A stretch of 64,000 nt of DNA from contig JBAXZR010000001.1 of the NCBI GenBank assembly GCA_041670165.1, positions 52,930 to 116,929 on the forward strand. Reading direction: 5' to 3'. Shown here one piece after another: positions 1 to 64,000 of the stretch; position 1 is the stretch's first letter; each line of letters begins with the position of its first letter. This DNA comes from Clostridia bacterium (GTDB taxonomy: Bacteria > Bacillota > Clostridia > Christensenellales > UBA1242). Both the position numbers and the translations under genes were made by a program. A model generated the notes under the pieces. The model was not told where the DNA came from, ran no database searches, and saw only the letters and a program-made list of their open reading frames with translations.

Positions 1-2
1 TA

Positions 3-2345
3 ATTATATTTCTTTCGTATGAAGGTGGTTTGGGTGAATTTTTAATTCTATCGTATACTCAAGGCTTCACCGCTGGTGGAATTTTAATTTCGCTTGTTAT
101 TGCTCCTTTTAAATTTTTGTTAAACAATGCAACTGCAATTGTGTTTTTTGTTGTTTCATTAATTGTTTTTGTTTCACTTATTATTGATTATTTTTACTAT
201 GCTAAAAATATTTATGTTAAAACACAAAGTTCAGTGGTTATTTTGAAAGAGAAAAAAGATGAACCTTTTGAACTAAAAAATATCACTGTTCAAAAAGAAA
301 ATATAAAACCAAGTAGCATAACTCTTGAAGCTAAACTCGAAAACGAAAAGAAAAATGGTGCAAAAATCAAGCTTGGATTGGAAAAAAGAGTAACTAATGA
401 AAAAAGTTCAAACATCAATCTTCCACCGCCACCAATTTTTGAAAGAATAAAAGATGTCAAATTAAATCAAACTGAAACTCAAGCTTTGCCAGTTGAAAAG
501 CCAATTAGTAGAAGAGAATATATTTTGTCTAGACCTCAAACAATTGAACTTAGTCCAAGAATTTCTCCTGTTCCAAAAAAAGTTATTGAAGAAAATGTTT
601 CTGAGCTTAAAACAAATCAAGAAAATCAAATTAAACCTTCAAAGATTTTTCATGAAGAAATTGCTTCTAATTACTTCAAAATAAACAGTGATGAAGAGAA
701 AGAGCATAGCTACATTGCTCCATTTATTGCAAAAAATATTGAAGATGAAAAGCCAATCGTTATGCCAGAAAAAAACATTTTGAACAAGCTGGACAATTTA
801 TCTGGTTCAAACTTTTCTAATAGCTTTGAACAAAATAATATCGTTCAAGAAAAAATGCTTTTTGAAAATGAACTTGAAACTAAAAGACAACAAGAAAAAG
901 CTTATATTGCGCCACCTCTTGATTTAATCACAACAGTTTCAACAAAGCCGTCCTTTGATTCAGAACAAATCATTGCAAAACGCATTCAACTTGAAAATGC
1001 TTTAGAAATGTTTAAAGTTCCAGCCAAAGTTATTGGTGTTATTGTTGGACCTGCGGTAACAAGATTTGAACTTGAAATGCCAGCAGGAATTAGTGTTAAA
1101 AAACTTATAGCTCATGCTGATGATATTGCTCTTGTTCTTGCGGCAAATGGTGGAATAAGAATTGAAGCACCAATTCCCGGAAGGAGTGCAGTTGGTGTTG
1201 AAGTTCCAAATGACAAAATTTCAATGGTTAGTCTAAGAGATATTTTGTCTTCTCAAGAATTTATTTCAAGTAAATCTCCTTTAACTTTTGCCTTAGGAAA
1301 AGATATCAATGGCAATGCTAAGATTTGTGATCTTGCAAAAATGCCACATCTTTTGATTGCGGGAGCAACAAATTCAGGTAAAAGTGTTTGTTTAAATTCT
1401 GTTATTATAAGCCTTATTTACAAAAGCTCTCCAGAAGATTTGAAACTTATTCTTGTTGATCCAAAACGGGTTGAGTTTACAATGTACAATGAACTTCCAC
1501 ACTTACTTCTTCAAAATGTTATAACTGAAACTTCAAAAGCCTTGAATGCACTTAATTGGGCAATCAATGAAATGGAAAGAAGATATGGTTTGTTTCAAAT
1601 TTTGAAAGTTAGAAATTTGGGTGAATATAACTTAAATGAGAAGGTTATTGCAGGCGAAGAAGAAAAATTGCCACTTATTGTAATTATCATCGATGAGCTT
1701 GCAGACCTTATGTCAACAAACAAAAAAGAATTTGAAGAAAAAATTATGAGACTTGCTCAAAAAGCTCGTGCAAGTGGTATTCATCTAATTTTGGCAACAC
1801 AAAGACCATCAGTTGATGTTATTACTGGCACAATCAAAGCAAATCTTACTTCAAGAATTTCTTTTGCGGTTACAAGCTATCAAGATTCAAAAACAATTTT
1901 GGATCAGGCAGGTGCAGAAAAATTGCTTGGAAAAGGTGATATGCTTTTTGCTCCAAGTGATCAGGCTGACCCAAAAAGAATTCAAGGTTGCTTCATTTCT
2001 GGAAAAGAAGTTGAAAATATTGTTGATTATATCATTGCAAACAATGCTCCTTCTTTCAGTGAAGAAGTTGAAAATAGTATATCAAATTCTCATTATGGTG
2101 AAGACCTTAATTCTAGTAGTGCATTCGATGAACTTATGCCACAAGCACTTAAATATGTTATTGAATCAAATCAGGCAACAATATCAGTTCTTCAACGCAA
2201 GCTTGCCATCGGTTTTCCAAGGGCAGCAAGAATAATTGATCAAATGGAAGAAGCAAATTTCATTTCAGCTTCTGATGGTAGCAAACCAAGAACTGTGCAT
2301 ATAACAATGGAACAATTTTTAAAAATATTTGGAGATAAAGAATAA
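3..2345 (+). CDS. ftsK: DNA translocase FtsK/SpoIIIE, 5' end probably cut by the window edge
   Basis: The frame is open from nt 3, and the track ORF begins at a TTG at nt 30. Two N-terminal TM helices, a long linker, Walker A GATNSGKS, Walker B IIIDELADL, and a C-terminal gamma-like winged helix (ISVLQRKLAIGFPRAARIIDQME). Confidence 0.9.
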   Translation: MIFLSYEGGLGEFLILSYTQGFTAGGILISLVIAPFKFLLNNATAIVFFVVSLIVFVSLIIDYFYYAKNIYVKTQSSVVILKEKKDEPFELKNITVQKENIKPSSITLEAKLENEKKNGAKIKLGLEKRVTNEKSSNINLPPPPIFERIKDVKLNQTETQALPVEKPISRREYILSRPQTIELSPRISPVPKKVIEENVSELKTNQENQIKPSKIFHEEIASNYFKINSDEEKEHSYIAPFIAKNIEDEKPIVMPEKNILNKLDNLSGSNFSNSFEQNNIVQEKMLFENELETKRQQEKAYIAPPLDLITTVSTKPSFDSEQIIAKRIQLENALEMFKVPAKVIGVIVGPAVTRFELEMPAGISVKKLIAHADDIALVLAANGGIRIEAPIPGRSAVGVEVPNDKISMVSLRDILSSQEFISSKSPLTFALGKDINGNAKICDLAKMPHLLIAGATNSGKSVCLNSVIISLIYKSSPEDLKLILVDPKRVEFTMYNELPHLLLQNVITETSKALNALNWAINEMERRYGLFQILKVRNLGEYNLNEKVIAGEEEKLPLIVIIIDELADLMSTNKKEFEEKIMRLAQKARASGIHLILATQRPSVDVITGTIKANLTSRISFAVTSYQDSKTILDQAGAEKLLGKGDMLFAPSDQADPKRIQGCFISGKEVENIVDYIIANNAPSFSEEVENSISNSHYGEDLNSSSAFDELMPQALKYVIESNQATISVLQRKLAIGFPRAARIIDQMEEANFISASDGSKPRTVHITMEQFLKIFGDKE

Positions 2346-2349
2346 AATT

Positions 2350-3672
2350 ATGGATACAAAAGGTAAAAAAATTGGCGCAATTTCACTTGGCTGTGACAAA
2401 AATCGTGTTGACCTTGAAAAAATGCTTTTTCAGTTAAAAGAAAACGGATTTGAAATTGTTGCAAATGAAGAAGATGCAAATTTAATCATAATTAACACAT
2501 GCGCATTTATTGAGATTGCAAGAAAAGAAAGCATTCAAACAATTTTGGATATTTGTGCATTAAAGGATAAGGGATCACTTGAAAAAATCATTGTAACGGG
2601 TTGTTTGCCTCAAAAAAATTTTGAAGAAATGAAAACTGCAATTCCTGAAGTCGATGCATTTTTAAAAATTAAAGACAATGAACGAATTGTTGAAGAAGTT
2701 TGTAAATTATTGAGTATTGAAAATTACAAAATTAAGAAAAGTAAATCAAAACTGCAAAGAATTTTAACAACCGTTCCGTCATACGCATTTTTAAAAATTT
2801 CTGATGGTTGCAACAACTTCTGTTCTTATTGCACAATTCCAAGAATTAGAGGCAGATATACTTCTGTTCCAATGAATGAGCTTATTGATGAAGCAATTGA
2901 ATTGGCTAACAAAGGTGTTAAAGAGCTTGTGATAATTGCTCAAGATATAACAAGATACGGTTCAGATTTGCCAGAACAAACAACTTTAATTGAGCTTATT
3001 CACAGGCTCAGCAACATTGATGGAATTGAATGGATAAGACTTCATTATTGTTATCCAGAGAAAGTTGATGATGAACTTTTAAACGAAATTAAGAACAATC
3101 CAAAAGTATGTAAGTATATTGATGTTCCATTTCAACACATTGACGATGAAATTTTGAAAAGCATGAACAGAAGATCCAATGAAGAGCAAATTCGAACTCT
3201 TGTAAAAAAGATTAGAACTTCTTATCCAGAAATTGCCATAAGAACAACTTTTATTATTGGACTCCCAGGGGAAACAAGAAAAGCCTTTAAAAAACTTTGT
3301 GAATTTGTTAAGGAAAGTAGTTTTGAAATGGCTGGTTTCTTTGCTTATTCAAGAGAAGAGGGTACAAAAGCATATTACATGCCAAAACAAGTTAACAATT
3401 TCATCAAATATCTAAGACTTAAAAAAATTAATAAAATTCAAGCTACTTCACTTAACAAATTTATATCAAAAATTGTTGGACAAGAATACAAAGTTTTGGT
3501 AGACTCATTTGATGAAGAAAAAATGGAAGCAACTGGTAGAACAGAATTTTTTTCACCAGAAGTTGATTTTGTGATTAAATTTCCTTCAAAAAATATTTTG
3601 GTTTCTGGAGAATATGTTTTGGTTAAAATCACACAATATGATATGGATAACTTTAAAGGAGAAATCGTATGA
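2350..3672 (+). CDS. rimO: Ribosomal protein S12 methylthiotransferase RimO (MiaB-family radical SAM, with TRAM domain)
   Basis: N-terminal KIGAISLGCDKNRVD, radical-SAM motif CNNFCSYCTIPRIRG, C-terminal TRAM-like segment. The track ORF starts at TTG 2329, but ATG 2350 fits the family N-terminus. It sits in the rimO-pgsA-cinA-recA context. Confidence 0.85.
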   Translation: MDTKGKKIGAISLGCDKNRVDLEKMLFQLKENGFEIVANEEDANLIIINTCAFIEIARKESIQTILDICALKDKGSLEKIIVTGCLPQKNFEEMKTAIPEVDAFLKIKDNERIVEEVCKLLSIENYKIKKSKSKLQRILTTVPSYAFLKISDGCNNFCSYCTIPRIRGRYTSVPMNELIDEAIELANKGVKELVIIAQDITRYGSDLPEQTTLIELIHRLSNIDGIEWIRLHYCYPEKVDDELLNEIKNNPKVCKYIDVPFQHIDDEILKSMNRRSNEEQIRTLVKKIRTSYPEIAIRTTFIIGLPGETRKAFKKLCEFVKESSFEMAGFFAYSREEGTKAYYMPKQVNNFIKYLRLKKINKIQATSLNKFISKIVGQEYKVLVDSFDEEKMEATGRTEFFSPEVDFVIKFPSKNILVSGEYVLVKITQYDMDNFKGEIV

Positions 3673-4253
3673 AAATTAATCTTCCAACCAAATTGACACT
3701 TTTAAGAATCATTATTGTCCCACTTATTATTTTTAGTTATTTGGCAACATTTTTGCCATATGGAAAACTCATTGCCTTAATTCTTTTCATCATTGCAGCT
3801 TGCACAGACTTTATTGATGGATATTTGGCAAGAAAAAACAACCAAGTAACAACTCTTGGAAAATTTTTAGATCCAATTGCTGACAAACTTTTGGTTATTT
3901 CAACACTTCTTCTAGTTGTTGTTGACAAAAATGTAATTGCTCCTTATGGTGTGATTTTTGCAATTATCATTATTGGTAGAGATTTCTTTGTTAGTGGACT
4001 TAGATCAATGGCTGCAAAAAACAATGTTGTACTTGCTGCCGACAATTTGGGCAAATTTAAAACAATTGTTCAAGACATAGCTCTTCCAGCATATTTGCTT
4101 TTTTCATTTTTAAGATCTCTTGGTGGCGTTCCATCAAACATTCTTTTAATTTTGGAAATTGTTGCATTCACACTTTTGTCAATTGCAACTTTGCTCACAA
4201 TTGCTTCAGGTATAAACTACATTGCAAACAACTCAAAATTAATTAGAAATTAA
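3669..4253 (+). CDS. pgsA: CDP-diacylglycerol--glycerol-3-phosphate 3-phosphatidyltransferase
   Basis: CDP-alcohol phosphatidyltransferase motif DFIDGYLARK...G..LDPIADKLL, multiple TM helices, ATGA overlap with rimO. Confidence 0.9.
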   Translation: MKINLPTKLTLLRIIIVPLIIFSYLATFLPYGKLIALILFIIAACTDFIDGYLARKNNQVTTLGKFLDPIADKLLVISTLLLVVVDKNVIAPYGVIFAIIIIGRDFFVSGLRSMAAKNNVVLAADNLGKFKTIVQDIALPAYLLFSFLRSLGGVPSNILLILEIVAFTLLSIATLLTIASGINYIANNSKLIRN

Positions 4254-4273
4254 CAAAAAAGGTTTCTACAAAA

Positions 4274-5515
4274 GTGAAAGCAAAAATTTTTTGTATTAGT
4301 GACAATGTCCTGCTTGGGAAAAAGCAAGCTTCAATGGTTGCTGCTCTTGCAAAAGAACTGTTTCTTGCTGGAATTTTTATTGAATCTTCAATGCTTTTGC
4401 CTTGCAATGAATTGCTAATTGAAAAAACTATTGCACCAGTTTTAGTTGAAAACTCTTCAATTTTTATTGTTTCAAGTGGTGAGGGGCAAGGAAAAGAATT
4501 TTTAACAAATATTCTTTCAAAACTTTCAAATGATACGATAAGTGAAAACAGCTTTGCCAAAGAAGCTGTTTTGTCATATTTCAATAAAAACAATTTGGTA
4601 GCAACAAAAGATAGTGAAAAAGAATTTGTTTTTCCAACTAAAGCTAGGGCAATTGTTAATAGTTTTGGACTTTCCCAAGGCTATATTACAAAAGTTGGAA
4701 ATTCTAATATATTTGTTTTGCCATTTCCAAAACAAGAACTTGTGTTTGTTATGAAAGAAGCTGTTATACCTTACATTTTTGAAACAATGGGTCAAAAAAC
4801 AAAAACACTTGTTTTAAAAACTTTTGGAATTTCTGCTGTGGATCTTTCTTTTGTTTTGCGAGAAGAAATTAGAAACAAAGACAAGGTTTCAATTAGTTTA
4901 TTTGAAAATGGTCCGCTTGTTGATATTGCCATTAAAGCAAAAATGGAAAATGCCTTTATTGATTCACTTGCTCAAACAATTTTTGAAAAAATTGGTAAAT
5001 ATGTGTATGCAGAAGAAGATATTTCTCTTGCTGAGGCTTGCTTCAAACTTTTAAAACAATCACATCAAACTGTTGCAATTGCTGAATCCATTTCTGGTGG
5101 TGAAATTGTTTCAAGTCTGATAAAAAATAATGTTGGTGCTACTTCAGTTGTTTTGGAAGGAATTGTTTCATACACAAATGAATCAAAAATAGATTTGCTT
5201 GGAGTAAGTCCCGACACTCTTAAAGAGCATAATGCTGTAAGCAGTGAAGTTGTTTACGAAATGGCAACGGGTATGCTTGCAAGAGCAAATAGTGATTTTG
5301 TGATTGCAACAACAGGTTATGCTAACCATGAAAATAATGATTTATGTGGGCTTTGCTATATAGCTGTTGGAAACAAACAAGAGATTCATATTTACAAAAA
5401 TAAATTTGTTGGAACAAGAGAAGAAAATATTGAAGCTACAACAGCTTGTGCACTATTTTTTTTAATTAAAAAACTTAGGAAAAACGATTTTCATTTTGAG
5501 AAAACTGTTGTATAA
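4274..5515 (+). CDS. cinA: Competence/damage-inducible protein CinA (MoCF-like N domain plus CinA/PncC-like C domain)
   Basis: GTG start. C-terminal IAIAESISGG...ATTGYA pattern typical of the CinA C domain. Lies immediately upstream of recA. Confidence 0.85.
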   Translation: MKAKIFCISDNVLLGKKQASMVAALAKELFLAGIFIESSMLLPCNELLIEKTIAPVLVENSSIFIVSSGEGQGKEFLTNILSKLSNDTISENSFAKEAVLSYFNKNNLVATKDSEKEFVFPTKARAIVNSFGLSQGYITKVGNSNIFVLPFPKQELVFVMKEAVIPYIFETMGQKTKTLVLKTFGISAVDLSFVLREEIRNKDKVSISLFENGPLVDIAIKAKMENAFIDSLAQTIFEKIGKYVYAEEDISLAEACFKLLKQSHQTVAIAESISGGEIVSSLIKNNVGATSVVLEGIVSYTNESKIDLLGVSPDTLKEHNAVSSEVVYEMATGMLARANSDFVIATTGYANHENNDLCGLCYIAVGNKQEIHIYKNKFVGTREENIEATTACALFFLIKKLRKNDFHFEKTVV

Positions 5516-5539
5516 TATTGTTACAAAGGAAGGAGATTT

Positions 5540-6547
5540 ATGGAAGGAAAAGGAAAGCTATTAGAACAAGCAATTTTGCAAATTGAGAAGCAATTTGGAA
5601 AAGGTGCAATTATGAAACTTGGTGATCAACCAATTCAAGATATTGATGTTATTCCAACTGGTTGTTTAACACTTGATGCCGCTCTTGGAGTTGGCGGAAT
5701 TCCAAGAGGTAGAATTGTTGAAATATATGGACCAGAAAGCTCAGGAAAAACAACTGTTGCTCTTCACATCATTGCAGAAGCGCAAAAACTTGGTGGAACT
5801 GCTGCATTTATTGATGCTGAACATGCACTTGATCCATTTTATGCTCAAAGACTTGGAGTTGATTTAAACAATTTGTTTGTTTCTCAACCTGATAATGGCG
5901 AGCAAGGTCTTGAAATTGTTGAAACACTTGTTAAATCTGGTGAAGTAGATATTATTGTTGTTGACTCTGTTGCAGCTCTCACACCAAAGGCTGAAATTGA
6001 TGGTGAAATGGGTGATAGCCACATGGGTTTACAAGCAAGACTTATGAGTCAAGCACTTAGAAAACTCGCTGGAATTTCAAGCAAAAGCAAAACTAGTATC
6101 ATTTTCATAAATCAACTTCGTGAAAAAGTTGGAGTTATGTTTGGATCTCCAGAAACAACAACAGGTGGAAAAGCTTTAAAATTCTATGCAAGCATTCGTC
6201 TTGATGTTCGCAAAACAGACACAATCAAAGATGGCACAGACATCATTGGAAACAGAACAAAAGTTAAAGTTGTTAAAAACAAACTTGCACCTCCTTTCCG
6301 TATTGCTGAATTTGATATTGTGTATGGAAAAGGTATTTCTCAAGTTGGTTGTTTGCTTGACTTGGCACTTCAGTTTGATATAATTCAAAAAATGGGTGCG
6401 TGGTTTAGTTACAATGACAACAAAATTGGTCAAGGTAAGGAAAATGCAAAAGCTTACATTGAACAAAATAAAGAACTTTTTGCTGAAATTGAAAAGAAAG
6501 TTCGTACACAATTAAAAAATGCCAAATTTGAAACAGCAAATGACTAA
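5540..6547 (+). CDS. recA: Recombinase RecA
   Basis: GPESSGKTT Walker [32 protein letters not shown]; SD AAGGAGA upstream. Confidence 0.97.
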
Positions 6548-6593
6548 AAAATTAAATTTATTAAGATTTAATTTAATTGTTTTCAAATAAATT

Positions 6594-6625
6594 AAAAACA
6601 GCAAAATTATTTTGCTGTTTTTTTA
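6594..6625. terminator. Bidirectional rho-independent terminator between the convergent recA and PBP genes
   Basis: ACAGCAAAA (6598-6606) pairs with TTTTGCTGT (6610-6618), flanked by an A-run and a T-run. Confidence 0.7.
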
Positions 6626-6635
6626 AATTTTTTTT

Positions 6636-8930
6636 TTATAAAAACCATTTTTTCTTTTGAGTGTTGCTTGAATCATTCTTTATAATATCGTTTGTACTTG
6701 TTTTGATAAGACTTACTTTGTTGCTTTTTGCAGACAATGATTTTGTGTCATCAATCTGATTTTTAAGTTTTGAAACAAGGTAGAAAGAAACAATTTCGCC
6801 ATTTTTAATTGCAGTTTCAAAGCTTACTTTGCCTGTTCTATTTTCAAATTTGGCAAGAGAAATGCCATCATCTTTTAGTTCTCTAAACAATTCATATTCA
6901 AAAATTTTGTCAGAATCAAATTCCAAAATTGCTTTGTTGCCTTCAATTTTTCCTTGAAGCACAACAGGATCAATTTTTGTAAATCTTTCTGAAACCGACT
7001 TTGGCAAATTTAAAACGGAGAAAAGCTCAGTCTTTGTATATCTTTCTGGTGTGAAATCATTTGCAAGCATAATGCAGTGATTTTCTTCTAGTTCAGCCAA
7101 ATCGATTTTTGCTTCAACAACACTGCTTGGCATTTCAAAGCTATCAGGTTCATCTTTTGAATATATTTTGTCAAAATATGTATAGATTGCACTTGCTGGC
7201 TGTCTTCCACCAGTGAAATAATTGTCCATAGGTTGATTGTTTAAAAATCCAATCCAAACCGCAACAGTATCTTTTGTTGTGTATGCAACACAGTTTGCAT
7301 CTAAGTTTTGTTTTCCGTCGATTGTTCCCACCGTTCCTGTTTTTGCTGAAACATCATATGGCAAAGTGCCAAGTTTTTTTGCTGTTGTGTTTTTGTATTT
7401 TGTGTTTAGCATCGAAGTTAAAAGGTATGCTGTGTCGTTTCTAATAATTTCTTTATTAAATTTATATTTTTCATATATAATTTTTCCATTTTCGTCTTCA
7501 ATTTTTCTTATAAAACTTGCTTTATAAAATTGTCCGCTATTTGAAAATGGGACATAAGAATTAGCAAGTTCAAGAATTGTTGTGCCTTTTGTGAAACCGC
7601 CAAGAGCCAGTGCATAGCCTGTGTCTTTTTGCTCAAATGGAATACCAAGCTCGCTAGCATAATTAATGCAATTATCAATACCAACATAACTCATAATTTT
7701 TACTGCAGGTACATTTAAAGATTTTGAAATTGCATCTTTTGCTGAAACAAATCCTTCATATGTTTTTGTGATATTTTTTGGGGAATATCCACTAAAAGAT
7801 ATTTCTTCATCTAGAATTTGTGAAGATGGTGAAATTATGTTTTGATTAAGTGCAGGTGCATAAATTAGCACTGGTTTGATTGCTGAACCGGGTTGGCGTC
7901 TTACCCCTGAGATTGGCAATGAATAGCTAGAATAATAAGCGGAAACTCCGCCAGTTTCATTATTAATAGAAATTCCACAATAATCAGTTTTTGTATTTTC
8001 TTTTTCTAGTGCATTTACAAGTGCTTCTTGTTTGTCTTTTTCATAATAGGTATAAATTTTGTATTTATAAGACGCAATTTGCTTTTGTGAAAGTCCAAGA
8101 ATATCTTCAGCTTCAGAAATTGCTTCTCTTGTGTATGTGTTGAAATCGTCTTCTTTTTGTGAAATATTAAGTATAATTGGCTTTTGTAACTCGTTTTTTG
8201 TCGTTTCCAACGAAATTATTCCATCTTTTTCCATTTGCTTAAGAACAAGGTTTCTTCTTTTAAGTGCTGCTTCTGGTTTTGAGATGGGTGAGTAGTGCCC
8301 TGGGGCTTTAATTAAACCAGCAAGCAAAGATGCCTGTGAAAGATTGAGTTCTTGTGGAGTGCAAGAAAAATAATATTTACTAGCTTCTGCCAAGCCATAG
8401 CAACCACCGCCAAAATATATGTCATTGAGATAAGCTTCAAAAATTTTTTCTTTTGATATTTTCTTTTCCATTTCTAATGCTAGCTTGATTTCTTTTATTT
8501 TTCTAATCAGAGTTTTTTCGTTTGTTAAATGTGTGTTTTTAATTAGTTGTTGACTTATCGTTGACGCACCTTGTCTTCTTTGACCTGATAAAATATTTTC
8601 TGACATTGCTTTGATTATTCTTTTAAAATTAATACCATTGTGATAATAAAAATTTTTGTCTTCAATAGAAATGAATGCTTGTTTAACAATTTCTGGAACT
8701 TCAGAAAGTTTTACGCCATTTGTTGGGTGGTTTTCATTCATGATAGCTTTGTCTTCAAGAGATAATAATGTTGCTGAAGCTGAAGAAGAATGAATTAATG
8801 ATTCATCAAAATGGGTTGAACTTGTTACACTGAAAGCATATAGGGTAAAAAAAGTTACACTAAAAAACATCATCGCCAACATAAGCAAGAATACATTTTT
8901 AACAATATGCTTAAATTTAGTTTTTCTCAT
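6636..8930 (-). CDS. Class A penicillin-binding protein (glycosyltransferase plus transpeptidase)
   Basis: N-terminal TM anchor, GT51 motifs (ISIEDKNFYYHNGINF, GASTISQQL), transpeptidase SxxK (GSAIKP) and KTGT. Confidence 0.9.
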   Translation of the reverse strand: MRKTKFKHIVKNVFLLMLAMMFFSVTFFTLYAFSVTSSTHFDESLIHSSSASATLLSLEDKAIMNENHPTNGVKLSEVPEIVKQAFISIEDKNFYYHNGINFKRIIKAMSENILSGQRRQGASTISQQLIKNTHLTNEKTLIRKIKEIKLALEMEKKISKEKIFEAYLNDIYFGGGCYGLAEASKYYFSCTPQELNLSQASLLAGLIKAPGHYSPISKPEAALKRRNLVLKQMEKDGIISLETTKNELQKPIILNISQKEDDFNTYTREAISEAEDILGLSQKQIASYKYKIYTYYEKDKQEALVNALEKENTKTDYCGISINNETGGVSAYYSSYSLPISGVRRQPGSAIKPVLIYAPALNQNIISPSSQILDEEISFSGYSPKNITKTYEGFVSAKDAISKSLNVPAVKIMSYVGIDNCINYASELGIPFEQKDTGYALALGGFTKGTTILELANSYVPFSNSGQFYKASFIRKIEDENGKIIYEKYKFNKEIIRNDTAYLLTSMLNTKYKNTTAKKLGTLPYDVSAKTGTVGTIDGKQNLDANCVAYTTKDTVAVWIGFLNNQPMDNYFTGGRQPASAIYTYFDKIYSKDEPDSFEMPSSVVEAKIDLAELEENHCIMLANDFTPERYTKTELFSVLNLPKSVSERFTKIDPVVLQGKIEGNKAILEFDSDKIFEYELFRELKDDGISLAKFENRTGKVSFETAIKNGEIVSFYLVSKLKNQIDDTKSLSAKSNKVSLIKTSTNDIIKNDSSNTQKKKWFL

Positions 8931-8983
8931 AATGTTATTATGGTTTTATCGCTTAATAATATTAGTAATTTAAGAAAAAAAGA

Positions 8984-9012
8984 TTGCACGATAACACAAT
9001 AAATTGTATAAT
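8984..9012 (+). promoter_or_regulatory. SigA-type promoter abutting the miaB start codon
   Basis: TTGCAC (8984-8989), 17-nt spacer, TATAAT (9007-9012). Only 6 nt (gcataa) separate the -10 from ATG 9019, and there is no SD. Confidence 0.5.
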
Positions 9013-9018
9013 GCATAA

Positions 9019-10164
9019 ATGAAAAAATATTATATAACAACATATGGTTGTCAAATGAATGTACACGAAAGTGAAAAACTTGCTGGCATGCTTGAAAGCA
9101 TGGGTTTTTTAAGTGCAAATTCAGTTGAAGAAGCTGATATTGTTGTTTTTAACACATGTGCAATTCGTGAAGGTGCAGAAAATAGGGCATTTGGAAACAT
9201 TGGTGCTTTGAAACCTTTAAAAAAAATTAAAAAAGATATGATTGTCGCAGTATGTGGTTGTATGACACAACAAGAAGAAGTTGCAAAACACATTTACTCC
9301 ACTTTTAGATTTGTTGATATTGTTTTTGGAACTCATAATCTTCATGAATTTAGAGAATTCTTGAAAAAACGGGAAGAAACTTCTAAAAGACAACTTGAAA
9401 TTTCTCATGATGAAAACAGCATAGCTGAACAAGTCCCAGTAACTCGAACAAGTGGAAAAAATGCTTGGGTAAATATTTCATATGGTTGCAACAATTTTTG
9501 TTCTTATTGCATTGTTCCATATGTTAGGGGAAGAGAAAGATCACGCCAAAAAGAAAAAATACTTAATGAAATTAGCGAACTTGTTAAATCTAATAAATAT
9601 GAAACAATTACACTGCTTGGTCAAAATGTAAACTCATATGGAAATGACATCGGCAATGGTTATGGTTTTAAGGAACTCCTTGAAGATGTTTGTGAAATTG
9701 AAGGTGATTTCAAAATTGCTTTTATGTCTTCTCACCCAAAAGATTTTTCTTTTGAACTTATTGATTTGATTGCTAGTAATGATAAAATTCTTAAAGAAAT
9801 TCACTTGCCTTGTCAATCTGGTTCAAACGAAGTTTTAAAAAATATGAATCGAAGATATACAAGAGAAAAATATTTGTCAATAATCAATGAAATTCGAAGA
9901 AAAATCCCTTTTTGCAGGTTAACAAGTGATTTTATTGTAGGATTTCCAGGAGAAACGGAACAAGATTTTGAAGACACAATGAATCTATTAAAAGAAGTAA
10001 AATATAATAGCATTTTTGCATTTATGTATTCAAAACGAAGTGGAACAGTGGCAGAAAAAATGGAAAATCAAGTTCCTGAAGAAATTAAAAACGAAAGAGT
10101 AAACAAATTGCTTGCTTTGCAAAAACAAATTCAAGAAGAAAAACTATCAAACGGAAAAAGTTAA
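9019..10164 (+). CDS. miaB: tRNA (i6A37) methylthiotransferase MiaB, lacking the C-terminal TRAM domain
   Basis: KKYYITTYGCQMNVHESE N-terminus, radical-SAM CNNFCSYCIVPYVRG. Only 381 aa: it ends at ...LALQKQIQEEKLSNGKS, where the TRAM domain normally begins. Confidence 0.85.
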   Translation: MKKYYITTYGCQMNVHESEKLAGMLESMGFLSANSVEEADIVVFNTCAIREGAENRAFGNIGALKPLKKIKKDMIVAVCGCMTQQEEVAKHIYSTFRFVDIVFGTHNLHEFREFLKKREETSKRQLEISHDENSIAEQVPVTRTSGKNAWVNISYGCNNFCSYCIVPYVRGRERSRQKEKILNEISELVKSNKYETITLLGQNVNSYGNDIGNGYGFKELLEDVCEIEGDFKIAFMSSHPKDFSFELIDLIASNDKILKEIHLPCQSGSNEVLKNMNRRYTREKYLSIINEIRRKIPFCRLTSDFIVGFPGETEQDFEDTMNLLKEVKYNSIFAFMYSKRSGTVAEKMENQVPEEIKNERVNKLLALQKQIQEEKLSNGKS

Positions 10165-10373
10165 TAAATTCAATAACAAAGACTGAAAATAATTTACTTA
10201 TAAATAGAAAAAATGTATTTATAAAAAACAATTTACTCATTAGAAAAAATTGATTTAAAACAAATAAACAAATTATAATTTTTATTTAAAATATTAATTT
10301 ACTAGAAATATTAAGAAAAATAAGTACGAAAAACAAAATAGATAAAAATCAAATCTTTTTGATAGGAGAAAAA

Positions 10374-12989
10374 ATGGCACTTTCACCAATGATGCAACAT
10401 TATTTAACCACCAAAGAAAAGTATAAAGATACAATCCTTTTTTATCGTTTGGGTGATTTTTACGAAATGTTTTTTGAAGATGCAATAACAGTTTCCAAAG
10501 AACTTGATCTCACATTAACAGGAAAAGATTGCGGACTTGATGAAAGAGCTCCAATGTGCGGAATTCCATATCATGCTGCAGAAAATTACATTTCAAAGCT
10601 AATAACTTTAGGTTTCAAAGTTGCAATTTGTGAGCAACTTACAGAGCCTACAAAAGGTAATAAACTGGTTGAACGAGATGTTGTAAGAATTGTTACTGCA
10701 GGAACGGTTACAGAAGACAGTATGCTTGAAGAAACAAAAAATAATTTTCTTGCTGCTGTTTGTGTTAATGGCTTTAATGTTGGTGTTTCATATTGCGACC
10801 TTACAACTGGTGAAACTTATGCAAGCGACATGGAAGATGACAAAGACTTCACAATGCTTTCAGATTTTCTTGCTCGTGTTTTACCCGTTGAGATAATTTG
10901 TTCGCACGAAGCAACTAGCATAGGCAACAAACTTGCCACAACACTTCTTAATCAAACACCAAAATTTTTTGAAAAAAATGAAATTTCTCTTGAAGATGGA
11001 AAAAATGTTTTAAAAGAGCAGTTTGGGGAAAATTTTGAAAATGAATTTGGTTTTAGTGGTGAAAAGGAAAGCATCAAAGCTGTTGCAATGTTAACAGAGT
11101 ATCTTAAAGAAACACAAAAAAAATCGTTTTCTCATTTGAACACAATTATTGTAGTTAAACCAAATAGTTTCATGAATCTAGATTTCAACACAAGACGCAA
11201 TCTTGAAATTTCTGAAACAATGAATGGCAGAAAAAAGCGTGGCTCATTACTATGGCTACTTGACAAAACTGAAACTAGCATGGGAGCAAGGCTTCTTAAG
11301 CAGTGGGTTGATGAACCTTTGTTTGATGAAAGAGGAATTGCATTAAGGCTTGCTGGTGTTAATGAGCTTTTTTCTTCAAATAATAAACGAGAATCTCTTA
11401 TTCAAGTGCTTTCAAAATTTTGTGATATTGACAGAATATGTGGCAAGATTTCGCTTGGAAATCTTAATCCAAGAGATTGTCTAAGTCTTGCTTCTTCGCT
11501 TTCTAGTGTGCCTGAACTTAAAAAACAATTAACAGGATTCAGCAGTAAAATTCTTGTTTCATTACAAGGTGGTATTGATAATTTTGAGCCTATTGAGAAT
11601 GCAATTTTTGATGCAATAAACCTAGATGCTCCAGCACTTTTAACTGGCGGCGGCTATATTAAAAATGGTTACAATGCTCAACTTGATCAGTTAAGAAATT
11701 TTGCATCTGGCGGAAAAGATGTACTTACAAAAGTTGAAGCAAAAGAAAGAGAAAGAACTGGAATTAAAAATTTAAAAATTTCTTACAATCGTGTTTTTGG
11801 TTATTATATTGAAGTTAACAAATCTCAATCAAATCTTGTTCCATTTGATTACATAAGAAAGCAAACTGTTGCCAACAATGAAAGATACATAACTGAAGAA
11901 CTTAAAGAACTTGAAGAAAAAATTGTTTCAAGCGAAGAACAATCAACAAAACTTGAACTTAAAATTTTTGAAACAATAAGACAATATCTTCTTTCAAATG
12001 TTGCTCATCTTCAAAAATTAGCAAAAATTGTGGCTAAAGTGGATTGTTTACAATCTCTCGCAACTGTTGCAGTTCGCCAAAATTATTGCATGCCAAAAGT
12101 AAGTTCAAAAATCAACAAAATTGACATTGTTGATGGTAGACACCCAGTTATTGAAGCGATTTTAAAAGATGATCAATTCATTTGTAACAACACATTATTA
12201 AATGACTCCACAGACAGAACCATGATTATAACTGGACCAAATATGGCAGGAAAAAGCACATATATGCGTCAAGTTGCCTTGATTACATTCATGGCGCATA
12301 TCGGCTCATTTGTGCCTGCCAAAAAGGCTGAGATTTCACTTACTGACCGAATTTTTACTCGTGTTGGTGCGAGTGATGACTTGGCTCTTGGACAAAGCAC
12401 TTTCATGGTTGAAATGCTTGAAGTTGCTACAATATTAAAAAATGCAACTTCAAAAAGTCTGTTAATTCTTGATGAAATTGGAAGAGGCACAGCAACATTT
12501 GATGGGCTTTCTATTGCATGGGCAGTTATGGAATATATTTCAAAAAATATCACAGCAAAAACATTGTTTTCAACTCATTTCCACGAACTAACCGAACTTG
12601 AAGGTGTTTTGGACGGAGTAAAAAATTATCGTATTTCTGTTAAAGAAATTGGTGACAAAGTTATTTTTTTAAGAAAAGTTGTTCGTGGTGGAACAAATAA
12701 AAGTTTTGGTATTGAAGTTGCAAGGCTTGCTGGAGTTCCTAATGAAGTTATTAGTAGAGCAAAAGAAATTTTGTCTAAGCTTGAAAAATCTGATATTAAT
12801 GTCATGTTTCCAGCTTTTAAAGAAGAAGACAAATCAAAACAGGTTGAAGACCTTAGCATAGCAAAAGAGATTATGAGAACTCTCGCGGACACTAATATTA
12901 ATCAAATTTCACCAATGCTAGCCTTTGACATGCTTGCAAATTTGGTTGAAAAAGCCAAAAAGGGGGCAGGAATAAATGGCAAAAATTAA
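10374..12989 (+). CDS. mutS: DNA mismatch repair protein MutS
   Basis: MALSPMMQHY...FYRLGDFYE N-terminus, Walker A GPNMAGKST, DEIGRGT. SD AGGAG lies 5 nt upstream of ATG 10374; the track start at 10359 is a TTG. Confidence 0.95.
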   Translation: MALSPMMQHYLTTKEKYKDTILFYRLGDFYEMFFEDAITVSKELDLTLTGKDCGLDERAPMCGIPYHAAENYISKLITLGFKVAICEQLTEPTKGNKLVERDVVRIVTAGTVTEDSMLEETKNNFLAAVCVNGFNVGVSYCDLTTGETYASDMEDDKDFTMLSDFLARVLPVEIICSHEATSIGNKLATTLLNQTPKFFEKNEISLEDGKNVLKEQFGENFENEFGFSGEKESIKAVAMLTEYLKETQKKSFSHLNTIIVVKPNSFMNLDFNTRRNLEISETMNGRKKRGSLLWLLDKTETSMGARLLKQWVDEPLFDERGIALRLAGVNELFSSNNKRESLIQVLSKFCDIDRICGKISLGNLNPRDCLSLASSLSSVPELKKQLTGFSSKILVSLQGGIDNFEPIENAIFDAINLDAPALLTGGGYIKNGYNAQLDQLRNFASGGKDVLTKVEAKERERTGIKNLKISYNRVFGYYIEVNKSQSNLVPFDYIRKQTVANNERYITEELKELEEKIVSSEEQSTKLELKIFETIRQYLLSNVAHLQKLAKIVAKVDCLQSLATVAVRQNYCMPKVSSKINKIDIVDGRHPVIEAILKDDQFICNNTLLNDSTDRTMIITGPNMAGKSTYMRQVALITFMAHIGSFVPAKKAEISLTDRIFTRVGASDDLALGQSTFMVEMLEVATILKNATSKSLLILDEIGRGTATFDGLSIAWAVMEYISKNITAKTLFSTHFHELTELEGVLDGVKNYRISVKEIGDKVIFLRKVVRGGTNKSFGIEVARLAGVPNEVISRAKEILSKLEKSDINVMFPAFKEEDKSKQVEDLSIAKEIMRTLADTNINQISPMLAFDMLANLVEKAKKGAGINGKN

Positions 12990-15075
12990 TATTCTTGAAA
13001 GCAGTGTATACAACAAAATCGCAGCGGGCGAAGTTGTTGAAAGGCCTGCTTCAGCTCTTAAAGAACTTATTGAAAACAGTATTGATGCAGGTAGCACAAG
13101 CATTTCTATTGAAATTGATGAGGGCGGAACAAAAAAAATCAAAGTTTCTGATAACGGCTGTGGAATTGAACCAGAAGATATAAAAAATGCGTTTTTGTGC
13201 CATGCAACTAGCAAAATTAAGAATGAACAAGATCTTGACTCAATTAAAACACTTGGATTTCGTGGTGAAGCACTTTCTTCAATCGCTGCCGTTTCATGTG
13301 TTTCTCTTGTAACAAAAACTAGTTTTAATGAAACTGCAACAAAAATTGTTTTGGAAGCAGGAGAAGTTAAGTCAGTTGAAGAAATGAGTTCACCTGTTGG
13401 AACAACAATCGTTGTTACAAATTTGTTTTACAATGTGCCAGCACGAATAAAATTTTTAAAAAAGCCTAAATATGAAGAGATAGACATTTCAAGCATGGTT
13501 TCTCGCATGATTCTTGCAAATCCCAACATTTCATTCAAGCTTATAATCAATGGTAAAATTGTGTATTCCACCATTGGTAGAGGCACTAAAGATGCAATTT
13601 TTGAAGTATACGGTGAAGAGATATTTAACAATTTGATTCCTGTATCTTACAAATCAGAAGATATAAACATTGAAGGCTATATTGGAAGCAAAAAAATTGT
13701 TAAATCAAATAGAACTTTTCAAACTTTAATTATTAATGGAAGATATGTTACAAATTTTCTTGTAAGCAGTGCAGTTCAAAATGCTTATGACTCTTTTCTT
13801 ATGAAAGGACAATTTCCATTTTATGTGCTAAATCTTTATTTGCCATTCAATAGTGTTGATGTAAATGTTCACCCAAACAAAATGGAAGTGAAATTTGACA
13901 ATCAAAACAAAATCTTTGCAATTTTCAATAAAGCAGTTTTTGAAGCACTTTCTGACTCGGATTTTATTGCAAAACCATTTGTTGAAGATAAAAAAGAAGA
14001 AAATTTAATTACTACAGAAAAACAAAATTCTTTTATTTTTCCAACAGAATTTCTTCAAAGTGCAAATGCGGAGCAAACACGAAAAGCTGAAAGCAATAAA
14101 TCGATAGAGAATAATAATAATTTGAATTATAACAAACCTTGTGAAAAAATATTTAATACTTTTAGAAAGCCTTGTGAATTAACTGAAGAAAAAACTGATG
14201 TTTATAATATCAATAAATCTTGTGAAAATAATAACAAAAATTTAAATGATTTTGATTGCAATAAATCAAGTGAAATAAATTATAATGATTTGAAAGAAGT
14301 TTCAAAAGAAAACGCAAAAATTTGTATTGAGTCTTTTAAAAAGGAAGAAAATTTTGTTAATGAAAATCATTTTTCTAGTCATAATTCATCATTAGAATTT
14401 AATTCTCCCAAAATTGGTGTTGAAGAAATTTTGCCTGAAGTTAAATTAAATAATTTTGAACAACAAAAAAGCATTCAAGTTCAAACAAAAATTTTTGAAG
14501 ATAGCAAAACTTGTAAAATCATTGGTGTTTTGTTTGATACATATATTCTTGTTCAATCAGATGAAGAAATATATTTAATTGATCAGCATGCAGCACATGA
14601 AAGACAGCTTTATGACAAAATTATGTCAGAAATTGATAGTCAATCAGTTGTAAAACAAGATATGCTTTTTCCATATTTAAGAGAAATCTCTGCTGAAGAG
14701 CATAATTTTATTGAAGAAAATATTGAAATTTTTGAAAAATCAGGTTTTGAAATTGATTTCTTTGGCAAAAACACAATTAGAATTTCTTGTGTTCCATTTG
14801 TTTTGAAAGATATCAACCTTGACCATTTTGTATCTACAGTTTTTTCTAACTTTCAAACAATAGCTAATAAACCGATTAATTATGCGATTGAAAAATTTAC
14901 ACAAATGGCTTGTAAAGCTGCAGTTAAAGCTGGAAATGTGTTATCACAAATTGAAATTGAAGTGCTTTTAAAAAAACTTGACGAAACAAAAGTTCTCCTT
15001 TGTCCACACGGAAGACCAATTGTTGTCGACATAACAAAAAAGGATATTGAAAAATGGTTCAAAAGAATAGTTTAA
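12976..15075 (+). CDS. mutL: DNA mismatch repair protein MutL
   Basis: GHKL ATPase motifs (ELIENSIDAG, DNGCGI, GFRGEAL), C-terminal dimerisation domain (DQHAAHER), long N/K-rich linker. Confidence 0.95.
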   Translation: MAKINILESSVYNKIAAGEVVERPASALKELIENSIDAGSTSISIEIDEGGTKKIKVSDNGCGIEPEDIKNAFLCHATSKIKNEQDLDSIKTLGFRGEALSSIAAVSCVSLVTKTSFNETATKIVLEAGEVKSVEEMSSPVGTTIVVTNLFYNVPARIKFLKKPKYEEIDISSMVSRMILANPNISFKLIINGKIVYSTIGRGTKDAIFEVYGEEIFNNLIPVSYKSEDINIEGYIGSKKIVKSNRTFQTLIINGRYVTNFLVSSAVQNAYDSFLMKGQFPFYVLNLYLPFNSVDVNVHPNKMEVKFDNQNKIFAIFNKAVFEALSDSDFIAKPFVEDKKEENLITTEKQNSFIFPTEFLQSANAEQTRKAESNKSIENNNNLNYNKPCEKIFNTFRKPCELTEEKTDVYNINKSCENNNKNLNDFDCNKSSEINYNDLKEVSKENAKICIESFKKEENFVNENHFSSHNSSLEFNSPKIGVEEILPEVKLNNFEQQKSIQVQTKIFEDSKTCKIIGVLFDTYILVQSDEEIYLIDQHAAHERQLYDKIMSEIDSQSVVKQDMLFPYLREISAEEHNFIEENIEIFEKSGFEIDFFGKNTIRISCVPFVLKDINLDHFVSTVFSNFQTIANKPINYAIEKFTQMACKAAVKAGNVLSQIEIEVLLKKLDETKVLLCPHGRPIVVDITKKDIEKWFKRIV

Positions 15076-15995
15076 AAAAATTTGTACTTGTCATTGTTGG
15101 ACCAACCGCAAGTGGAAAATCTTCTTTTGCTATTGAATGTGCCAAACATTTTAATGGGGTAATCATTTCTGCTGATAGCATGCAAATTTACAAAGAAATG
15201 AACATTGGAACTGCAAAACCATCTAAGGAAGAAATGCAAGGTATTGAGCATAAACTAATTGGTTCGCATTCGTTAAAAGACTCGTTTTCTGCTGCGGAAT
15301 TTTCGTTGGTTGCTAAAACAGAAATTGAAAAAGCATATCTTGAAGGGAAAATACCAATTATAGTTGGCGGAACTGGACTTTTTGTTCAATCTTTTATGTA
15401 TAACTATGATTTTAATCAAGTAAAACAAAATCCAGAAAAAAGAGAAGAAATCAATAAATTAATAGACGAAAAAGGGCTTGCTTATGTTTATGATATTTTA
15501 AAGGAAAAATCACCAGAAAGAGCATTGAAAATTCACCCTAATGACAAAATTAGGATTGTGAGAGCACTTGAAGTACTTGAAGAAAAAACTGAATTTGCTC
15601 CAAAAAAAGAAATTAGGAATGATTATGATTTTTTGCTTGTGGGAACAAATCTTCCTCGTGAATTACTATACGAAAGAATTAACAACAGAGTTGATGAGAT
15701 GATTAAAAATGGACTTATAAAAGAAATTGATGATTTGATTAAATCTGGCTACGAACAATATCTGATTCAATCAAAAGCAATTGGCTACAAAGAATTTCTT
15801 CCATTCATTCATGACGAAAAAACGCTTGAAGAATGCTCTGTAGTGGTTAAACAAATGACAAGAAATTATGCCAAAAGGCAACTTACTTGGTTTAGAGCAA
15901 TGAAAGAAATAATATGGTTTAATCCATTATTAGAAAAAGAACAAATATTAGAAATGATTAAGGATAAGGTAAATAAATATGAAAAATGCAATTGA
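15054..15995 (+). CDS. miaA: tRNA dimethylallyltransferase MiaA
   Basis: P-loop GPTASGKS, SADSMQIYKEMNIGTAKP, TRNYAKRQLTWF. Confidence 0.93.
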   Translation: MVQKNSLKKFVLVIVGPTASGKSSFAIECAKHFNGVIISADSMQIYKEMNIGTAKPSKEEMQGIEHKLIGSHSLKDSFSAAEFSLVAKTEIEKAYLEGKIPIIVGGTGLFVQSFMYNYDFNQVKQNPEKREEINKLIDEKGLAYVYDILKEKSPERALKIHPNDKIRIVRALEVLEEKTEFAPKKEIRNDYDFLLVGTNLPRELLYERINNRVDEMIKNGLIKEIDDLIKSGYEQYLIQSKAIGYKEFLPFIHDEKTLEECSVVVKQMTRNYAKRQLTWFRAMKEIIWFNPLLEKEQILEMIKDKVNKYEKCN

Positions 15996-17208
15996 ACTTG
16001 TAAAAGACTGTGAAAGCGAACTAACAAATAATTTTAAAAAAATTGAAGAAATTAGTCTATTTAATCAAGAAAAGGTGTTAAACGCTTTAAGAAATCAAAG
16101 ATTAGCTTCAAGACATTTTGTTCAAACAAACGGATATGGCTATTCAGATGAGGGTAGAGAAATTTTAGCAAGAGTATATGCGGAAATTTTTAAAGCCGAA
16201 GATGCGATTGTATCTCCATTTTTTGCATGTGGTTCTCATGCAATATCAGTTGTTTTATACGCAATATTAAGACCAAATGACACAATGTTGGCAATAACGG
16301 GTAAACCATATGACACTCTTGATGAAGTGATTAAAGGTGTAAGTGAAGATAGTGGAAGTTTAAAAGATTTTGGAATTAATTATGAACAAATTGACTTAAT
16401 TAATGGTGAAATAAACACTCAAGCTGTTCTGGAATATTTAAAATCAAAATCACCTAAACTTGTTTTTATTCAGCGTTCGAGAGGTTATTCAGCAAGAAAT
16501 CCGCTTGATTGCAAAAAAATTGCTGATATAATTTCACAAATACGCCAAATCAACAAAGAAGTATTTATTGTTGTTGACAACTGCTATGGTGAGTTTGTTC
16601 AAACAACAGAACCAACAGAATTTGGAGCTGATATTTGTGTTGGCTCACTCATAAAAAATCCCGGCGGCGGAATTGCTCCAACTGGCGGATATGTTGTTGG
16701 CACAAAGAGAGCAGTTGATTTGGTTGGAAAAAGATTGTTTTCACCTTCTCTAGGAACTGAAACAGGTTCATATGCCGGTGGCTATCGTTTGTTTTTTCAA
16801 GGGTTGTTTCTTGCTCCACATATTGTATCTCAAGCTGTTAAGGGCATGATGCTTTTAGGTGCAGTCGCAACAAAGCTTGGCTTCAAGATTTTTCCTCAAA
16901 CAAATGAACCACATTTAGATATCATAAAATCAATTGAATTTAACACAAAAGAGGAACTTATTGATTTTTGCCAACTCATTCAAGCTTATTCGCCTGTTGA
17001 AAGTTATGTTAAACCAGAACCTTGGGCAATGCCTGGTTACACAAGTGAAGTAATCATGGCTGCAGGAACATTTGTGCAAGGTGCAAGCATTGAGCTTAGT
17101 TGTGATGCTCCAATAAGAGCCCCATATATAATATACATTCAAGGCGGTTTAACATATGAACATGTTAAACTTGTTGCAATCAAAATGGCAGAAAAGTTTT
17201 TAAAATAA
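15979..17208 (+). CDS. YnbB-like PLP enzyme ('aluminium resistance protein' / Met gamma-lyase-like family)
   Basis: The N-terminal pattern ...FNQEKVLNALRNQRLASRHFVQTNGYGYSDEGRE and the length match my recollection of the YnbB family. That family commonly lies downstream of miaA in Firmicutes. Confidence 0.75.
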   Translation: MKNAIELVKDCESELTNNFKKIEEISLFNQEKVLNALRNQRLASRHFVQTNGYGYSDEGREILARVYAEIFKAEDAIVSPFFACGSHAISVVLYAILRPNDTMLAITGKPYDTLDEVIKGVSEDSGSLKDFGINYEQIDLINGEINTQAVLEYLKSKSPKLVFIQRSRGYSARNPLDCKKIADIISQIRQINKEVFIVVDNCYGEFVQTTEPTEFGADICVGSLIKNPGGGIAPTGGYVVGTKRAVDLVGKRLFSPSLGTETGSYAGGYRLFFQGLFLAPHIVSQAVKGMMLLGAVATKLGFKIFPQTNEPHLDIIKSIEFNTKEELIDFCQLIQAYSPVESYVKPEPWAMPGYTSEVIMAAGTFVQGASIELSCDAPIRAPYIIYIQGGLTYEHVKLVAIKMAEKFLK

Positions 17209-17460
17209 GTAATAATATAAATTATTTTCTTAAAAAAACGATAGAAGAAAAATTTGTTATTGAAAGAATTATTTTAATCATAAATTTTTCGATAACTAAA
17301 AATTTTTTAGAAAACACAAATCATAAATTAATTAAACAAACAAATTTATAATGTTTTAAAAATTTTGCTATGTACATTTTTGACATTTAATTAGGTTAAT
17401 AAAAAATCTCTCAAATCAAGTGAATTCCGTAGGGACACTTAAAAATGGGAGATTTTTTTG

Positions 17461-18156
17461 TTAGAATTTTCTAAATAAGCCAACAACTTTTCCTAAAATT
17501 TGGACATTTTTTGCATAAATTGGTTCAAATGCAGGATTTTCAGGTTGAAGTCTTATGCAATCTTTTTCTCTATAAAAAGTTTTTACAGTGGCATTTCCAT
17601 CAATCATGGCAACAATAACTTCTCCATTTTCCGCATCGTTTTTTTGTTCAACAACAACTTTGTCACCATTTAAAATTCCAATGTTTTGCATACTGTTACC
17701 AACAATTTTCAAAATAAATAGGTTTTCACCAGAAATTAGATTTTTTGGAATTTCATAGCTGTCCAAATAATTTTCTTCGGCAAAAATTGGAATGCCTGCT
17801 GCAACTTTTCCGATGTAAGGAACTTTTTTAAAAGAATTTTTATCAATTTGTTCTTCGTCTTCGTTGAAATTTTTAACAATTTCTAATGTTCTTTTTTTGT
17901 TTGCTGAGCGTTTGATTAAACCACGCTCTTCAAGTTCATTAAGATAATATTGAATTGTTGCAGTGGAAGTTACATTAACGCATGGCATCATTTCACGAAT
18001 TGAAGGGGAGTATGAATGCTCTTTGATATATTTATCAATAAAAGATAAGAGTTCATTTAATCTCATATCACTTTTTAATTTTGTTGTTCTTCTTTTTAAT
18101 GCTCCAGAATTAAATTTGCTTTTTTCAAAAAAAATTTCTTTTTCATAATTTTCCAT
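17461..18156 (-). CDS. lexA: SOS repressor LexA with an N-terminal extension of roughly 25 aa
   Basis: wHTH (YSPSIREMM...STATIQYYLNELEERGLI), cleavage site VAAGIPI, S24 peptidase GNSM...K. GAGG SD upstream of ATG 18156. Confidence 0.92.
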   Translation of the reverse strand: MENYEKEIFFEKSKFNSGALKRRTTKLKSDMRLNELLSFIDKYIKEHSYSPSIREMMPCVNVTSTATIQYYLNELEERGLIKRSANKKRTLEIVKNFNEDEEQIDKNSFKKVPYIGKVAAGIPIFAEENYLDSYEIPKNLISGENLFILKIVGNSMQNIGILNGDKVVVEQKNDAENGEVIVAMIDGNATVKTFYREKDCIRLQPENPAFEPIYAKNVQILGKVVGLFRKF

Positions 18157-18221
18157 TGTTTACCTCACAAAAAACTTTTACTTCTCTTGAGTGTGAGTAT
18201 AACATAACGAAATTAATTTAA

Positions 18222-18235
18222 CAAACAAATGTTTG
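18222..18235. promoter_or_regulatory. Candidate LexA operator (variant Cheo/SOS box)
   Basis: Perfect palindrome CAAAC-AAAT-GTTTG, with the same 5-N4-5 geometry as the Firmicute CGAAC-N4-GTTCG box. It overlaps the putative -35 of a lexA promoter (TATACT -10 on the - strand). Confidence 0.45.
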
Positions 18236-18467
18236 AAATATTTTAAACAACATAAAAACATTTTTCAAAAAAAATATAAATTTTGTAATTGTTATGATAA
18301 ATATTTATAAAAATATAAACTAATTTAAATAAAGAATTGTGATAAACTTATTCGATAAGATTGAAAAATGAAATTATATTATTTATATACATTTCTTCAT
18401 CTATAAAACTTAAATAGAATAGAAAAAAAATATAATTATGTAAGCTTATAAATAATGTTTAAGATTA

Positions 18468-19505
18468 TTATCTTAATTGAATTTTTCCAGCAGCATCTCT
18501 ACGAATGTCTTCACTTATAGCAGCATAATGCTTTTTGGTGGTGTTGACATCTTTATGCCCAAGAATATCCGCAACAACATATATATCTTTTGTTTCACGA
18601 TACAAATTTGTGCCAAATGTGCTTCTCAATTTGTGGGGAGAAATATTTTTTAATGGTGAAGCAATAAGAGCAAATTTTTTAACCAAATTTTCTACAGCTC
18701 TTGGACAAATTCTTTTTTTCTGTAAGCTTAAAAACAAGGCTGGTTGAGAGTCATTTGGTTGCAGAATTGTTTTTCTGAAATCAATCCAACATTTTAGTGC
18801 ATCAGCCACTTCATCAGAAAAATATAAAACAACTTGATTACCGCCTTTTCTTGTGATTTTGAAAGCATTTGCTTCAAAATCAATGTCTGAAACATTTAAT
18901 CCAACGCATTCACTTATTCTAACTCCAGTTCCAAGAAACAAGGAGAGCATGGCAACATCACGCACACTTGTTTTATTCAAAAATTCTTTTTGCTTTTTTG
19001 AAAGTCCATTACCATTTTCAGCAACATTAAGAATTGAAGCAACTTCATTAATTTCTAATCGAATAATATCTTTTTGATGAAGTTTTGGGAGTTTAACTTT
19101 TGTGGTTTCATTTGAGGCTATTAGGTCTTTGTTAAATAAAAATTGAAAAAATTTACGAATTGAAGATAGTTTACGACTTTTACCTCTTTCTGTGTTTATA
19201 AAAGTTTTTCCTTTAACACTATACCTTGAGATATAACTTAAAAAATATTCAATTTGTGTAGATTTAATAGTTGAAAGTTGGCTAAGTGTTATTTGCTTAA
19301 TTGATGAGTCAAAAATTTTTGATGACAAAAAAGAGAAAAAGCATTTCAAATCTCTTGCATAGCCGAGTCTTGTAAGTTCAGAAGTGCATTGTTCAATTGA
19401 TATAAAAAAATCAAAGCAAAATGAGGGCAGAGTAGAAATGATTTTGCTTGTATCTTCATTTGCATTATTAGCTCTTGTAACAAAATAATCATCACTTTTT
19501 TTCAT
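18468..19505 (-). CDS. Tyrosine recombinase / integrase (XerC/XerD-like)
   Basis: C-terminal catalytic pattern ...HKLRSTFGT...ILGHKDVNTTKKHY, N-terminal SAM-like core-binding domain. Start moved to ATG 19505 (MKKSDDYF), because the longer track ORF runs through the serS promoter. Confidence 0.85.
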   Translation of the reverse strand: MKKSDDYFVTRANNANEDTSKIISTLPSFCFDFFISIEQCTSELTRLGYARDLKCFFSFLSSKIFDSSIKQITLSQLSTIKSTQIEYFLSYISRYSVKGKTFINTERGKSRKLSSIRKFFQFLFNKDLIASNETTKVKLPKLHQKDIIRLEINEVASILNVAENGNGLSKKQKEFLNKTSVRDVAMLSLFLGTGVRISECVGLNVSDIDFEANAFKITRKGGNQVVLYFSDEVADALKCWIDFRKTILQPNDSQPALFLSLQKKRICPRAVENLVKKFALIASPLKNISPHKLRSTFGTNLYRETKDIYVVADILGHKDVNTTKKHYAAISEDIRRDAAGKIQLR

Positions 19506-19602
19506 GTTATAACATGTTAACATAATTATAAAAAAAAGTCTAATTGCTACTTTATTAAAATTTAATTCTTGCCCATAAAAAGGCTTAAAAAGCAAAACTT
19601 TG

Positions 19603-19631
19603 TTGACATAATCGTTCTCCTTAGATATAAT
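19603..19631 (+). promoter_or_regulatory. Consensus SigA promoter for serS
   Basis: TTGACA (19603-19608), 17-nt spacer, TATAAT (19626-19631), then AAGGAGA SD and ATG 19651. Confidence 0.65.
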
Positions 19632-19650
19632 TAGACAAGGAGATGACAAT

Positions 19651-20889
19651 ATGATTTCACTAGATTTAATTAGAAATGAAACACAAAAAGTTAAAGAAAT
19701 GCTTGGATATAGAAATGATAATGTTGACATTGATCGTTTGCTTGAACTAGATACAGAATATCGTTCTGCTCTTAAAGATTTGGAATCTCTTCAGGCAAAA
19801 AGAAATGAATTAGCAAAAATTGGAAATGCAAGTGTTGCAGAAATTGCAAAAGCATTGAAGGCTCAAATTGTTCAAGTTTCAGCTTTGGTTGATAATTTGC
19901 TTTCTGAAAGAAACAAAATTTGGTCTATTGTGCCAAATATGCTTGATGAACGAGTTCCACAAGGCAAAAGTGATGCCGACAATGTTGAAATTAAAAGAGT
20001 AGGAACTCCACGCAAATTTACATTTGAACCAAAATGGCATGATGAACTTGCAACAAAACTTGGAATTTTAGATGTTAAAAATGGCATTAAGGTTTCAGCA
20101 AGTGGCTTTTTATATTGGATTGGAGATGGAGCTAGGCTTCAAAGAGCAATGTTTAATTTTGCACAAGATTTCTTGCTTCAAAGAGGCTTTACACTTTTAA
20201 CAACACCATTACTTGCTCGAAAAGAAACTTTTTTTGGCACTGGTTACTTGCCATTTGCAGGTGATCAACTATACACTGTAGGGGATACAGGTTTGTCGCT
20301 GATTGGAACAAGTGAACAAACACTTGTTGGATTTCATGCAGGTGAAACTATCGATTTAACAAAAGGTGCAATTTTGTATACTGCATTAACTCCTTGTTTC
20401 AGAACTGAAGCTGGTTCATATGGAAAAGAAACAAAAGGTGTATTTAGAGTTCATCAATTTTCAAAAGTTGAGCAAATTGTTTTCTGCAAGCCTGAAGAAT
20501 CAAGAAAATGGCACAATTTTTGTCTTGAGAATGAAGAAACTTTGTTTCAAAAGCTTGGTTTGCCATATAGAGTTGTGAATGTTTGCACAGGAGATCTTGG
20601 AGCTCCAGCTAGCATGAAATATGATATTGAAGGATTTTTTCCAGCCTACAATGGTTACAGAGAACTCACTTCAAATTCAAATTTATTAGATTTTCAAACA
20701 AGAAGATTGAATGTAAAATTTAAAAATGGAGATAAATCAGAATATCCTCACACAATTAGTGCAACAGGTATCACAGAAAGGGCAATGCTTGCAATTTTAG
20801 AAAATTATCAAAATGAAGACGGAAACATTACAATTCCTGAAGTGCTTGTTCCTTACATGGGTGGACAAACAATTATCACAAAAAAATAA
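19651..20889 (+). CDS. serS: Seryl-tRNA synthetase
   Basis: N-terminal coiled-coil arm (MISLDLIRNE...), class II motifs (FRVHQFSKVE, GTSEQT...). Confidence 0.95.
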   Translation: MISLDLIRNETQKVKEMLGYRNDNVDIDRLLELDTEYRSALKDLESLQAKRNELAKIGNASVAEIAKALKAQIVQVSALVDNLLSERNKIWSIVPNMLDERVPQGKSDADNVEIKRVGTPRKFTFEPKWHDELATKLGILDVKNGIKVSASGFLYWIGDGARLQRAMFNFAQDFLLQRGFTLLTTPLLARKETFFGTGYLPFAGDQLYTVGDTGLSLIGTSEQTLVGFHAGETIDLTKGAILYTALTPCFRTEAGSYGKETKGVFRVHQFSKVEQIVFCKPEESRKWHNFCLENEETLFQKLGLPYRVVNVCTGDLGAPASMKYDIEGFFPAYNGYRELTSNSNLLDFQTRRLNVKFKNGDKSEYPHTISATGITERAMLAILENYQNEDGNITIPEVLVPYMGGQTIITKK

Positions 20890-20905
20890 ATAAATGGAGT
20901 GCGAA

Positions 20906-21847
20906 ATGAACAAGATTCAAATTACAAAGTCAATAATAAATGATTTTGCAAGTGCAGAATCTAACGAAAGTGTTAGAAAAGCATTTGAGCATCTTCAATT
21001 CGCATTTGATGAAATAATCGAAACCCTTTCAAAAAAAAATCCTTTTATCAATCCAGAAAAATGTCTTTTTTTTCTTAGAGATGACTTTTTTTGGGACACA
21101 CAAACTCCAGAAAGTGAAATGAAATTTGTGTTAGCAGTTGAGTCAGCACAAATTGAATTAAATAGTGCAAAACTTATTCTAAGCAAGAAATCACTTTTTA
21201 AAAAAGAATTGAAAGCATTTTTTCTTAAATCGAGAAAAAAAAGAAGGAAGAAAAAAAATAAAGAGCTTAGTTCAACTCTTGTGCTTAAACCAGAATCATA
21301 TGATATTGTTGCGTTTCAAAAAGAATTCTTTTTAAATTTAGCTGACTATTTTGCAACAACTACAAAACTTAGAAACATGCAAGATGAAATTCAAATTTTA
21401 TCAAAGGAAGAGTTTGGTATAAACATAAGCATTAGATTTGCTGTTAAATCGGAAAATGTGTTTAAGTTTTGGAATGATGATGCAAATGCGTTTGATGTAA
21501 GAAATTTCTATAATGAAAATCAAATTGTTGAAAAGAAAAACAAAGAAACAAAAAAAATATTTCTTAAAATGGTAAAAGTTTATTCAAGTATTTTTGATGT
21601 TCTTAATGCAGGTCAAAACAGCCATTATTTAGCGTTTTGCTTGCTTAAAAATGTTCCAAATGAGTTGTTTGTTTCAAACATATTTGATTGCTTTTTAAAA
21701 ATTTCAAATTATTTATATCATACAAGTTTTAAAAATATGAAAGGAATTATTTTTTCAGACAAATTGTTATTTGGCGAAAATAATGAAACAGATATAAATT
21801 TTTTAGAAGCAAAAAAACTTATAAGAATGGTTTGCAATGCACTATAA
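20906..21847 (+). CDS. Hypothetical protein with an internal poly-basic insert
   Basis: Long ORF with a GGAG SD 7 nt before ATG 20906. KSRKKRRKKKNKE insert. No family recognised with confidence. Confidence 0.6.
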   Translation: MNKIQITKSIINDFASAESNESVRKAFEHLQFAFDEIIETLSKKNPFINPEKCLFFLRDDFFWDTQTPESEMKFVLAVESAQIELNSAKLILSKKSLFKKELKAFFLKSRKKRRKKKNKELSSTLVLKPESYDIVAFQKEFFLNLADYFATTTKLRNMQDEIQILSKEEFGINISIRFAVKSENVFKFWNDDANAFDVRNFYNENQIVEKKNKETKKIFLKMVKVYSSIFDVLNAGQNSHYLAFCLLKNVPNELFVSNIFDCFLKISNYLYHTSFKNMKGIIFSDKLLFGENNETDINFLEAKKLIRMVCNAL

Positions 21848-22248
21848 AATAGAGGTTAGAAAGCCTTTATTTTTTTAATTTTTTATAAGATAAAAAAATG
21901 TTTAAAATAAACATTTTACTAATTGTAGTTTAGTTTTATATTTATAATATGTTAGTTTTTCAAAATTCAAAATATAAAAGATTATTAGCTTAAATTAATT
22001 TTAAAATATAGATAATATTATAAACCACAATGATTTTGTGTTTTACCTTTGGTTAACTATTCGTAAAAGCTGTCTTTTGCGAATAGTTGTTCGTGCTAAT
22101 TTTTTAATAAAAATACTACCCTATACTAAATACAAACATTGAAATGTTTGATAAATATATATAAAAAATTTCAAATAACTAAAATAATTTGTATATAATT
22201 TTTAAAATTTTTCTAAAACAAAAATATACATATCTATCAATATTTTTT

Positions 22249-22457
22249 ACAAACTTTCTTATATTAAATTTTTTATTACTTTTTAAGTAAAATATTTACG
22301 AACTTTTTAAATGATTTATACATACTTTCTAAAATAAACACAAACTTTCTTATATATTTTTACAATTTTTATTATATGATTTTAAAACTGACTTGTAATA
22401 AATAAATTAGACAAACTTTCTTAAAATTTTCAATTTTTTTTCATACTTCAAAAATAA
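22249..22457 (+). repeat. Cluster of six same-orientation imperfect direct repeats, core ACAAACTTTCTTA
   Basis: ACAAACTTTCTTAT at 22249 and 22340, ACAAACTTTCTTA at 22411, and variants ACGAACTTTTTAA (22298), ACATACTTTCTAA (22320), TCATACTTCAAAA (22441). Spacing is irregular: 49, 22, 20, 71 and 30 nt. Confidence 0.5.
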
Positions 22458-22592
22458 TTTTTAAAGCTAGAAAAAGTATTAATACCTTGCAATTGATTTA
22501 AGTTTTTTAACATTTTGCATTTTTCTAACTTTTATCATTTTAAAAGATTTAAAAGTATTTCAAAATATTTTAAATTTTTTAGTTTGAATATA

Positions 22593-23240
22593 TTAAAACT
22601 TGATTTTCGGGTCAAGAACATAACTGTATTCTTTTAATTGTTTGCGTCTTTCTTTGTAATCTGGTACAAAACATTCTACACTTTTCCAAAAAATAGTTGA
22701 ATGGTTCATATGCTTTAAATGGCTAATTTCATGATAGATTACATATTGAATCAAGTCTTTTGGCAACATAAAAAGTTTTACATTGAGCATGATTTGTTTT
22801 TTACTGTTACAACTGCCCCAACTTCTTCTCAAACAATATAATTTTAATTTACTATTTTTAAGTGTAGTTTTAATGATGCTTTCATTAAACAACCTTTCAA
22901 GATTATTCTCTGCAAGAACTCTAAATTGTTTTAATACTTTTGTGTTTATTCTAATTGAATTTTCTTTTAAATTATTAAATAAAATTTCATTACAATCTTG
23001 ATGACAATATGCTTTTTCACCAAAAATTTGTAAACAGTTGCCACATAAAATTTCGTCAATTTTTAAGTTTTGAATTTGTTTTTGCTTTGAACATTTATCT
23101 AACCAAAGTTTATGTTTTTTAACAAAGTCTTCTATTGCTTCTGTTTTCATTTTTAATGGAGCTGATACTTCTGCTAAATCGCAATCCAACAATTTGAGTG
23201 TAATCGACTTGCGTCTTGTTCTTTTTATAATTATTTTCAT
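22593..23240 (-). CDS. DUF45/YgjP-like (WLM/M48-like) zinc metallohydrolase
   Basis: HEISHLKHMNHS (HExxH...H) near the C-terminus and the usual length for this family. Confidence 0.8.
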   Translation of the reverse strand: MKIIIKRTRRKSITLKLLDCDLAEVSAPLKMKTEAIEDFVKKHKLWLDKCSKQKQIQNLKIDEILCGNCLQIFGEKAYCHQDCNEILFNNLKENSIRINTKVLKQFRVLAENNLERLFNESIIKTTLKNSKLKLYCLRRSWGSCNSKKQIMLNVKLFMLPKDLIQYVIYHEISHLKHMNHSTIFWKSVECFVPDYKERRKQLKEYSYVLDPKIKF

Positions 23241-23242
23241 AT

Positions 23243-23296
23243 TAACATAATACCATACACTGCCCTATTTATCAATGAAATTTAGGTATTATGTTA
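23243..23296. promoter_or_regulatory. 12-bp perfect inverted repeat in the divergent DUF45/PadR promoter region
   Basis: TAACATAATACC (23243-23254) and GGTATTATGTTA (23285-23296), 30 nt apart. The left arm starts 3 nt upstream of the DUF45 start codon; the right arm lies 17 nt upstream of the padR-like -35. Confidence 0.45.
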
Positions 23297-23312
23297 TACA
23301 TAATACATTCTC

Positions 23313-23341
23313 TTGCTAAAATAAAAATTTTGCTTTATAAT
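23313..23341 (+). promoter_or_regulatory. SigA-type promoter of the PadR-like/ABC operon
   Basis: TTGCTA, 17-nt spacer, TATAAT; GGAGGA SD at 23385-23390 before ATG 23396. Confidence 0.55.
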
Positions 23342-23395
23342 GAACATATAGTCATATATAATAATATGTTTAAAAATGTTGTACGGAGGAAAAAA

Positions 23396-25018
23396 ATGAG
23401 TTCTTTAAACGAAATTCCTAGAGGTCAACTCCCAATGATCGTTTTATCAACACTTGTTAGTGGCGACAAATATGGTCTTGAAATTATTAGTGGAGTTGAA
23501 GAAAAGACAAATGGTGCACTTATCATAAAACAACCAAGTCTATATAGTGCCCTAAAGAGAATGGAAGAGAACTCCCTTATTACATCTTATTGGCAAAACA
23601 GCACAATTGGTGGAAGAAGACATTATTATGCAATTACAGATTCAGGTAAAGAACAACTATTAAAGTGGCAAGATTCAACTGAAAACAATAATAGCTTCAT
23701 GAAAAGTGCAATGAATCAAGTTAAAAATGATAACAATATTCAAAAAGAGCCTGTGCTTGAAAACACAAATGACACAACAAACGAAATTCAAAAAGCAGAA
23801 TCAATATTAAATAGTGCCTTAATTGAAAAACAAAAAGAGATTGAAACATTGAGTGCAAAAGTTGAAAATTCTTTGATTAATGCTAATGAAACAACAAATT
23901 GTGATGAAAAAAATGTTTCTATTGAAAACAAAATGCCCGATATTATTGTCCCAAATTTAACTAACACCAATCAAAATTTACCTATTGACGAAAAAAAACA
24001 GATTAAACCAGTTTATGTTCAGAATAATTTGTTCGATAATAATTCTAAAATTGCTGAACCTATTGATTTTGAAAACTGCGAAATTAAAAAAACAAAAGAT
24101 AAAGCTCTTGCAAAATCTTCAACAAAAATTAAAAAAGAATCATTTAATATTGATAAAGAATTGGAAAAAATAATAACAAGACCAAAAAGTTTTTTTGAGA
24201 CCATTCATGAACACCAAACTGTCATAGATAACACAGAAAATGATTTGTCAATAAAAAAAGATGGTGATGAAATTGAAGAAAAAATTGAAACCAAAAATAC
24301 TTTTTCTGAAAATGAAATCAATGAACAAAAATTCTCTTCTTTTGTAACAGAAAGGCTTGCTGAGGATAAATTTTTTAGAGTAAAAAAAATTCAACCTCCA
24401 ATTTTTGATATACGAACACCAACCAAATTTGTTAATGAAAAAACAAAAATAGAAATTTCAGATCCTGCACTACTTCAAGTTATTCAAAGCGACAAAGAAA
24501 TTGATAGACTTGAAATGTACTTGAAAGCGAAAAATGTTCAAATCAAGAAGTATACAAAATTTGCAAGTAAAAATTGTACTCAGATCAAAAAAATTAATTT
24601 TTATAAAAACAACTTTCTTGTTAGTTTATTCACAATTGTTTTGTCATTAATTATGTTTAGTGTACTCGTTTTTTCTCTTAAAAAATGGTTTGTTATAAGC
24701 AAAATAGAATCAATCATTAGTTTTACTATAATTACTCTTGTTTTGATTTATTTAGCATTGAATTTTATTTTAATGTTTATAAAACGACAACTTGTTGTTT
24801 ATATCCCAAGAAAATTAATTTGTAAAAAAATATATTTTTTGTCATATATACTTTTATGTTTAGCATGTTTTTCAATTTTTCTTCTGATGTTTTCATTTGA
24901 TATCAAAATTATAGATTTAATCTATAAAATGCTTTTAACAACATCAATTTTATTATTATATCCTTTTTCTTTTCTTTCTCAAAAAATTGTTAATAAAATA
25001 TATATGAACAAAATGTAA
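23396..25018 (+). CDS. Membrane-anchored PadR-family transcriptional regulator (wHTH, long low-complexity linker, 4 C-terminal TM helices)
   Basis: PadR wHTH (LPMIVLSTLVSGDKYGLEII...KQPSLYSALKRMEENSLITSYW...RRHYYAITDSGKEQL), a N/K/E-rich linker of roughly 330 aa, and four hydrophobic helices at the C-terminus. Start set at ATG 23396, which has a strong SD. Confidence 0.8.
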   Translation: MSSLNEIPRGQLPMIVLSTLVSGDKYGLEIISGVEEKTNGALIIKQPSLYSALKRMEENSLITSYWQNSTIGGRRHYYAITDSGKEQLLKWQDSTENNNSFMKSAMNQVKNDNNIQKEPVLENTNDTTNEIQKAESILNSALIEKQKEIETLSAKVENSLINANETTNCDEKNVSIENKMPDIIVPNLTNTNQNLPIDEKKQIKPVYVQNNLFDNNSKIAEPIDFENCEIKKTKDKALAKSSTKIKKESFNIDKELEKIITRPKSFFETIHEHQTVIDNTENDLSIKKDGDEIEEKIETKNTFSENEINEQKFSSFVTERLAEDKFFRVKKIQPPIFDIRTPTKFVNEKTKIEISDPALLQVIQSDKEIDRLEMYLKAKNVQIKKYTKFASKNCTQIKKINFYKNNFLVSLFTIVLSLIMFSVLVFSLKKWFVISKIESIISFTIITLVLIYLALNFILMFIKRQLVVYIPRKLICKKIYFLSYILLCLACFSIFLLMFSFDIKIIDLIYKMLLTTSILLLYPFSFLSQKIVNKIYMNKM

Positions 25019-25090
25019 AATTTAACAAATTTCTTTATGGACTTTTGCATGAATTTTGTGTATAATTTACTTGGAGGAAATCTTAAAGAA

Positions 25091-26023
25091 ATGTTTCCAG
25101 TTTTAGAAGTAATTAATATAACAAAAGCATATGGCTCAAGAGTTGTTGTTGACAATGTTTCTTTTTCTATAAACTCTGGGGAAATTTTAGGTTTCATAGG
25201 TCCAAATGGTGCTGGCAAAAGTACTGTAATAAAAATGATTACTGGTCTTGCTTCAATTGATTCTGGAGAAATTTTTATAAGCGGTCGTTCCGTTAAAAAG
25301 AATTTTGAAAAAGCAATAGAAAATGTTGGTGCAATAATTGAATCACCTGATCTATACAAGCATATGTCTGGATACCAAAATTTAAAGTTTTTTGCAAAAC
25401 TATCAAACAAACCAATTAATAAATCAAAGATATTAAGTACAGCAAAACTAGTTGGTCTTGATAACAGAATTTATGATAAATTTGGAAAATATTCTCTTGG
25501 TATGAAACAAAGACTAGGCATTGCTCAAGCAATTTTGCATAATCCCAAATTGATTATTCTTGATGAACCAACAAATGGTCTTGATGCTCAAGGCATTGTT
25601 GAAATGAGATTGTTTTTAAAAAGTCTTGCTCGTGAAGAACAAGTTGCAATTTTGATTTCTAGCCATATTTTATCTGAACTAGAAAATCTTTGCGACAATT
25701 TTGCAATAATTAATAATGGAAGAATTGTTGAATTTAAATCAATTGAAGATATATCCAATCAAAATAAAGATCCAAACTATTTTATAAAAGTATCCTACCC
25801 TAACTTTGCTGGAAAGCTTATTATTCAATCTTTAAATATTGATGCAAAACTTGCTGGAAACAAAGTTTTACTTAAAATTGAAGATTCTCAAATACCTGAA
25901 ATTTTTAAATTGTTAATTAAAAATGGAATTGATATATTTGGAGCAGACAAAATTCATAAATCACTTGAAAATGTTTTTATGGATATTGTAAAAAGCAAAA
26001 ATTCTGGAACTAGTGTTATATAA
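25091..26023 (+). CDS. ABC transporter ATP-binding protein (ABC-2 type)
   Basis: Walker A GPNGAGKST, signature YSLGMKQRL, Walker B LIILDEPTNGLD. GGAGGA SD before ATG 25091. Confidence 0.9.
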   Translation: MFPVLEVINITKAYGSRVVVDNVSFSINSGEILGFIGPNGAGKSTVIKMITGLASIDSGEIFISGRSVKKNFEKAIENVGAIIESPDLYKHMSGYQNLKFFAKLSNKPINKSKILSTAKLVGLDNRIYDKFGKYSLGMKQRLGIAQAILHNPKLIILDEPTNGLDAQGIVEMRLFLKSLAREEQVAILISSHILSELENLCDNFAIINNGRIVEFKSIEDISNQNKDPNYFIKVSYPNFAGKLIIQSLNIDAKLAGNKVLLKIEDSQIPEIFKLLIKNGIDIFGADKIHKSLENVFMDIVKSKNSGTSVI

Positions 26024-26034
26024 AGGAGCGAAAT

Positions 26035-27768
26035 TTGAAAGTTTTAAAATTGTCATTTGCTGAATTTTTTAAGGCAATTAAGAAACAAGGCATTTTGGGT
26101 ATGATTGCAATTCTTGCAGTAGTTCTTACTGTATGCGGTCTTATATACAAGCCAAAACCAAAAGATGATTTTAGAATTCAAATTGTTAAAGATAACACCG
26201 CAATTATGCTTGGAGAATTTAATAACAACGAATTGTACAAACCATATTATGATAATTTACTTCAAGAATCTATTGACAGAATTAATTATTACAAAAACAA
26301 CGATATTAATCAAAAAGCAATGTTAATTGCAAGATTGGAAGAAATTAAAGACAAAATTTTGACATTAGGACAAATTTGTGATTCAGCCATATTTGATAAG
26401 ACTTCTGCAAATCAAACTGTTTTGGCTTTAAGAACTCTTCTTGTAAACTTGAATTCAACATTCGAAACATATTTTAATCCTTCTTATATTTCAACTTATG
26501 CAAATTCCGAGAAAAAAACAGAAATGATTTCTCTTGTTGACTCTGCTATAAACATAATTCCCGTAACACTTCCAGAAACTACAGCCCAAACTTGGTATGT
26601 TTCCACTAGAACTGCAATTCGTAACAAGGATTTGCACACAAAGCTTTCTTCTTTTATTAATTCCATGTCAGTGATTCCAGTAGATGAAAGTGAACTTGAT
26701 GACATATTGACTATTATAGCAAGTTTCAATTCTGGCTGGAAAACTGAAATTTCAAACCAAATTAATAATTTTATGATTGAAAATCCAAGTAACAATCAAT
26801 TTAGTGTAAAAAGTAATTTGAATAGACTATTTACAAATTATGTTACAGCAATTAAAAGTGCTGTATCCTATGCAAACACTGCCCTATTAATTGAATTATC
26901 TAATGGTAAACCTGACATTGAACTTCAAAATTACATTGGTTTTGATACTTATAATTCTTACATTCAAAAAACAGAGTTTCAAAAAGCAAACTACTATTTG
27001 ATTAACAAAACATATTCAATAGATGTTCAAGATACAGTACCTTTTAATTACTCATCATCATTTAGTGAAAACGCATTTGATTTTGCTTTTTTTGCAACTG
27101 AAATATGTTGTGCTGTAATTCTGATTTTTTCTGTCTTTTTTGCTTCTGGAATGGTTGCAGGTGAACAAGCTTCAGGAACAATGAAAATGCTTGCTATAAG
27201 ACCATTTTCTCGTAGAAAAATAATATTAAGTAAAATTAAAGCAACCATGGGAATTTCTGTAACATTTATTATTCTTGCGTTTGTAACGGCACTTGGCATA
27301 GGATTCAATTTGTTTGGAGTGTCATTAAATCCTTTTTTGGTTGTGTTTAACAGCACAAGTACAATTTTGTTATCACCTATTCTTTTATCGTTGATTTATA
27401 TAATTTGTGCAACTATCAAAATTTATATATTTGTTAATTTTGCAATCTTTCTTTCTGTAACAACAAGATCAACAACTGGCTCTGTCATCATTTCATTTGT
27501 TGCTTACATACTTACACTTGTGCTAAATACAACACTTTCCATTTATCCAATATATAGTTATTTGCCTTTTGCAAGTTTTGATTTGTTTAAATTTTTTGGT
27601 GGTGGTTCAATCGCAACAGGTTTGTCTAGCGGAAATTTGATATCGATTTTCTCTTCTCCAGTTTTGAATAATTCAAACTTTTATATAAGTATTACAGTGT
27701 CTTTGGGAATTGCATTAATATTTAAACTTTTTTCAATTGCTTCATTTAAAAGAAGAGATATAGCTTAG
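26035..27768 (+). CDS. ABC-2 family permease with a large N-terminal extracytoplasmic domain
   Basis: TTG start 6-7 nt after an AAGGAG SD. One N-terminal TM, a soluble domain of roughly 330 aa, then about 5-6 TM helices. Adjacent to the ATPase gene, with an 11-nt gap. Confidence 0.75.
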   Translation: MKVLKLSFAEFFKAIKKQGILGMIAILAVVLTVCGLIYKPKPKDDFRIQIVKDNTAIMLGEFNNNELYKPYYDNLLQESIDRINYYKNNDINQKAMLIARLEEIKDKILTLGQICDSAIFDKTSANQTVLALRTLLVNLNSTFETYFNPSYISTYANSEKKTEMISLVDSAINIIPVTLPETTAQTWYVSTRTAIRNKDLHTKLSSFINSMSVIPVDESELDDILTIIASFNSGWKTEISNQINNFMIENPSNNQFSVKSNLNRLFTNYVTAIKSAVSYANTALLIELSNGKPDIELQNYIGFDTYNSYIQKTEFQKANYYLINKTYSIDVQDTVPFNYSSSFSENAFDFAFFATEICCAVILIFSVFFASGMVAGEQASGTMKMLAIRPFSRRKIILSKIKATMGISVTFIILAFVTALGIGFNLFGVSLNPFLVVFNSTSTILLSPILLSLIYIICATIKIYIFVNFAIFLSVTTRSTTGSVIISFVAYILTLVLNTTLSIYPIYSYLPFASFDLFKFFGGGSIATGLSSGNLISIFSSPVLNNSNFYISITVSLGIALIFKLFSIASFKRRDIA

Positions 27769-27796
27769 TTAACAAAATTATTTATATAAATTATTT

Positions 27797-27836
27797 AAAG
27801 ACTATTGAAATTTAAAATTATTAATAGTCTTTTTTG
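27797..27836 (+). terminator. Rho-independent terminator after the ABC operon
   Basis: AAAGACTATT...AATAGTCTTT stem followed by a T-run. Confidence 0.65.
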
Positions 27837-28169
27837 ATTTAATAATTGCTATATTTTGAACATAGAAAAATTGAATATCTCAAATATAATCATATTGAAG
27901 TTAATTATTTATAAGATTTTTGATTTGATAAATGAATAAACTCATTGAAAAATTACAAAATATCACAAATTAATGACTTATAAAAAATTGCTTGCAAAAA
28001 AATAATTTAATAATAAAAATATTAATTAAAAACATAAGATATATATTTTAAAACATTCAAAAGACTTTAGACTTTGAACAATTTATGTTTAAAACTCAAA
28101 TCTATTTCCACTAAGATAAATTGTTAAATTTTATTAAATAATAATAGAACCCTTCTAAATAATATAATA

Positions 28170-28625
28170 TTAATTTGATTGTTTAATTTGTTTGATTTTT
28201 TCAACTTCTGTTCTAGCCATTTCATCGCACAAATTGTTTAATTCATTGGTTGAATGCCCTTTTACCTTGTTCCAAGTGGTTTTATGTGGCTCTAAAAGAA
28301 CTAGTAATTTTTCCCATAAATCTTTGTTTGATACTGGCTTTTTATCAGCAGTTTGCCAATTGTTAATTTGCCAAGAATAAATCCAATTTTTTTGAAAAGC
28401 ATTTATAACATAAGCTGAATCGCTAAAAATTTCAATTGAGCAAGGTTCTTTCAAAACATTTAAAGCTGAAATAACAGCCATTAATTCCATACGATTATTA
28501 GTTGTTAATTCTTCTCCACCTGATATTTTTTTTTGAATATTATTAAAAATTAAAACTGCCCCCCAGCCACCAACACCGGGATTTACTGAACAAGCACCGT
28601 CTGTGTATATTTGTATTTTTTTCAT
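28170..28625 (-). CDS. rnhA: Ribonuclease HI
   Basis: MKKIQIYTDGAC...GGWG...TNNRMEL...SDS...WKKVKGH-like motifs. Start set at ATG 28625, because the longer track ORF would run into the promoter. Confidence 0.9.
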   Translation of the reverse strand: MKKIQIYTDGACSVNPGVGGWGAVLIFNNIQKKISGGEELTTNNRMELMAVISALNVLKEPCSIEIFSDSAYVINAFQKNWIYSWQINNWQTADKKPVSNKDLWEKLLVLLEPHKTTWNKVKGHSTNELNNLCDEMARTEVEKIKQIKQSN

Positions 28626-28631
28626 AGTTTG

Positions 28632-28659
28632 ATTATAACACAAACACATTATTAATCAA
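28632..28659 (-). promoter_or_regulatory. Extended -10 promoter abutting the rnhA start codon
   Basis: The - strand reads TTGATT, 16-nt spacer, TGtTATAAT, 6 nt (caaact), then ATG. No SD. Confidence 0.5.
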
Positions 28660-28796
28660 ATTAATTTGGTTATCTATTCTTAAAATTATATATAATCGAT
28701 GTCAACACTCTACTGTTTAAAAATCTATTTTTTATGTTAAGAATAAATTTATGTTAGCTATTAACAAAAAGAATTGTAGTGAAATTAAATTAGTAA

Positions 28797-28825
28797 TTGA
28801 CTAATTATTCATTCTATTATATAAT
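28797..28825 (+). promoter_or_regulatory. SigA-type promoter of tRNA-Trp
   Basis: TTGACT (28797-28802), 17-nt spacer, TATAAT (28820-28825), 12 nt before the tRNA 5' end. Confidence 0.6.
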
Positions 28826-28837
28826 CCAACTGTTCTT

Positions 28838-28912
28838 AGGGGAGTGGCTCAACGGTAGAGTAGTGGTCTCCAAAACCATTGGTTGCGAGTTCGAATCTCT
28901 CCTCCCCTGCCA
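28838..28912 (+). tRNA. trnW: tRNA-Trp (anticodon CCA), CCA 3' end encoded
   Basis: Acceptor stem AGGGGAG/CTCCCCT, D-loop GCTCAACGGTAGAG, anticodon loop CU-CCA-AA, T-loop GTTCGAATC (the T-stem has one C:U mismatch), discriminator G plus CCA. Confidence 0.9.
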
Positions 28913-28919
28913 CATTTAT

Positions 28920-28957
28920 GCCGTAAGATTTGTTTATAGCAAATTTTACGGCTTTTT
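28920..28957 (+). terminator. Rho-independent terminator after tRNA-Trp
   Basis: GCCGTAA (28920-28926) pairs with TTACGGC (28946-28952), followed by TTTTT. Confidence 0.75.
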
Positions 28958-29061
28958 CTTATTTTATGACTTAAAGATAATAATATTTTTATAAATAAAA
29001 AATTTAATTTATATAAAATTTTATGCTATAATGCTAATATATTTTTTTTAGGGAGTAAAAA

Positions 29062-29679
29062 ATGGATATTAACGAACTAATTGAAAGTAAAAAAAATGTT
29101 AAAGAGTCTGCTGAAAACTTAAATAAAGATGAAATTGGATTCCTTGTAAACTTGTTACAAGAAAAAGATAACGAAATTCGTTATTCAGCTTTTTTACTTT
29201 TGCAAGAAAGAAGTAAATACAGCCCTGATGTCTACCCTTTTTGGCAAATTTTAGCAAGTAAAATTTGTGATGAAAATTCGTATCAACGAAGCATAGGTAT
29301 CATGTTAATTTCTGAAAATGTCAGATGGGATACAAAAAATAAATTTGTAGAAATATTTGATGAATACATATCTCATTGTAATGATGAAAAGTTTATAACT
29401 TCAAGACAAACAATTCAAAGTATCAATAGTTGGGTAAAGTACTCTCCAAATCTTCTTGAAAAAACTGTAAACTTTTTAGTTTCAATTGATATAAATGCTT
29501 TAAAAGAAACTCAAAAAAAATTAATACTTATTGATATTGTTAATGCACTAATCTCAATTCGATTAGTTAAGAATATTGGCGAAATTGATGAATATATAAA
29601 CAATGCATTAACAGGTGGAATCCTTGATAAAACTGCAATTAAAAATTTTGAAAAATTACTACATAAGAAAGAAGAATAA
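29062..29679 (+). CDS. Hypothetical protein, probably an all-alpha (HEAT/armadillo-like) repeat protein
   Basis: AGGGAG SD and an extended -10 (TGcTATAAT) upstream. The helical-repeat character is judged by eye only. Confidence 0.55.
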   Translation: MDINELIESKKNVKESAENLNKDEIGFLVNLLQEKDNEIRYSAFLLLQERSKYSPDVYPFWQILASKICDENSYQRSIGIMLISENVRWDTKNKFVEIFDEYISHCNDEKFITSRQTIQSINSWVKYSPNLLEKTVNFLVSIDINALKETQKKLILIDIVNALISIRLVKNIGEIDEYINNALTGGILDKTAIKNFEKLLHKKEE

Positions 29680-29910
29680 AATGGTTAGAGAAAATATAAA
29701 AATCCAAGTTTGTGAAGGATATAACAATCTTGTTACCGCTCTTTTTGAAAAAAATACCCGATGAAAGCCTATAGGGAAATATAATATTTAAAGATGTTTC
29801 TAAAGAAGGACTTTATTATGGAAATATGCATTTTTCTCGTAGAAAAATTTTAGAATCAATTAGTAACAAACAATTCTTTTAAATTTTGTTTTAATTCAAA
29901 AATCACAATT

Positions 29911-29942
29911 AAAAAAGCTTTCACATTTATGAAAGCTTTTTT
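29911..29942. terminator. Bidirectional terminator downstream of rny
   Basis: AGCTTTCA (29916-29923) pairs with TGAAAGCT (29930-29937), flanked by A6 and T6. Confidence 0.7.
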
Positions 29943-29943
29943 G

Positions 29944-31536
29944 TTATTTTGCATATTCAACAGATCTAGATTCTCGAATGACATTAACTTTAATTTGTCC
30001 TGGGTAATCCATGCTGTCTTCAATTTTCTTTGCAATCTCTTTTGCAATGAACAAAGCCCCATCATCGCTTACTTCTTCAGGTTTAACAATGATTCTGACT
30101 TCTCTTCCTGCCTGAATTGCAAAAGACTTTTCAACACCATCAAACCCATTGGCAATTTCTTCCAATTTTTGAAGACGCTTTATGTAATTTTCAAGGCTTT
30201 CTCTTCTTGCACCAGGGCGTGAGCTTGAAATTGCATCGGCAACTTGAACAATAATTGCTTCAAGGCTTCCGTATTCAACATTGCCATGGTGAGCTTCGAT
30301 ACAATGTACAACCGCTGGAATTTCTTTAAATTTTTTAGCCAAATCCACACCAATAGTAACATGTGTGCCTTCATATTCTTGATCAACTGCCTTTCCTATG
30401 TCGTGAAGTAAACCACCTCGTTTAGCGATTTTTACATCAGCACCAAGTTCTCCAGCAATTAGTCCTGCAATATAACTTGTTTCCAAACTATGTTTAAGAA
30501 CATTTTGACCATAGCTTGAGCGATATTTTAATCTTCCAAGAATTTTTATAAGCTCTGGGTGAATTCCAAAAATTCCTGCTTCTTCTGCGGCTTTTTCACC
30601 AGCTTCTTTAATTGTTATATCCATATCTTTTTGGACTTTTGCAATTATTTCTTCAATTCTTGTTGGATGAATTCTTCCGTCCAAAATAAGTTTTTCAAGA
30701 GAAATTTTTGCAATTTCTCTTCTTACAGGGTCAAAACCAGAAATTGTGATTGCATCAGGTGTGTCATCAATTATCAAATCAACACCTGTTGCAGCTTCAA
30801 TTGCACGAATATTTCTACCCTCTCTGCCAATGATTCTGCCTTTCATTTCTTCGCTTGGTATTGCTACTGATGAAACTGTAATTTCACTGCAATGGTCTGT
30901 TGCGCATTTTTGAATTGCAAGACAAACAATTTCTTTTGCCTTTTTGTCGCCTTCTTCTCGTGCTTCATCTTCAATATCACGAACAATCTTTGCGGCATCT
31001 TTTTTGGCATCTTCTGTTAATCTCTTAACAAGTTCAGCTTTTGCCTCTTCTTTTTTCATTCCAGATGCTTTTTCAAGCTCTTCTGTAATTTTGTTTTTGA
31101 TTTCTTTTTGTTCATTAATAATTTCAGCAAGTTCATTTTCTTTGTTTTCAATTTTTTGTTTTGACAATTCAATTTGCTCTTGCTTTTTGTCGATTAATTC
31201 TTCTTTTTTTGAAATATTTTCTTCTTTTTGAATTATACGATCTTCGGCTCTTTGAAGCTCAGATTTTCTTTCTTTAACTTCCTTATCAATTTCTTGTTTA
31301 ATTTGTAAGGCTTCGTCTTTCGCTTCTGCAATTGCTTCCTTCTTAACAGTTTTAGCATCTGAATATGCTTGTTCCAATATTTTAACGGCATTAGTTCTTG
31401 CTTTTCCAAGCTTTGATGAATTCAGGTATTTGCTCAAAGCAATTCCTGCACCAACACCAATAGCAATGGATACAACAATCAGAATAACTAAAATAGAAGT
31501 TGGAACAACTGAAAGTGTACTAACACTATTCACCAT
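29944..31536 (-). CDS. rny: Ribonuclease Y
   Basis: N-terminal TM helix, K/E-rich coiled coil, KH domain ([12 protein letters not shown]), HD domain (LLHDIGKA). Confidence 0.95.
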
Positions 31537-31949
31537 GTTCTCTCCTCAATATTTATTTGTTAATTCACAAGAATAAAATTTACATAAACCATAACAACAT
31601 AAGTTGGTATGCAACTTTATATAATCTTGTTAGCATTTGCAAACAATGCTTAAACATTTTTAAATATAATATTTGATTTATGAAATTTTTTAAAAGGCGT
31701 CAAAATTAGCTAAATTGCTAATAAAAACACTGCTTTAATTGTAAACTACAATCTTATAATAATCGAATTTTAAAAATAAGTCAACAAAAATAGAAAATTC
31801 ATATTTATTGTAAAAATTACAATATAATTCCACTTTAAATAGTTTTGAAAAAAATGTATTTTTTTCGATGTAACATTATGGTGAAATAATTTGTAATTTA
31901 CACAATTCGTTAACATTTAATTTTAACAAAAAAAAAGAAAATTCTCTTT

Positions 31950-33104
31950 TTAAATGTTTAAAATTTCAATTGTGTCAACAGCTTCTTGAATTAATGGCTC
32001 AAAATCGAAGAAAGATTCTTGTCTTAGACAATGTTTGATTGTTGGTTTAATTATAGGTTTTTCTGGCAAAAAGACTGTGCAACAATCTTCATACGGCAAA
32101 ATTGAAATGTCATATGTGCCAATTTTTGTAGCAACCGAAATGATATCGTTTTTATCAAAACCAATAAGAGGCCTAAAAACAGGAATTGTTTCAAGAACTG
32201 AATTTGTGCAAGTTATGCTTTGCATAGTTTGGCTTGCAACTTGTCCAAGGCTCTCTCCTGTTATAATTGCACCAAGTTTGTTTTGCTGACAAATTTTTTC
32301 ACATATTCTAAGCATGATTCTTCTCATAATTGTGATTCCATATTCTTCATCACAATGCTTGTGTATTTCTTCTTGAATTTTTGTGAAACAGCAAATATAC
32401 AATTTAAAAGGTGAAACAAATTTTCTTAACTCTTTCGCAAGTGAAACAACTTTTTCTCTTGCCTGCAAACTTGTGTGTGGAAAACTATGAAAATGGATTG
32501 CATCAAATGCAAGACCACGCTTTGCCATCATGTAAGAAGCAACAGGGCTATCTATACCACCTGAAAGCATTGAAAGAGCCTTACCAGCGCTTCCAAAAGG
32601 CATTCCACCAACGCATGGTATTCTGCTTGTGGAAATATATGTTTTGCCATTGTCACGAATGTCAACATAAACCTCAACTTCAGGATTGTGAAGATCAACT
32701 TTTATGTCCTTGTTGCTTTCACAAACAGTTGTTCCAACAATTTTGGCAAATTGGTCGCTTGTTATAGGAAATTTTTTATCAGCTCTTTTAACAGTTGCTC
32801 TAAATGATTTTTCTTTTAATTTAATTTCATTGCAAAACTTCAAAATATTTTCTTCTGAAGTATCAATTTCAGCACAATCACTAAGAGAAACAAGCCCAAA
32901 TACTCTCGAGAGAATAAGAATAATTGCTTGTTTTTCATTGCTATCGAAATCTGAAATGATATATCTTCCAGAAATTTTTTTAAGTTTAAAAACATAGCCA
33001 AAAAGCATTGCTTTTATATTGCTTATTAAAATTCTTTCAAACATTCCTCTGTTGTGTCCTTTAAGATGCAATTCGCCGTATCTTAATATTATAATATTTT
33101 TCAC
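31950..33104 (-). CDS. thiI: tRNA 4-thiouridine synthase ThiI
   Basis: THUMP-type N-terminus (YGELHLKGHNR) and PP-loop SGGIDSPVA. Confidence 0.92.
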   Translation of the reverse strand: MKNIIILRYGELHLKGHNRGMFERILISNIKAMLFGYVFKLKKISGRYIISDFDSNEKQAIILILSRVFGLVSLSDCAEIDTSEENILKFCNEIKLKEKSFRATVKRADKKFPITSDQFAKIVGTTVCESNKDIKVDLHNPEVEVYVDIRDNGKTYISTSRIPCVGGMPFGSAGKALSMLSGGIDSPVASYMMAKRGLAFDAIHFHSFPHTSLQAREKVVSLAKELRKFVSPFKLYICCFTKIQEEIHKHCDEEYGITIMRRIMLRICEKICQQNKLGAIITGESLGQVASQTMQSITCTNSVLETIPVFRPLIGFDKNDIISVATKIGTYDISILPYEDCCTVFLPEKPIIKPTIKHCLRQESFFDFEPLIQEAVDTIEILNI

Positions 33105-33105
33105 C

Positions 33106-34239
33106 TTATTCTCCGTATTGTTTTAATTTTGTAACCGCTTCACAAAGAGCATTTGCGGCTTCAATAACTTCTTCTTTTGTGTTGTTTCTAGAAAAGCTTA
33201 CTCTTATGCTTGAAAGCACTTTTTGCTTGTTAAAACCCATTGCTTCCAAAATTCTGTTTCCATTTTTTTTGGAAGAACATGCACTGCCTGTTCCAATAAT
33301 AATTTGCTCACTATCTAGTTGCCTTTGCAAAGTTTCACCAGTTACATTAGGAATTGAAAGTGAACAAATATATGGAGAGCCATTTGGAACATTTTCATCA
33401 ATTCCAAGTTTTTCTTTAATTATTTTTAAAAACTCTGTTTTAAGAGAAGAAACATATTCATAAAATTTTTGAATTTCACTTTTTGTTTTAACAACTTCAC
33501 ATAGTCCAGCAATTGCAGAAGCATTTTCTGTACCTGCTCTTAAGTTGTTTTCTTGCGCTCCCCCAAAAATAAACTTGTTCAATTTTTCGGGATTTTTTGC
33601 ATACAAGATTCCAAGTCCTTTTGGTCCATGGATTTTATGGGAAGAAAATGTCATTAAATCACAACCTAAACTTTGCACATCAAAAACAATTTTTCCAAAA
33701 GCTTGAACAGCATCAACATGCCATATGGCTTTTGGACAATTTTCATTTTTAATTTCTGCAATTTTTTTTAGGTCAGAAATTGCTCCAGTTTCATTATTTA
33801 CAATAATTGTTGAAATAAAGATTGTTTCATTTGAAACAAGTGATTTCAAATTTTCATAATCAATTTCACCGTTTGTTTGAAGTTTGCAAAATTTAACAGA
33901 CGCTCCATTCTTTTCAAGTTCTTTAGCTGTGTTATAAACAGATGGGTGCTCACCTATTGAAAATATATAATCACCTTTTCTTCGACAACTGCTAAAAATT
34001 GCATGGTTGTTACTTTCAGTTGCTCCGGAAGTAAAAATAATGCATTTTTTATTATTTGCATTTATCAAAGTTGCAATTTTTAGCCTTGTTTCTTCAATTT
34101 TGTTTTTAACAACAATGCTTTTTGCACCAGTTGCACTTGGATTAAAAAAATGTTCACGAGAAAAAGTTGAAATAGCTTCAATAGCTTTTTCATCAACTTT
34201 TGTTGTTGCTGCATTATCAAGATAAATAAATTTGTTCAT
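33106..34239 (-). CDS. Cysteine desulfurase (NifS/IscS/NifZ-like class V aminotransferase)
   Basis: PLP-lysine motif SSHKIHGPKG, active-site GSACSS. Ends 1 nt before thiI, like the nifZ-thiI pairing in B. subtilis. Confidence 0.9.
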   Translation of the reverse strand: MNKFIYLDNAATTKVDEKAIEAISTFSREHFFNPSATGAKSIVVKNKIEETRLKIATLINANNKKCIIFTSGATESNNHAIFSSCRRKGDYIFSIGEHPSVYNTAKELEKNGASVKFCKLQTNGEIDYENLKSLVSNETIFISTIIVNNETGAISDLKKIAEIKNENCPKAIWHVDAVQAFGKIVFDVQSLGCDLMTFSSHKIHGPKGLGILYAKNPEKLNKFIFGGAQENNLRAGTENASAIAGLCEVVKTKSEIQKFYEYVSSLKTEFLKIIKEKLGIDENVPNGSPYICSLSIPNVTGETLQRQLDSEQIIIGTGSACSSKKNGNRILEAMGFNKQKVLSSIRVSFSRNNTKEEVIEAANALCEAVTKLKQYGE

Positions 34240-34262
34240 GGTTCTATTTTCTCCTATAGAGA

Positions 34263-36668
34263 TTAACTTCTAAGAATTGCACCAAATTTATATTGTGCAT
34301 CTTTTAAGATTTTTCTCATTGGATCATTAATTTCTTCATCAGTGAGAGTTTTTATCATGCTGGAAAATCTAATTTTAAATGCTAAACTTTTTTTCTCTTT
34401 TCCAAGGTTTTCACTTCTATATATATCAAACAATTCGCAAGAAGCAAAATTTTGTCCTGCAGATTTTTTGATTGAATCAAGAAGTGTTTGAACTGTTATT
34501 TTTTCATCAACAACAAATGCCAAATCTCTTTCAATTGTAGGAAAACGGGAAATGTTTTTAACAACATAAGTTCTTGGTGCAAGTTTGTTTAGTAAGTCCA
34601 AATTAAACTGGGCATAATAAGTTGAAGAATCAATATCAAAGTTTTTTGCAACTGTTGGGTGAACTTTGCCCCAGAATGCAAGTTTTTCTCCTGTTTTAAC
34701 ATCTAAATATTCAGCTGAAATTCCTGTATGCAAGAAAACTTCCGTTCCTCTTTGAAGGCTAATTTCAACATCAAACATTCTTAAAACTTTTTCAATTATT
34801 GATTTGAAAGTGTAAAAATCTTCATCAGTATTTGAAGAAGTGAAAGAAAGGAAGTTCGATTCAACTGGAAGCTCTTTTAATGGCAAAGATGAAGGAATGT
34901 AAGTCCTTCCGCATTCAAACAATTTGAGTGAAAAATTGCCTCTGCTTTGATTTAAACGAACGCAAGAAAGTGCACTGCCAACAAGAGTTGTTCTTATTGA
35001 ACCTATATCATCAGAAATTGGATTTAAAATTTCAATAACTTTGTTTTCAGGGGCATCTTTTCCAAATAGTAACATTTCTGGAATTTTTTTGTCACAAATT
35101 GAATAGTTTATTGTTTCAAAAAATCCATAATCAACAAGCAAATTCTTGATTTTGTTTTGAAGAGCAATCATTGAATCTTGCTTGCCCTTGGTTGGAGTTG
35201 CATTTTGAAGAAGTGTAGGTTCAATTGAATCATAAACGCTATAACCAAACAATCTTATAAATTCTTCAGCAATGTCAGCACTGTTTTCAATGTCAGATCT
35301 AAATGAAGGAACTTCACAAAGTACCTTATCTCCATCAACTTTTGTTTCAATTCCAAGACTATTCATAATTTGTTCAAGTTTTTTTGCTTCAACTTTTATT
35401 CCAAGAGTTTTTTCAATTGATAAAATGCTACCAACAACTTTTTTGTTGCCAACAAAGCCGTTAACCTTGTCAATAACTGGGCTTGCGATTTCTCCAGCAC
35501 CAAAATGAGTGAGTAGATTTAATGCTCTATTCATTCCAATTTCAGCTGAGCCAATATCAACGCCCTTTTCAAATCTAACAGATGAGTCTGTTCTTACTCC
35601 AATTTTTCTTGAAGTTAAACGAATGCTTCTTCTTTCAAAAACAGCAGACTCAAAAACAATTGTTTTTGTGGATTCTGAAATTCCACTATCAACTCCGCCA
35701 ATAATACCCGCAACAACCATTGCTTCTTTTTCGTTAGCAATCACCAACATTTCGTCTGTTAAAACATGTTCTTTTTTATCAAGTGTTAACAATTTTTCGT
35801 TGTTTTTTGCATTTCTAATAATGATTTGATTTCCAATAATTTTTTCATAATCAAAAGCATGCATTGGTTGACCGCATTCAATAAGTACATAATTTGTTAT
35901 ATCAACAATGTTATTTACGGGATTTATGCCAGAAGCAAGCAACCTTGCCTTAACCCAAAGTGGAGACTCATTAATTTTGATATTATCTGCAACAACTGCT
36001 ATATATCTTGAACAGAGTTCTTTGTTTTCAATGTTAACTGAAAGAGGTTTTTCGCTTTTTGTTGAAAGAGTGAAAGAATCATTAAAAGGTTTCATTGGCA
36101 AATCAAATAATGCTGAAACTTCTCTTGCAATTCCAAGTATACTCATGCAGTCAGGACGGTTTGCAGTAACATTAATGTCAAAAATTATGTCATCAAGTCC
36201 AAGGGCTTGAGCAACAGAAGTTCCAAGTTTAAACTCATCTTTGAAAATTAAAATTCCATGAGTAGAAGCTCCTTCATAAAAAGCATCAGTAATTCCTAGT
36301 TCTTCACCAGAACAAAACATTCCATCAGAACTAACTCCTCTAAGCACACTTGGTTTAATTTTTATTCCATTGGCAAGTGAAGCTCCATCAAGTGAAACAG
36401 GAACTAAAGCTCCTTCAAAAACATTTGTTGCACTTGTGATTATCTGAACGAAAGACGAACCAAGATTAACTTTGCAAACAACAAGTGAATCAGCATTTGG
36501 GTGCTTTTCAATTTTTTCAATTTGTCCAACAAAAACCTGACCAAGAAATTCATCTTGGTGCAAAATCTCTTCAACTTCAAAACCGGCACTTGTTAGTTTT
36601 GATGCAATAACATTTTCATTTTCTTTTATATCAACAAAATCTTTTAACCATTTCAAAGATATTTTCAT
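34263..36668 (-). CDS. pheT: Phenylalanyl-tRNA synthetase beta subunit
   Basis: N-terminal tRNA-binding OB domain (MKISLKWLKDFVD), B3/4 and B5 regions, C-terminal FDX-ACB-like domain. Follows pheS. Confidence 0.95.
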   Translation of the reverse strand: MKISLKWLKDFVDIKENENVIASKLTSAGFEVEEILHQDEFLGQVFVGQIEKIEKHPNADSLVVCKVNLGSSFVQIITSATNVFEGALVPVSLDGASLANGIKIKPSVLRGVSSDGMFCSGEELGITDAFYEGASTHGILIFKDEFKLGTSVAQALGLDDIIFDINVTANRPDCMSILGIAREVSALFDLPMKPFNDSFTLSTKSEKPLSVNIENKELCSRYIAVVADNIKINESPLWVKARLLASGINPVNNIVDITNYVLIECGQPMHAFDYEKIIGNQIIIRNAKNNEKLLTLDKKEHVLTDEMLVIANEKEAMVVAGIIGGVDSGISESTKTIVFESAVFERRSIRLTSRKIGVRTDSSVRFEKGVDIGSAEIGMNRALNLLTHFGAGEIASPVIDKVNGFVGNKKVVGSILSIEKTLGIKVEAKKLEQIMNSLGIETKVDGDKVLCEVPSFRSDIENSADIAEEFIRLFGYSVYDSIEPTLLQNATPTKGKQDSMIALQNKIKNLLVDYGFFETINYSICDKKIPEMLLFGKDAPENKVIEILNPISDDIGSIRTTLVGSALSCVRLNQSRGNFSLKLFECGRTYIPSSLPLKELPVESNFLSFTSSNTDEDFYTFKSIIEKVLRMFDVEISLQRGTEVFLHTGISAEYLDVKTGEKLAFWGKVHPTVAKNFDIDSSTYYAQFNLDLLNKLAPRTYVVKNISRFPTIERDLAFVVDEKITVQTLLDSIKKSAGQNFASCELFDIYRSENLGKEKKSLAFKIRFSSMIKTLTDEEINDPMRKILKDAQYKFGAILRS

Positions 36669-36679
36669 TCGCTTACTCC

Positions 36680-37699
36680 TTACTTCATCTGACTCAAGAA
36701 TCTTATGTCATTTTCAAACATCATTCTTAAATCTGGAACTTTGTTTTCAACCATCGCAAGTCTGTCAACTCCTGGACCAAAAGCAAATCCAGAATATTTT
36801 GTGCTGTCAATTCCACAATTTTCAAGCACTTTTGGATTTACCATTCCTGCTCCCAAAAGTTCCATCCAACCAGTACCTTTGCAACGAGTGCAACCATTTC
36901 CACCACAGTTTGGACATGTGCAGTCAACTTCAACACTTGGCTCAGTAAATGGGAAATATGAAGGTCTAAATCTGATTTTTGTGTTTTCACCAAACAACAT
37001 TCTAAGTAAGTTCGTGAGCATGCTTTTCAAGTCAACAAGTGAAACCTTTTCATCAACAACAAGTCCTTCAAATTGATGGAACATTGGTGTGTGCGTTGGG
37101 TCATTGTCAACTCTGTATGTTTTTCCTGGTGAAACAATTTTGAATGGTGGTTTTCTTTTTTCCATTTCATGAATTTGAACACTTGAAGTTTGTGTTCTAA
37201 GCATAATATTTTGAGCAAGATAAAAAGAATCTTGCATATCTCTTGCTGGGTGGTCCTTTGGAACATTTAAAGCTTCAAAATTGTAATAATCGGTTTCAAT
37301 TTCTGGTCCAGAAACAACTTCAAATCCAAGTTCAACGCACGCCTCTATAAGTTTGTTGAAAGTGCGTGTGAGAGGGTGCAAAGCTCCAATTTCATGCTTC
37401 TTAGCGGGTTCTGTTATGTCTATACTTTCTGTCGCTAGAGCTTTTTCAAGTTCTTGTTTAGAAAGATTTGTTTCTAGTTCAGCAATCTTTTCTTCAATTG
37501 TTTGTCTTGCCTCATTCACAAGTGCTCCAACAATTGGTCTATCCTCTGCTGAAACATCTTTCATTCCACGCAAAATTGAAGTAAGCAATCCTTGTTTACC
37601 TAAATATTTTACTTTTAAATTTTGAGCTTCAACAGTGGATTTTACGCTCAAAATCTCCTGAAAAAATACTTGTAAAATTTGTTCAATTTTTTCTTTCAT
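36680..37699 (-). CDS. pheS: Phenylalanyl-tRNA synthetase alpha subunit
   Basis: Class II core motifs (HPARDMQDSFY, FRPSYFPFTEPS, GAGMVNP). AAGGAGAA SD. Confidence 0.95.
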   Translation of the reverse strand: MKEKIEQILQVFFQEILSVKSTVEAQNLKVKYLGKQGLLTSILRGMKDVSAEDRPIVGALVNEARQTIEEKIAELETNLSKQELEKALATESIDITEPAKKHEIGALHPLTRTFNKLIEACVELGFEVVSGPEIETDYYNFEALNVPKDHPARDMQDSFYLAQNIMLRTQTSSVQIHEMEKRKPPFKIVSPGKTYRVDNDPTHTPMFHQFEGLVVDEKVSLVDLKSMLTNLLRMLFGENTKIRFRPSYFPFTEPSVEVDCTCPNCGGNGCTRCKGTGWMELLGAGMVNPKVLENCGIDSTKYSGFAFGPGVDRLAMVENKVPDLRMMFENDIRFLSQMK

Positions 37700-37963
37700 G
37701 TTTTCTCCTTATAATTAAAAAAAACTTCGCCCCTAAATATTAGGGCGAAGAAGTTAAATTCGCTGTACCACCTAATTTCTTGCAAATAAATTTGCAACTC
37801 TTTAAGCCTTTTACGCAGGCAAACGCCAATTCTTACTATTAGTTCAGAAAAGGTGCTAGAAAGTGAATTCAAATTTATGATTATGCTTTGTCTTTCAGCC
37901 CATGAACAAAGCTCTCTAAAAAACCATTTTGTAAATTTTACTAGTCTTTCATCTTCGCATTTT
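37700..37963 (-). promoter_or_regulatory. T-box leader (tRNA-Phe-responsive) with terminator/antiterminator
   Basis: The - strand carries AGAGAG, a GAA-UUC-A specifier context (UUC is the complement of plus 37865-37867), the T-box sequence AATTAGGTGGTACAGCGAA (plus 37759-37777), and the terminator CTTCGCCCTAA/TTAGGGGCGAAG followed by a T8 run (plus 37717-37750). Confidence 0.85.
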
Positions 37964-37969
37964 CAATGA

Positions 37970-37998
37970 ATAATATCACCTTTTATAAAAACGGTCAA
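37970..37998 (-). promoter_or_regulatory. SigA-type promoter of the pheS T-box leader
   Basis: The - strand reads TTGACC, 17-nt spacer, TATTAT, immediately downstream of the xseB stop. Confidence 0.55.
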
Positions 37999-38012
37999 CT
38001 ATTAAATTGAAT

Positions 38013-38228
38013 TTATTTGTCAGAAAAATTGTCTTCAACAATTTTGTCGAGTTCGTTTTTAATTACAGTAATTTTACCTTTTGCATTTTCAAGCATACTT
38101 GAACAAGTTTTAACAAGTTCCAATCCTTTTTCAAATAATGCCGTACCTTCTTCAAGCCCCACATCACCTTTTTCGAGTCTTGAAACAATTTTTTCAAGTT
38201 CTTTTGATGCTTCTTCAAAACTAATCAT
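38013..38228 (-). CDS. xseB: Exodeoxyribonuclease VII small subunit
   Basis: 71 aa with SFEEASKELEKIVSRLEKGDVGLEE; 4-nt overlap with xseA. Confidence 0.9.
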   Translation of the reverse strand: MISFEEASKELEKIVSRLEKGDVGLEEGTALFEKGLELVKTCSSMLENAKGKITVIKNELDKIVEDNFSDK

Positions 38229-39415
38229 ACTTTTCTCCTTTCAATATTATTAACAGTTGTGTCAAGTGATCCATCAATAAAGTCAATTTTAACATTGTTT
38301 CCAATTTCCATTCCATCAACTGAAGAAATGTTTTTGTCGCCAAATCTGATTTTTGCAAAGCCTCTTGATAAAATTGCTTTTTGGTCAACTCTTTCTAAGG
38401 AATTTGATGCCATACTAAGTGCAAATGATTTGTTTTCTAAAAATGATGAAACTGCTCGTTTAAATGATTGAACTTGATTAAAAACAATTGTTTGTTTTTT
38501 TGTAACATTTTTATTAAAAATATTTTCCATTTTATTTGCCACAAAATTAAAATTTTGTTTTTTTCTTTCTGTCAATTTGTCAAGAACATTATTAAATCTT
38601 TCAATTTGATTAAAAAAATGATTTCTTTGTTCATTTCTATTAATTGTTGTCAACTCAGCTGCAGCTGAAGGAGTTGGGGCTCTAAGATCAGAGGCAAAAT
38701 CACATATTGTAAAATCAGTTTCATGTCCAACAGCTGAAACAACTGGTTTTTCACAAGCAAAAATTGCTCTTGCCACAACTTCTGTGTTAAAAGGATTTAA
38801 ATCTTCAAGTGAACCACCACCTCTAGCAACAATAACAACATCAACATTGTAGTTCGAAAAGAAATTTATGCCTTTCGCAATTTCTAGTTCTGCTTTTGTG
38901 CCTTGAACTTTAACTGGATACAAAACAATATCTGATTGAATATCTCTTCTTGTAACAACATTTATAATGTCTTGAATAACTGCTCCTGTTGGAGAAGAAA
39001 CAACTCCAATTCGTTTATATGGTGGAGTTATTTTCTTTTTGATATCGACATTAAAAAGCCCTTCTTTTTCAAGTTTTTCTTTGACGATTAAAAATTGTTT
39101 GAACAAATCTCCGCTTCCAGCAAGAGTTATGTTGCTTGCATTAAAAGAGAGTTTTCCACCTTTAACATAAAACTTTGGTGAACCAGTTAAAACAACTTGA
39201 TCACCGTCTTTAAAGCTTCTAAATAATTCAGCTCCAAACAAAACACAAGGCAAAACTGCCGTTTCATCTTTTATAGAAAAATATGCTATTCCACGAACAA
39301 CATAATATCCTGAAATTTCTCCAGTTACTTTTATGCCTTGAAGAAGTTCTTCAAAATCAAAAATTTTCTTGATTATGTTTCCAAGTGCTGTAACTGAAAA
39401 TATTTTTTCTTGCAT
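38225..39415 (-). CDS. xseA: Exodeoxyribonuclease VII large subunit
   Basis: N-terminal OB fold (VTGEISGY...GIAYFSIKD), catalytic core (VARGGGSLEDL, SAVGHETD). Confidence 0.92.
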   Translation of the reverse strand: MQEKIFSVTALGNIIKKIFDFEELLQGIKVTGEISGYYVVRGIAYFSIKDETAVLPCVLFGAELFRSFKDGDQVVLTGSPKFYVKGGKLSFNASNITLAGSGDLFKQFLIVKEKLEKEGLFNVDIKKKITPPYKRIGVVSSPTGAVIQDIINVVTRRDIQSDIVLYPVKVQGTKAELEIAKGINFFSNYNVDVVIVARGGGSLEDLNPFNTEVVARAIFACEKPVVSAVGHETDFTICDFASDLRAPTPSAAAELTTINRNEQRNHFFNQIERFNNVLDKLTERKKQNFNFVANKMENIFNKNVTKKQTIVFNQVQSFKRAVSSFLENKSFALSMASNSLERVDQKAILSRGFAKIRFGDKNISSVDGMEIGNNVKIDFIDGSLDTTVNNIERRKV

Positions 39416-39417
39416 TT

Positions 39418-39822
39418 CTATTCCTTAACAATGGAAGCAAGAACACCGTTTACAAAACTTGAACTTTTTTCGCCACCATATTTTTTTGCAAGATTAACAG
39501 CTTCATTGATAACAATTTTTTTGTCAGTTTCTGGGCAAAAATTAATTTCTCCAACAGCTAGTAGAAGAACGATTGCATCAACTCTATGGATTCTATTAAA
39601 AGTGTAATCAACAAGGTTTGTTGTGATGATTTTTCTAAGTTCTTTTTTGTTTTCATTTGTTATTGACACAAGTTTTTTAACAAAAGACAAATCGTCTTCA
39701 GAACAAACTTCATTATCTTGACATAGTTCATCTAAAAACAAACTATCAGAATTTTCTGGCAACGAACCAAATTCGCTTTCAAAAATTAATTTAAAAGCAA
39801 CTTCCCTAGCATTAGTTCTCAT
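39418..39822 (-). CDS. nusB: Transcription antitermination factor NusB
   Basis: 134 aa with RTNAREVAFKLIFE and ...EAVNLAKKYGGEKSSSFVNGVL. Confidence 0.92.
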   Translation of the reverse strand: MRTNAREVAFKLIFESEFGSLPENSDSLFLDELCQDNEVCSEDDLSFVKKLVSITNENKKELRKIITTNLVDYTFNRIHRVDAIVLLLAVGEINFCPETDKKIVINEAVNLAKKYGGEKSSSFVNGVLASIVKE

Positions 39823-40235
39823 TTACTTTCTCCAATTTGATTTTCTGGCAAAATTTTTAAGGGTTCTTCTTTTTGAACAACAACATTTACAACATGTACA
39901 TTTATTCTTGCAGCTTTAACCTCAACCATGCTTGCAACGCCACTTTTTACATTTTCTTGAACTCTAAAAGCTACTTCAGGCACACTATAACCAAAGAAAA
40001 TATCAATATAAACATTGACAACCAATGTTCCATTTGAATTAAATTTAATTTGAACACCTTCAAAAAAGTTTCTGCAAAAGAATTTTTTAACAGTTGCTCT
40101 AAATGAAGAAGTTGATATTCTGGCAACGCCTTGAACTTCGCTCGTTGCAAGGACTATAATTGAAGCAAGTATACTACGATCGCAAGTGATACTGCCATTG
40201 TTTCTAATAATTTGGTCTTTATTAATTTCGCTCAT
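39819..40235 (-). CDS. Asp23/Gls24-family protein (YqhY-like)
   Basis: Asp23 pattern (SILASIIVLATSEVQGVARI...VNVYIDIFFGYSVPEVAFRVQENV...INVHV). Conserved position upstream of nusB. Confidence 0.85.
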   Translation of the reverse strand: MSEINKDQIIRNNGSITCDRSILASIIVLATSEVQGVARISTSSFRATVKKFFCRNFFEGVQIKFNSNGTLVVNVYIDIFFGYSVPEVAFRVQENVKSGVASMVEVKAARINVHVVNVVVQKEEPLKILPENQIGESK

Positions 40236-40345
40236 ATTTCCTCACATAGAAAATCTTAACATTGATTAAAGAAAAAATCAATCAATAACTTGAAGATTGT
40301 CTATTTGATGATTGTTTAACATATTTTATAAAATATTTTTATTAA

Positions 40346-40378
40346 CAAAAAACCGCTTGCAAAATTTCAAGCGGTTTT
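40346..40378 (-). terminator. Rho-independent terminator after spoIIIAH
   Basis: ACCGCTTG (40352-40359) pairs with CAAGCGGT (40368-40375), with flanking A and T runs. Confidence 0.75.
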
Positions 40379-40399
40379 AATTATTAATTAATTAATGTT

Positions 40400-40873
40400 T
40401 TATTCCACTGGAATAATTTTGATATTATCAATAGATTTGCTTGTTTGTTCTTGTATGATTGCAACGATTTGTGAAACTTCACTAGCTTCAAGTGCATCAA
40501 TACTCCTAACAATTACATTAATATTGTTTGTGCTACTTGTAACAATGACATCATTAAAACCTTTTGCTTTAATAAGACCTTCCATAACAAGTTCTGATTC
40601 AATTGCTTGAACAAGTTGAACTCTCTTTGTTTCTGCAACAGATTTTGCATCAGCACTGCTTGATTCACTTGCAATAATTGCATCAAGATAAGCTATTTCT
40701 TGATTTCTTGTTGACAATCTGTCAGTGCGATATGTTGCAAAAAAATTTGTGTCAGTTATGTTTGCACTTGTATCAACCACGCGGTTATTTAATGTAATAT
40801 TCAAATAACCAGTTACCACCAAAAGCACCGCCATTGTGATAAGAACAAATATTTTTTTCTTTTTACTAAGCAT
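40400..40873 (-). CDS. spoIIIAH: Stage III sporulation protein AH
   Basis: N-terminal TM anchor and a C-terminal YscJ/FliF-like region (ELVMEGLIKAKGFNDVIV). Last gene of the spoIIIA operon. Confidence 0.8.
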   Translation of the reverse strand: MLSKKKKIFVLITMAVLLVVTGYLNITLNNRVVDTSANITDTNFFATYRTDRLSTRNQEIAYLDAIIASESSSADAKSVAETKRVQLVQAIESELVMEGLIKAKGFNDVIVTSSTNNINVIVRSIDALEASEVSQIVAIIQEQTSKSIDNIKIIPVE

Positions 40874-40931
40874 TTTTTCAAAATCTCCTTTCTTGTTTAA
40901 ATGGTATGAACTGAACTATCATTTTAGAACA

Positions 40932-41444
40932 CTAATTTCCAGTTAATATTTCAATGTTTCCTGAAGAAATAGATAAAAGTGCTTGAATAGCTTTTAAAAC
41001 ATTTAATTTAACTGCAACATCACTTGCTCCTGAGCAAACCACAACAGCACCTTTAACTTTTGGGTAGACTTCTTTGATTACAATTTGACCATTTGAACCA
41101 AGTTCTGATTGGGCTTCTTCAAGACTAGAAAAAAATTTTTCTTCATCTTCAGAAGCAAACTTATATTCGCTTCCGTTTTCCAAGGTTATCATCACATTAA
41201 CACTTCCCGCTCCTTGAATGCTTGTAATGATGTTCTCAAGCCTTTTTTCCAAATTTTCTACATATTCAAATGTGAGTGAAGTTTCTGAAGTTGTTGTGCT
41301 TGTCGAGGTGAAAGAAGAAATGAAAATTACCAAGATTATTGCAAAAGCAAGTAACACAACTGCAATTTGAACATTTTTGTTGCTTTTAATAAATTCGACA
41401 AATTTTGTGCTTCCAAGTAAACTCTTTTTATCTTTTTCACTCAT
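40932..41444 (-). CDS. spoIIIAG: Stage III sporulation protein AG
   Basis: TM anchor plus a ring-building domain (GAGSVNVMITLENGSEYKFA...VKGAVVVCSGA). Confidence 0.85.
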   Translation of the reverse strand: MSEKDKKSLLGSTKFVEFIKSNKNVQIAVVLLAFAIILVIFISSFTSTSTTTSETSLTFEYVENLEKRLENIITSIQGAGSVNVMITLENGSEYKFASEDEEKFFSSLEEAQSELGSNGQIVIKEVYPKVKGAVVVCSGASDVAVKLNVLKAIQALLSISSGNIEILTGN

Positions 41445-41928
41445 CTATTATTATCATATCCTCCTTGACCCCAGTTATATTTATTATTGTTTTTTTCACA
41501 AGGGCTAACATATCTATATGTTCTTGTTCTGAATTTATGACTACTTGTCCAACATCAATTACCACATAAGAAATTTTGAAGTCTGTTTCAAAAATGTTTG
41601 ATTGAACATCAACAATAACTCCACTTATCCCTTGCATCTCCAAACTAGAAACAATGTTTTTTTCAATAGCTTCTTTTTTTTGTTCATTAACAATACCAAT
41701 AAATTCTGTTTGAATACTATTTGTATAATCGCTTCCAAAAAAAGCTTCAAAGTCAAATGAACCATTAAAAAGCTTTGGTAGAGGCGAAATAATGACAAAA
41801 ACAACAATAAAAGAATAAACAACTTTTACATATTTTTGCATTTGTCCTTCTGGAAGCACAAGATCTAGCACAACTCCCATAACTGCAATTCCTGCAATAC
41901 TCAAAATCCAACTTGAAAAAGCAGACAT
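41437..41928 (-). CDS. spoIIIAF: Stage III sporulation protein AF
   Basis: MSAFSSWILSIAGIAVMGVVLDLVLPEG.MQKYVK pattern. Start set at ATG 41928, which has a GGAG SD; the longer track ORF overlaps spoIIIAE. Confidence 0.85.
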   Translation of the reverse strand: MSAFSSWILSIAGIAVMGVVLDLVLPEGQMQKYVKVVYSFIVVFVIISPLPKLFNGSFDFEAFFGSDYTNSIQTEFIGIVNEQKKEAIEKNIVSSLEMQGISGVIVDVQSNIFETDFKISYVVIDVGQVVINSEQEHIDMLALVKKTIINITGVKEDMIIIDE

Positions 41929-41942
41929 ATTTTCATCTCCTT

Positions 41943-43136
41943 TCAAAAAACATTTGCTGTGCACATAATAAGACCTGTTGTAAGCAAAAACATGAACGAA
42001 ACGCAAATAAGAATTGCAACAAGCAGAGTGCATGTTTTTGCAACTGTATGAACAAAATTTGCAGTTCTACTATCAGCTAATGGTTCAAGAATTGCCGATG
42101 CCAAATGCATGCTTAAAGAAAAAATTAAAATTTTAATTATTGGAACAGCAATTGTGGCAAAAAGTAACATAAGTCCAGCAGCTCCAACAGCATTTTTAAT
42201 GAGAACACTGCTTGCCATAATGACATTAAATCCATCGGAAAGATAGCCACCAACAATTGGAATATATGACCTAATTGCGAACTTTGCAGTTCTGATTGAA
42301 ACACCATCAAGTGATGAGGCAGTTATGCCCTGAATGCTTAAAAATGCAATAAAAATTGTAAAAGAAGTCCCAAGTATCCACTTGAAACAAGATGAGAAAA
42401 ATGAAACAAATTTTTCAAATTTAAAGCTTGATGACAAATTTGAAAGAACAGAAAATATAAGAATAAATATAAAAATTGGCATAAGAACTGAAGTTCCAAT
42501 TTGAACAATACCGCCACTTAGCACAGCAACCATGGGTTGATAAACACTCACAGAAACACTACCACCAATTGTTGTCATCAAAGTTAATAGAATTGGAAAA
42601 ATTGCGTCCATTTCTTCTTTTAACAAGTTTAGTGTGCTTGTTGTCATTCCAATCATTTGTCTAACAACATTCATAACAAGCAAAATAACCACACCATAAC
42701 AAACAAAATGTACAATATCACCTGTTGCCTTGCTTCCTAATCTTGACCTAATATTAGAAACAAAACCGCATAAAATTGAAATTGAAACAATGGTTGCAAC
42801 CAATGGTAAAAAAATCAAAATATCATCAAATACTAATGCAAGTATTGCAGAAAAAAAATTCTTTCCGTTTTCTGAAAATTCACCAGAAAGAATATTCATC
42901 AAAAATTCAGAAAAATTTTTGTTTCCAAATATTTCGTATTCTTGTTCGCCAATGCTTGCTAAAATTTTTTCTATTTCTGAAATATCTAGTCCACCTAGTT
43001 GTCCGTCAATCGTGTCTTCAATTTCTGATTCAATGTCACTGGTTTCATCAGCATAGGCAGTTACAGTTGTTTTGAAAAAGGAAAGAACTAACAAAGAAGA
43101 AAGTATAATCATGATTACTAGAAAAATTTTTTTCAT
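41943..43136 (-). CDS. spoIIIAE: Stage III sporulation protein AE
   Basis: Signal peptide followed by a polytopic membrane protein of typical size; operon position. Confidence 0.9.
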   Translation of the reverse strand: MKKIFLVIMIILSSLLVLSFFKTTVTAYADETSDIESEIEDTIDGQLGGLDISEIEKILASIGEQEYEIFGNKNFSEFLMNILSGEFSENGKNFFSAILALVFDDILIFLPLVATIVSISILCGFVSNIRSRLGSKATGDIVHFVCYGVVILLVMNVVRQMIGMTTSTLNLLKEEMDAIFPILLTLMTTIGGSVSVSVYQPMVAVLSGGIVQIGTSVLMPIFIFILIFSVLSNLSSSFKFEKFVSFFSSCFKWILGTSFTIFIAFLSIQGITASSLDGVSIRTAKFAIRSYIPIVGGYLSDGFNVIMASSVLIKNAVGAAGLMLLFATIAVPIIKILIFSLSMHLASAILEPLADSRTANFVHTVAKTCTLLVAILICVSFMFLLTTGLIMCTANVF

Positions 43137-43519
43137 GGTAGCAACCCTGCCACAATAGAAATAATATTTGTAATTATTGGAAGTGAAACAACCAAAATAA
43201 TAATTTTTCCAGCAAGCAAAATTTTGTCAGCAAGGCTACTTGAACCACTATCATTGCAAATTGATGCGGCAAATTCGGTTATGTAACCAATTCCAACAAT
43301 TTTTAGCACTGAACCAAATATTTGTATTGATAGTCCGCTTTTTTCTGCTATTGTTTTAAAAATTTGTAGAACCGAAGTAAGCTGGTTAACAACCATAAGA
43401 ATAATAATTATTCCGCCAGCAACTCCAACAAGTGTCGCAATTTCTGGCTTTGTTGTTTTGAGAATAATCATTGCAACTGCAGTAGCAATTCCAATGCCAA
43501 CAATTTTAAAAATTTCCAC
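43133..43519 (-). CDS. spoIIIAD: Stage III sporulation protein AD
   Basis: 128-aa membrane protein beginning MEIFKIVGIGIATAV; operon position. Confidence 0.9.
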   Translation of the reverse strand: MEIFKIVGIGIATAVAMIILKTTKPEIATLVGVAGGIIIILMVVNQLTSVLQIFKTIAEKSGLSIQIFGSVLKIVGIGYITEFAASICNDSGSSSLADKILLAGKIIILVVSLPIITNIISIVAGLLP

Positions 43520-43535
43520 TTGTTTTTTGCTCCTT

Positions 43536-43724
43536 TTAAAAACTGAACATGCTTCTAACCGTGTCGAATAGCTCTTTAACTAGGCTAAGAACCATCAAAA
43601 GAACAATAATAAGCCCCGCAAGAGTTGAGAGCGTTGCAATTTCCTCTTTTCCTGAGTGTTTCAACACTTGATTCACAACTGCTGTCAAAATGCCAACAGC
43701 AGCAATCTTAAAAATTATATCCAC
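43536..43724 (-). CDS. spoIIIAC: Stage III sporulation protein AC
   Basis: 62-aa two-TM protein, IFKIAAVGILTAVVNQVLKHSGKEE. Confidence 0.9.
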   Translation of the reverse strand: MDIIFKIAAVGILTAVVNQVLKHSGKEEIATLSTLAGLIIVLLMVLSLVKELFDTVRSMFSF

Positions 43725-43739
43725 GCTCGTTTATCCCCC

Positions 43740-44237
43740 TTACATTAGGATCAATGCAATCAATATCCCAAATAAAATGCCAAGTTTAAATATTAAAGAT
43801 CCAAATTTCTCATTTTCCTTTTTAGAATTTTGACTGCAATCATAAAAATGTTTTTTAAAGTTTTCTAAGCTTGCAACTTGATTGCTGCTGTTAAATTTTC
43901 CTAAAGAAAGGAAAAAAGGAAATATAAATTGTTTTTCATCAGTGCTTAAAAACCAGATTCCAGCGAACATATCTTTTTCTTGAAGCGATTTTGAACTGCT
44001 AAGTAAAAATTGTTCAAAGTAATTAATAACTTGAGAAAATTCTTTTCCAAAATTTTGCCCTTTCTCAGCAACAATTTTTTTTAATTTGTTTTCAAAAAAA
44101 TTGATTTCTAGTTGAAGTGAACAAATGAAAGAATGTATATCAAAATAAAATTTTTCTCTTTTTCTATAATATCCGCTTATGGAATAACCAAGAAATGAAC
44201 AAGAAGCAACAATCAAAATAAGCAAAACGAATTTCAT
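43740..44237 (-). CDS. spoIIIAB: Stage III sporulation protein AB
   Basis: 165 aa with TM helices at both the N- and C-termini; operon position between AA and AC. Confidence 0.8.
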   Translation of the reverse strand: MKFVLLILIVASCSFLGYSISGYYRKREKFYFDIHSFICSLQLEINFFENKLKKIVAEKGQNFGKEFSQVINYFEQFLLSSSKSLQEKDMFAGIWFLSTDEKQFIFPFFLSLGKFNSSNQVASLENFKKHFYDCSQNSKKENEKFGSLIFKLGILFGILIALILM

Positions 44238-44240
44238 TTA

Positions 44241-45152
44241 TCACCCAAATTGTCCCACTCGTTCAAAGTTTTCATTATAAATTCCTTCGAATGTTCCAAC
44301 CCCATTAGATTTTGAGAGTATCACAAATCTTTCAAAACATTTGTCTTGTAAAAGCTTCTGAAAGTCAGGTTTGTTTCTAAGTTCTTTCAAATTGTTTGCA
44401 TGAATACTTGCAACAACCTTAACTCCGCAGTGAGATGCCATCATAACAGAATTGTAATCTTCTTCACCCATGAGTTCATCAGCCACAATAACATCAGGAT
44501 TCATACTTCGTACACCTTGTTCAAATCCATCATTTTTTGAAGAGAATGAAAGCACATCGCAAAATTTTCCAATATCAAATCCGCTATTAGTTCCTGCGAT
44601 TTCTCCCCTTTCATCAAGAACAAGAACATTAAAAGAAAAATTTCGATTTGAAAGTTGCCAAACAAAATCTCTCAAAAATGTTGTTTTTCCTGCACCGGGT
44701 GGAGAAATTACAAGTGTGTTAAAAATTTTGCCTTGTTCAACAATTTGATTGAAAGCAGTTAGAGAACAATTTTTGATTTGATGAGGAACACGAATATTAA
44801 TACTTGTGAAATCTTTCATTGTTTTAATTAAGCCATTTTCATGTACAACAGTTCCACAAACACCCATTCTAATGCCACCAGTCAGGCTTATAAAGCCTCG
44901 TTTAAGTTGTTCGTTTACGGCATAGAGTGAACATTCACTGGCTCTAAAAACAATGTCTTCAATCATTTCTTTTGTTGCAATAATGGCGGTGTTTGGTTCT
45001 CCTGTAAGCCCAGTCGAACTTAGAAAATATGAAACCATTCCAATGCAAACAACAACTGGTTTGTCGCATCTAAGTCGAATTTCATTGATTTTTGATATTC
45101 CAATTTTTTCAAGCAAAATTTCTTCCATTTGCGGATTGAAAATGTTTTTCAT
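44241..45152 (-). CDS. spoIIIAA: Stage III sporulation protein AA (secretion-type ATPase)
   Basis: Walker A SPPGAGKTT, Walker B VIVADEL. First gene of the operon. Confidence 0.9.
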   Translation of the reverse strand: MKNIFNPQMEEILLEKIGISKINEIRLRCDKPVVVCIGMVSYFLSSTGLTGEPNTAIIATKEMIEDIVFRASECSLYAVNEQLKRGFISLTGGIRMGVCGTVVHENGLIKTMKDFTSINIRVPHQIKNCSLTAFNQIVEQGKIFNTLVISPPGAGKTTFLRDFVWQLSNRNFSFNVLVLDERGEIAGTNSGFDIGKFCDVLSFSSKNDGFEQGVRSMNPDVIVADELMGEEDYNSVMMASHCGVKVVASIHANNLKELRNKPDFQKLLQDKCFERFVILSKSNGVGTFEGIYNENFERVGQFG

Positions 45153-45186
45153 TTTTTTCCTCTCTTTTATGTTGAAGCTTGATTAA

Positions 45187-45215
45187 ATTGTATTTAGGTT
45201 TGTCCTTGTTTATGA
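45187..45215 (-). promoter_or_regulatory. SigmaE-type promoter candidate for the spoIIIA operon
   Basis: The - strand reads TCATAAA, 14-nt spacer, AATACAAT. The remembered B. subtilis sigmaE consensus is ZHATAxx-14-CATACAHT. About 35 nt upstream of ATG 45152. Confidence 0.4.
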
Positions 45216-45231
45216 CTGTTTGTCCACAATT

Positions 45232-45258
45232 AAAAAAATCACTTGCCCAAGGCAAATG
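45232..45258 (-). terminator. Rho-independent terminator just upstream of the spoIIIA promoter
   Basis: The - strand reads CATTTGCC-ttg-GGCAAGTG followed by ATTTTTTT. Confidence 0.6.
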
Positions 45259-45445
45259 ATTGATATACGAAAATTTGTTAATTATATTATTATTATTTGA
45301 TTATAATGTAAATAACTTTCAAAACAAAACTTTTAATAAATTTATTTGATTAGCTTTTTCTTTTGAAATAATAAAATTTTAAATGAATTTTAATATTTTA
45401 ATATATTTACATTTTTACAATTTTAAAATAAAACACATAAATTTT

Positions 45446-45472
45446 TAAAAAAACCACCGATTGGTGGCTTTT
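45446..45472 (-). terminator. Rho-independent terminator after efp
   Basis: The - strand reads GCCACC-aatc-GGTGGT followed by T7. Confidence 0.75.
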
Positions 45473-45482
45473 AATTTGTTTG

Positions 45483-46043
45483 TTATTTAACTCTTTCCAT
45501 ATAAGTTGCTGTTCTTGTGTCAACACGAATTTTTTCACCATTGTTGATAAATAGTGGAACATTGATGTGGAGTCCTGTTTCAAGTATGGCAGGTTTGTTG
45601 CCAGACTTACTTGTATCTCCTTGAATTCCGGGTTCACAATCAACAATTGTGAGTTCAACAAAATTTGGTGGAACAACTGAAAAAGCTGATCCTTTGTAGA
45701 ACTGGATTGTTGCCATACCATTTTCAACGATATAGTTTAAACAATCACCAACTTGTGATTTGTTAAGAGGAATTTGGTCATATGTTTCCATATCCATGAA
45801 ATAATACAACTCACCTTCGTTGTACAAATATTGCATATCTTTTTTATCAATAACTGCAATTTGAAATTTGTCTGAAGGGTTGAATGTAAGTTCATTAACT
45901 TGACCAGAAATAATATTCTTTATTTTTGCTCTAACAAATGGTGATCCTTTTCCTGGTTTAACATGCAAAAAGTCTACAACGATATAAATGTTACCATCCA
46001 TTTCAAATGTTACACCTTTGCGAAAATCTCCTGCACTGATCAT
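45483..46043 (-). CDS. efp: Elongation factor P
   Basis: [20 protein letters not shown]...[17 protein letters not shown]; 186 aa. Confidence 0.96.
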
Positions 46044-46302
46044 AAATATATCTCCTTAAACTGGAGTAGTCTATCACAATTACAGGTGTTTTGTCAATTT
46101 GAAAATGATGTTATTTCTAATTAGTTGAAGAAAATTAGTGTTTTTTAGTAGAAAAATAATAAAATTGCTTGCAAAATTGAATGTATAATGTTAAACTCTC
46201 AAAGCTAAATGAAACTCTTAGTAAAATTAACAAAATTTGATAACAGTTTCTATGGTTATGTGGGTTTTAAAAATAAATCCCCTAAAATGATATGGAGGAA
46301 AC

Positions 46303-46491
46303 ATGAGCAGAGTTTGTGAAATTTGTGGTAAAGGAAAGATGCCTGGTTGCACAGTAAGCTTTTCAAACCGTAAGGCCAATCGCCAATATGAAGTAAATTT
46401 GCAATCAACAACAGTTGAAATTGATGGCAAGCTTAAAAAAGTTAAAGCTTGTACAAAATGCAAAAAAACACTTGCCAAGTATGCTAAGTGA
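46303..46491 (+). CDS. rpmB: 50S ribosomal protein L28
   Basis: MSRVCEICGKGKMPGCTVSFSNRKANRQYEVNLQ; GGAGGAA SD. Confidence 0.95.
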   Translation: MSRVCEICGKGKMPGCTVSFSNRKANRQYEVNLQSTTVEIDGKLKKVKACTKCKKTLAKYAK

Positions 46492-46493
46492 TT

Positions 46494-46528
46494 AAAAACA
46501 AGCCAAAATTTTAAGGCTTGTTTTTTTT
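46494..46528. terminator. Bidirectional terminator shared by rpmB (+) and the small ORF (-)
   Basis: AACAAGCC (46497-46504) pairs with GGCTTGTT (46515-46522), followed by T8 on the + strand and T5 on the - strand. Confidence 0.8.
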
Positions 46529-46542
46529 ATCTTATGTATACT

Positions 46543-46614
46543 CTATTGCTTTTTAATAAAAAGCTTAAGAAGAAAAGAAATTAATTTGGGAACTTTTATA
46601 CAAACAATTTTCAT
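46543..46614 (-). CDS. spoVM: Probable stage V sporulation protein M (23-aa amphipathic peptide)
   Basis: Hand translation gives MKIVCIKVPKLISFLLKLFIKKQ*. SD AAAGGAGAA with 5-nt spacing. It shares M1 K2, I6 K7 and P9 K10 with B. subtilis SpoVM as I remember it (MKFYTIKLPKFLGG...). It occupies the same rpe/rpmB position as B. subtilis spoVM. Too short for the ORF track. Confidence 0.65.
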   Translation of the reverse strand: MKIVCIKVPKLISFLLKLFIKKQ

Positions 46615-46863
46615 TTGTTCTCCTTTATTATTCAATTATATGTAAAAGTTTGTTCTTTGGTGATTGATTAAATTTAATAAAAAGTAAGTAAATGCATTTA
46701 TTAATTGAAACAATTACTTTTCGTTTCAATTTAAAACATATTAATAAAAATTGTAAATCATGAGAATTGCCATAATTTAACAATTATGAAAATTAATTTG
46801 GATATGTAAGAAATAAATTATTTTTTTATGAAAATAAGCTATATAAACTAGTTTTTTTTTAAT

Positions 46864-46888
46864 TAAAAAAATTGACTTGTTGTCAATT
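46864..46888 (-). terminator. Rho-independent terminator after rpe
   Basis: The - strand reads AATTGAC-aacaa-GTCAATT followed by T7. Confidence 0.65.
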
Positions 46889-46925
46889 TTTAATGTTAAT
46901 TTTTGTAGTCTATGCTCAGTTTTGC

Positions 46926-47588
46926 CTATCTAAGGGAATCAATTGACTCTTTAGGATTTGAACTTAAAAACAAATAACTACCGCTAACAACAATGTCAGC
47001 CCCGCAAGACTTAATTTCTTCTGTGTTTTCGGGATTAACTCCACCATCAACTTCAATTAAAAATTTAAAATTGTTTTGTTCTCTAAAAGTATTTAGTGAT
47101 TTTATTTTTGATAAAGATGAAGGAATAAATAATTGACCGCTTTTTCCGGGTTCAACACTCATGACAAGAACCAAATTGCATAGTGGCAAAAAATCATATA
47201 TTTCTGAAACTAATGTTTGTGGTTTAAAACTAATTCCTGCAAGTGCTCCAAGCTTTTTAATGTTTTCTAAACACTCAATTACTTCACTTTTTTTTCCGAA
47301 ACTTTCATAATGCACAGTTATGATATTTGCTCCAGCTTTAATATATTCTTTAACATGTTCTTCAGGGTGAACAATCATTAAATGAGCTTCAATTGGAACA
47401 ATACAATTTGAGTTAATTTGTTTAACAAAAGAAGCATCATATGTTATTTCTGAAACAAAATTGCCGTCCATAACATCACAATGAATAAAATCAGCCCCTG
47501 CTTCTTGAAGAGCTTTTGCATATTCAATAACCTGAGATTTAATTTTTACTGGGTGCGTTGAAGGTGCAATTCTAAGCTTTTTTACCAT
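46926..47588 (-). CDS. rpe: Ribulose-phosphate 3-epimerase
   Basis: HCDVMDGNFV, MSVEPGKSGQ, DGGVN motifs. Confidence 0.93.
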   Translation of the reverse strand: MVKKLRIAPSTHPVKIKSQVIEYAKALQEAGADFIHCDVMDGNFVSEITYDASFVKQINSNCIVPIEAHLMIVHPEEHVKEYIKAGANIITVHYESFGKKSEVIECLENIKKLGALAGISFKPQTLVSEIYDFLPLCNLVLVMSVEPGKSGQLFIPSSLSKIKSLNTFREQNNFKFLIEVDGGVNPENTEEIKSCGADIVVSGSYLFLSSNPKESIDSLR

Positions 47589-48456
47589 AATTACTTTTCC
47601 ACCTTTTTTGAATAATTAGAAACAAATCTTTGTATCTATTATATCTTTCTGTTGAAATTATCCCTTCTGTTGTTGCTTTCTTAACTCCACATACGGAAAT
47701 ATCTTCATTAGTATGCGTGCATTTGCCAAATTTACAATTTTTTGATGAATCAATAAATTCAGGATAAAATTTCCAAAGTTCTTCGGGTTCAATTAAGAGC
47801 AAATCTTCATCTAAAAAAGTGAATCCTGCCGTGTCAATTAAAAATGAATTTGGTTCAATTTCGTATAATTCTGTTAACCTTGTTGTGTTTTTGCCTCTTT
47901 CAATTTTTTTACTAAGCTCACCAACAAGAGTACATTCTTTGTTAAGAATTGCATTTGTCAAAGCACTTTTTCCAACAGCAGATTGCCCTGCAAATGCTGA
48001 TATCTTGCCTTTTAATAGCTCTTTTATTAAAAAAATATTTTCTTTTGTTTTAGCGGACAAAAACACAATTTTTAAAACGCTTGTATATTGATTTTTAATC
48101 TCACTAACAAAATTATCATTGCTTATATCAATCTTATTAACACACAAAACAGGTTCAATACCATTTAGAAAGCACATCAAAATAAGCTTGTCAATTAACA
48201 CTAAATCAGGTTTAGGAGTGCAAGACAAAACAATGAGCATTTGGTCTATGTTTGCAACTGGGGGTCTTACTAAACAATTTTTTCTTGAATAAACTTTTTC
48301 AATAAAAAATTGATTGTTCTCACAAGAAAATTCAATGTAATCTCCAACAAAAACTCCTGAGGCTTTATTTTTGCCTCTAGGAATACAGTCATATTTTTTT
48401 TCTTCAAACAAAACTGTAAAAATATTTGCATTTTTTTTGATTACAAGACCTTTCAT
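47572..48456 (-). CDS. rsgA: Ribosome small-subunit-dependent GTPase A
   Basis: Circularly permuted GTPase (NKID, GQSAVGKSAL, DTAGF) and a C-terminal zinc knuckle (CKFGKCTHTNE..CGV). Confidence 0.9.
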   Translation of the reverse strand: MKGLVIKKNANIFTVLFEEKKYDCIPRGKNKASGVFVGDYIEFSCENNQFFIEKVYSRKNCLVRPPVANIDQMLIVLSCTPKPDLVLIDKLILMCFLNGIEPVLCVNKIDISNDNFVSEIKNQYTSVLKIVFLSAKTKENIFLIKELLKGKISAFAGQSAVGKSALTNAILNKECTLVGELSKKIERGKNTTRLTELYEIEPNSFLIDTAGFTFLDEDLLLIEPEELWKFYPEFIDSSKNCKFGKCTHTNEDISVCGVKKATTEGIISTERYNRYKDLFLIIQKRWKSNYGKKA

Positions 48457-48536
48457 TTTTCTCCTATTATTAATCTTATAGGTACAATATGTTGTGTATT
48501 ATTTAAAAGTAATACACAATATTTTGTTGTTATGTG

Positions 48537-49577
48537 TTATGTTGCGGAAGCAACAGAGTTTCTAAGTTGACCACACGCACCACCAATATCATCACCCATT
48601 GTTCTTCTTACTGTTGCTGACATTCCAAGGCTAACAAGCATGTCGCAAAAAGCATATGCTTGTTTTCTGTTTGTTCCATCAAGCCCATTTTCGTAAGAGT
48701 GATTGAGTGGTATCAAATTCACATGAAGCGGAAAACCTCTAAGAACGGTTGAAAGTTCTTTTGCGTCTTCGAAACTATCGTTAAAATCTTTAATTAATGC
48801 GTATTCAAAAATCACTCTTCTACCAGTTTTGTTAAAATATGCCTTGCATTCCTGCAAAATTTCTTTTATTTTTACTGCTTCAGCAACTTTCATAATTTTT
48901 TTTCTTTTTTCATCATTTGCGGCGTGAAGTGAAATTGTTAAATTAATGTTAAAACCATCTTCAATAAGCTTTTTGATTCCATTAGGAAGCCCGCATGTTG
49001 ACAAAGAAATATTTCTTTGACTAATATTTATTCCATCTTCAGAAGAAACAAGCTTCAAAAATTTTGAAACATTATCATAATTGTCTAGCGGCTCACCGCT
49101 TCCCATAAGAACAATGTTTGTGATTTCTCTTTTTGTCATTGTTCCGCCAATAAGTCTGTTTACAACAAGAACTTCAGAAAGAATTTCTCCTGCGGTTAAG
49201 GACCTTATAAGCCCATTCATTCCACTAGCACAAAACTTGCAACCCATTCTGCAACCAACTTGTGTTGAAATGCAAATTGTTCTGCCATATTTGTATTCCA
49301 TTAAAACGCCTTCAATCATTGCTCCATCAGACAGTAAAAAAACGAACTTTCTTGTTCCATCTTTTCCAACTTTTTCTACATTAATTTTCACAAGTGTGTC
49401 TTCAAATTTTTCAAGAAGTTTGTTTTTAAGTTCTTTGGAAATTGTTGTTATTTCAGAAATGCTTTTTCCATTATAAATTCCTTCAAAAATTTGTTTTGCT
49501 CTCCATTTTTGTTCACCTAATTGACTAAGTAATTCTTGTAGTTCTGTGAGCGACAATGAAGCTATATGCTCTTTCAT
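48537..49577 (-). CDS. rlmN: 23S rRNA/tRNA A2503 C2-methyltransferase RlmN (radical SAM)
   Basis: CISTQVGCRMGCKFCASG, and GEPLDN, IPLN, ACGQL near the C-terminus. Confidence 0.93.
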   Translation of the reverse strand: MKEHIASLSLTELQELLSQLGEQKWRAKQIFEGIYNGKSISEITTISKELKNKLLEKFEDTLVKINVEKVGKDGTRKFVFLLSDGAMIEGVLMEYKYGRTICISTQVGCRMGCKFCASGMNGLIRSLTAGEILSEVLVVNRLIGGTMTKREITNIVLMGSGEPLDNYDNVSKFLKLVSSEDGINISQRNISLSTCGLPNGIKKLIEDGFNINLTISLHAANDEKRKKIMKVAEAVKIKEILQECKAYFNKTGRRVIFEYALIKDFNDSFEDAKELSTVLRGFPLHVNLIPLNHSYENGLDGTNRKQAYAFCDMLVSLGMSATVRRTMGDDIGGACGQLRNSVASAT

Positions 49578-50509
49578 TTAGCCACCTCACCAACATTAAT
49601 AGTTTTTCCACAAAGATAAGCTTTTGCTGTCATTCTTTTTCCATTTGGAGCTTGTATTTCAAGAAGCTCAACACATTCATTGTTGCCACATGAAAGTACA
49701 AGTCCTTGTTTTGATGAGCTAACAAGAACTGTTCCACAAACTTTTGTTGATGGAATGTCTGTTTTAACCTTAGCAGAAAAAACTTTAAATTCTTTTTCGT
49801 CAAGACGAACATAAGCGCTTGGACTTGGTGTCATGCCACGAATTTGATTAACAACTTCCTTGGCTGACTTTTCAAGCCACAATTTTCCGTCTTCTTTTTT
49901 AAGCATTGGAAAGTAAGTTGATTCGCTTTCAATTTGGCTTGTTCTTGGACTTGTTCCTTTTTCAATTAAATCTAGTGTTTCAAGCAAAAATTCAGGTGCA
50001 ATAGTTGCAATTTTTTCAGATAGTTCAGCTGAATTTTCAGTTTCTGAAATTTCAATTTCTTTTTTGCAAATTATGTCGCCATTATCAATTCCTGCTGCAG
50101 TGTGCATAATTGTGATGCCTGTTAAAGTTTCGCCATTTATAATTGCCCAGTTTATTGGTGCAGCTCCACGATATTTTGGCAAAAGTGAAGCATGAATATT
50201 TATTGTTCCCAAAGGTGCAATATCCAAAATTTCTTGCGACAAAATTTGTCCATAAGCAAATGTGATAAAAATGTCGGCATTAAGTTCTTTAAGTGCATTA
50301 ACACCTTCTTTTCTAATTTTGTTAAATTGATAAACGGGAACATTGTGAGCTAGAGCCACAGATTTAACAGGTGAAAAAACAATTTTTTTACCCCTACCCG
50401 ATTCTTTGTCTGGCTGACAAACAACGCAAGCTATTGTATGTTTTGAAGAAATTAACGCTTCAAGCGTTTTTACTGCTATTTCAGGAGTTCCTAGAAAAAC
50501 AATTCTCAT
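49574..50509 (-). CDS. fmt: Methionyl-tRNA formyltransferase
   Basis: MRIVFLGTPE, NIHASLLPKYRGAAPI. Confidence 0.95.
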   Translation of the reverse strand: MRIVFLGTPEIAVKTLEALISSKHTIACVVCQPDKESGRGKKIVFSPVKSVALAHNVPVYQFNKIRKEGVNALKELNADIFITFAYGQILSQEILDIAPLGTINIHASLLPKYRGAAPINWAIINGETLTGITIMHTAAGIDNGDIICKKEIEISETENSAELSEKIATIAPEFLLETLDLIEKGTSPRTSQIESESTYFPMLKKEDGKLWLEKSAKEVVNQIRGMTPSPSAYVRLDEKEFKVFSAKVKTDIPSTKVCGTVLVSSSKQGLVLSCGNNECVELLEIQAPNGKRMTAKAYLCGKTINVGEVAK

Positions 50510-50988
50510 TTTTTCTCTCTTTTTACTTTTTTAACAGCATCAGGATTTTCTTTAAAGGATTTATCTGTAAAAACAATGCCGTCAAGATGATCAATTTCAT
50601 GGCTTAGAACCATTGCTAAATCATCAACTCCAACAATTGTAAATGGATTACCAAATCTGTCATAAGCTGAAACAGAAATCAGTGTTGGTCTTGCAACCCA
50701 CTCTCTAACACCAACAACACTTAAACAACCTTCACGGCAATATCTTTTGCCTTCTTGATAATTTATAACAGGATTAACGAGTTCCATAAACATGTTGTTT
50801 GCTTCAATTATAACTACTCGTTTAAGAACTCCAACTTGAACAGCTGCAAGCCCCATTCCATCATTTATTTTCATGGTTTCTTTCATATCGTCAAGCAAAG
50901 TACCCAAGTTTTCATCAAAAACCTTTTGTTCTTTACTTTTTTTTCTTAATAATTCATCTCCAATTATAATAATTTTACGAGTTGCCAT
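50506..50988 (-). CDS. def: Peptide deformylase
   Basis: GLAAVQVG, EGCLS, HEIDHLDG motifs. Confidence 0.95.
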   Translation of the reverse strand: MATRKIIIIGDELLRKKSKEQKVFDENLGTLLDDMKETMKINDGMGLAAVQVGVLKRVVIIEANNMFMELVNPVINYQEGKRYCREGCLSVVGVREWVARPTLISVSAYDRFGNPFTIVGVDDLAMVLSHEIDHLDGIVFTDKSFKENPDAVKKVKREKK

Positions 50989-51001
50989 GACTAAGCTCCT
51001 T

Positions 51002-53206
51002 TTAACTTAAATTTTGAGGATTGATTTCTACAAATATTGAAATGTTATTTGCAAGATATTTGTCTGAAATTGCGTATATTTGTTCTGTTAGGAATGATTC
51101 ATTTTCTTTTTTAATTCTCATCAAAATTTGATATCTGAATTTGTTTTTAATTCTACTAACTGGTGATTTCATAACCTCAAGAAAAACAAAATCCTTTGAG
51201 TTTTTAATTTTCAAATCTTTGATTTCATTATAGCATAATTGAAGAGTTTGTCTAACATTTTCTTCATTTTCGCCAGATATTAAAATTCTAATTATTTTTG
51301 TGAATGGTGGAAACAAAGTAACTTTTCTTAAATTAAATTCCTTTTCAAAGAAACCTTTATAAAAGTAGTTTGCTGCATATTTAAAAACATAATGTCTTGG
51401 ATTGTATGTTTGGAGAATAACTTTTCCATCACTATCTGCTCTTCCTGCCCTGCCAGAAACTTGCGTAATAAGAGCAAAGGTTCGTTCACTACTGCGATAA
51501 TCTGACTGATATAGTCCTTGATCTGCATCAATAATACCCACCAAGGTAACATCTTTAAAATCATGTCCTTTAGCAATCATTTGAGTTCCAACCAAAATTG
51601 CTGGTAATGTGCTTGCAAACTCTCCTAGTATTTTTTGATGTGCATTTTTAATACTTGTTGTGTCATTATCCATTCTTAGAATTTTTACATTTGGAAATAG
51701 TTTGTTTAATTCATACACAACTTGTTCTGTTCCAACTGCGCCATGCCTAAGTTTTTCACTGTTGCATTGAGGACAATTTGTAAGCATTTTAAATCTTTTT
51801 CCACAAAAATGGCATTTAAGCCTATTTTCTTCTTTGTGATAAACAAGTGAAACATCACAATCAGAACATTTTGCAACATAACCACAATTAGTGCACATAA
51901 CAAAAGAAGTAAATCCTCTTCTGTTTAGAAAAATCATTGCTTGTTTTTTTGAAGCAATGCATTCATCAAGCACTGATTTAAGCGAACAAGAAAACATGCT
52001 GTTATTTCCGTGTCTAATTTCATCAAGCATATCAACAATTTGGATTGAAGGAAGGTTTTTGCCATTAATTCTTTCAGGCAATTCAAGAAGTTTAAATTCA
52101 CCGTCAATTGCTTTTGAATAAGAAGAAATTGATGGTGTTGCACTACCCAGAACAAGCGGACAATTGTTAAATTTTGCCCTAAAATCAGCAACAGTATGAG
52201 TGTCATATCTAGGATCACTTTCACTAATGTAGGATTGTTCATGCTCTTCATCAATAATTACAATTCCAACATTTTCAATTGGAGCAAAAATTGCTGATCT
52301 TGCACCAATCACAATTTTTGCTTTTCCATTTCTTATTCTATTCCATTCATCATATCTTTCACCAACAGAAAGACTGCTATGAATAATGGCAACATTATCA
52401 CCAAATCGTGATTTAAAAAGAGAAAACATTTGTGGGGTTAAAGCAATTTCAGGAACAAGCATAATTGCGCTCTTCCCATTGTTTACTGCTTTAGAAATAA
52501 GATTTAAATATACTTCAGTTTTTCCACTTCCAGTAACGCCATGAAGCAAATATGTTTTGTTTAAATTTAAATCAACACAATTAACTGCGTTTTGTTGCAT
52601 TTTGGTTAAAACAAAATTTTCTCGTGATTTTTTGGTGTAGTCAGGATTTCTAGAAACTTGACTAAATTTAATTTTTAAAATATTTTTATCAACGAGAGCT
52701 TTTATGGAGGCAGGAGAAAATTTTTCAGTTAATATTGAAGATTTTTCTTCTTTATGGCATTGAAAATATTCAAGAATTGCAATTTGCGATTTGGCTTGTT
52801 TCTTTGTTGAAAGTTTTTCTTTTTCAAGGTCAATTTCATCATTAACAACAAAATATCTTTCTTGTTTATCTTTAACTTTTCCACCACGCATTTGTGCAGG
52901 TAAAAAAAGTCTTAGAACAGACACCCTTTTTAAATGAAATTCTTTGCACATGAATCCGCATAGGTTAAGCATTTCTTTTGTTATTGCTGGAAGAAAATCT
53001 AAAACTTTAAAAATTGGTTTAATTTTTTCAGCTGGAACAAGTGATTTGTCTTTAATTGCAACAACAAATCCTTCAATTTTTCTGTTACCAAAAAAGACTT
53101 CCACACGGCTTCCAGCTTGGCATGTGAAAGATGATTCATCAATTAAGTAATCAAAAACTCGATCAACGGCTGAGTTTTGAACATCAACAATCACTTCTGC
53201 AAACAT
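51002..53206 (-). CDS. priA: Primosomal replication restart helicase PriA
   Basis: GVTGSGKTEVY, DEEH, Cys-rich zinc region CTNCGYVAKCSDCD...CHFCG...CPQC. Confidence 0.95.
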   Translation of the reverse strand: MFAEVIVDVQNSAVDRVFDYLIDESSFTCQAGSRVEVFFGNRKIEGFVVAIKDKSLVPAEKIKPIFKVLDFLPAITKEMLNLCGFMCKEFHLKRVSVLRLFLPAQMRGGKVKDKQERYFVVNDEIDLEKEKLSTKKQAKSQIAILEYFQCHKEEKSSILTEKFSPASIKALVDKNILKIKFSQVSRNPDYTKKSRENFVLTKMQQNAVNCVDLNLNKTYLLHGVTGSGKTEVYLNLISKAVNNGKSAIMLVPEIALTPQMFSLFKSRFGDNVAIIHSSLSVGERYDEWNRIRNGKAKIVIGARSAIFAPIENVGIVIIDEEHEQSYISESDPRYDTHTVADFRAKFNNCPLVLGSATPSISSYSKAIDGEFKLLELPERINGKNLPSIQIVDMLDEIRHGNNSMFSCSLKSVLDECIASKKQAMIFLNRRGFTSFVMCTNCGYVAKCSDCDVSLVYHKEENRLKCHFCGKRFKMLTNCPQCNSEKLRHGAVGTEQVVYELNKLFPNVKILRMDNDTTSIKNAHQKILGEFASTLPAILVGTQMIAKGHDFKDVTLVGIIDADQGLYQSDYRSSERTFALITQVSGRAGRADSDGKVILQTYNPRHYVFKYAANYFYKGFFEKEFNLRKVTLFPPFTKIIRILISGENEENVRQTLQLCYNEIKDLKIKNSKDFVFLEVMKSPVSRIKNKFRYQILMRIKKENESFLTEQIYAISDKYLANNISIFVEINPQNLS

Positions 53207-53267
53207 AATCTCTCTTTAAAAAAAATAATTCCATACTGCACAAATGACAGCATGGAACTTTCTTATC

Positions 53268-53474
53268 CTAGTTGGATTCAACATGGCTTGCAACAACTTT
53301 TCCATCGTACACTTCTTCAGCTGCAAGTGTAATACTCTTTTTGTCAGAAACAGCAAGTTCAGCTGGAATTTTTTTCTCCAATTCCTTTGCTCTTTTTGCG
53401 ATTAAGCAAGAAAGAATGTATTTGTTATCTTCAGTTTTAGCTGCGAGTTCATCAATTGGTGGTTCACACATCAT
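53268..53474 (-). CDS. rpoZ: DNA-directed RNA polymerase omega subunit
   Basis: MMCEPPIDELAAKTEDNKYILSCLIAKRAKEL fits the RpoZ N-terminal pattern. The track ORF starts at an upstream GTG; ATG 53474 is preferred. Confidence 0.85.
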   Translation of the reverse strand: MMCEPPIDELAAKTEDNKYILSCLIAKRAKELEKKIPAELAVSDKKSITLAAEEVYDGKVVASHVESN

Positions 53475-53677
53475 AAATTTTAAATCCCCTTTACTAAGAA
53501 AGCATTTTAACACACAAATTCTGTTTTGTGAAGCTATTTTTAATTTATTTTAAATGCTTAAAGATAAATTATTTTTCTTTTCTCATTATACTTAAGAAAA
53601 AATTAGATTTTTTTAAGAATAATTTATTAAACCTAACAAAAATTTCTTGTATGAGATTTTTTATTTTTTATAACAAA

Positions 53678-55630
53678 TTATGAATTAATCATATTCATAA
53701 ATTCAGTTTCAGAAATGATTTTGATTCCAAGTTCTTTTGCTTTTTGAAGTTTGTTTCCTGCATTTTCGCCAACAAGAACAAATGAGGTTTTTGTTGAAAC
53801 AGATGATACAACTTCTCCACCAGCTTTTTCAATAATTTTTGTTGCTTCTTCTCTCGAATAATTTTCTAGAGTTCCTGTAAGGACAATTTTTTGACCAAGA
53901 AGAATTTGATTTGAACTAATATAGTTTTCTTTAATTTTAATTCCGCAGTCAATTAGATTATTTATTTCCAAAGAAAATTTTGGTTCGGCAAAATAATCAG
54001 AAATTTCTTTTGCCATAACTTCGCCAAAATTGTTCAAAGCAAGCAAATCTTCAAATGTTGCATTCATAAGGTTGTTTAGAGTTCCAAATCGCTTTGCTAA
54101 ATCTTTTGATGCTTTAACTCCAATTTCTGAAATTCCAAGAGCATAAATAAAGTTATATAAATAAGGATTTTTACTTTTTTCAATTGAGTTAATTATGTTT
54201 TGTGCTTTTTTTTGTTTAAAACCATCAAGTTTCAACAAATCATCAATTGTCAGATTGTATAGTTCAGAACAATTTTTTAAACCTAGTTTTTCAAAAAGTG
54301 CCAAAGCGGTTTGCTCTGAAACTCCTTCAATATTCATTGCATCACGACTTGTGAAATGAGTAAATCTGCCAACAATTTGTGATGGACAGTTGTCAAAGTT
54401 TTTGCAAAACAAATTTACACCGTCATGAACGAGCTTTGCTCCACAACTTGGACAATTCTCAGGCTCAATAGGCACAGTTCCAATGTTTTTGTCGCCTGCA
54501 ACACCCAAAATTTCTGGAATAACTTCATTGCTTCTTCTAACGAATACTCTTCCGCCAATTTTTACTTGCTTACGCATAATATCATCAATATTGTTTAAAG
54601 TTGCTTTTTGAATTGTTGCACCACTAAGTTCAACAGGTTCAATTTCAGCAATTGGAGTAACCTTTCCTGTTCGTCCAACACTCCAAAAAACTGATTTCAA
54701 AACAGTTGAAAGCTCTTCTGCTTCGAATTTGTAAGCCATTGCCCATTTGGGAAATTTACTTGTTTTTCCTAGTTCATCTCGGAATGCAATCTGATTTAAT
54801 TTAAGAACAACTCCATCAATTAAAATATTTATGTTTGTTCTATTTTCTCCAATTTGTTTAATCGTTTTTTCCATTTCGGAAAATTTAGTTAGCTTTTCAA
54901 AAAAATTTCCAACCAAAAAGTTGTTAATCTTTAAAAAAATTTTCATTTCTTCTTGCGTTTCAAATTTTTCACTATCACAAAATGGAATATTATACGCAAA
55001 AAAATCCAAATTTCTTTTTGCAGTTTCCTTTGGGTCTAAATTTCTTATTGCTCCAGCTGCGGCATTTCTTGCATTTTTTAAAGGTTCATTGTTATTTTTG
55101 TTGTAGTCTTTAAGATTTGATAAAAGCATAAGCCCTTCACCAACAACAATCAATTTTCCTTTAAAAGGAATTTTTAATGGAACACTTTTTATTGTTTTTA
55201 TTTGATTTGTTACATTTTCACCAATAATTCCATTGCCTCTAGTTGCAGCCAGTTTCAAATTTCCATCAATATATGTTAAACTAAGTGAAAGTCCGTCAAA
55301 TTTATATTCAAGAGCAAATTCAGCCTTGTTAATTTTAGATTTAACACCATCAACCCAAGATTGAAGCTCTGAAAGAGATTGGCATTTTGCCAAACTTTGT
55401 AATGGATATTCATGAATAACCTTTTCAAATCCTTCAAGAACTTCACCGCCAACACGATTTGTTGGTGAATCTGGTAATATAGTTCCAAGTTCTTTTTCTA
55501 AAGCAATTAATTCATCAGAGAGTTTGTCATATTCAGCATCAGCAACTGAAGGGTTATCTAAAACATAATAATCATAAGCAAGCTTTGAAACAATTGCTGT
55601 CAATTCTTCAAGTCTTTGTTTTTTATTCAT
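53678..55630 (-). CDS. ligA: NAD-dependent DNA ligase LigA
   Basis: Adenylation motif EYKFDGLS, zinc finger CPSCGAKL...C, HhH region and C-terminal BRCT. ATG 55630 overlaps the pcrA stop by 8 nt. Confidence 0.95.
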   Translation of the reverse strand: MNKKQRLEELTAIVSKLAYDYYVLDNPSVADAEYDKLSDELIALEKELGTILPDSPTNRVGGEVLEGFEKVIHEYPLQSLAKCQSLSELQSWVDGVKSKINKAEFALEYKFDGLSLSLTYIDGNLKLAATRGNGIIGENVTNQIKTIKSVPLKIPFKGKLIVVGEGLMLLSNLKDYNKNNNEPLKNARNAAAGAIRNLDPKETAKRNLDFFAYNIPFCDSEKFETQEEMKIFLKINNFLVGNFFEKLTKFSEMEKTIKQIGENRTNINILIDGVVLKLNQIAFRDELGKTSKFPKWAMAYKFEAEELSTVLKSVFWSVGRTGKVTPIAEIEPVELSGATIQKATLNNIDDIMRKQVKIGGRVFVRRSNEVIPEILGVAGDKNIGTVPIEPENCPSCGAKLVHDGVNLFCKNFDNCPSQIVGRFTHFTSRDAMNIEGVSEQTALALFEKLGLKNCSELYNLTIDDLLKLDGFKQKKAQNIINSIEKSKNPYLYNFIYALGISEIGVKASKDLAKRFGTLNNLMNATFEDLLALNNFGEVMAKEISDYFAEPKFSLEINNLIDCGIKIKENYISSNQILLGQKIVLTGTLENYSREEATKIIEKAGGEVVSSVSTKTSFVLVGENAGNKLQKAKELGIKIISETEFMNMINS

Positions 55631-57854
55631 TATCTTGCTCCTTGTTAACAATTGTTAGTGGTGCTAAATCTTTCATTAATGATTTCTTGCCAAAACCATC
55701 AAAAATTATATCTACAACATCACCATCAAGTTTTTCAACAACTCCTTGTCCAAACCTTGGGTGTTCAACAACCATTCCAGAAATAAGAGTTAAATTGTTT
55801 TTGTTAACAACCTTTTGAACTTCTTTGAAAACAGGCTTAACAAATTTTACTTGAGTGTTTTCTTTTCCTGAAAAATTTTGCTGAGAGTAATCACTATATT
55901 TTGTTGCTTCTTCAAATTGCTTTCTTTGTTCGTTTTCCCATTTTGCTGAAGTATCACCTAGTCCCATTTCGGACAAAAATCTGCTCTGAAGCGTAAAATC
56001 TCTTTTGCCGTACATAAATCTTGTTTTGCAACAAGTTAAGAAAAGTCTTTGCTCTGCCCTTGTAATTGCAACATACATCAATCTTCTTTCTTCTTCAAGA
56101 TCAAAAGGTGAATTCATTGCTCTACTTATTGGAAAACATTTTTCTTCAAGTCCAACAACAAACACATTTTTAAATTCCAAACCTTTGACAGAGTGGACAG
56201 TTGCAATGGTAACATTGTTGTTTTCTTGATCCATTGAATCAATATCACTGATAAGAGAAATGCTTTCAAGATAATCTTGAAGAGTTGCTTCGCTATTTTT
56301 TTCTTGAAATTCGCTTGTTGCAACAATAAAGCTGTCTATATTCATGATTTTGTTTTGATCTTCTTCACTCTTTGTTGGGTAAGCCGATTTAATTCCAAAC
56401 TTTTTAACAACTTCAATAACAAAATCTTCCAGTTTTAGTTTCGGTAAAAGCTCTTCAAGTTCAATTAAAGCAGTTGAGAAATTTGCAATTTTTTCAATTA
56501 AGGTTTTGGGTAAATTCAAAGTTTGAATTTTTTTGATTGTTTCAAGAAGACTGAATCCTTTTGCCATACCTTCTTGTCTAATTTTTTCAATAGCAGCGTC
56601 CCCAAGCCCTCGCTTAGGGAAATTGATTATTCTTAGAAGTGAATTTTCATCTCTTTTGTTAACAAAAAGTCTTAAAAAAGCAACTATATTTTTAATTTCT
56701 GCTCTTTCAAAGAATTTCATTCCACCAAAAAGTCTGTGTGGTATGTTATAAGACATAAAGGCTTGTTCAAATGGAAGTGTCAAAGCATTTAATCGGCATA
56801 AAACAACAATATCAGAAAATTTTTCACCGCTATCAACAAGTTTAAGAATGCTTTGAGCAACATATGAAGCTTCTTCTTGTTCATCATAGCATTTTTTGAA
56901 AACAACATTTTCACCTTGTTCGTTTTCTGTAAACAATTTTTTGTCAAATCGTTGTTTGTTGTTAACAATAATTTTGTTAGCATAATTAAGTATACTTTTT
57001 GTTGAACGATAATTTCGTTCTAGCTTAAAAGTTTGACAACCGGGAAAATCTTTTGTAAATCTAAATATATTTTCAAATTCAGCACCACGCCATGAGTATA
57101 TGCTTTGGTCTTCATCTCCAACAACAAAAACATTTTTTGAGCCACCAGATAATAATCTCACAAGGTCATATTGAATTTTGTTTGTATCTTGAAATTCATC
57201 AACAAGAACATACTTAAACCTTTGTTGATATCTTTTTAAAACTTCAGGATTTTTGACAAAAAGTTCTTTGGTTTTGATTAGTAAATCATCAAAATCTAAT
57301 GCATTATTTCTTTTTAATTCAGCTTCATACATTGAAAAAATTCTGATTATTTCCGAAATATTTTGTTCATAAGAAAATTGAATCAAATATTCTGAAATAT
57401 CTCTATTATTTGTTTTTATATTTCCAATATGAAATTGAATTTTTTTAATAAATTCTTTGTCATTAATACCTTTTTCGTCAAGGATTTTTTTAAGAACCTT
57501 TTCAGTGTCTTGGTCGCTATAAATTGAAAAATCACTTGAGTATCCATCAATGCAACCAATATAAGACCTTAAAATTCTTACGCACATGCTGTGAAAAGTG
57601 GAAATCCAAACACGGTTTCCACCATCAACCATTTTTGAAACTCTTTCTTTCATTTCATTTGCTGCTTTGTTTGTGAATGTTATTGCAATAATACTTTCAG
57701 GTTCAACACCTTTTTCACAAATCAAATAAGCAATTCTGTGAGTTAACAATCTGGTTTTTCCACTACCCGCACCAGCGGTAACCAAAACAGCACCTTCAAG
57801 TGCAAAAAGTGCTTTTTTTTGTTCGTCATTAAGCGATGATATATCAAAATTCAT
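55623..57854 (-). CDS. pcrA: ATP-dependent DNA helicase PcrA (UvrD family)
   Basis: AGAGSGKTRLLTHRIAYL, VDEFQDTN, TVHSVKGLEF, ERRLMYVAITRAE. Confidence 0.93.
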   Translation of the reverse strand: MNFDISSLNDEQKKALFALEGAVLVTAGAGSGKTRLLTHRIAYLICEKGVEPESIIAITFTNKAANEMKERVSKMVDGGNRVWISTFHSMCVRILRSYIGCIDGYSSDFSIYSDQDTEKVLKKILDEKGINDKEFIKKIQFHIGNIKTNNRDISEYLIQFSYEQNISEIIRIFSMYEAELKRNNALDFDDLLIKTKELFVKNPEVLKRYQQRFKYVLVDEFQDTNKIQYDLVRLLSGGSKNVFVVGDEDQSIYSWRGAEFENIFRFTKDFPGCQTFKLERNYRSTKSILNYANKIIVNNKQRFDKKLFTENEQGENVVFKKCYDEQEEASYVAQSILKLVDSGEKFSDIVVLCRLNALTLPFEQAFMSYNIPHRLFGGMKFFERAEIKNIVAFLRLFVNKRDENSLLRIINFPKRGLGDAAIEKIRQEGMAKGFSLLETIKKIQTLNLPKTLIEKIANFSTALIELEELLPKLKLEDFVIEVVKKFGIKSAYPTKSEEDQNKIMNIDSFIVATSEFQEKNSEATLQDYLESISLISDIDSMDQENNNVTIATVHSVKGLEFKNVFVVGLEEKCFPISRAMNSPFDLEEERRLMYVAITRAEQRLFLTCCKTRFMYGKRDFTLQSRFLSEMGLGDTSAKWENEQRKQFEEATKYSDYSQQNFSGKENTQVKFVKPVFKEVQKVVNKNNLTLISGMVVEHPRFGQGVVEKLDGDVVDIIFDGFGKKSLMKDLAPLTIVNKEQDNE

Positions 57855-57894
57855 GATTGTATGTTAACATATTAGTGTCTTTTTTACAACCAAA

Positions 57895-58275
57895 TCAAGA
57901 GATTTCTCTTTCTAATTGATTATCGTTTTTTTCTTTATTAAATCTATCTTTTAATGTATTAAATTTCTCTATCATTCTAACAATGTAAGCATCTCTTTCA
58001 AGTGTTGAAAGACTTTTAAATTTTGTTTGATCAATTAATTGACCGATTGGATTTGTAACATTTTCATTTTGAGAAAAAATCTCTTTAAGTTTGGAATAAA
58101 GAAGTTCATCTTCTTCATTGCTTAATAGAACTTTTTCTTGAATGTATCGGATTTTTGGAGGGTTTTCCGTTGTTTGATTGCACACTCCACTAGATACTCT
58201 TGCATTTCTTGCAAGTCTTTTTTTTGCCTGTTCGGCAAGTAGTTTTAAATTTAGTCTTCCACTTTGTTCATACAT
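57895..58275 (-). CDS. Hypothetical protein (126 aa, charged/helical)
   Basis: AAGGGG SD upstream of the ATG. No family recognised. Confidence 0.55.
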   Translation of the reverse strand: MYEQSGRLNLKLLAEQAKKRLARNARVSSGVCNQTTENPPKIRYIQEKVLLSNEEDELLYSKLKEIFSQNENVTNPIGQLIDQTKFKSLSTLERDAYIVRMIEKFNTLKDRFNKEKNDNQLEREIS

Positions 58276-58396
58276 ATTTTTTTCCCCTTGTTAAATTTAT
58301 ACAATAAATTTATATCATTATTAGCAAAAAGCAAACGAAAAAAAATGTAATAATATAACTTGTTTTGTCGAAAAAAATTATTTAGAAATTATTATT

Positions 58397-58424
58397 AAAA
58401 AAAACAACCAATATAGGTTGTTTT
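58397..58424 (-). terminator. Rho-independent terminator after rpsU
   Basis: ACAACC (58404-58409) pairs with GGTTGT (58416-58421); the plus-strand A-run gives a T-run on the - strand. Confidence 0.7.
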
Positions 58425-58443
58425 AGGTTTAAAACTAAAAAAT

Positions 58444-58623
58444 TTATCTTTTTTTAAGTTTTTTACGGGCAGCAATGCTTTTTTCTTTAGCAGCAACGCT
58501 AGGTTTTTTATAAGCTTCTTTCTTACGAAGGTCGCCGATAATTCCGTCTTTTTGGCATTTTCTCTTAAAACGCTTAAGAGCACTTTCCAAATTTTCGTTT
58601 TCACCAACTTTGATTGTAGTCAT
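58444..58623 (-). CDS. rpsU: 30S ribosomal protein S21
   Basis: MTTIKVGENENLESALKRFKRKCQKDGI... The track ORF begins at GTG 58635, with the SD too close; ATG 58623 is preferred. Confidence 0.9.
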   Translation of the reverse strand: MTTIKVGENENLESALKRFKRKCQKDGIIGDLRKKEAYKKPSVAAKEKSIAARKKLKKR

Positions 58624-58752
58624 TCTTTTTTTCACCGCCTTTCCGTTTAAATTTCAGTGCTTAATATACATTATAACTATGCTTATGTCAATCTTTTTAT
58701 TGATATTTTTTGTGTAATGTGTTATTATAAGGCATAAATATTGAGGTTTTAT

Positions 58753-59457
58753 ATGGATAATGTTATTAATAAGAATGAGAAGAGTTGTGTTAAGAAAAAG
58801 ACGAGTCATTCAAAACTACTAGAAAAAAAATTATTAAAGCAAAAGTTTGCAGATGAAAATAAACTTGAATACACTGATAATGAAGAAGCTATTGTTGAAT
58901 GTAATATTGGTTCACTTACAAATATTTACTCTCGTTATGATATGCAAAAATCAAAAACACTTGAACCACTTTTGTTTGAATATATGATGGAAGAAACTGA
59001 TATTGTTCCACTCAACAACAATCTTCAATTAAATATGTGTGTTTATAACAACACAACAGACGAAGAAGAAGTACAAGCAAGAAAGGCTCTAAAAACTCAT
59101 TTCTCATTCAATATTGCTCGTGACAATTTTATTTTAAGAAGAAAGATTAAAAAAGGAATCATTTATTTTCTTTGCGGAATTTTAACTTTATTTCTTTCAT
59201 CTTTTGTTGTTACTCTTAACACAAAAGTACCCCTTTATGAACTCATGCTCATATTTACATGGTTTTTCTCTTGGGAAGCAAGTGATATCATTCTTATTGA
59301 ATGTAACAAAATCAAAAAACATAGACTTAATATGTTAAGACTTTACAACGCAAAAGTAATTTTTGTTCGTTCAATTGTTCCGCCAAGATCACTTATTATG
59401 GTTAAAAGAAATTCAAAAAAGACCAAGACAAAAATGGTTGTTATGGATAATCATTAA
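58753..59457 (+). CDS. Hypothetical membrane protein (two central TM helices)
   Basis: GAGG SD 6-7 nt before ATG 58753. Hydrophobic segments GIIYFLCGILTLFLSSFVVTL and LYELMLIFTWFFSW. No family recognised. Confidence 0.6.
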   Translation: MDNVINKNEKSCVKKKTSHSKLLEKKLLKQKFADENKLEYTDNEEAIVECNIGSLTNIYSRYDMQKSKTLEPLLFEYMMEETDIVPLNNNLQLNMCVYNNTTDEEEVQARKALKTHFSFNIARDNFILRRKIKKGIIYFLCGILTLFLSSFVVTLNTKVPLYELMLIFTWFFSWEASDIILIECNKIKKHRLNMLRLYNAKVIFVRSIVPPRSLIMVKRNSKKTKTKMVVMDNH

Positions 59458-59473
59458 AACATATTTAAATTTC

Positions 59474-59509
59474 AAAAAAAACTGGAAACAAATTTGTTTC
59501 CAGTTTTTT
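59474..59509 (+). terminator. Rho-independent terminator
   Basis: ACTGGAAACA (59481-59490) pairs with TGTTTCCAGT (59495-59504), followed by T6. Confidence 0.8.
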
Positions 59510-59740
59510 AAAAATTTAGGAGTTTATCTAACATAACATTTTTTTTAATCCTTACAAGATTGCCAAGGCTGTAAAAAAACTTTAATATTTATATAAATTT
59601 TTTGTTAAATAAGTCATAATTTTATAATAAATTTATACGATAGATAAATATTTAAATATAAAAAAAGCACTTTAAAATATAATTTGTGCTTTTACAAATT
59701 TAATAATTATAAGTTTTAAAATAATATACTACTTTTAATA

Positions 59741-60061
59741 TTAATAGTCTGCTAAAATGTGAACATGTAAATGGGCAATTTCTTGTCCACCCCCCGCTTT
59801 TTGATTAATTCTTAGCGAAAAACCATTTTCTATGCCAAGGATTTTTTCATATTTATGAATTGAAGCAAGTATTTCCCCAAATTCGCTTGCTTGTTTTTCT
59901 GATTGATTTTCAAGAAGTGCATAATGTTCTTTTGTTATTAACAAAAAATGTTTTAGTGCTTTTGGGTGAATGTCTTTGATGATAAAAAATTTTTCTTCAT
60001 CAACAATTTTTGTTGATGGAATTTCTCCTGAAGCTATTTTACAAAATATACAATCTTTCAT
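59741..60061 (-). CDS. HIT-family (histidine triad) nucleotide hydrolase
   Basis: CIFCKI...HLHVHIL motif. ATGA overlap with mtaB. Confidence 0.9.
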   Translation of the reverse strand: MKDCIFCKIASGEIPSTKIVDEEKFFIIKDIHPKALKHFLLITKEHYALLENQSEKQASEFGEILASIHKYEKILGIENGFSLRINQKAGGGQEIAHLHVHILADY

Positions 60062-61305
60062 TTTTTAACCTCCGAACACAACATACCATTTGGCAAAACT
60101 TGCTTAGCTAAAACTTTTATGATTTGCCCATGAACAGCATTGTTTGTTTCGCAAAAAGCATCTAGATAGTTTTCAGTTTTACCACTTACAATATTACCAT
60201 TAATTTCTTCAACAAGTAAATCAAATTCTTTATTAATACAACTGTTTTGATAATCAAGTTTCATTTTTGAAGCTATTTTTGTGATTTCCATTATTCTTTT
60301 TTTCACATCTTCAGAACAAACACTCTTCATACTTTCAGCTTTTGTTCCGCTTCTCTTTGAATATGGAAAAATGTGCATTTCATAAAATTTACATTTTAAA
60401 ATGAAATTCTTTGTTTCAAGAAATTCTTCTTCAGTCTGCTCAGGGAAACCAACAATCAAATCAGTTGTAATTGCCGCAAGCGGATAATAACTCCTAATCA
60501 AATTAATTTTTTCAAGAAATTCTTCTGGTGAATAATGCCTATTCATTCTTTCAAGTTCTGATTCACTTCCACTCTGCAAACTTAAATGAAAATGTGGACA
60601 AAAGTTTGGCATTGAAACAATTTTTTCCAAAAATTCCTTTGAAATTATGCTTTGTTCCAAACTTCCAAGCCTTATTCTTGATGGAATATCTTTAATTTTT
60701 TCAAGGAGTGTTAACAATCCGAATTGACCATTAATTTTGAAATCAGTTATATTTATGCCCGTTAAAACAATTTCACTAGAAAATTTTGAAACTTCATAGA
60801 TCTCTTTAATGATTGAATCCAAATTTCTGCTTCTACTCTTGCCTCTTAAATATGGAATTATGCAATACGAACAAAAATTTGAACAACCATCTTGAATTTT
60901 TATATAAGCTCTTGTTCTTGCTGGCATTGCCTTTGGCATTTCTTCAAACTCTTCAGGCAAATCTTTCATACAAGTTTTTTCTTCAATTCTTGACAAAAAG
61001 CTTTTACCTGCAGTTCCTATAATACTTTCTTCTTCTGAAAGATTTAAGAATTGACTTGGTTCTTTTTGTGAAGCACAACCACAAATAATAAGTTTTGCTT
61101 TTGGATTTGCTAAACTTAATTTTCGTGCAATTTGTCGTGATTTTCGTTCCGCTTCATTTGTAACGGCACATGTGCTTAACAATATTATGTCAGCTTCTTC
61201 CACATTCTTGGCTTTAAAATGTCCATTTTGAATCATATCAGCCAAAATACTTTCAGCCTCACATTGATTCACCTTACATCCAAGAGTATGCAAATATACT
61301 TTCAT
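60058..61305 (-). CDS. mtaB: tRNA (t6A37) methylthiotransferase MtaB (YqeV-like)
   Basis: MKVYLHTLGCKVNQCEAE, radical-SAM CSNFCSYCIIPYLRG, C-terminal TRAM-like region. Sits in the dnaJ-prmA-rsmE-mtaB context. Confidence 0.88.
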   Translation of the reverse strand: MKVYLHTLGCKVNQCEAESILADMIQNGHFKAKNVEEADIILLSTCAVTNEAERKSRQIARKLSLANPKAKLIICGCASQKEPSQFLNLSEEESIIGTAGKSFLSRIEEKTCMKDLPEEFEEMPKAMPARTRAYIKIQDGCSNFCSYCIIPYLRGKSRSRNLDSIIKEIYEVSKFSSEIVLTGINITDFKINGQFGLLTLLEKIKDIPSRIRLGSLEQSIISKEFLEKIVSMPNFCPHFHLSLQSGSESELERMNRHYSPEEFLEKINLIRSYYPLAAITTDLIVGFPEQTEEEFLETKNFILKCKFYEMHIFPYSKRSGTKAESMKSVCSEDVKKRIMEITKIASKMKLDYQNSCINKEFDLLVEEINGNIVSGKTENYLDAFCETNNAVHGQIIKVLAKQVLPNGMLCSEVKK

Positions 61306-61307
61306 TT

Positions 61308-62039
61308 TTAACCTCCGAGTTCAGAATATGCAAACATAACTATTGCAGAAAGTACAATTGATGCTGTTTCACATCTTAGAATTCTTTTGCCTAATGTAAC
61401 ACTTATGCCTTTGTTTTCAACAACTTTTTTGATTTCATCTTCAGAAAAACCGCCTTCGCTACCAACAATAATAGCAATTTTTTTGGCATCTTTGTTTTCT
61501 TGTAGAACTTTTGATAACGGAATTTCTTCTTCTGTTTCGTTTGCAAAAATGACTAAATCAAAAGATCCTAGCATTTCGCAAACTTTGTCAAAAATTATTG
61601 GCTCATTGGCAATCATAGAAATTGCTCTTCCACATTGTTTGCTGCTTTGAATTGCAATTTTATCCAATCTATTTTCTTTTCCATTGTTAGCTTTAACGAC
61701 TGTAAACTGACTTTCAAATGGGATTAATTCAAAAACTCCAAGTTCTGTAAGCTTTTGTGTGATTAGATCCATCTTATCACCTTTAGCAAGTGCCTGAAAA
61801 ACAGTTACTTCAGTTTTTGCTTCTGCTTCACTTTTGAAGCTAGAAAGCAAGTTTACAATTGCATATCTTTTTTCAATTTTTTCAATAATACCCTGCCAAA
61901 CAATTCCATCATTAAAACAAACTTCAATGGAATTTTTTTCATTCAATCTTAACACTGTTGTCATATGAAAAAATTCATCGCCATCAATTGTAACCAAATT
62001 ACCTTCTCTTTTTGAACTCTCAACAAAAAATCTTCTCAT
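61308..62039 (-). CDS. rsmE: 16S rRNA (U1498-N3) methyltransferase RsmE
   Basis: MRRFFVE..., SPOUT C-terminus (GKRILRCETA). ATGA overlap with the prmA stop at 62036-62039. Confidence 0.9.
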   Translation of the reverse strand: MRRFFVESSKREGNLVTIDGDEFFHMTTVLRLNEKNSIEVCFNDGIVWQGIIEKIEKRYAIVNLLSSFKSEAEAKTEVTVFQALAKGDKMDLITQKLTELGVFELIPFESQFTVVKANNGKENRLDKIAIQSSKQCGRAISMIANEPIIFDKVCEMLGSFDLVIFANETEEEIPLSKVLQENKDAKKIAIIVGSEGGFSEDEIKKVVENKGISVTLGKRILRCETASIVLSAIVMFAYSELGG

Positions 62040-62968
62040 CTTTTCTCCTTTCTCATAACCATTGAATGCCAATCGTTTTGCTTTTCTTTACTTATGATAA
62101 CAAAACCTAATTTCAAAAACTTTTCTTCCAATTCAGTCTCTCTTCCATCAATTATGCCACTTGCAAAAATCAGCCCATTATTGTTTAAAGAATCAAACAT
62201 ATCAGTTTTAATCATGTCAAGTATGTTTGCTGTAAGATTTGCTAAAATAATATCATATGTTTTGTTTTCATTTTTTTTGAAATAACCATTTTCAAATGTG
62301 CTTAGTTTTTCAACACCACTAGATAAACAATTTTTTTTAGTAATTTCAACTGCTCTTTCTTCAATGTCTATAAAGTGGCATTTTTTTGCACCAAGCTTAA
62401 TTGCTCCAATTCCAAGGATTCCACTTCCGCAACCAATATCAATTACATTTTTGTTTTCAAAACTATATTTTTGCATTCCATAAAGAATCATACTTGTTGT
62501 TTCGTGTTGCCCTGTTCCAAAGGCAATTCCGGGGTCAAGAACAATTTTAGGTTTCAAATCAAGCTCATTATTCCATGTTGGCACAATCCAAATTTTGCCA
62601 ATCTTAAATGGCTCATAAAACTTTTTCCATTCATTTATCCAAGTTGTATCATCAACATTTTCAGAAATTATTTCAAAGGAATATTCAAGCATCTCTTTTG
62701 CTTTCAATTTAAAATCATTAAGTCCAGAATTATTTTCAAAAAACAAAGTTAGAAAACATTTATTTCCATATTTTTTTTGAAGTTCAATTTGTTCTTTTGT
62801 TGCAAAAGCATTTTTGTCAACATAGTCAAATGTGTCTGAACCAGTTTCAATTTTGTCATCTTGTGGATTGTAAGTAGAAATTCCGCTTGCACCACATTCA
62901 AAGAGCAAGTAAGTTGCCAAATCTTCATCTTTTGGGTCAATAATTACTGTAATTTTTTCATATTTCAT
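62036..62968 (-). CDS. prmA: Ribosomal protein L11 methyltransferase
   Basis: DPGIAFGTGQHETT and the SAM motif IDIGCGSGILGI. Confidence 0.93.
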   Translation of the reverse strand: MKYEKITVIIDPKDEDLATYLLFECGASGISTYNPQDDKIETGSDTFDYVDKNAFATKEQIELQKKYGNKCFLTLFFENNSGLNDFKLKAKEMLEYSFEIISENVDDTTWINEWKKFYEPFKIGKIWIVPTWNNELDLKPKIVLDPGIAFGTGQHETTSMILYGMQKYSFENKNVIDIGCGSGILGIGAIKLGAKKCHFIDIEERAVEITKKNCLSSGVEKLSTFENGYFKKNENKTYDIILANLTANILDMIKTDMFDSLNNNGLIFASGIIDGRETELEEKFLKLGFVIISKEKQNDWHSMVMRKEKR

Positions 62969-63182
62969 TCAAATATTATAGCACAAAATTTAATTTCTTG
63001 TAATTATTATTTCTATATTTTTTTATTATCCATTAAATATAATATCATTTCAGTTCTTTTTTATTTAGATTGAAATATTTATTCAATTTTTCGTTTATTT
63101 TATGAAAAAAAATCATTTTAAGTTTAACATCTATTTTGGTTTAGATATTTATTTATGTTTAAAAATGGAAATTAATTTCACG

Positions 63183-63210
63183 AAAAAGCGGAAAAGATTT
63201 CTTTTCCGCT
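63183..63210 (-). terminator. Rho-independent terminator after dnaJ
   Basis: AGCGGAAAAG (63187-63196) pairs with CTTTTCCGCT (63201-63210); the T-run is on the - strand. Confidence 0.75.
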
Positions 63211-63250
63211 TCAACTTGGCTTGTGGTTTTCGTTCACAAAACTATTATGG

Positions 63251-64000
63251 TTATCTTTGATTTACTTTATCCAAATATGATTTATATTTTGTAAAGTTTG
63301 TTGCACCAAGAGTGCTTTGAATTTGCATTAAATGTTCTTTTGTTTCTCTGTCTAAAGATTTAGGAACTTCAGCGATGATTGTAACAATCAAATCACCCTT
63401 AGAATTTTTGTTAAGAACTTTTATACCTTTGTTTTTTAAACGCATAATTGTTCCGCTTTGGGTAAGTTCTTTAATCTCTAAATATTCTTTTCCTTCAAGA
63501 CAAGGGATTTCAATTTTGCCACCTAAAAGTGCAGTTGTGAAAGGAACAAAAAGATCAAGATACAAATCATAGCCTTCTCGTCTAAAAATTTTGTGTGGCA
63601 ACACATCAACAACAATGTGCAAACTTCCGTTTTGTCCAACTCCGCCAGTTGGCGCATTTCCTTTGCCACGCATTGTTATTGTTTGCCCAGCATCAATACC
63701 GGCAGGAATATCAATGTTTATTGTCTGATTTGTTTTAACAGTACCTTTACCGTTACATGTGGCACATTTCTCTTTAATTATTCTTCCACTTCCGCCACAT
63801 GATGGACAAGGTCCCATAGAAACAGAATCTCCAAATATTGTTCTTTTGAGAGTTTCAACAACTCCTCTACCATTACAATGAGAGCAAGTTTGAAATTCTT
63901 TCCCATTTTTTGCACCTGTACCACCGCAAGCAGAACATTTGTCAATTTTGGGAATCACAAAGCTTTTTGAACAACCAAAGGCTGCTTCTTCAAAAGTAAG
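63251..64000 (-). CDS. dnaJ: Chaperone DnaJ, C-terminal part (5' end beyond the window edge)
   Basis: Four CxxCxGxG zinc repeats (CSACGGTG, CSHCNGRG, CPSCGGSG, CATCNGKG) and the C-terminal substrate-binding domains. The frame stays open to nt 64000. Confidence 0.93.
   Translation of the reverse strand, partial: LTFEEAAFGCSKSFVIPKIDKCSACGGTGAKNGKEFQTCSHCNGRGVVETLKRTIFGDSVSMGPCPSCGGSGRIIKEKCATCNGKGTVKTNQTINIDIPAGIDAGQTITMRGKGNAPTGGVGQNGSLHIVVDVLPHKIFRREGYDLYLDLFVPFTTALLGGKIEIPCLEGKEYLEIKELTQSGTIMRLKNKGIKVLNKNSKGDLIVTIIAEVPKSLDRETKEHLMQIQSTLGATNFTKYKSYLDKVNQR

Follow-up and report, generated by a model that had tools for sequence, protein, structure and literature searches.

Resolution of chromosome dimers is well described for XerCD as well as for four systems with a single recombinase (XerS, XerH, XerA, and XerL), and the DNA translocase FtsK is the usual partner of Xer/dif systems. 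In the XerS/difSL system of streptococci and lactococci, the site has the arms TTTCCGAAAA and TTTTCTTGAAA and lies directly upstream of xerS (PMC5357621, PMC1914069). The XerH/difH system of Helicobacter and Campylobacter, whose site reads AGTTATGAAAA, also consists of a single recombinase and a nearby site as a module. In Legionellales, xerL lies more than 400 kb from its dif, the arms of which form a long, almost unbroken inverted repeat, and the site is mimicked by the mobile element LME-1 (PMC9765430).

The locus compared here with these systems lies in a 64-kb stretch of DNA, all of which was analyzed and which is referred to below as the window. A preliminary description of a long spacer between two convergent genes had drawn attention to direct repeats, to two palindromes, and to the possibility of small RNAs. 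This spacer lies between genes where replication of a low-GC Clostridia chromosome terminates, and a different palindrome within it is probably a dif-type site for the Xer-like recombinase encoded nearby (Table 1).

Table 1. Coordinates of features discussed in the text, numbered from the first position of the window
Feature	Position	Strand	Description
FtsK/SpoIIIE-family DNA translocase	30-2345	+	alpha, motor, and gamma domains
lexA	17461-18156	-	Pfam Peptidase_S24 and LexA_DNA_bind
Candidate Cheo-type LexA box	18224-18237		CAAACAAATGTTTG; upstream of lexA; read in sequence
Xer-like tyrosine recombinase	18468-19505	-	345 aa; Pfam Phage_integrase and Phage_int_SAM_1
Left flanking gene	20894-21847	+	313-317 aa; serS upstream, syntenic
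Gene-free spacer	21848-22592	none	745 bp, 15.7% GC, between convergent genes
AT-only hairpin	21895-21917	none	AAAATGTTTA-aaa-TAAACATTTT; 10-bp stem; not conserved
Candidate dif-type site	22055-22088	none	AAC TATTCGTAAAA GCTGTC TTTTGCGAATA GTT; 11-bp arm, 6-bp center, 11-bp arm
Parts of the candidate site	22058-22068 (left arm); 22069-22074 (center); 22075-22085 (right arm)		flanking AAC/GTT extend the dyad
8+8 palindrome	22133-22150	none	CAAACATT-ga-AATGTTTG; not conserved
Direct repeat, copy 1	22249-22264	+	exact ACAAACTTTCTTA (TAT)
Two degenerate copies	22298-22332	+	ACGAACTTTTTAA (3 mismatches) and ACATACTTTCTAA (2 mismatches)
Direct repeat, copy 2	22340-22355	+	exact; 16 nt identical to copy 1
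Direct repeat, copy 3	22411-22423	+	exact, 13 nt
Right flanking gene, YgjP-like metallopeptidase	22593-23240	-	Pfam YgjP-like, 3.1e-36

A large gene-free spacer lies at the replication terminus

The description of the 745-bp gap as gene free, noncoding, and unusually large held up. Its GC content is about half that of the window (15.7% versus approximately 30%), and the only three open reading frames inside it are 33 to 40 aa long with GTG or TTG starts, none of them credible. It exceeds every truly gene-free gap in the window, since the one longer gap (46043 to 46926) holds an rpmB-like open reading frame. On its left side, no family match was found for the window's copy of the 317-aa protein, and the relatives' version has a weak match to CD_NTase_C. 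Inverted repeats resembling terminal repeats at the two ends of the spacer (21942 to 21979 and 22565 to 22600) were treated as chance, because they are 71 to 77% complementary and belong to 126 such pairs in this AT-rich DNA. Contigs from the metagenomes ERZ27249489, SRR6485349, and JGI 3300014206 have a common end at 21956, inside the spacer, which may reflect structural variants (insertion, excision, or inversion) or simply a drop in coverage. For the right side of the spacer, a contig carrying the ABC ATPase gene ended at another point and was uninformative.

Cumulative GC skew, calculated per base, reaches its maximum for the window at position 22095, inside the spacer. Because the curve stays on a plateau between about 22 and 30 kb, the terminus cannot be pinned to a single base by skew alone. 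Left of the spacer the skew is about +0.1, and right of it about −0.13; plus-strand genes predominate on the left, and minus-strand genes past 30 kb. The coincidence of the convergent gap with the replication terminus had not been recognized in the preliminary description.

One palindrome is conserved across divergent relatives

The gene order serS, 317-aa gene, spacer, ygjP, and padR is kept in relatives, with a neighboring protein that is 62% and 28% identical in those bearing the synteny. When the spacers of these relatives were compared, conservation fell not on the flagged elements but on a palindrome that had gone unflagged (22055 to 22088), which is kept across very divergent genomes. 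It is the only block that aligns between the spacer of the window and those of relatives L003 and L005 to L008; nothing else in the spacer was conserved among the relatives compared. Substitutions in its arms are matched, with T..A in the window and G..C in relatives. A scan of GTDB genomes with YgjP yielded, among the matches listed, a single distant match that was not syntenic.

This palindrome is also the strongest in the spacer, with a 15-bp stem and a DNA fold of −12.1 kcal/mol (z = −6.85), and the 34-bp sequence occurs once in the 64-kb window. Its core, TATTCGTAAAA GCTGTC TTTTGCGAATA (22058 to 22085), has the inverted arms of about 11 bp and the short asymmetric center of a dif-type site. 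A second, degenerate site that might bound an insertion was also sought, and the only candidate was a half-site with 2 mismatches at 21914 to 21926, a kind of match found at chance frequency (16 in the window).

The conserved palindrome is linked to a Xer-like recombinase

The recombinase could also be read as a 420-aa open reading frame overlapping serS; NCBI and relatives give 342 to 351 aa. Its top NCBIfam match is XerS (NF003462), covering model positions 4 to 356 of 360 at 173.7 bits against a cutoff of 267, so it is not a XerS equivalog; its scores against XerC (166 bits; cutoff, 335) and XerD (153 bits; cutoff, 330) likewise fall below the equivalog thresholds. The top match in the PDB is XerD (4e-20), with XerH (5jjv) at 8.9e-08. 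Homologues form at least 8,000 clusters, which are named only "tyrosine-type recombinase/integrase." In the window, the palindrome lies about 2.55 kb upstream of xer, with serS and the 317-aa gene between them.

A scan of metagenomes with a loosened form of the palindrome, TATNCGNAAAANNNNNNTTTTNCGNATA, recovered at least 120 loci. These loci were chosen by the site pattern itself, which makes conservation at its fixed positions circular; information comes only from the positions left free, from the flanks, and from the gene context. Among the matches listed, the positions left free in the pattern were nearly fixed and the center was variable. The window's Xer had a tblastn match at E ≤ 1e-5 in 46 of the loci listed and a strong orthologue (E ≤ 1e-20, 38 to 57% identity) in 43; in all 43 of the latter, among the matches listed, the site was upstream of xer, at a median distance of 129 bp. 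One orientation of the center relative to xer was preferred in these 43 xer-linked sites, again among the matches listed. Other neighbors recurred as well: lexA adjoins the xer orthologue in 18 site-selected loci among the matches listed, and the 3' end of ygjP points toward the site in many relatives.

Loci fetched through the Xer protein alone provide a test that is unbiased by the site. All three such loci, each 21 kb long, contained exactly one perfect site, 1 to 4 kb upstream. The skew pattern of the window recurred in both sets. Among the matches listed, 24 site loci extended at least 2.5 kb to each side, and in 16 of them the skew changed from positive on the left of the site to negative on the right, with one showing the opposite; the change from positive to negative was also seen in two of the three protein-selected loci. 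Some loci carry inverted pairs of sites 128 to 162 bp apart, among them L093 at 4876 to 5031, and the centers of the paired sites are exactly reverse-complementary, which is indirect evidence that this type of site recombines.

A palindrome between convergent genes that can form a 15-bp hairpin could also be a shared transcription terminator, or an operator for the PadR-like neighbor or LexA, and matched arm changes are seen in the dyads of dimeric regulators too. An intrinsic terminator consists of a GC-rich stem followed by a T-run, and a terminator scan called none in the spacer. In neither L003 nor L005 is the palindrome followed by a T-run, and in L005 an obvious terminator stands separately beside it. 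The palindrome accompanies xer in 43 of 43 loci whatever the other neighbors are (among the matches listed), it sits where the skew switches, it occurs in phage genomes, and its inverted pairs have exactly reverse-complementary centers. We regard both of these roles as extremely unlikely.

Comparison with described Xer systems

We conclude that the site and the recombinase form a xer-dif module organized like XerS/difSL. In both, the recombinase is about 345 to 356 aa long, with an end-to-end alignment to the XerS model here, and in most relatives the recombinase gene and the site directly upstream of it make up a single module. Both sites are at the terminus of a chromosome that encodes an FtsK with a gamma domain (PMC1914069, PMC5357621); in the window, the matches of this protein to FtsK_SpoIIIE, FtsK_alpha, and FtsK_gamma have E values of 6.4e-60, 2.9e-24, and 8.5e-24. 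The two systems also share arms with a ...GAAAA-like end and a TTTTC-like start, and difSL, difH, and the site of the window all have arms that end in AAAA or begin with TTTT. The differences are that the recombinase here falls short of the XerS cutoff (173.7 versus 267 bits), that the site is TATTCGYAAAA-N6-TTTTRCGAATA rather than the 31-bp difSL, that its dyad is far more symmetric, with a 6-bp center versus the larger one reported for difSL, that the hosts are uncultured Clostridia, and that in the lineage of the window two genes part xer from the site.

XerH/difH shares the arms of 10 to 11 bp, the inner AAAA/TTTT, and a center of about 6 bp, whereas its protein is only weakly similar (8.9e-08 for 5jjv versus 4e-20 for XerD) and the outer arms and the phylum differ. 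The long, almost unbroken inverted repeat and its mimicry by mobile elements, here in many viral contigs, recall XerL/dif, although xer and the site are usually adjacent here and far apart there. The XerCD/dif system of E. coli and B. subtilis has the same 11-6-11 layout, the same terminus position, and a recombinase of the same Xer group, as the PDB match to XerD indicates. However, the arms are nearly identical here, and nothing in the window rose above chance when compared with the 28-bp dif of B. subtilis and E. coli; the best matches (19 of 28 positions) equaled the best in shuffled sequence. A dif look-alike immediately beyond the xer stop codon, ATTATGTAAGCT, was rejected for the same reason, being no better than chance.

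If the site works as XerS/difSL and XerH/difH do, each 11-bp arm would be bound by one monomer of the recombinase (TATTCGYAAAA and TTTTRCGAATA), and the near identity of the arms suggests one recombinase, not two. Sister sites would be paired at the septum, probably via the FtsK encoded at 30 to 2345, with strand cleavage and exchange predicted at the edges of the asymmetric 6-bp center, GCTGTC. The expected outcome would be resolution of chromosome dimers at this site by the Xer-like recombinase; both the recombination activity and its dependence on FtsK are what the analogies lead us to infer.

No Clostridia module with this site was described in the literature searched. More tentatively, the site and recombinase might represent a xer-dif module not yet described, with a wide distribution in gut and anaerobe Clostridia (at least 8,000 protein clusters), which stands beside XerS, XerH, XerA, and XerL and has a site that is also exploited by an abundant family of phages of about 55 to 60 kb and used, as inverted pairs, as a phase-variation switch. 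If the assignment of the palindrome as a dif-type site is correct, it would be an exact terminus sequence marker for thousands of uncultured Clostridia genomes and metagenome-assembled genomes, which would aid assembly checks, replichore orientation, and the estimation of growth rate from coverage. It would also predict phages and other elements that integrate through the host Xer, and would point to this enzyme as a possible driver of small invertible switches.

The direct repeats show the least conservation in the spacer

The preliminary description had reported six same-orientation copies of a motif, ACAAACTTTCTTA. Three of these are exact (22249, 22340, and 22411), and two or three copies are degenerate, with 3 mismatches at 22298, 2 mismatches at 22320, and 3 mismatches in a further copy at 22362 that was missing from the original list. 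The sequence at 22441, TCATACTTCAAAA, has about 6 mismatches, is absent from the list of matches with at most 3 mismatches, and is no copy. No other exact copies occur in the 64 kb; all three are in the spacer on its plus strand, and 100 shuffles gave an expectation of none. Matches with up to 3 mismatches number 136 in the window versus 110 ± 11 expected, barely above chance. The two degenerate copies at 22298 to 22332 are part of a unit, about 42 nt long, that is found again at 22387 to 22430.

Several known classes of repeat were considered. A CRISPR array would have regular, identical repeats of 24 to 48 bp parted by unique spacers, and cores of 13 to 16 nt at spacings of 91 and 71 bp agree with the earlier judgment that this is not one. 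Periodicity is weak (z of about 3 at lags of 71 and 91 and of about 2 at lags of 22 and 11) and TRF did not call the spacer repeats as a tandem array, and a periodic 21- to 22-bp iteron array was rejected on these grounds. Plasmid and phage iterons are likewise direct repeats that share one orientation and lie in very AT-rich DNA, and some intervals here come near 21 to 22 bp. Unlike those of a replicon origin, which are regular 17- to 22-bp repeats, conserved, and accompanied by an initiator gene, the repeats of the window are irregularly spaced, have three exact copies and no adjacent rep gene, and carry a motif that is absent from relatives and has no match in plasmids or phages (blastn) or viral contigs (two-copy pattern scan). 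A role as KOPS-like FtsK-orienting motifs was also rejected: the strand bias of k-mers is only a general purine richness, and sub-words of the motif are not notably strand-skewed, in an analysis for which 64 kb is too little data.

The motif was absent from every related locus recovered, which shows that the repeats, however eye-catching, are conserved less than any other portion of the spacer. The most likely reading of them is fast-evolving AT-rich filler that presumably has no function. This is a default reading only, because exact cores of 13 to 16 nt within flanks that do not align resemble a selected binding array. Along with the two flagged palindromes, the repeats would belong to some 700 bp of lineage-specific DNA with quick turnover, most likely derived from local duplication or insertion beside dif and showing no evidence of conserved function.

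A rival proposal is that the same-orientation copies of ACAAACTTTCTTA are a functional protein-binding array in the terminus, which could be iteron-like, a polar fork barrier, Xer accessory sequences, or a terminus-organizing site. One strand carries three exact cores with dissimilar flanks within 175 bp, against an expectation of none, degenerate copies are interleaved among them (starts are spaced 49, 22, 20, 22, and 49 bp apart), and the whole lies 160 to 360 bp from the candidate dif-type site. The spacer of L003 has its own tandem array, although this is unrelated in sequence and sits on the other side of the site. The lack of the motif from all related loci, the weak periodicity, the lack of a rep-like or terminator-protein gene next door, and the spacers of 164 to 187 bp in distant relatives, which do without any array, make a binding array doubtful. 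Within the proposal of an undescribed module, the lineage-specific, same-orientation repeats next to dif could serve the terminus as a polar element.

Variation in the length of the spacer (164 to 1,094 bp in syntenic relatives and 91 to 1,686 bp in site loci) would also fit an origin of the extra DNA as a decayed element, such as an IMEX-type phage, a plasmid, or a satellite, that was integrated at dif by the host Xer and whose origin or regulatory repeats would survive as the present ones. More than 100 viral contigs carry the same type of site, mostly as one identical sequence, one related locus (L258) has about 3.6 kb of additional genes around the site in the equivalent gap, and the half-site-like sequence with 2 mismatches noted above might be a trace of such an event. 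However, that half-site is at chance frequency, the repeat zone is not bounded by a second dif-like site, the spacer holds no coding remnant, and searches of plasmids, phages, and viral contigs gave no similar sequence. A decayed element is accordingly an unlikely source.

Small RNAs and the flagged palindromes

The preliminary description had suggested that the spacer might encode one or more small noncoding RNAs. The spacer is a long intergenic gap at a conserved position, promoter-like hexamers are present, and the minus strand from 22148 to 22247 folds better than shuffled sequence (z = −3.86). Promoter-like sites are nevertheless no more frequent than in shuffles (9 versus 11.4), no terminator was called, and the repeat zone is nearly unstructured (−1.6 to −4.8 kcal/mol per 100 nt, z ≥ 0). 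A covariance search of this spacer and those of relatives against Rfam 15 found nothing at the gathering score, and relaxing the threshold to E ≤ 10 gave only two chance matches (E values of 4.7 and 6.8). Conservation is confined to the palindrome, where fixed arms around a free center are what a protein-recognized sequence would show, rather than an RNA stem. The small-RNA suggestion was thus not supported and is very improbable.

The two palindromes of the preliminary description, an 8+8 palindrome and a 10-bp AT hairpin, are present at the coordinates given for them, and neither is kept in any relative. The AT hairpin might act as a weak terminator for the 317-aa gene; the segment from 21848 to 21947 has a folding z of −2.45. 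The 8+8 palindrome has CAAAC/GTTTG half-sites as in the candidate LexA box upstream of lexA, but they are spaced 8 bp apart rather than 4. Common to both palindromes is the word AAACATT, which occurs 4 times versus 0.7 expected, an enrichment that is suggestive rather than robust; similar words are also found in the spacers of relatives.

Probable replication terminus and the convergent spacer

The gap noted in the preliminary description proved real and informative for a reason other than its repeats: the spacer probably lies at the replication terminus and probably holds a dif-type site. GC skew is about +0.1 across the left 21 kb and about −0.13 past 30 kb, with the per-base cumulative skew peaking at 22095, within the spacer, and then staying level until about 30 kb. 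Left of the spacer most genes are on the plus strand, and right of it most are on the minus strand. This combination is a replication-terminus signature. Two genes in the window fit this reading, an FtsK/SpoIIIE translocase and a Xer-like tyrosine recombinase (here xer), for which the best NCBIfam match was XerS at 173.7 bits (cutoff, 267), XerC scored 166, and the best PDB match was XerD (4e-20).

Only three ORFs (33 to 40 aa, with GTG or TTG starts) occur in the spacer, and its GC content is 15.7% versus about 30% for the window. Because the sole longer gap (46043 to 46926) holds an rpmB-like ORF, the spacer is the largest gene-free stretch of the window. The gap and its palindromes stood as first described, with both the 8+8 palindrome and the AT hairpin found where they had been placed, whereas the set of six repeat copies did not. 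The 8+8 palindrome shares CAAAC/GTTTG half-sites with a candidate LexA box upstream of lexA, at a spacing of 8 versus 4 and thus with 4 extra central bases. A minus-strand fold at 22148 to 22247 was borderline, given that 26 windows were tested.

Features of the window and related loci
Feature	Locus	Position	Strand	Remarks
Spacer	Window	21848–22592		Between convergent 317-aa ORF and YgjP-like metallopeptidase gene
317-aa ORF	Window	20894–21847	+	Left flank
YgjP-like metallopeptidase gene (ygjP)	Window	22593–23240	−	Right flank
Putative dif-type site	Window	22055–22088		AAC TATTCGTAAAA GCTGTC TTTTGCGAATA GTT
Putative dif-type site	L003			AAC TATGCGCAAAA GCAGTA TTTTGCGCATA GTT
Putative dif-type site	L005			TATGCGTAAAA CTTGTG TTTTACGCATA GTT
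8+8 palindrome	Window	22133–22150
AT hairpin	Window	21895–21917
100-nt fold	Window	22148–22247	−	−19.2 kcal/mol; z = −3.86 versus shuffles, 26 windows tested
xer	Window	18468–19505	−	345 aa
Candidate LexA (Cheo-type) box	Window	18224–18237		CAAACAAATGTTTG; 68 bp upstream of lexA, in 312-bp xer-lexA gap
FtsK/SpoIIIE translocase	Window	30–2345		With gamma domain
rpmB-like ORF	Window	46303–46491	+	Unlisted, 62 aa
T-box leader	Window	37738–37964	−	108.9 bits; upstream of gene 36680–37699
tRNA-Trp(CCA)	Window	28838–28912	+
Paired sites	L093	4876–5031
Paired sites	L092	243–398
Paired sites	L035	270–460
Paired sites	L116	411–600
Paired sites	L119	2547–2736

A conserved palindrome linked to xer

Relatives found via homologs of the 317-aa neighbor keep the order serS, 317-aa gene, spacer, ygjP (minus strand), and padR. 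Identity of the neighbor protein and spacer length were 62% and 1,094 bp in L003 and L004, 64% and at least 674 bp (contig end) in L009, 61% and at least 525 bp (contig end) in L011, and 28% and 164 to 187 bp in L005 to L008. Pairwise blastn and k-mer comparison gave just one robustly conserved block, a palindrome of two 11-bp arms around a 6-bp center, which flanking AAC and GTT extend to 34 bp in the window. It is the spacer's strongest hairpin (z = −6.85), is missing from the preliminary description, and shows arm changes mirrored in the opposite arm across loci.

When the pattern was relaxed to TATNCGNAAAANNNNNNTTTTNCGNATA and run against metagenome contigs, at least 120 loci matched. Among the matches listed, positions left free by the pattern were nearly invariant (T at position 4 in 36 of 43; flanks A-(A/T)-C ... 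G-(T/A)-T) and the six central bases varied; near-fixed arms around a variable center indicate recognition of the arms by a protein rather than an RNA stem. With the window proteins as tblastn queries, 46 of the 120 loci listed had a xer match (E ≤ 1e-5), 18 had lexA as a neighbor, and 11 had methionine gamma-lyase, as in the window. In all 43 listed loci with E ≤ 1e-20 (38 to 57% identity), the site was upstream of the xer start, at a median of 129 bp, and the preferred center orientation was S-A-C-A-R-S towards xer. The window site in this frame, TATTCGCAAAA GACAGC TTTTACGAATA, agrees with the consensus form.

Since the scan loci had been selected by site, three loci were fetched by protein alone, through the homologs P0029, P0085, and P0036; each of the three carried exactly one perfect site, 1 to 4 kb upstream of xer. 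In L259, one of these three, the site lies between ygjP and the 317-aa homolog, the same arrangement as in the window, where the site occurs once in 64 kb and no resemblance to Bacillus subtilis or Escherichia coli dif rose above chance. Among the 24 site loci that extend 2.5 kb or more to each side, skew switched from positive on the left to negative on the right in 16, and the other way round in only 1.

Comparison with single-recombinase systems

As in single-recombinase modules, the 11-bp arms end in AAAA and begin with TTTT around a short center, and the site adjoins the recombinase gene at the terminus. The arms of difSL, located immediately upstream of xerS, are TTTCCGAAAA and TTTTCTTGAAA, and the left arm of difH is AGTTATGAAAA (PMC5357621, PMC1914069). 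The window recombinase falls below the XerS, XerC, and XerD equivalog cutoffs, and its site sequence differs from difSL; the module is therefore classed as of the Xer/dif kind, presumably working like XerS/difSL, but not as XerS/difSL itself. We infer recombination, FtsK dependence, and single-recombinase status for this module.

A 2022 paper (PMC9765430) names XerS and XerH as the single-recombinase systems of bacteria and then adds XerL, and archaeal XerA is treated as well in a 2017 review (PMC5357621); Clostridia appear in neither. No description turned up when full texts were searched for the arm sequences and for Xer/dif in Clostridia, and the site probably belongs to a widespread, apparently undescribed Clostridial xer-dif module. 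The recombinase family spans at least 8,000 clusters (E ≤ 1e-30) named only "tyrosine-type recombinase/integrase." In one metagenomic study, a CodV-like recombinase COG of gut bacteria was predicted to be under SOS control (PMC3998124); that prediction may reflect the neighboring positions of lexA and xer noted in this window.

Lineage-specific repeats beside the site

The 64 kb hold three exact copies of ACAAACTTTCTTA, against a chance expectation of none; all three are plus-strand copies in the spacer (22249, 22340, and 22411), and the first two have 16 nt in common. Previously claimed repeats at 22298 and 22320 qualify only as degenerate copies (3 and 2 mismatches, respectively), and that at 22441, with about 6 mismatches, is not a copy; a further 3-mismatch copy at 22362 had not been listed. 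A unit of about 42 nt (22298 to 22339) recurs at 22387 to 22430 with about 70% identity, which suggests local duplication. The median gap around the site was about 300 bp among 62 intergenic site loci, placing the window's 745 bp in the upper 12%. The extra DNA is mostly on the ygjP side, in the stretch carrying the repeats: the distance from site to ygjP stop is 508 bp, versus 67 to 76 bp in L005 and L084.

The motif was absent from the L003 to L009 and L011 loci compared, the repeat zone was not conserved in relatives, and the repeats are lineage specific. By default, we read this stretch as fast-evolving, AT-rich filler derived from duplication or insertion beside dif. That the repeats form a functional binding array is unlikely, and that the extra DNA is the scar of an element integrated through Xer is somewhat less likely again. 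Exact repeat cores inside dissimilar flanks keep both options open, as does an independent, unrelated tandem array in L003 (GTTAACATTTTTGCATGTTAAC plus flanks) on the opposite side of the conserved block. The repeat zone itself showed weak periodicity and no folding potential, resembled nothing in plasmids, phages, or viral contigs, and had no second dif-like site bounding it.

The L003 arrays (11348 to 11477) comprise 2.5 copies of a 40-bp unit (88% identity) and two copies of a 28-bp unit (100%), both built on the palindrome GTTAACAT-TTTTGC-ATGTTAAC. The window has one word resembling it, TTTAACATTTTGCAT, at 22506 to 22520.

Related sites and neighboring features

At least 120 matches to the site occur in IMG/VR viral contigs (L132 to L251). 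Among those listed, about 101, mostly 55- to 60-kb UViGs, carry the identical AAC TATTCGGAAAA GTTAGG TTTTGCGAATA GTT, and this observation also takes in metagenome loci L019, L020, L120, L055, L060, and L098. In L132 the site (7529 to 7562) is intergenic, preceded by a partial arm, CTATTCGTGAAC, with no recombinase within about 2 kb. Such contigs may represent phages or phage-plasmids that rely on the Xer of their host to integrate or to resolve dimers.

Five loci, none with a xer ortholog, carry paired sites of the same type 128 to 162 bp apart, in inverted orientation because their 6-bp centers are exact reverse complements (GAGTAT/ATACTC, GACTAT/ATAGTC, and GAATTG/CAATTC). In L093, the pair separates a PIG-L deacetylase gene from a divergently oriented 161-aa ORF, an arrangement that is a candidate invertible promoter switch using Xer-type sites.

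The dif neighborhood appears to be an insertion hotspot. In the relative L258 (899-kb contig, GCA_002919055.1), the equivalent gap (3744 to 7400) contains about 3.6 kb of extra genes, a 454-aa DUF8370 protein and four small ORFs, flanking the site (6114) on both sides. Contigs L253, L254, and L255 (JGI 3300014206, Logan SRR6485349, and ENA ERZ27247361) share an identical 313-aa neighbor gene and stop exactly at window base 21956, 109 bp beyond the stop codon, with 100% identity to that point; this reflects either coverage loss in 15% GC DNA, possibly because the contigs derive from the same reads, or branching of the assembly graph where structural variation starts at 21957. The 317-aa neighbor had no Pfam, NCBIfam, or PHROG match in the window; its homologs had weak precomputed matches to PF26305 (CD_NTase_C), and throughout the clade the gene stays in synteny with serS and with the terminus region.

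Follow-up and report, generated by a model that had tools for sequence, protein, structure and literature searches.

A 23-codon open reading frame between rpe and rpmB is very probably the spoVM gene of a Christensenellales-like Clostridia genome

The rpe-rpmB locus and its surroundings

The DNA analyzed here, called the window, is a stretch of 64,000 nucleotides with a GC content of 30% in which short open reading frames (ORFs) occur in the thousands. One of these, 23 codons long and carried by the minus strand, lies between rpe and the convergent rpmB gene and was missed by the gene callers, as the initial annotation had expected for an ORF of this size. The features relevant to its interpretation are the following.

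46926-47588, minus strand: rpe, encoding ribulose-phosphate 3-epimerase (Pfam and NCBIfam), the conserved upstream neighbor of spoVM
46867-46891, minus strand: terminator hairpin of rpe followed by a U-run (MFE -8.4 kcal/mol, centroid -8.1 kcal/mol, z -4.4)
46659..46664, minus strand: predicted -35 element ATCACC, with 'AC' at 46661-46660, 17 nt upstream of CATA; spacing and sequence of SigK type
46642-46635, minus strand: predicted -10 element CATATAAT of the mother-cell-sigma type, ending 20 nt before the ATG
46626-46618, minus strand: Shine-Dalgarno sequence AAAGGAGAA, the 9-mer ending 3 nt and its AGGAG core 5 nt before the ATG
46614..46543, minus strand: proposed spoVM coding sequence, 23 codons and a stop, translated as MKIVCIKVPKLISFLLKLFIKKQ; ATG at 46614, stop codon at 46545-46543
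46494-46525, both strands: bidirectional intrinsic terminator common to spoVM (minus) and rpmB (plus), with an 11-bp stem, a 10-nt loop and a flanking A-run and T-run
46303-46491, plus strand: rpmB, encoding ribosomal protein L28 (Pfam and NCBIfam), the conserved convergent neighbor of spoVM
40400..45152, minus strand: near-complete spoIIIA operon, in which AA, AB, AC/AD, AE, AF and AH were recognized, 1.4 kb from the spoVM ORF

The translation of the ORF is exactly the one that had been derived by hand in the initial annotation. The strong Shine-Dalgarno sequence that it described is present as well, the stated distance of 5 nt being that of the AGGAG core and not of the full 9-mer, a minor difference of wording. 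GGAGG-type sites are found at the same spacing in front of the homologous ORFs of related genomes. A longer form of 30 amino acids, starting at an in-frame TTG (46635), was considered and rejected since the Shine-Dalgarno sequence supports the ATG and the homologs align from that codon. A phmmer search with this extended form as query returned 0 matches in 1.84 billion proteins; this result is uninformative because so short a query cannot reach E <= 1e-3 in such a collection and because gene callers rarely emit ORFs of this length.

The unit had been described as bracketed by a terminator of rpe on one side and a bidirectional terminator of rpmB on the other, and direct folding identified both as real hairpins. 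The hairpin at 46494-46525 begins 3 nt past the rpmB stop codon and 18 nt past that of the short ORF. It is regarded as bidirectional because it folds on the minus strand (dG -14.5 kcal/mol, z -4.5) and on the plus strand (dG -13.6 kcal/mol, z -3.9) with A/T runs on either side. The weaker rpe terminator is situated 35 nt past the rpe stop codon and keeps the rpe transcript apart from spoVM. A consensus scan for sigma-70 promoters and terminators flagged no promoter at the ORF and neither of the bracketing terminators, the latter owing to the rules it applies to G-C and loop length. The spacer separating rpe from spoVM amounts to 311 nt and does not contain thiN. No Rfam family overlaps the spoVM locus.

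The neighboring genes rsgA, rpe, rpmB, efp and spoIIIAA/AB were identified by Pfam and NCBIfam models; farther upstream are fmt, def and priA, along with rlmN, which was assigned by eye from its radical-SAM sequence. The spoIIIA operon shows that the host carries the core sporulation machinery. An ORF occupying the spoIIIAG position (40932-41444, minus strand) had no Pfam match at 1e-4. Over 43740-45152 (minus strand), SpoIIIAA and SpoIIIAB score below their NCBIfam cutoffs (246 versus 281 bits and 49 versus 147 bits, respectively). Sporulation proteins are generally divergent in this lineage and would therefore be under-counted by annotation-based sporulation calls. Neither SpoIVA nor sigE nor sigK was encountered among the larger ORFs of the window that were scanned with Pfam.

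Other observations concern more distant parts of the window. A T-box leader (108.9 bits) at 37738-37964 on the minus strand is located upstream of an ORF at 36680-37699, which itself precedes pheT (34263-36668), and is presumably the pheST T-box. An ORF of 420 amino acids encoding a tyrosine recombinase of the phage integrase family (18468-19730, minus strand) adjoins serS, with an overlap of about 80 nt between its 5' end and the predicted start of serS; it could indicate the boundary of a mobile element or correspond to a Xer-like recombinase. The sequence AAGAAAGTTTGT is present at 22249-22422 on the minus strand in three exact copies, spaced by 91 and 71 nt and found nowhere else in the window. 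They lie in a gene-free AT-rich region (21848-22592), 750 nt without any ORF of at least 110 amino acids, and a SigK-type promoter-like match is found at 22396-22371 (minus strand). These repeats could be binding sites for a regulator, or else belong to an unannotated small gene or RNA.

Relationship to SpoVM and conservation in relatives

The similarity of the peptide to SpoVM was assessed independently with hidden Markov models built from only the 26 distinct published SpoVM sequences, or from the 11 clostridial ones among them (Galperin et al. 2012, Fig. S4, PMC3533761). These models were run against 19,992 short ORFs (15-70 amino acids, every start) extracted from the window and from 80 related loci, 2,898 of them from the window. 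The window ORF was matched with E = 7e-5 by the model of all 26 sequences and with E = 4.2e-7 (29.8 bits) by the clostridial model. It is the only significant match among the 2,898 ORFs of the window, the next best having an E-value of at least 2.7, and the window therefore harbors no other spoVM-like ORF by this search. In the complete set, the top 44 matches all correspond to syntenic ORFs downstream of rpe.

Curated models gave a fainter signal. Within NCBIfam, the sole match of the window peptide is NF033436 (SpoVM_broad), with E = 5.9e-4 and 19.8 bits versus a curated cutoff of 31. Pfam PF08183 leaves the window peptide unmatched and recognizes only weakly 3 of the 59 distinct family members collected from relatives. 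At E <= 1, NF033436 matches 36 and PRK14741 matches 21 of these 59 peptides. No member of the clade reaches the curated cutoffs (31 bits for NF033436, 55 bits for PRK14741), the best score being 30.7 bits. The SpoVM sequence of Bacillus subtilis, which the initial annotation had given correctly as judged from Fig. S4 of Galperin et al. (2012), served as a control and scores 63 and 77 bits, above the cutoffs. The low scores of the ORF and of its clade explain why the gene is unannotated. Such cutoffs are a working convention of annotation and do not express a biological property. When a profile of the family was compared with 177,635 PDB sequences, the best match was B. subtilis SpoVM itself (2MVH, E = 0.017), aligned as IKLPKFLGGIVR.

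Related loci were gathered through the adjacent rpe gene, so that the peptide itself had no influence on their selection. Among 185,579 species genomes and a metagenome collection, the closest Rpe proteins are only 46-47% identical to that of the window, and most matches originate from Christensenellales, Christensenellaceae, Candidatus Gallimonas and 'uncultured Clostridia' metagenome-assembled genomes (MAGs). The source lineage is poorly represented in these collections. Since nothing closer was available, codon periodicity across the whole family was used in place of dN/dS between close relatives.

A homologous short ORF on the strand of rpe is present in about 58 of the approximately 72 Clostridia loci, in genomes ranging from 29 to 63% GC, with the start codon and the position conserved. 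It follows rpe at a distance of 40-220 nt or, where a gene for thiamine pyrophosphokinase (thiN/TPK) intervenes as it does in many relatives, of about 600-670 nt, directly abutting that gene; rpmB often follows in the opposite orientation. The genomic slot that the initial annotation had likened to that of B. subtilis is found in the layout of the window and recurs in these relatives. Control loci from Chlorobi and Fibrobacter displayed no comparable ORF after rpe. Over 18 aligned core codons of the 59 distinct sequences, the mean pairwise nucleotide difference at codon positions 1, 2 and 3 is 0.49, 0.24 and 0.64, and synonymous changes account for 35% of the differing codons in the real frame versus 11% and 7% in the other two frames. 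This pattern of codon positions, the synonymous excess and the retention of the ORF across 29-63% GC constitute a protein-coding signature.

Two architectures can be distinguished among the relatives. In one, rpe is followed by spoVM with its own promoter motif; in the other, rpe-thiN-spoVM, the ORF abuts thiN some 600-670 nt after rpe and the motif is undetected (L010, L013, L015, L016, L020-L027, L029-L036, L039, L042-L044 and others). A further observation concerns locus L119 (JGI metagenome contig Ga0172382_10060187), where positions 3211-3282 of the plus strand encode the peptide MKIVCIKCPRAISYIIRLFKKRA; its first 7 residues and its length of 23 amino acids are the same as in the window peptide, although the Rpe proteins are only 36% identical.

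The window peptide retains the residues known to matter in SpoVM. Pro9, which is the single residue common to all SpoVMs and is needed for the recognition of membrane curvature (Ribis et al. 2017, PMC5607322), occurs in it and is invariant in 59/59 family members. K2, I6, I15 and a basic residue at position 17 are also functionally important (PMC5607322), K2 and I6 having this role in B. subtilis; K2 and I6 are identical in the window peptide, which has conservative replacements of I15 by L15 and of R17 by K17. K2 is missing from a subfamily of relatives with 21-amino-acid peptides beginning with MIVC, which often carry a second cysteine near position 12-13 (MIVCIKLPRVLGCIVRLFYKG). With 23 amino acids the window peptide falls within the range of published SpoVMs (21-27), and its net charge (+6 versus +5) and its hydrophobic moment after the proline (0.49 versus 0.46) are near those of B. 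subtilis SpoVM. The initial annotation had called it shorter and more Lys/Leu-rich than the Bacillus protein. The difference in length is real (23 versus 26 amino acids), but the peptide is not unusual on that account, being of the normal clostridial form.

Position 5 sets the family apart. A cysteine is found there in all 59 distinct peptides and in further metagenome members (codon TGT, 46600-46602, in the window), whereas the 26 published SpoVMs never have one: Thr occupies this position in Bacilli and Ala, Thr, Val or Phe in Clostridia.

Promoter class, function and competing readings

The promoter motif of the window spans 46661-46635 on the minus strand. Its -10 element had been noticed in the initial annotation and tentatively attributed to sigmaE or sigmaA. 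The element is there, but a sigmaA promoter was rejected, no TTGACA-like -35 being found at 16-18 nt, and the -35 region matches the SigK rather than the SigE class. Of the 22 loci where the ORF has an intergenic region of its own, 16 carry CATA[TC]A[ACT]T at 20-55 nt before the ATG, GC-rich genomes included. The fuller motif AC-N16/17-CATAnnnT is present in 18 of these 22, no more than 80 nt from the ATG, and in 2 further loci, against a background of about 1% per 80 nt. It typically takes the form GTAACa ... CATATAAT, which is conspicuous even at high GC content, and the SigK-type -35 was noted upstream of the ORF in L001-L004, L007, L009, L011, L019, L028, L040, L046, L049, L050, L052, L053, L062, L063 and L068. 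Among the 38 loci in which thiN or rpe directly adjoins the ORF, only 2 have the motif; in the thiN-abutting sub-clade the peptide may be co-transcribed with rpe-thiN or may use a promoter of a form that the motif does not capture.

Experimentally supported Clostridioides difficile promoters provided the reference sets for sigma classes (Soutourina et al. 2020, Table S6, PMC7438776). The dinucleotide 'AC' precedes xATA by 16-17 nt in 21/27 SigK promoters and in 0/38 SigE promoters; conversely, 'ATA' is found 15-17 nt before xATA in 25/38 SigE and 0/27 SigK promoters. By this C. difficile criterion, which may not be the lineage's own, the conserved spoVM promoter would belong to a mother-cell sigma factor of the SigK class. 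Log-odds of fixed-spacer weight matrices (SigK versus SigE) were positive in 16/19 cases; they are noisy and small for several relatives, and the -35 dinucleotide was relied upon for that reason. As an internal control, spoIIIAA displayed a SigE-type match, ATA-N16-AATACAAT, 34 nt from its ATG; this is weak evidence because a sequence as AT-rich as the window contains about 0.2 such loose matches per 330 nt.

Taken together, profile similarity, key residues, physical properties and synteny make the ORF an orthologue of SpoVM in its ordinary clostridial form. We are highly confident that this is spoVM, as the initial annotation had read it, and that the genome carrying it is that of a low-GC member of the Clostridia resembling Christensenellales. 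The positions that the annotation had listed as shared with B. subtilis (M1 K2, I6 K7, P9 K10) are all identical. By homology, sporulating cells would produce the peptide in the mother cell, using a promoter of the SigE/SigK family, with a -35 region of SigK type in this case. It would kink at Pro9, continue as a short amphipathic helix of cationic character, insert preferentially into the convex outer forespore membrane and tether there SpoIVA, the ATPase of the coat basement. Its predicted function is accordingly that of a curvature-sensing membrane anchor for SpoIVA. The functional or phenotypic weight of the gene may nevertheless be small, since spoVM of C. difficile, which is SigE-dependent, is largely dispensable (Ribis et al. 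2017, PMC5607322).

Other readings of the ORF have to be weighed. In a window of 30% GC with so many short ORFs and with gene callers silent about this one, an open frame might arise by chance in an AT-rich spacer. The coding signature and the search with published SpoVMs exclude such an origin, to which we attach practically no probability: about 58 genomes of up to 63% GC keep the ORF with codon periodicity and a synonymous excess, the Shine-Dalgarno and promoter elements are conserved, and the profile reaches E = 4e-7 with no other match in the window. Almost as improbable is a type I toxin, that is to say a small Fst-like membrane peptide of a toxin-antitoxin locus. Toxins of the Fst/Ldr type (NF033608) are likewise small, hydrophobic, cationic and membrane-active, a description that suits this Lys-rich peptide, and the NF033608 model (type_I_tox_Fst) weakly matches 2/59 family members (best E = 0.014), plausibly on account of the acidic C-terminal tails of the peptides of the L001/L002/L004 type. 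The window peptide, however, matches SpoVM models only, with no Fst match at E <= 10, as SpoVM models match 36/59 of its family; it carries the Pro9 motif. Unlike the mobile and patchy type I loci, its position next to the housekeeping genes rpe, thiN and rpmB is fixed across deep divergence, and neither an antisense RNA family nor a convergent promoter was detected at the locus.

A third alternative accepts the descent from SpoVM and denies the coat role: the peptide would be a small cationic membrane peptide with some other, possibly vegetative, function in a lineage possibly incapable of sporulation. The ORF of most relatives is contiguous with thiN and might share a transcript with housekeeping genes, 36/38 of the thiN- or rpe-abutting loci being devoid of the sporulation-type motif. 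An inability to sporulate is predicted for many Christensenellales MAGs, C. difficile has little need of SpoVM, and the invariant Cys5 occurs in none of the 26 published sequences. Against these points, the window ORF forms a terminator-insulated unit with a promoter of the mother-cell type, a near-complete spoIIIA operon is adjacent, and K2, I6 and P9 are kept. We judge such a derived role improbable, and less likely for this window than for the clade as a whole. A different possibility retains the sporulation role and supposes that the clade possesses a distinct SpoVM variant, in which Cys5 (through acylation, a disulfide, a metal or a contact with SpoIVA) and the SigK-type promoter reflect a rewired timing or mechanism of the coat basement. 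We consider it rather unlikely, yet if it were true, many gut Clostridia scored as non-sporulating would keep a functional and unannotated sporulation micro-gene. The points relating to Cys5, the promoter and the thresholds leave the identity of the element as spoVM unchanged.

Only two coat-morphogenetic proteins are common to Bacilli and Clostridia, and SpoVM is one of them. The protein itself and its being overlooked by annotation are well known. Whether 'distant versions' occur in clostridia where standard searches fail was left open by Galperin et al. (2012, PMC3533761). The novelty of the present findings, of modest interest, resides in a whole Christensenellales-like clade with SpoVMs below curated thresholds, an invariant Cys5 and a SigK-type promoter. 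Because they score under the NCBIfam and Pfam thresholds, these SpoVMs are consistently absent from annotations and, in turn, from gene-content predictions of sporulation capacity built on such annotations. In practice, the sequences offer an improved seed alignment for the family models, together with a rule of synteny placing the gene downstream of rpe or thiN and beside rpmB. Cys5 and the SigK-type promoter are, in addition, hints of a lineage-specific anchoring of the spore coat.

Comparison with known SpoVM systems

The closest counterparts of the window peptide are clostridial SpoVMs of 21-24 amino acids (Galperin et al. 2012, Fig. S4, PMC3533761), with identities of 10-13 of 21-23 residues: those of Clostridium novyi (MKIIAIKVPKFISKIIRLFKKDK, 13/23 identical), C. 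acetobutylicum (MKIVAIKLPKFLSNIIKFFFRKKD, 12/23 identical) and Candidatus Arthromitus (MKIIAIKLPKCLAKIVKIFKK). The window peptide shares with them an N-terminus of the form MKI-x-x-IK-x-PK followed by a Lys/Arg-rich amphipathic C-terminal helix. Their genes, too, had escaped the first annotations and came to light through translated searches (Galperin et al. 2012, PMC3533761). The clade described here differs from them by its invariant Cys5 in place of Ala, Thr, Val or Phe, by curated-model scores below the cutoff and by a Christensenellales-like host instead of Clostridium sensu stricto.

The proximity of spoVM and rpmB is conserved among genomes carrying spoVM (Ribis et al. 2017, PMC5607322). 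The SpoVM of C. difficile, also of clostridial type, likewise adjoins rpmB. Its gene is co-transcribed with the upstream CD25622, encoding 50 amino acids, and is SigE-dependent, whereas the unit of the window appears to be monocistronic, insulated by terminators and preceded by a predicted SigK-type promoter.

In B. subtilis the gene order is rpe-thiN-spoVM with rpmB alongside; the window has the same genomic slot, except for the absence of thiN between rpe and spoVM. The B. subtilis gene depends on SigE and SpoIIID (PMC5607322), as opposed to the SigK-type -35 of the window. Its product (P37817, BSU15810; NMR structure 2MVH) is 26 amino acids long and carries Thr5 and a G13-G14 pair, where the 23-residue window peptide has Cys5 and no such pair. 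Six of the 23 residues are identical, namely M1, K2, I6, K7, P9 and K10, with conservative replacements at positions 3, 8, 11, 12, 15, 16 and 17, and the two peptides are similar in charge and amphipathicity.
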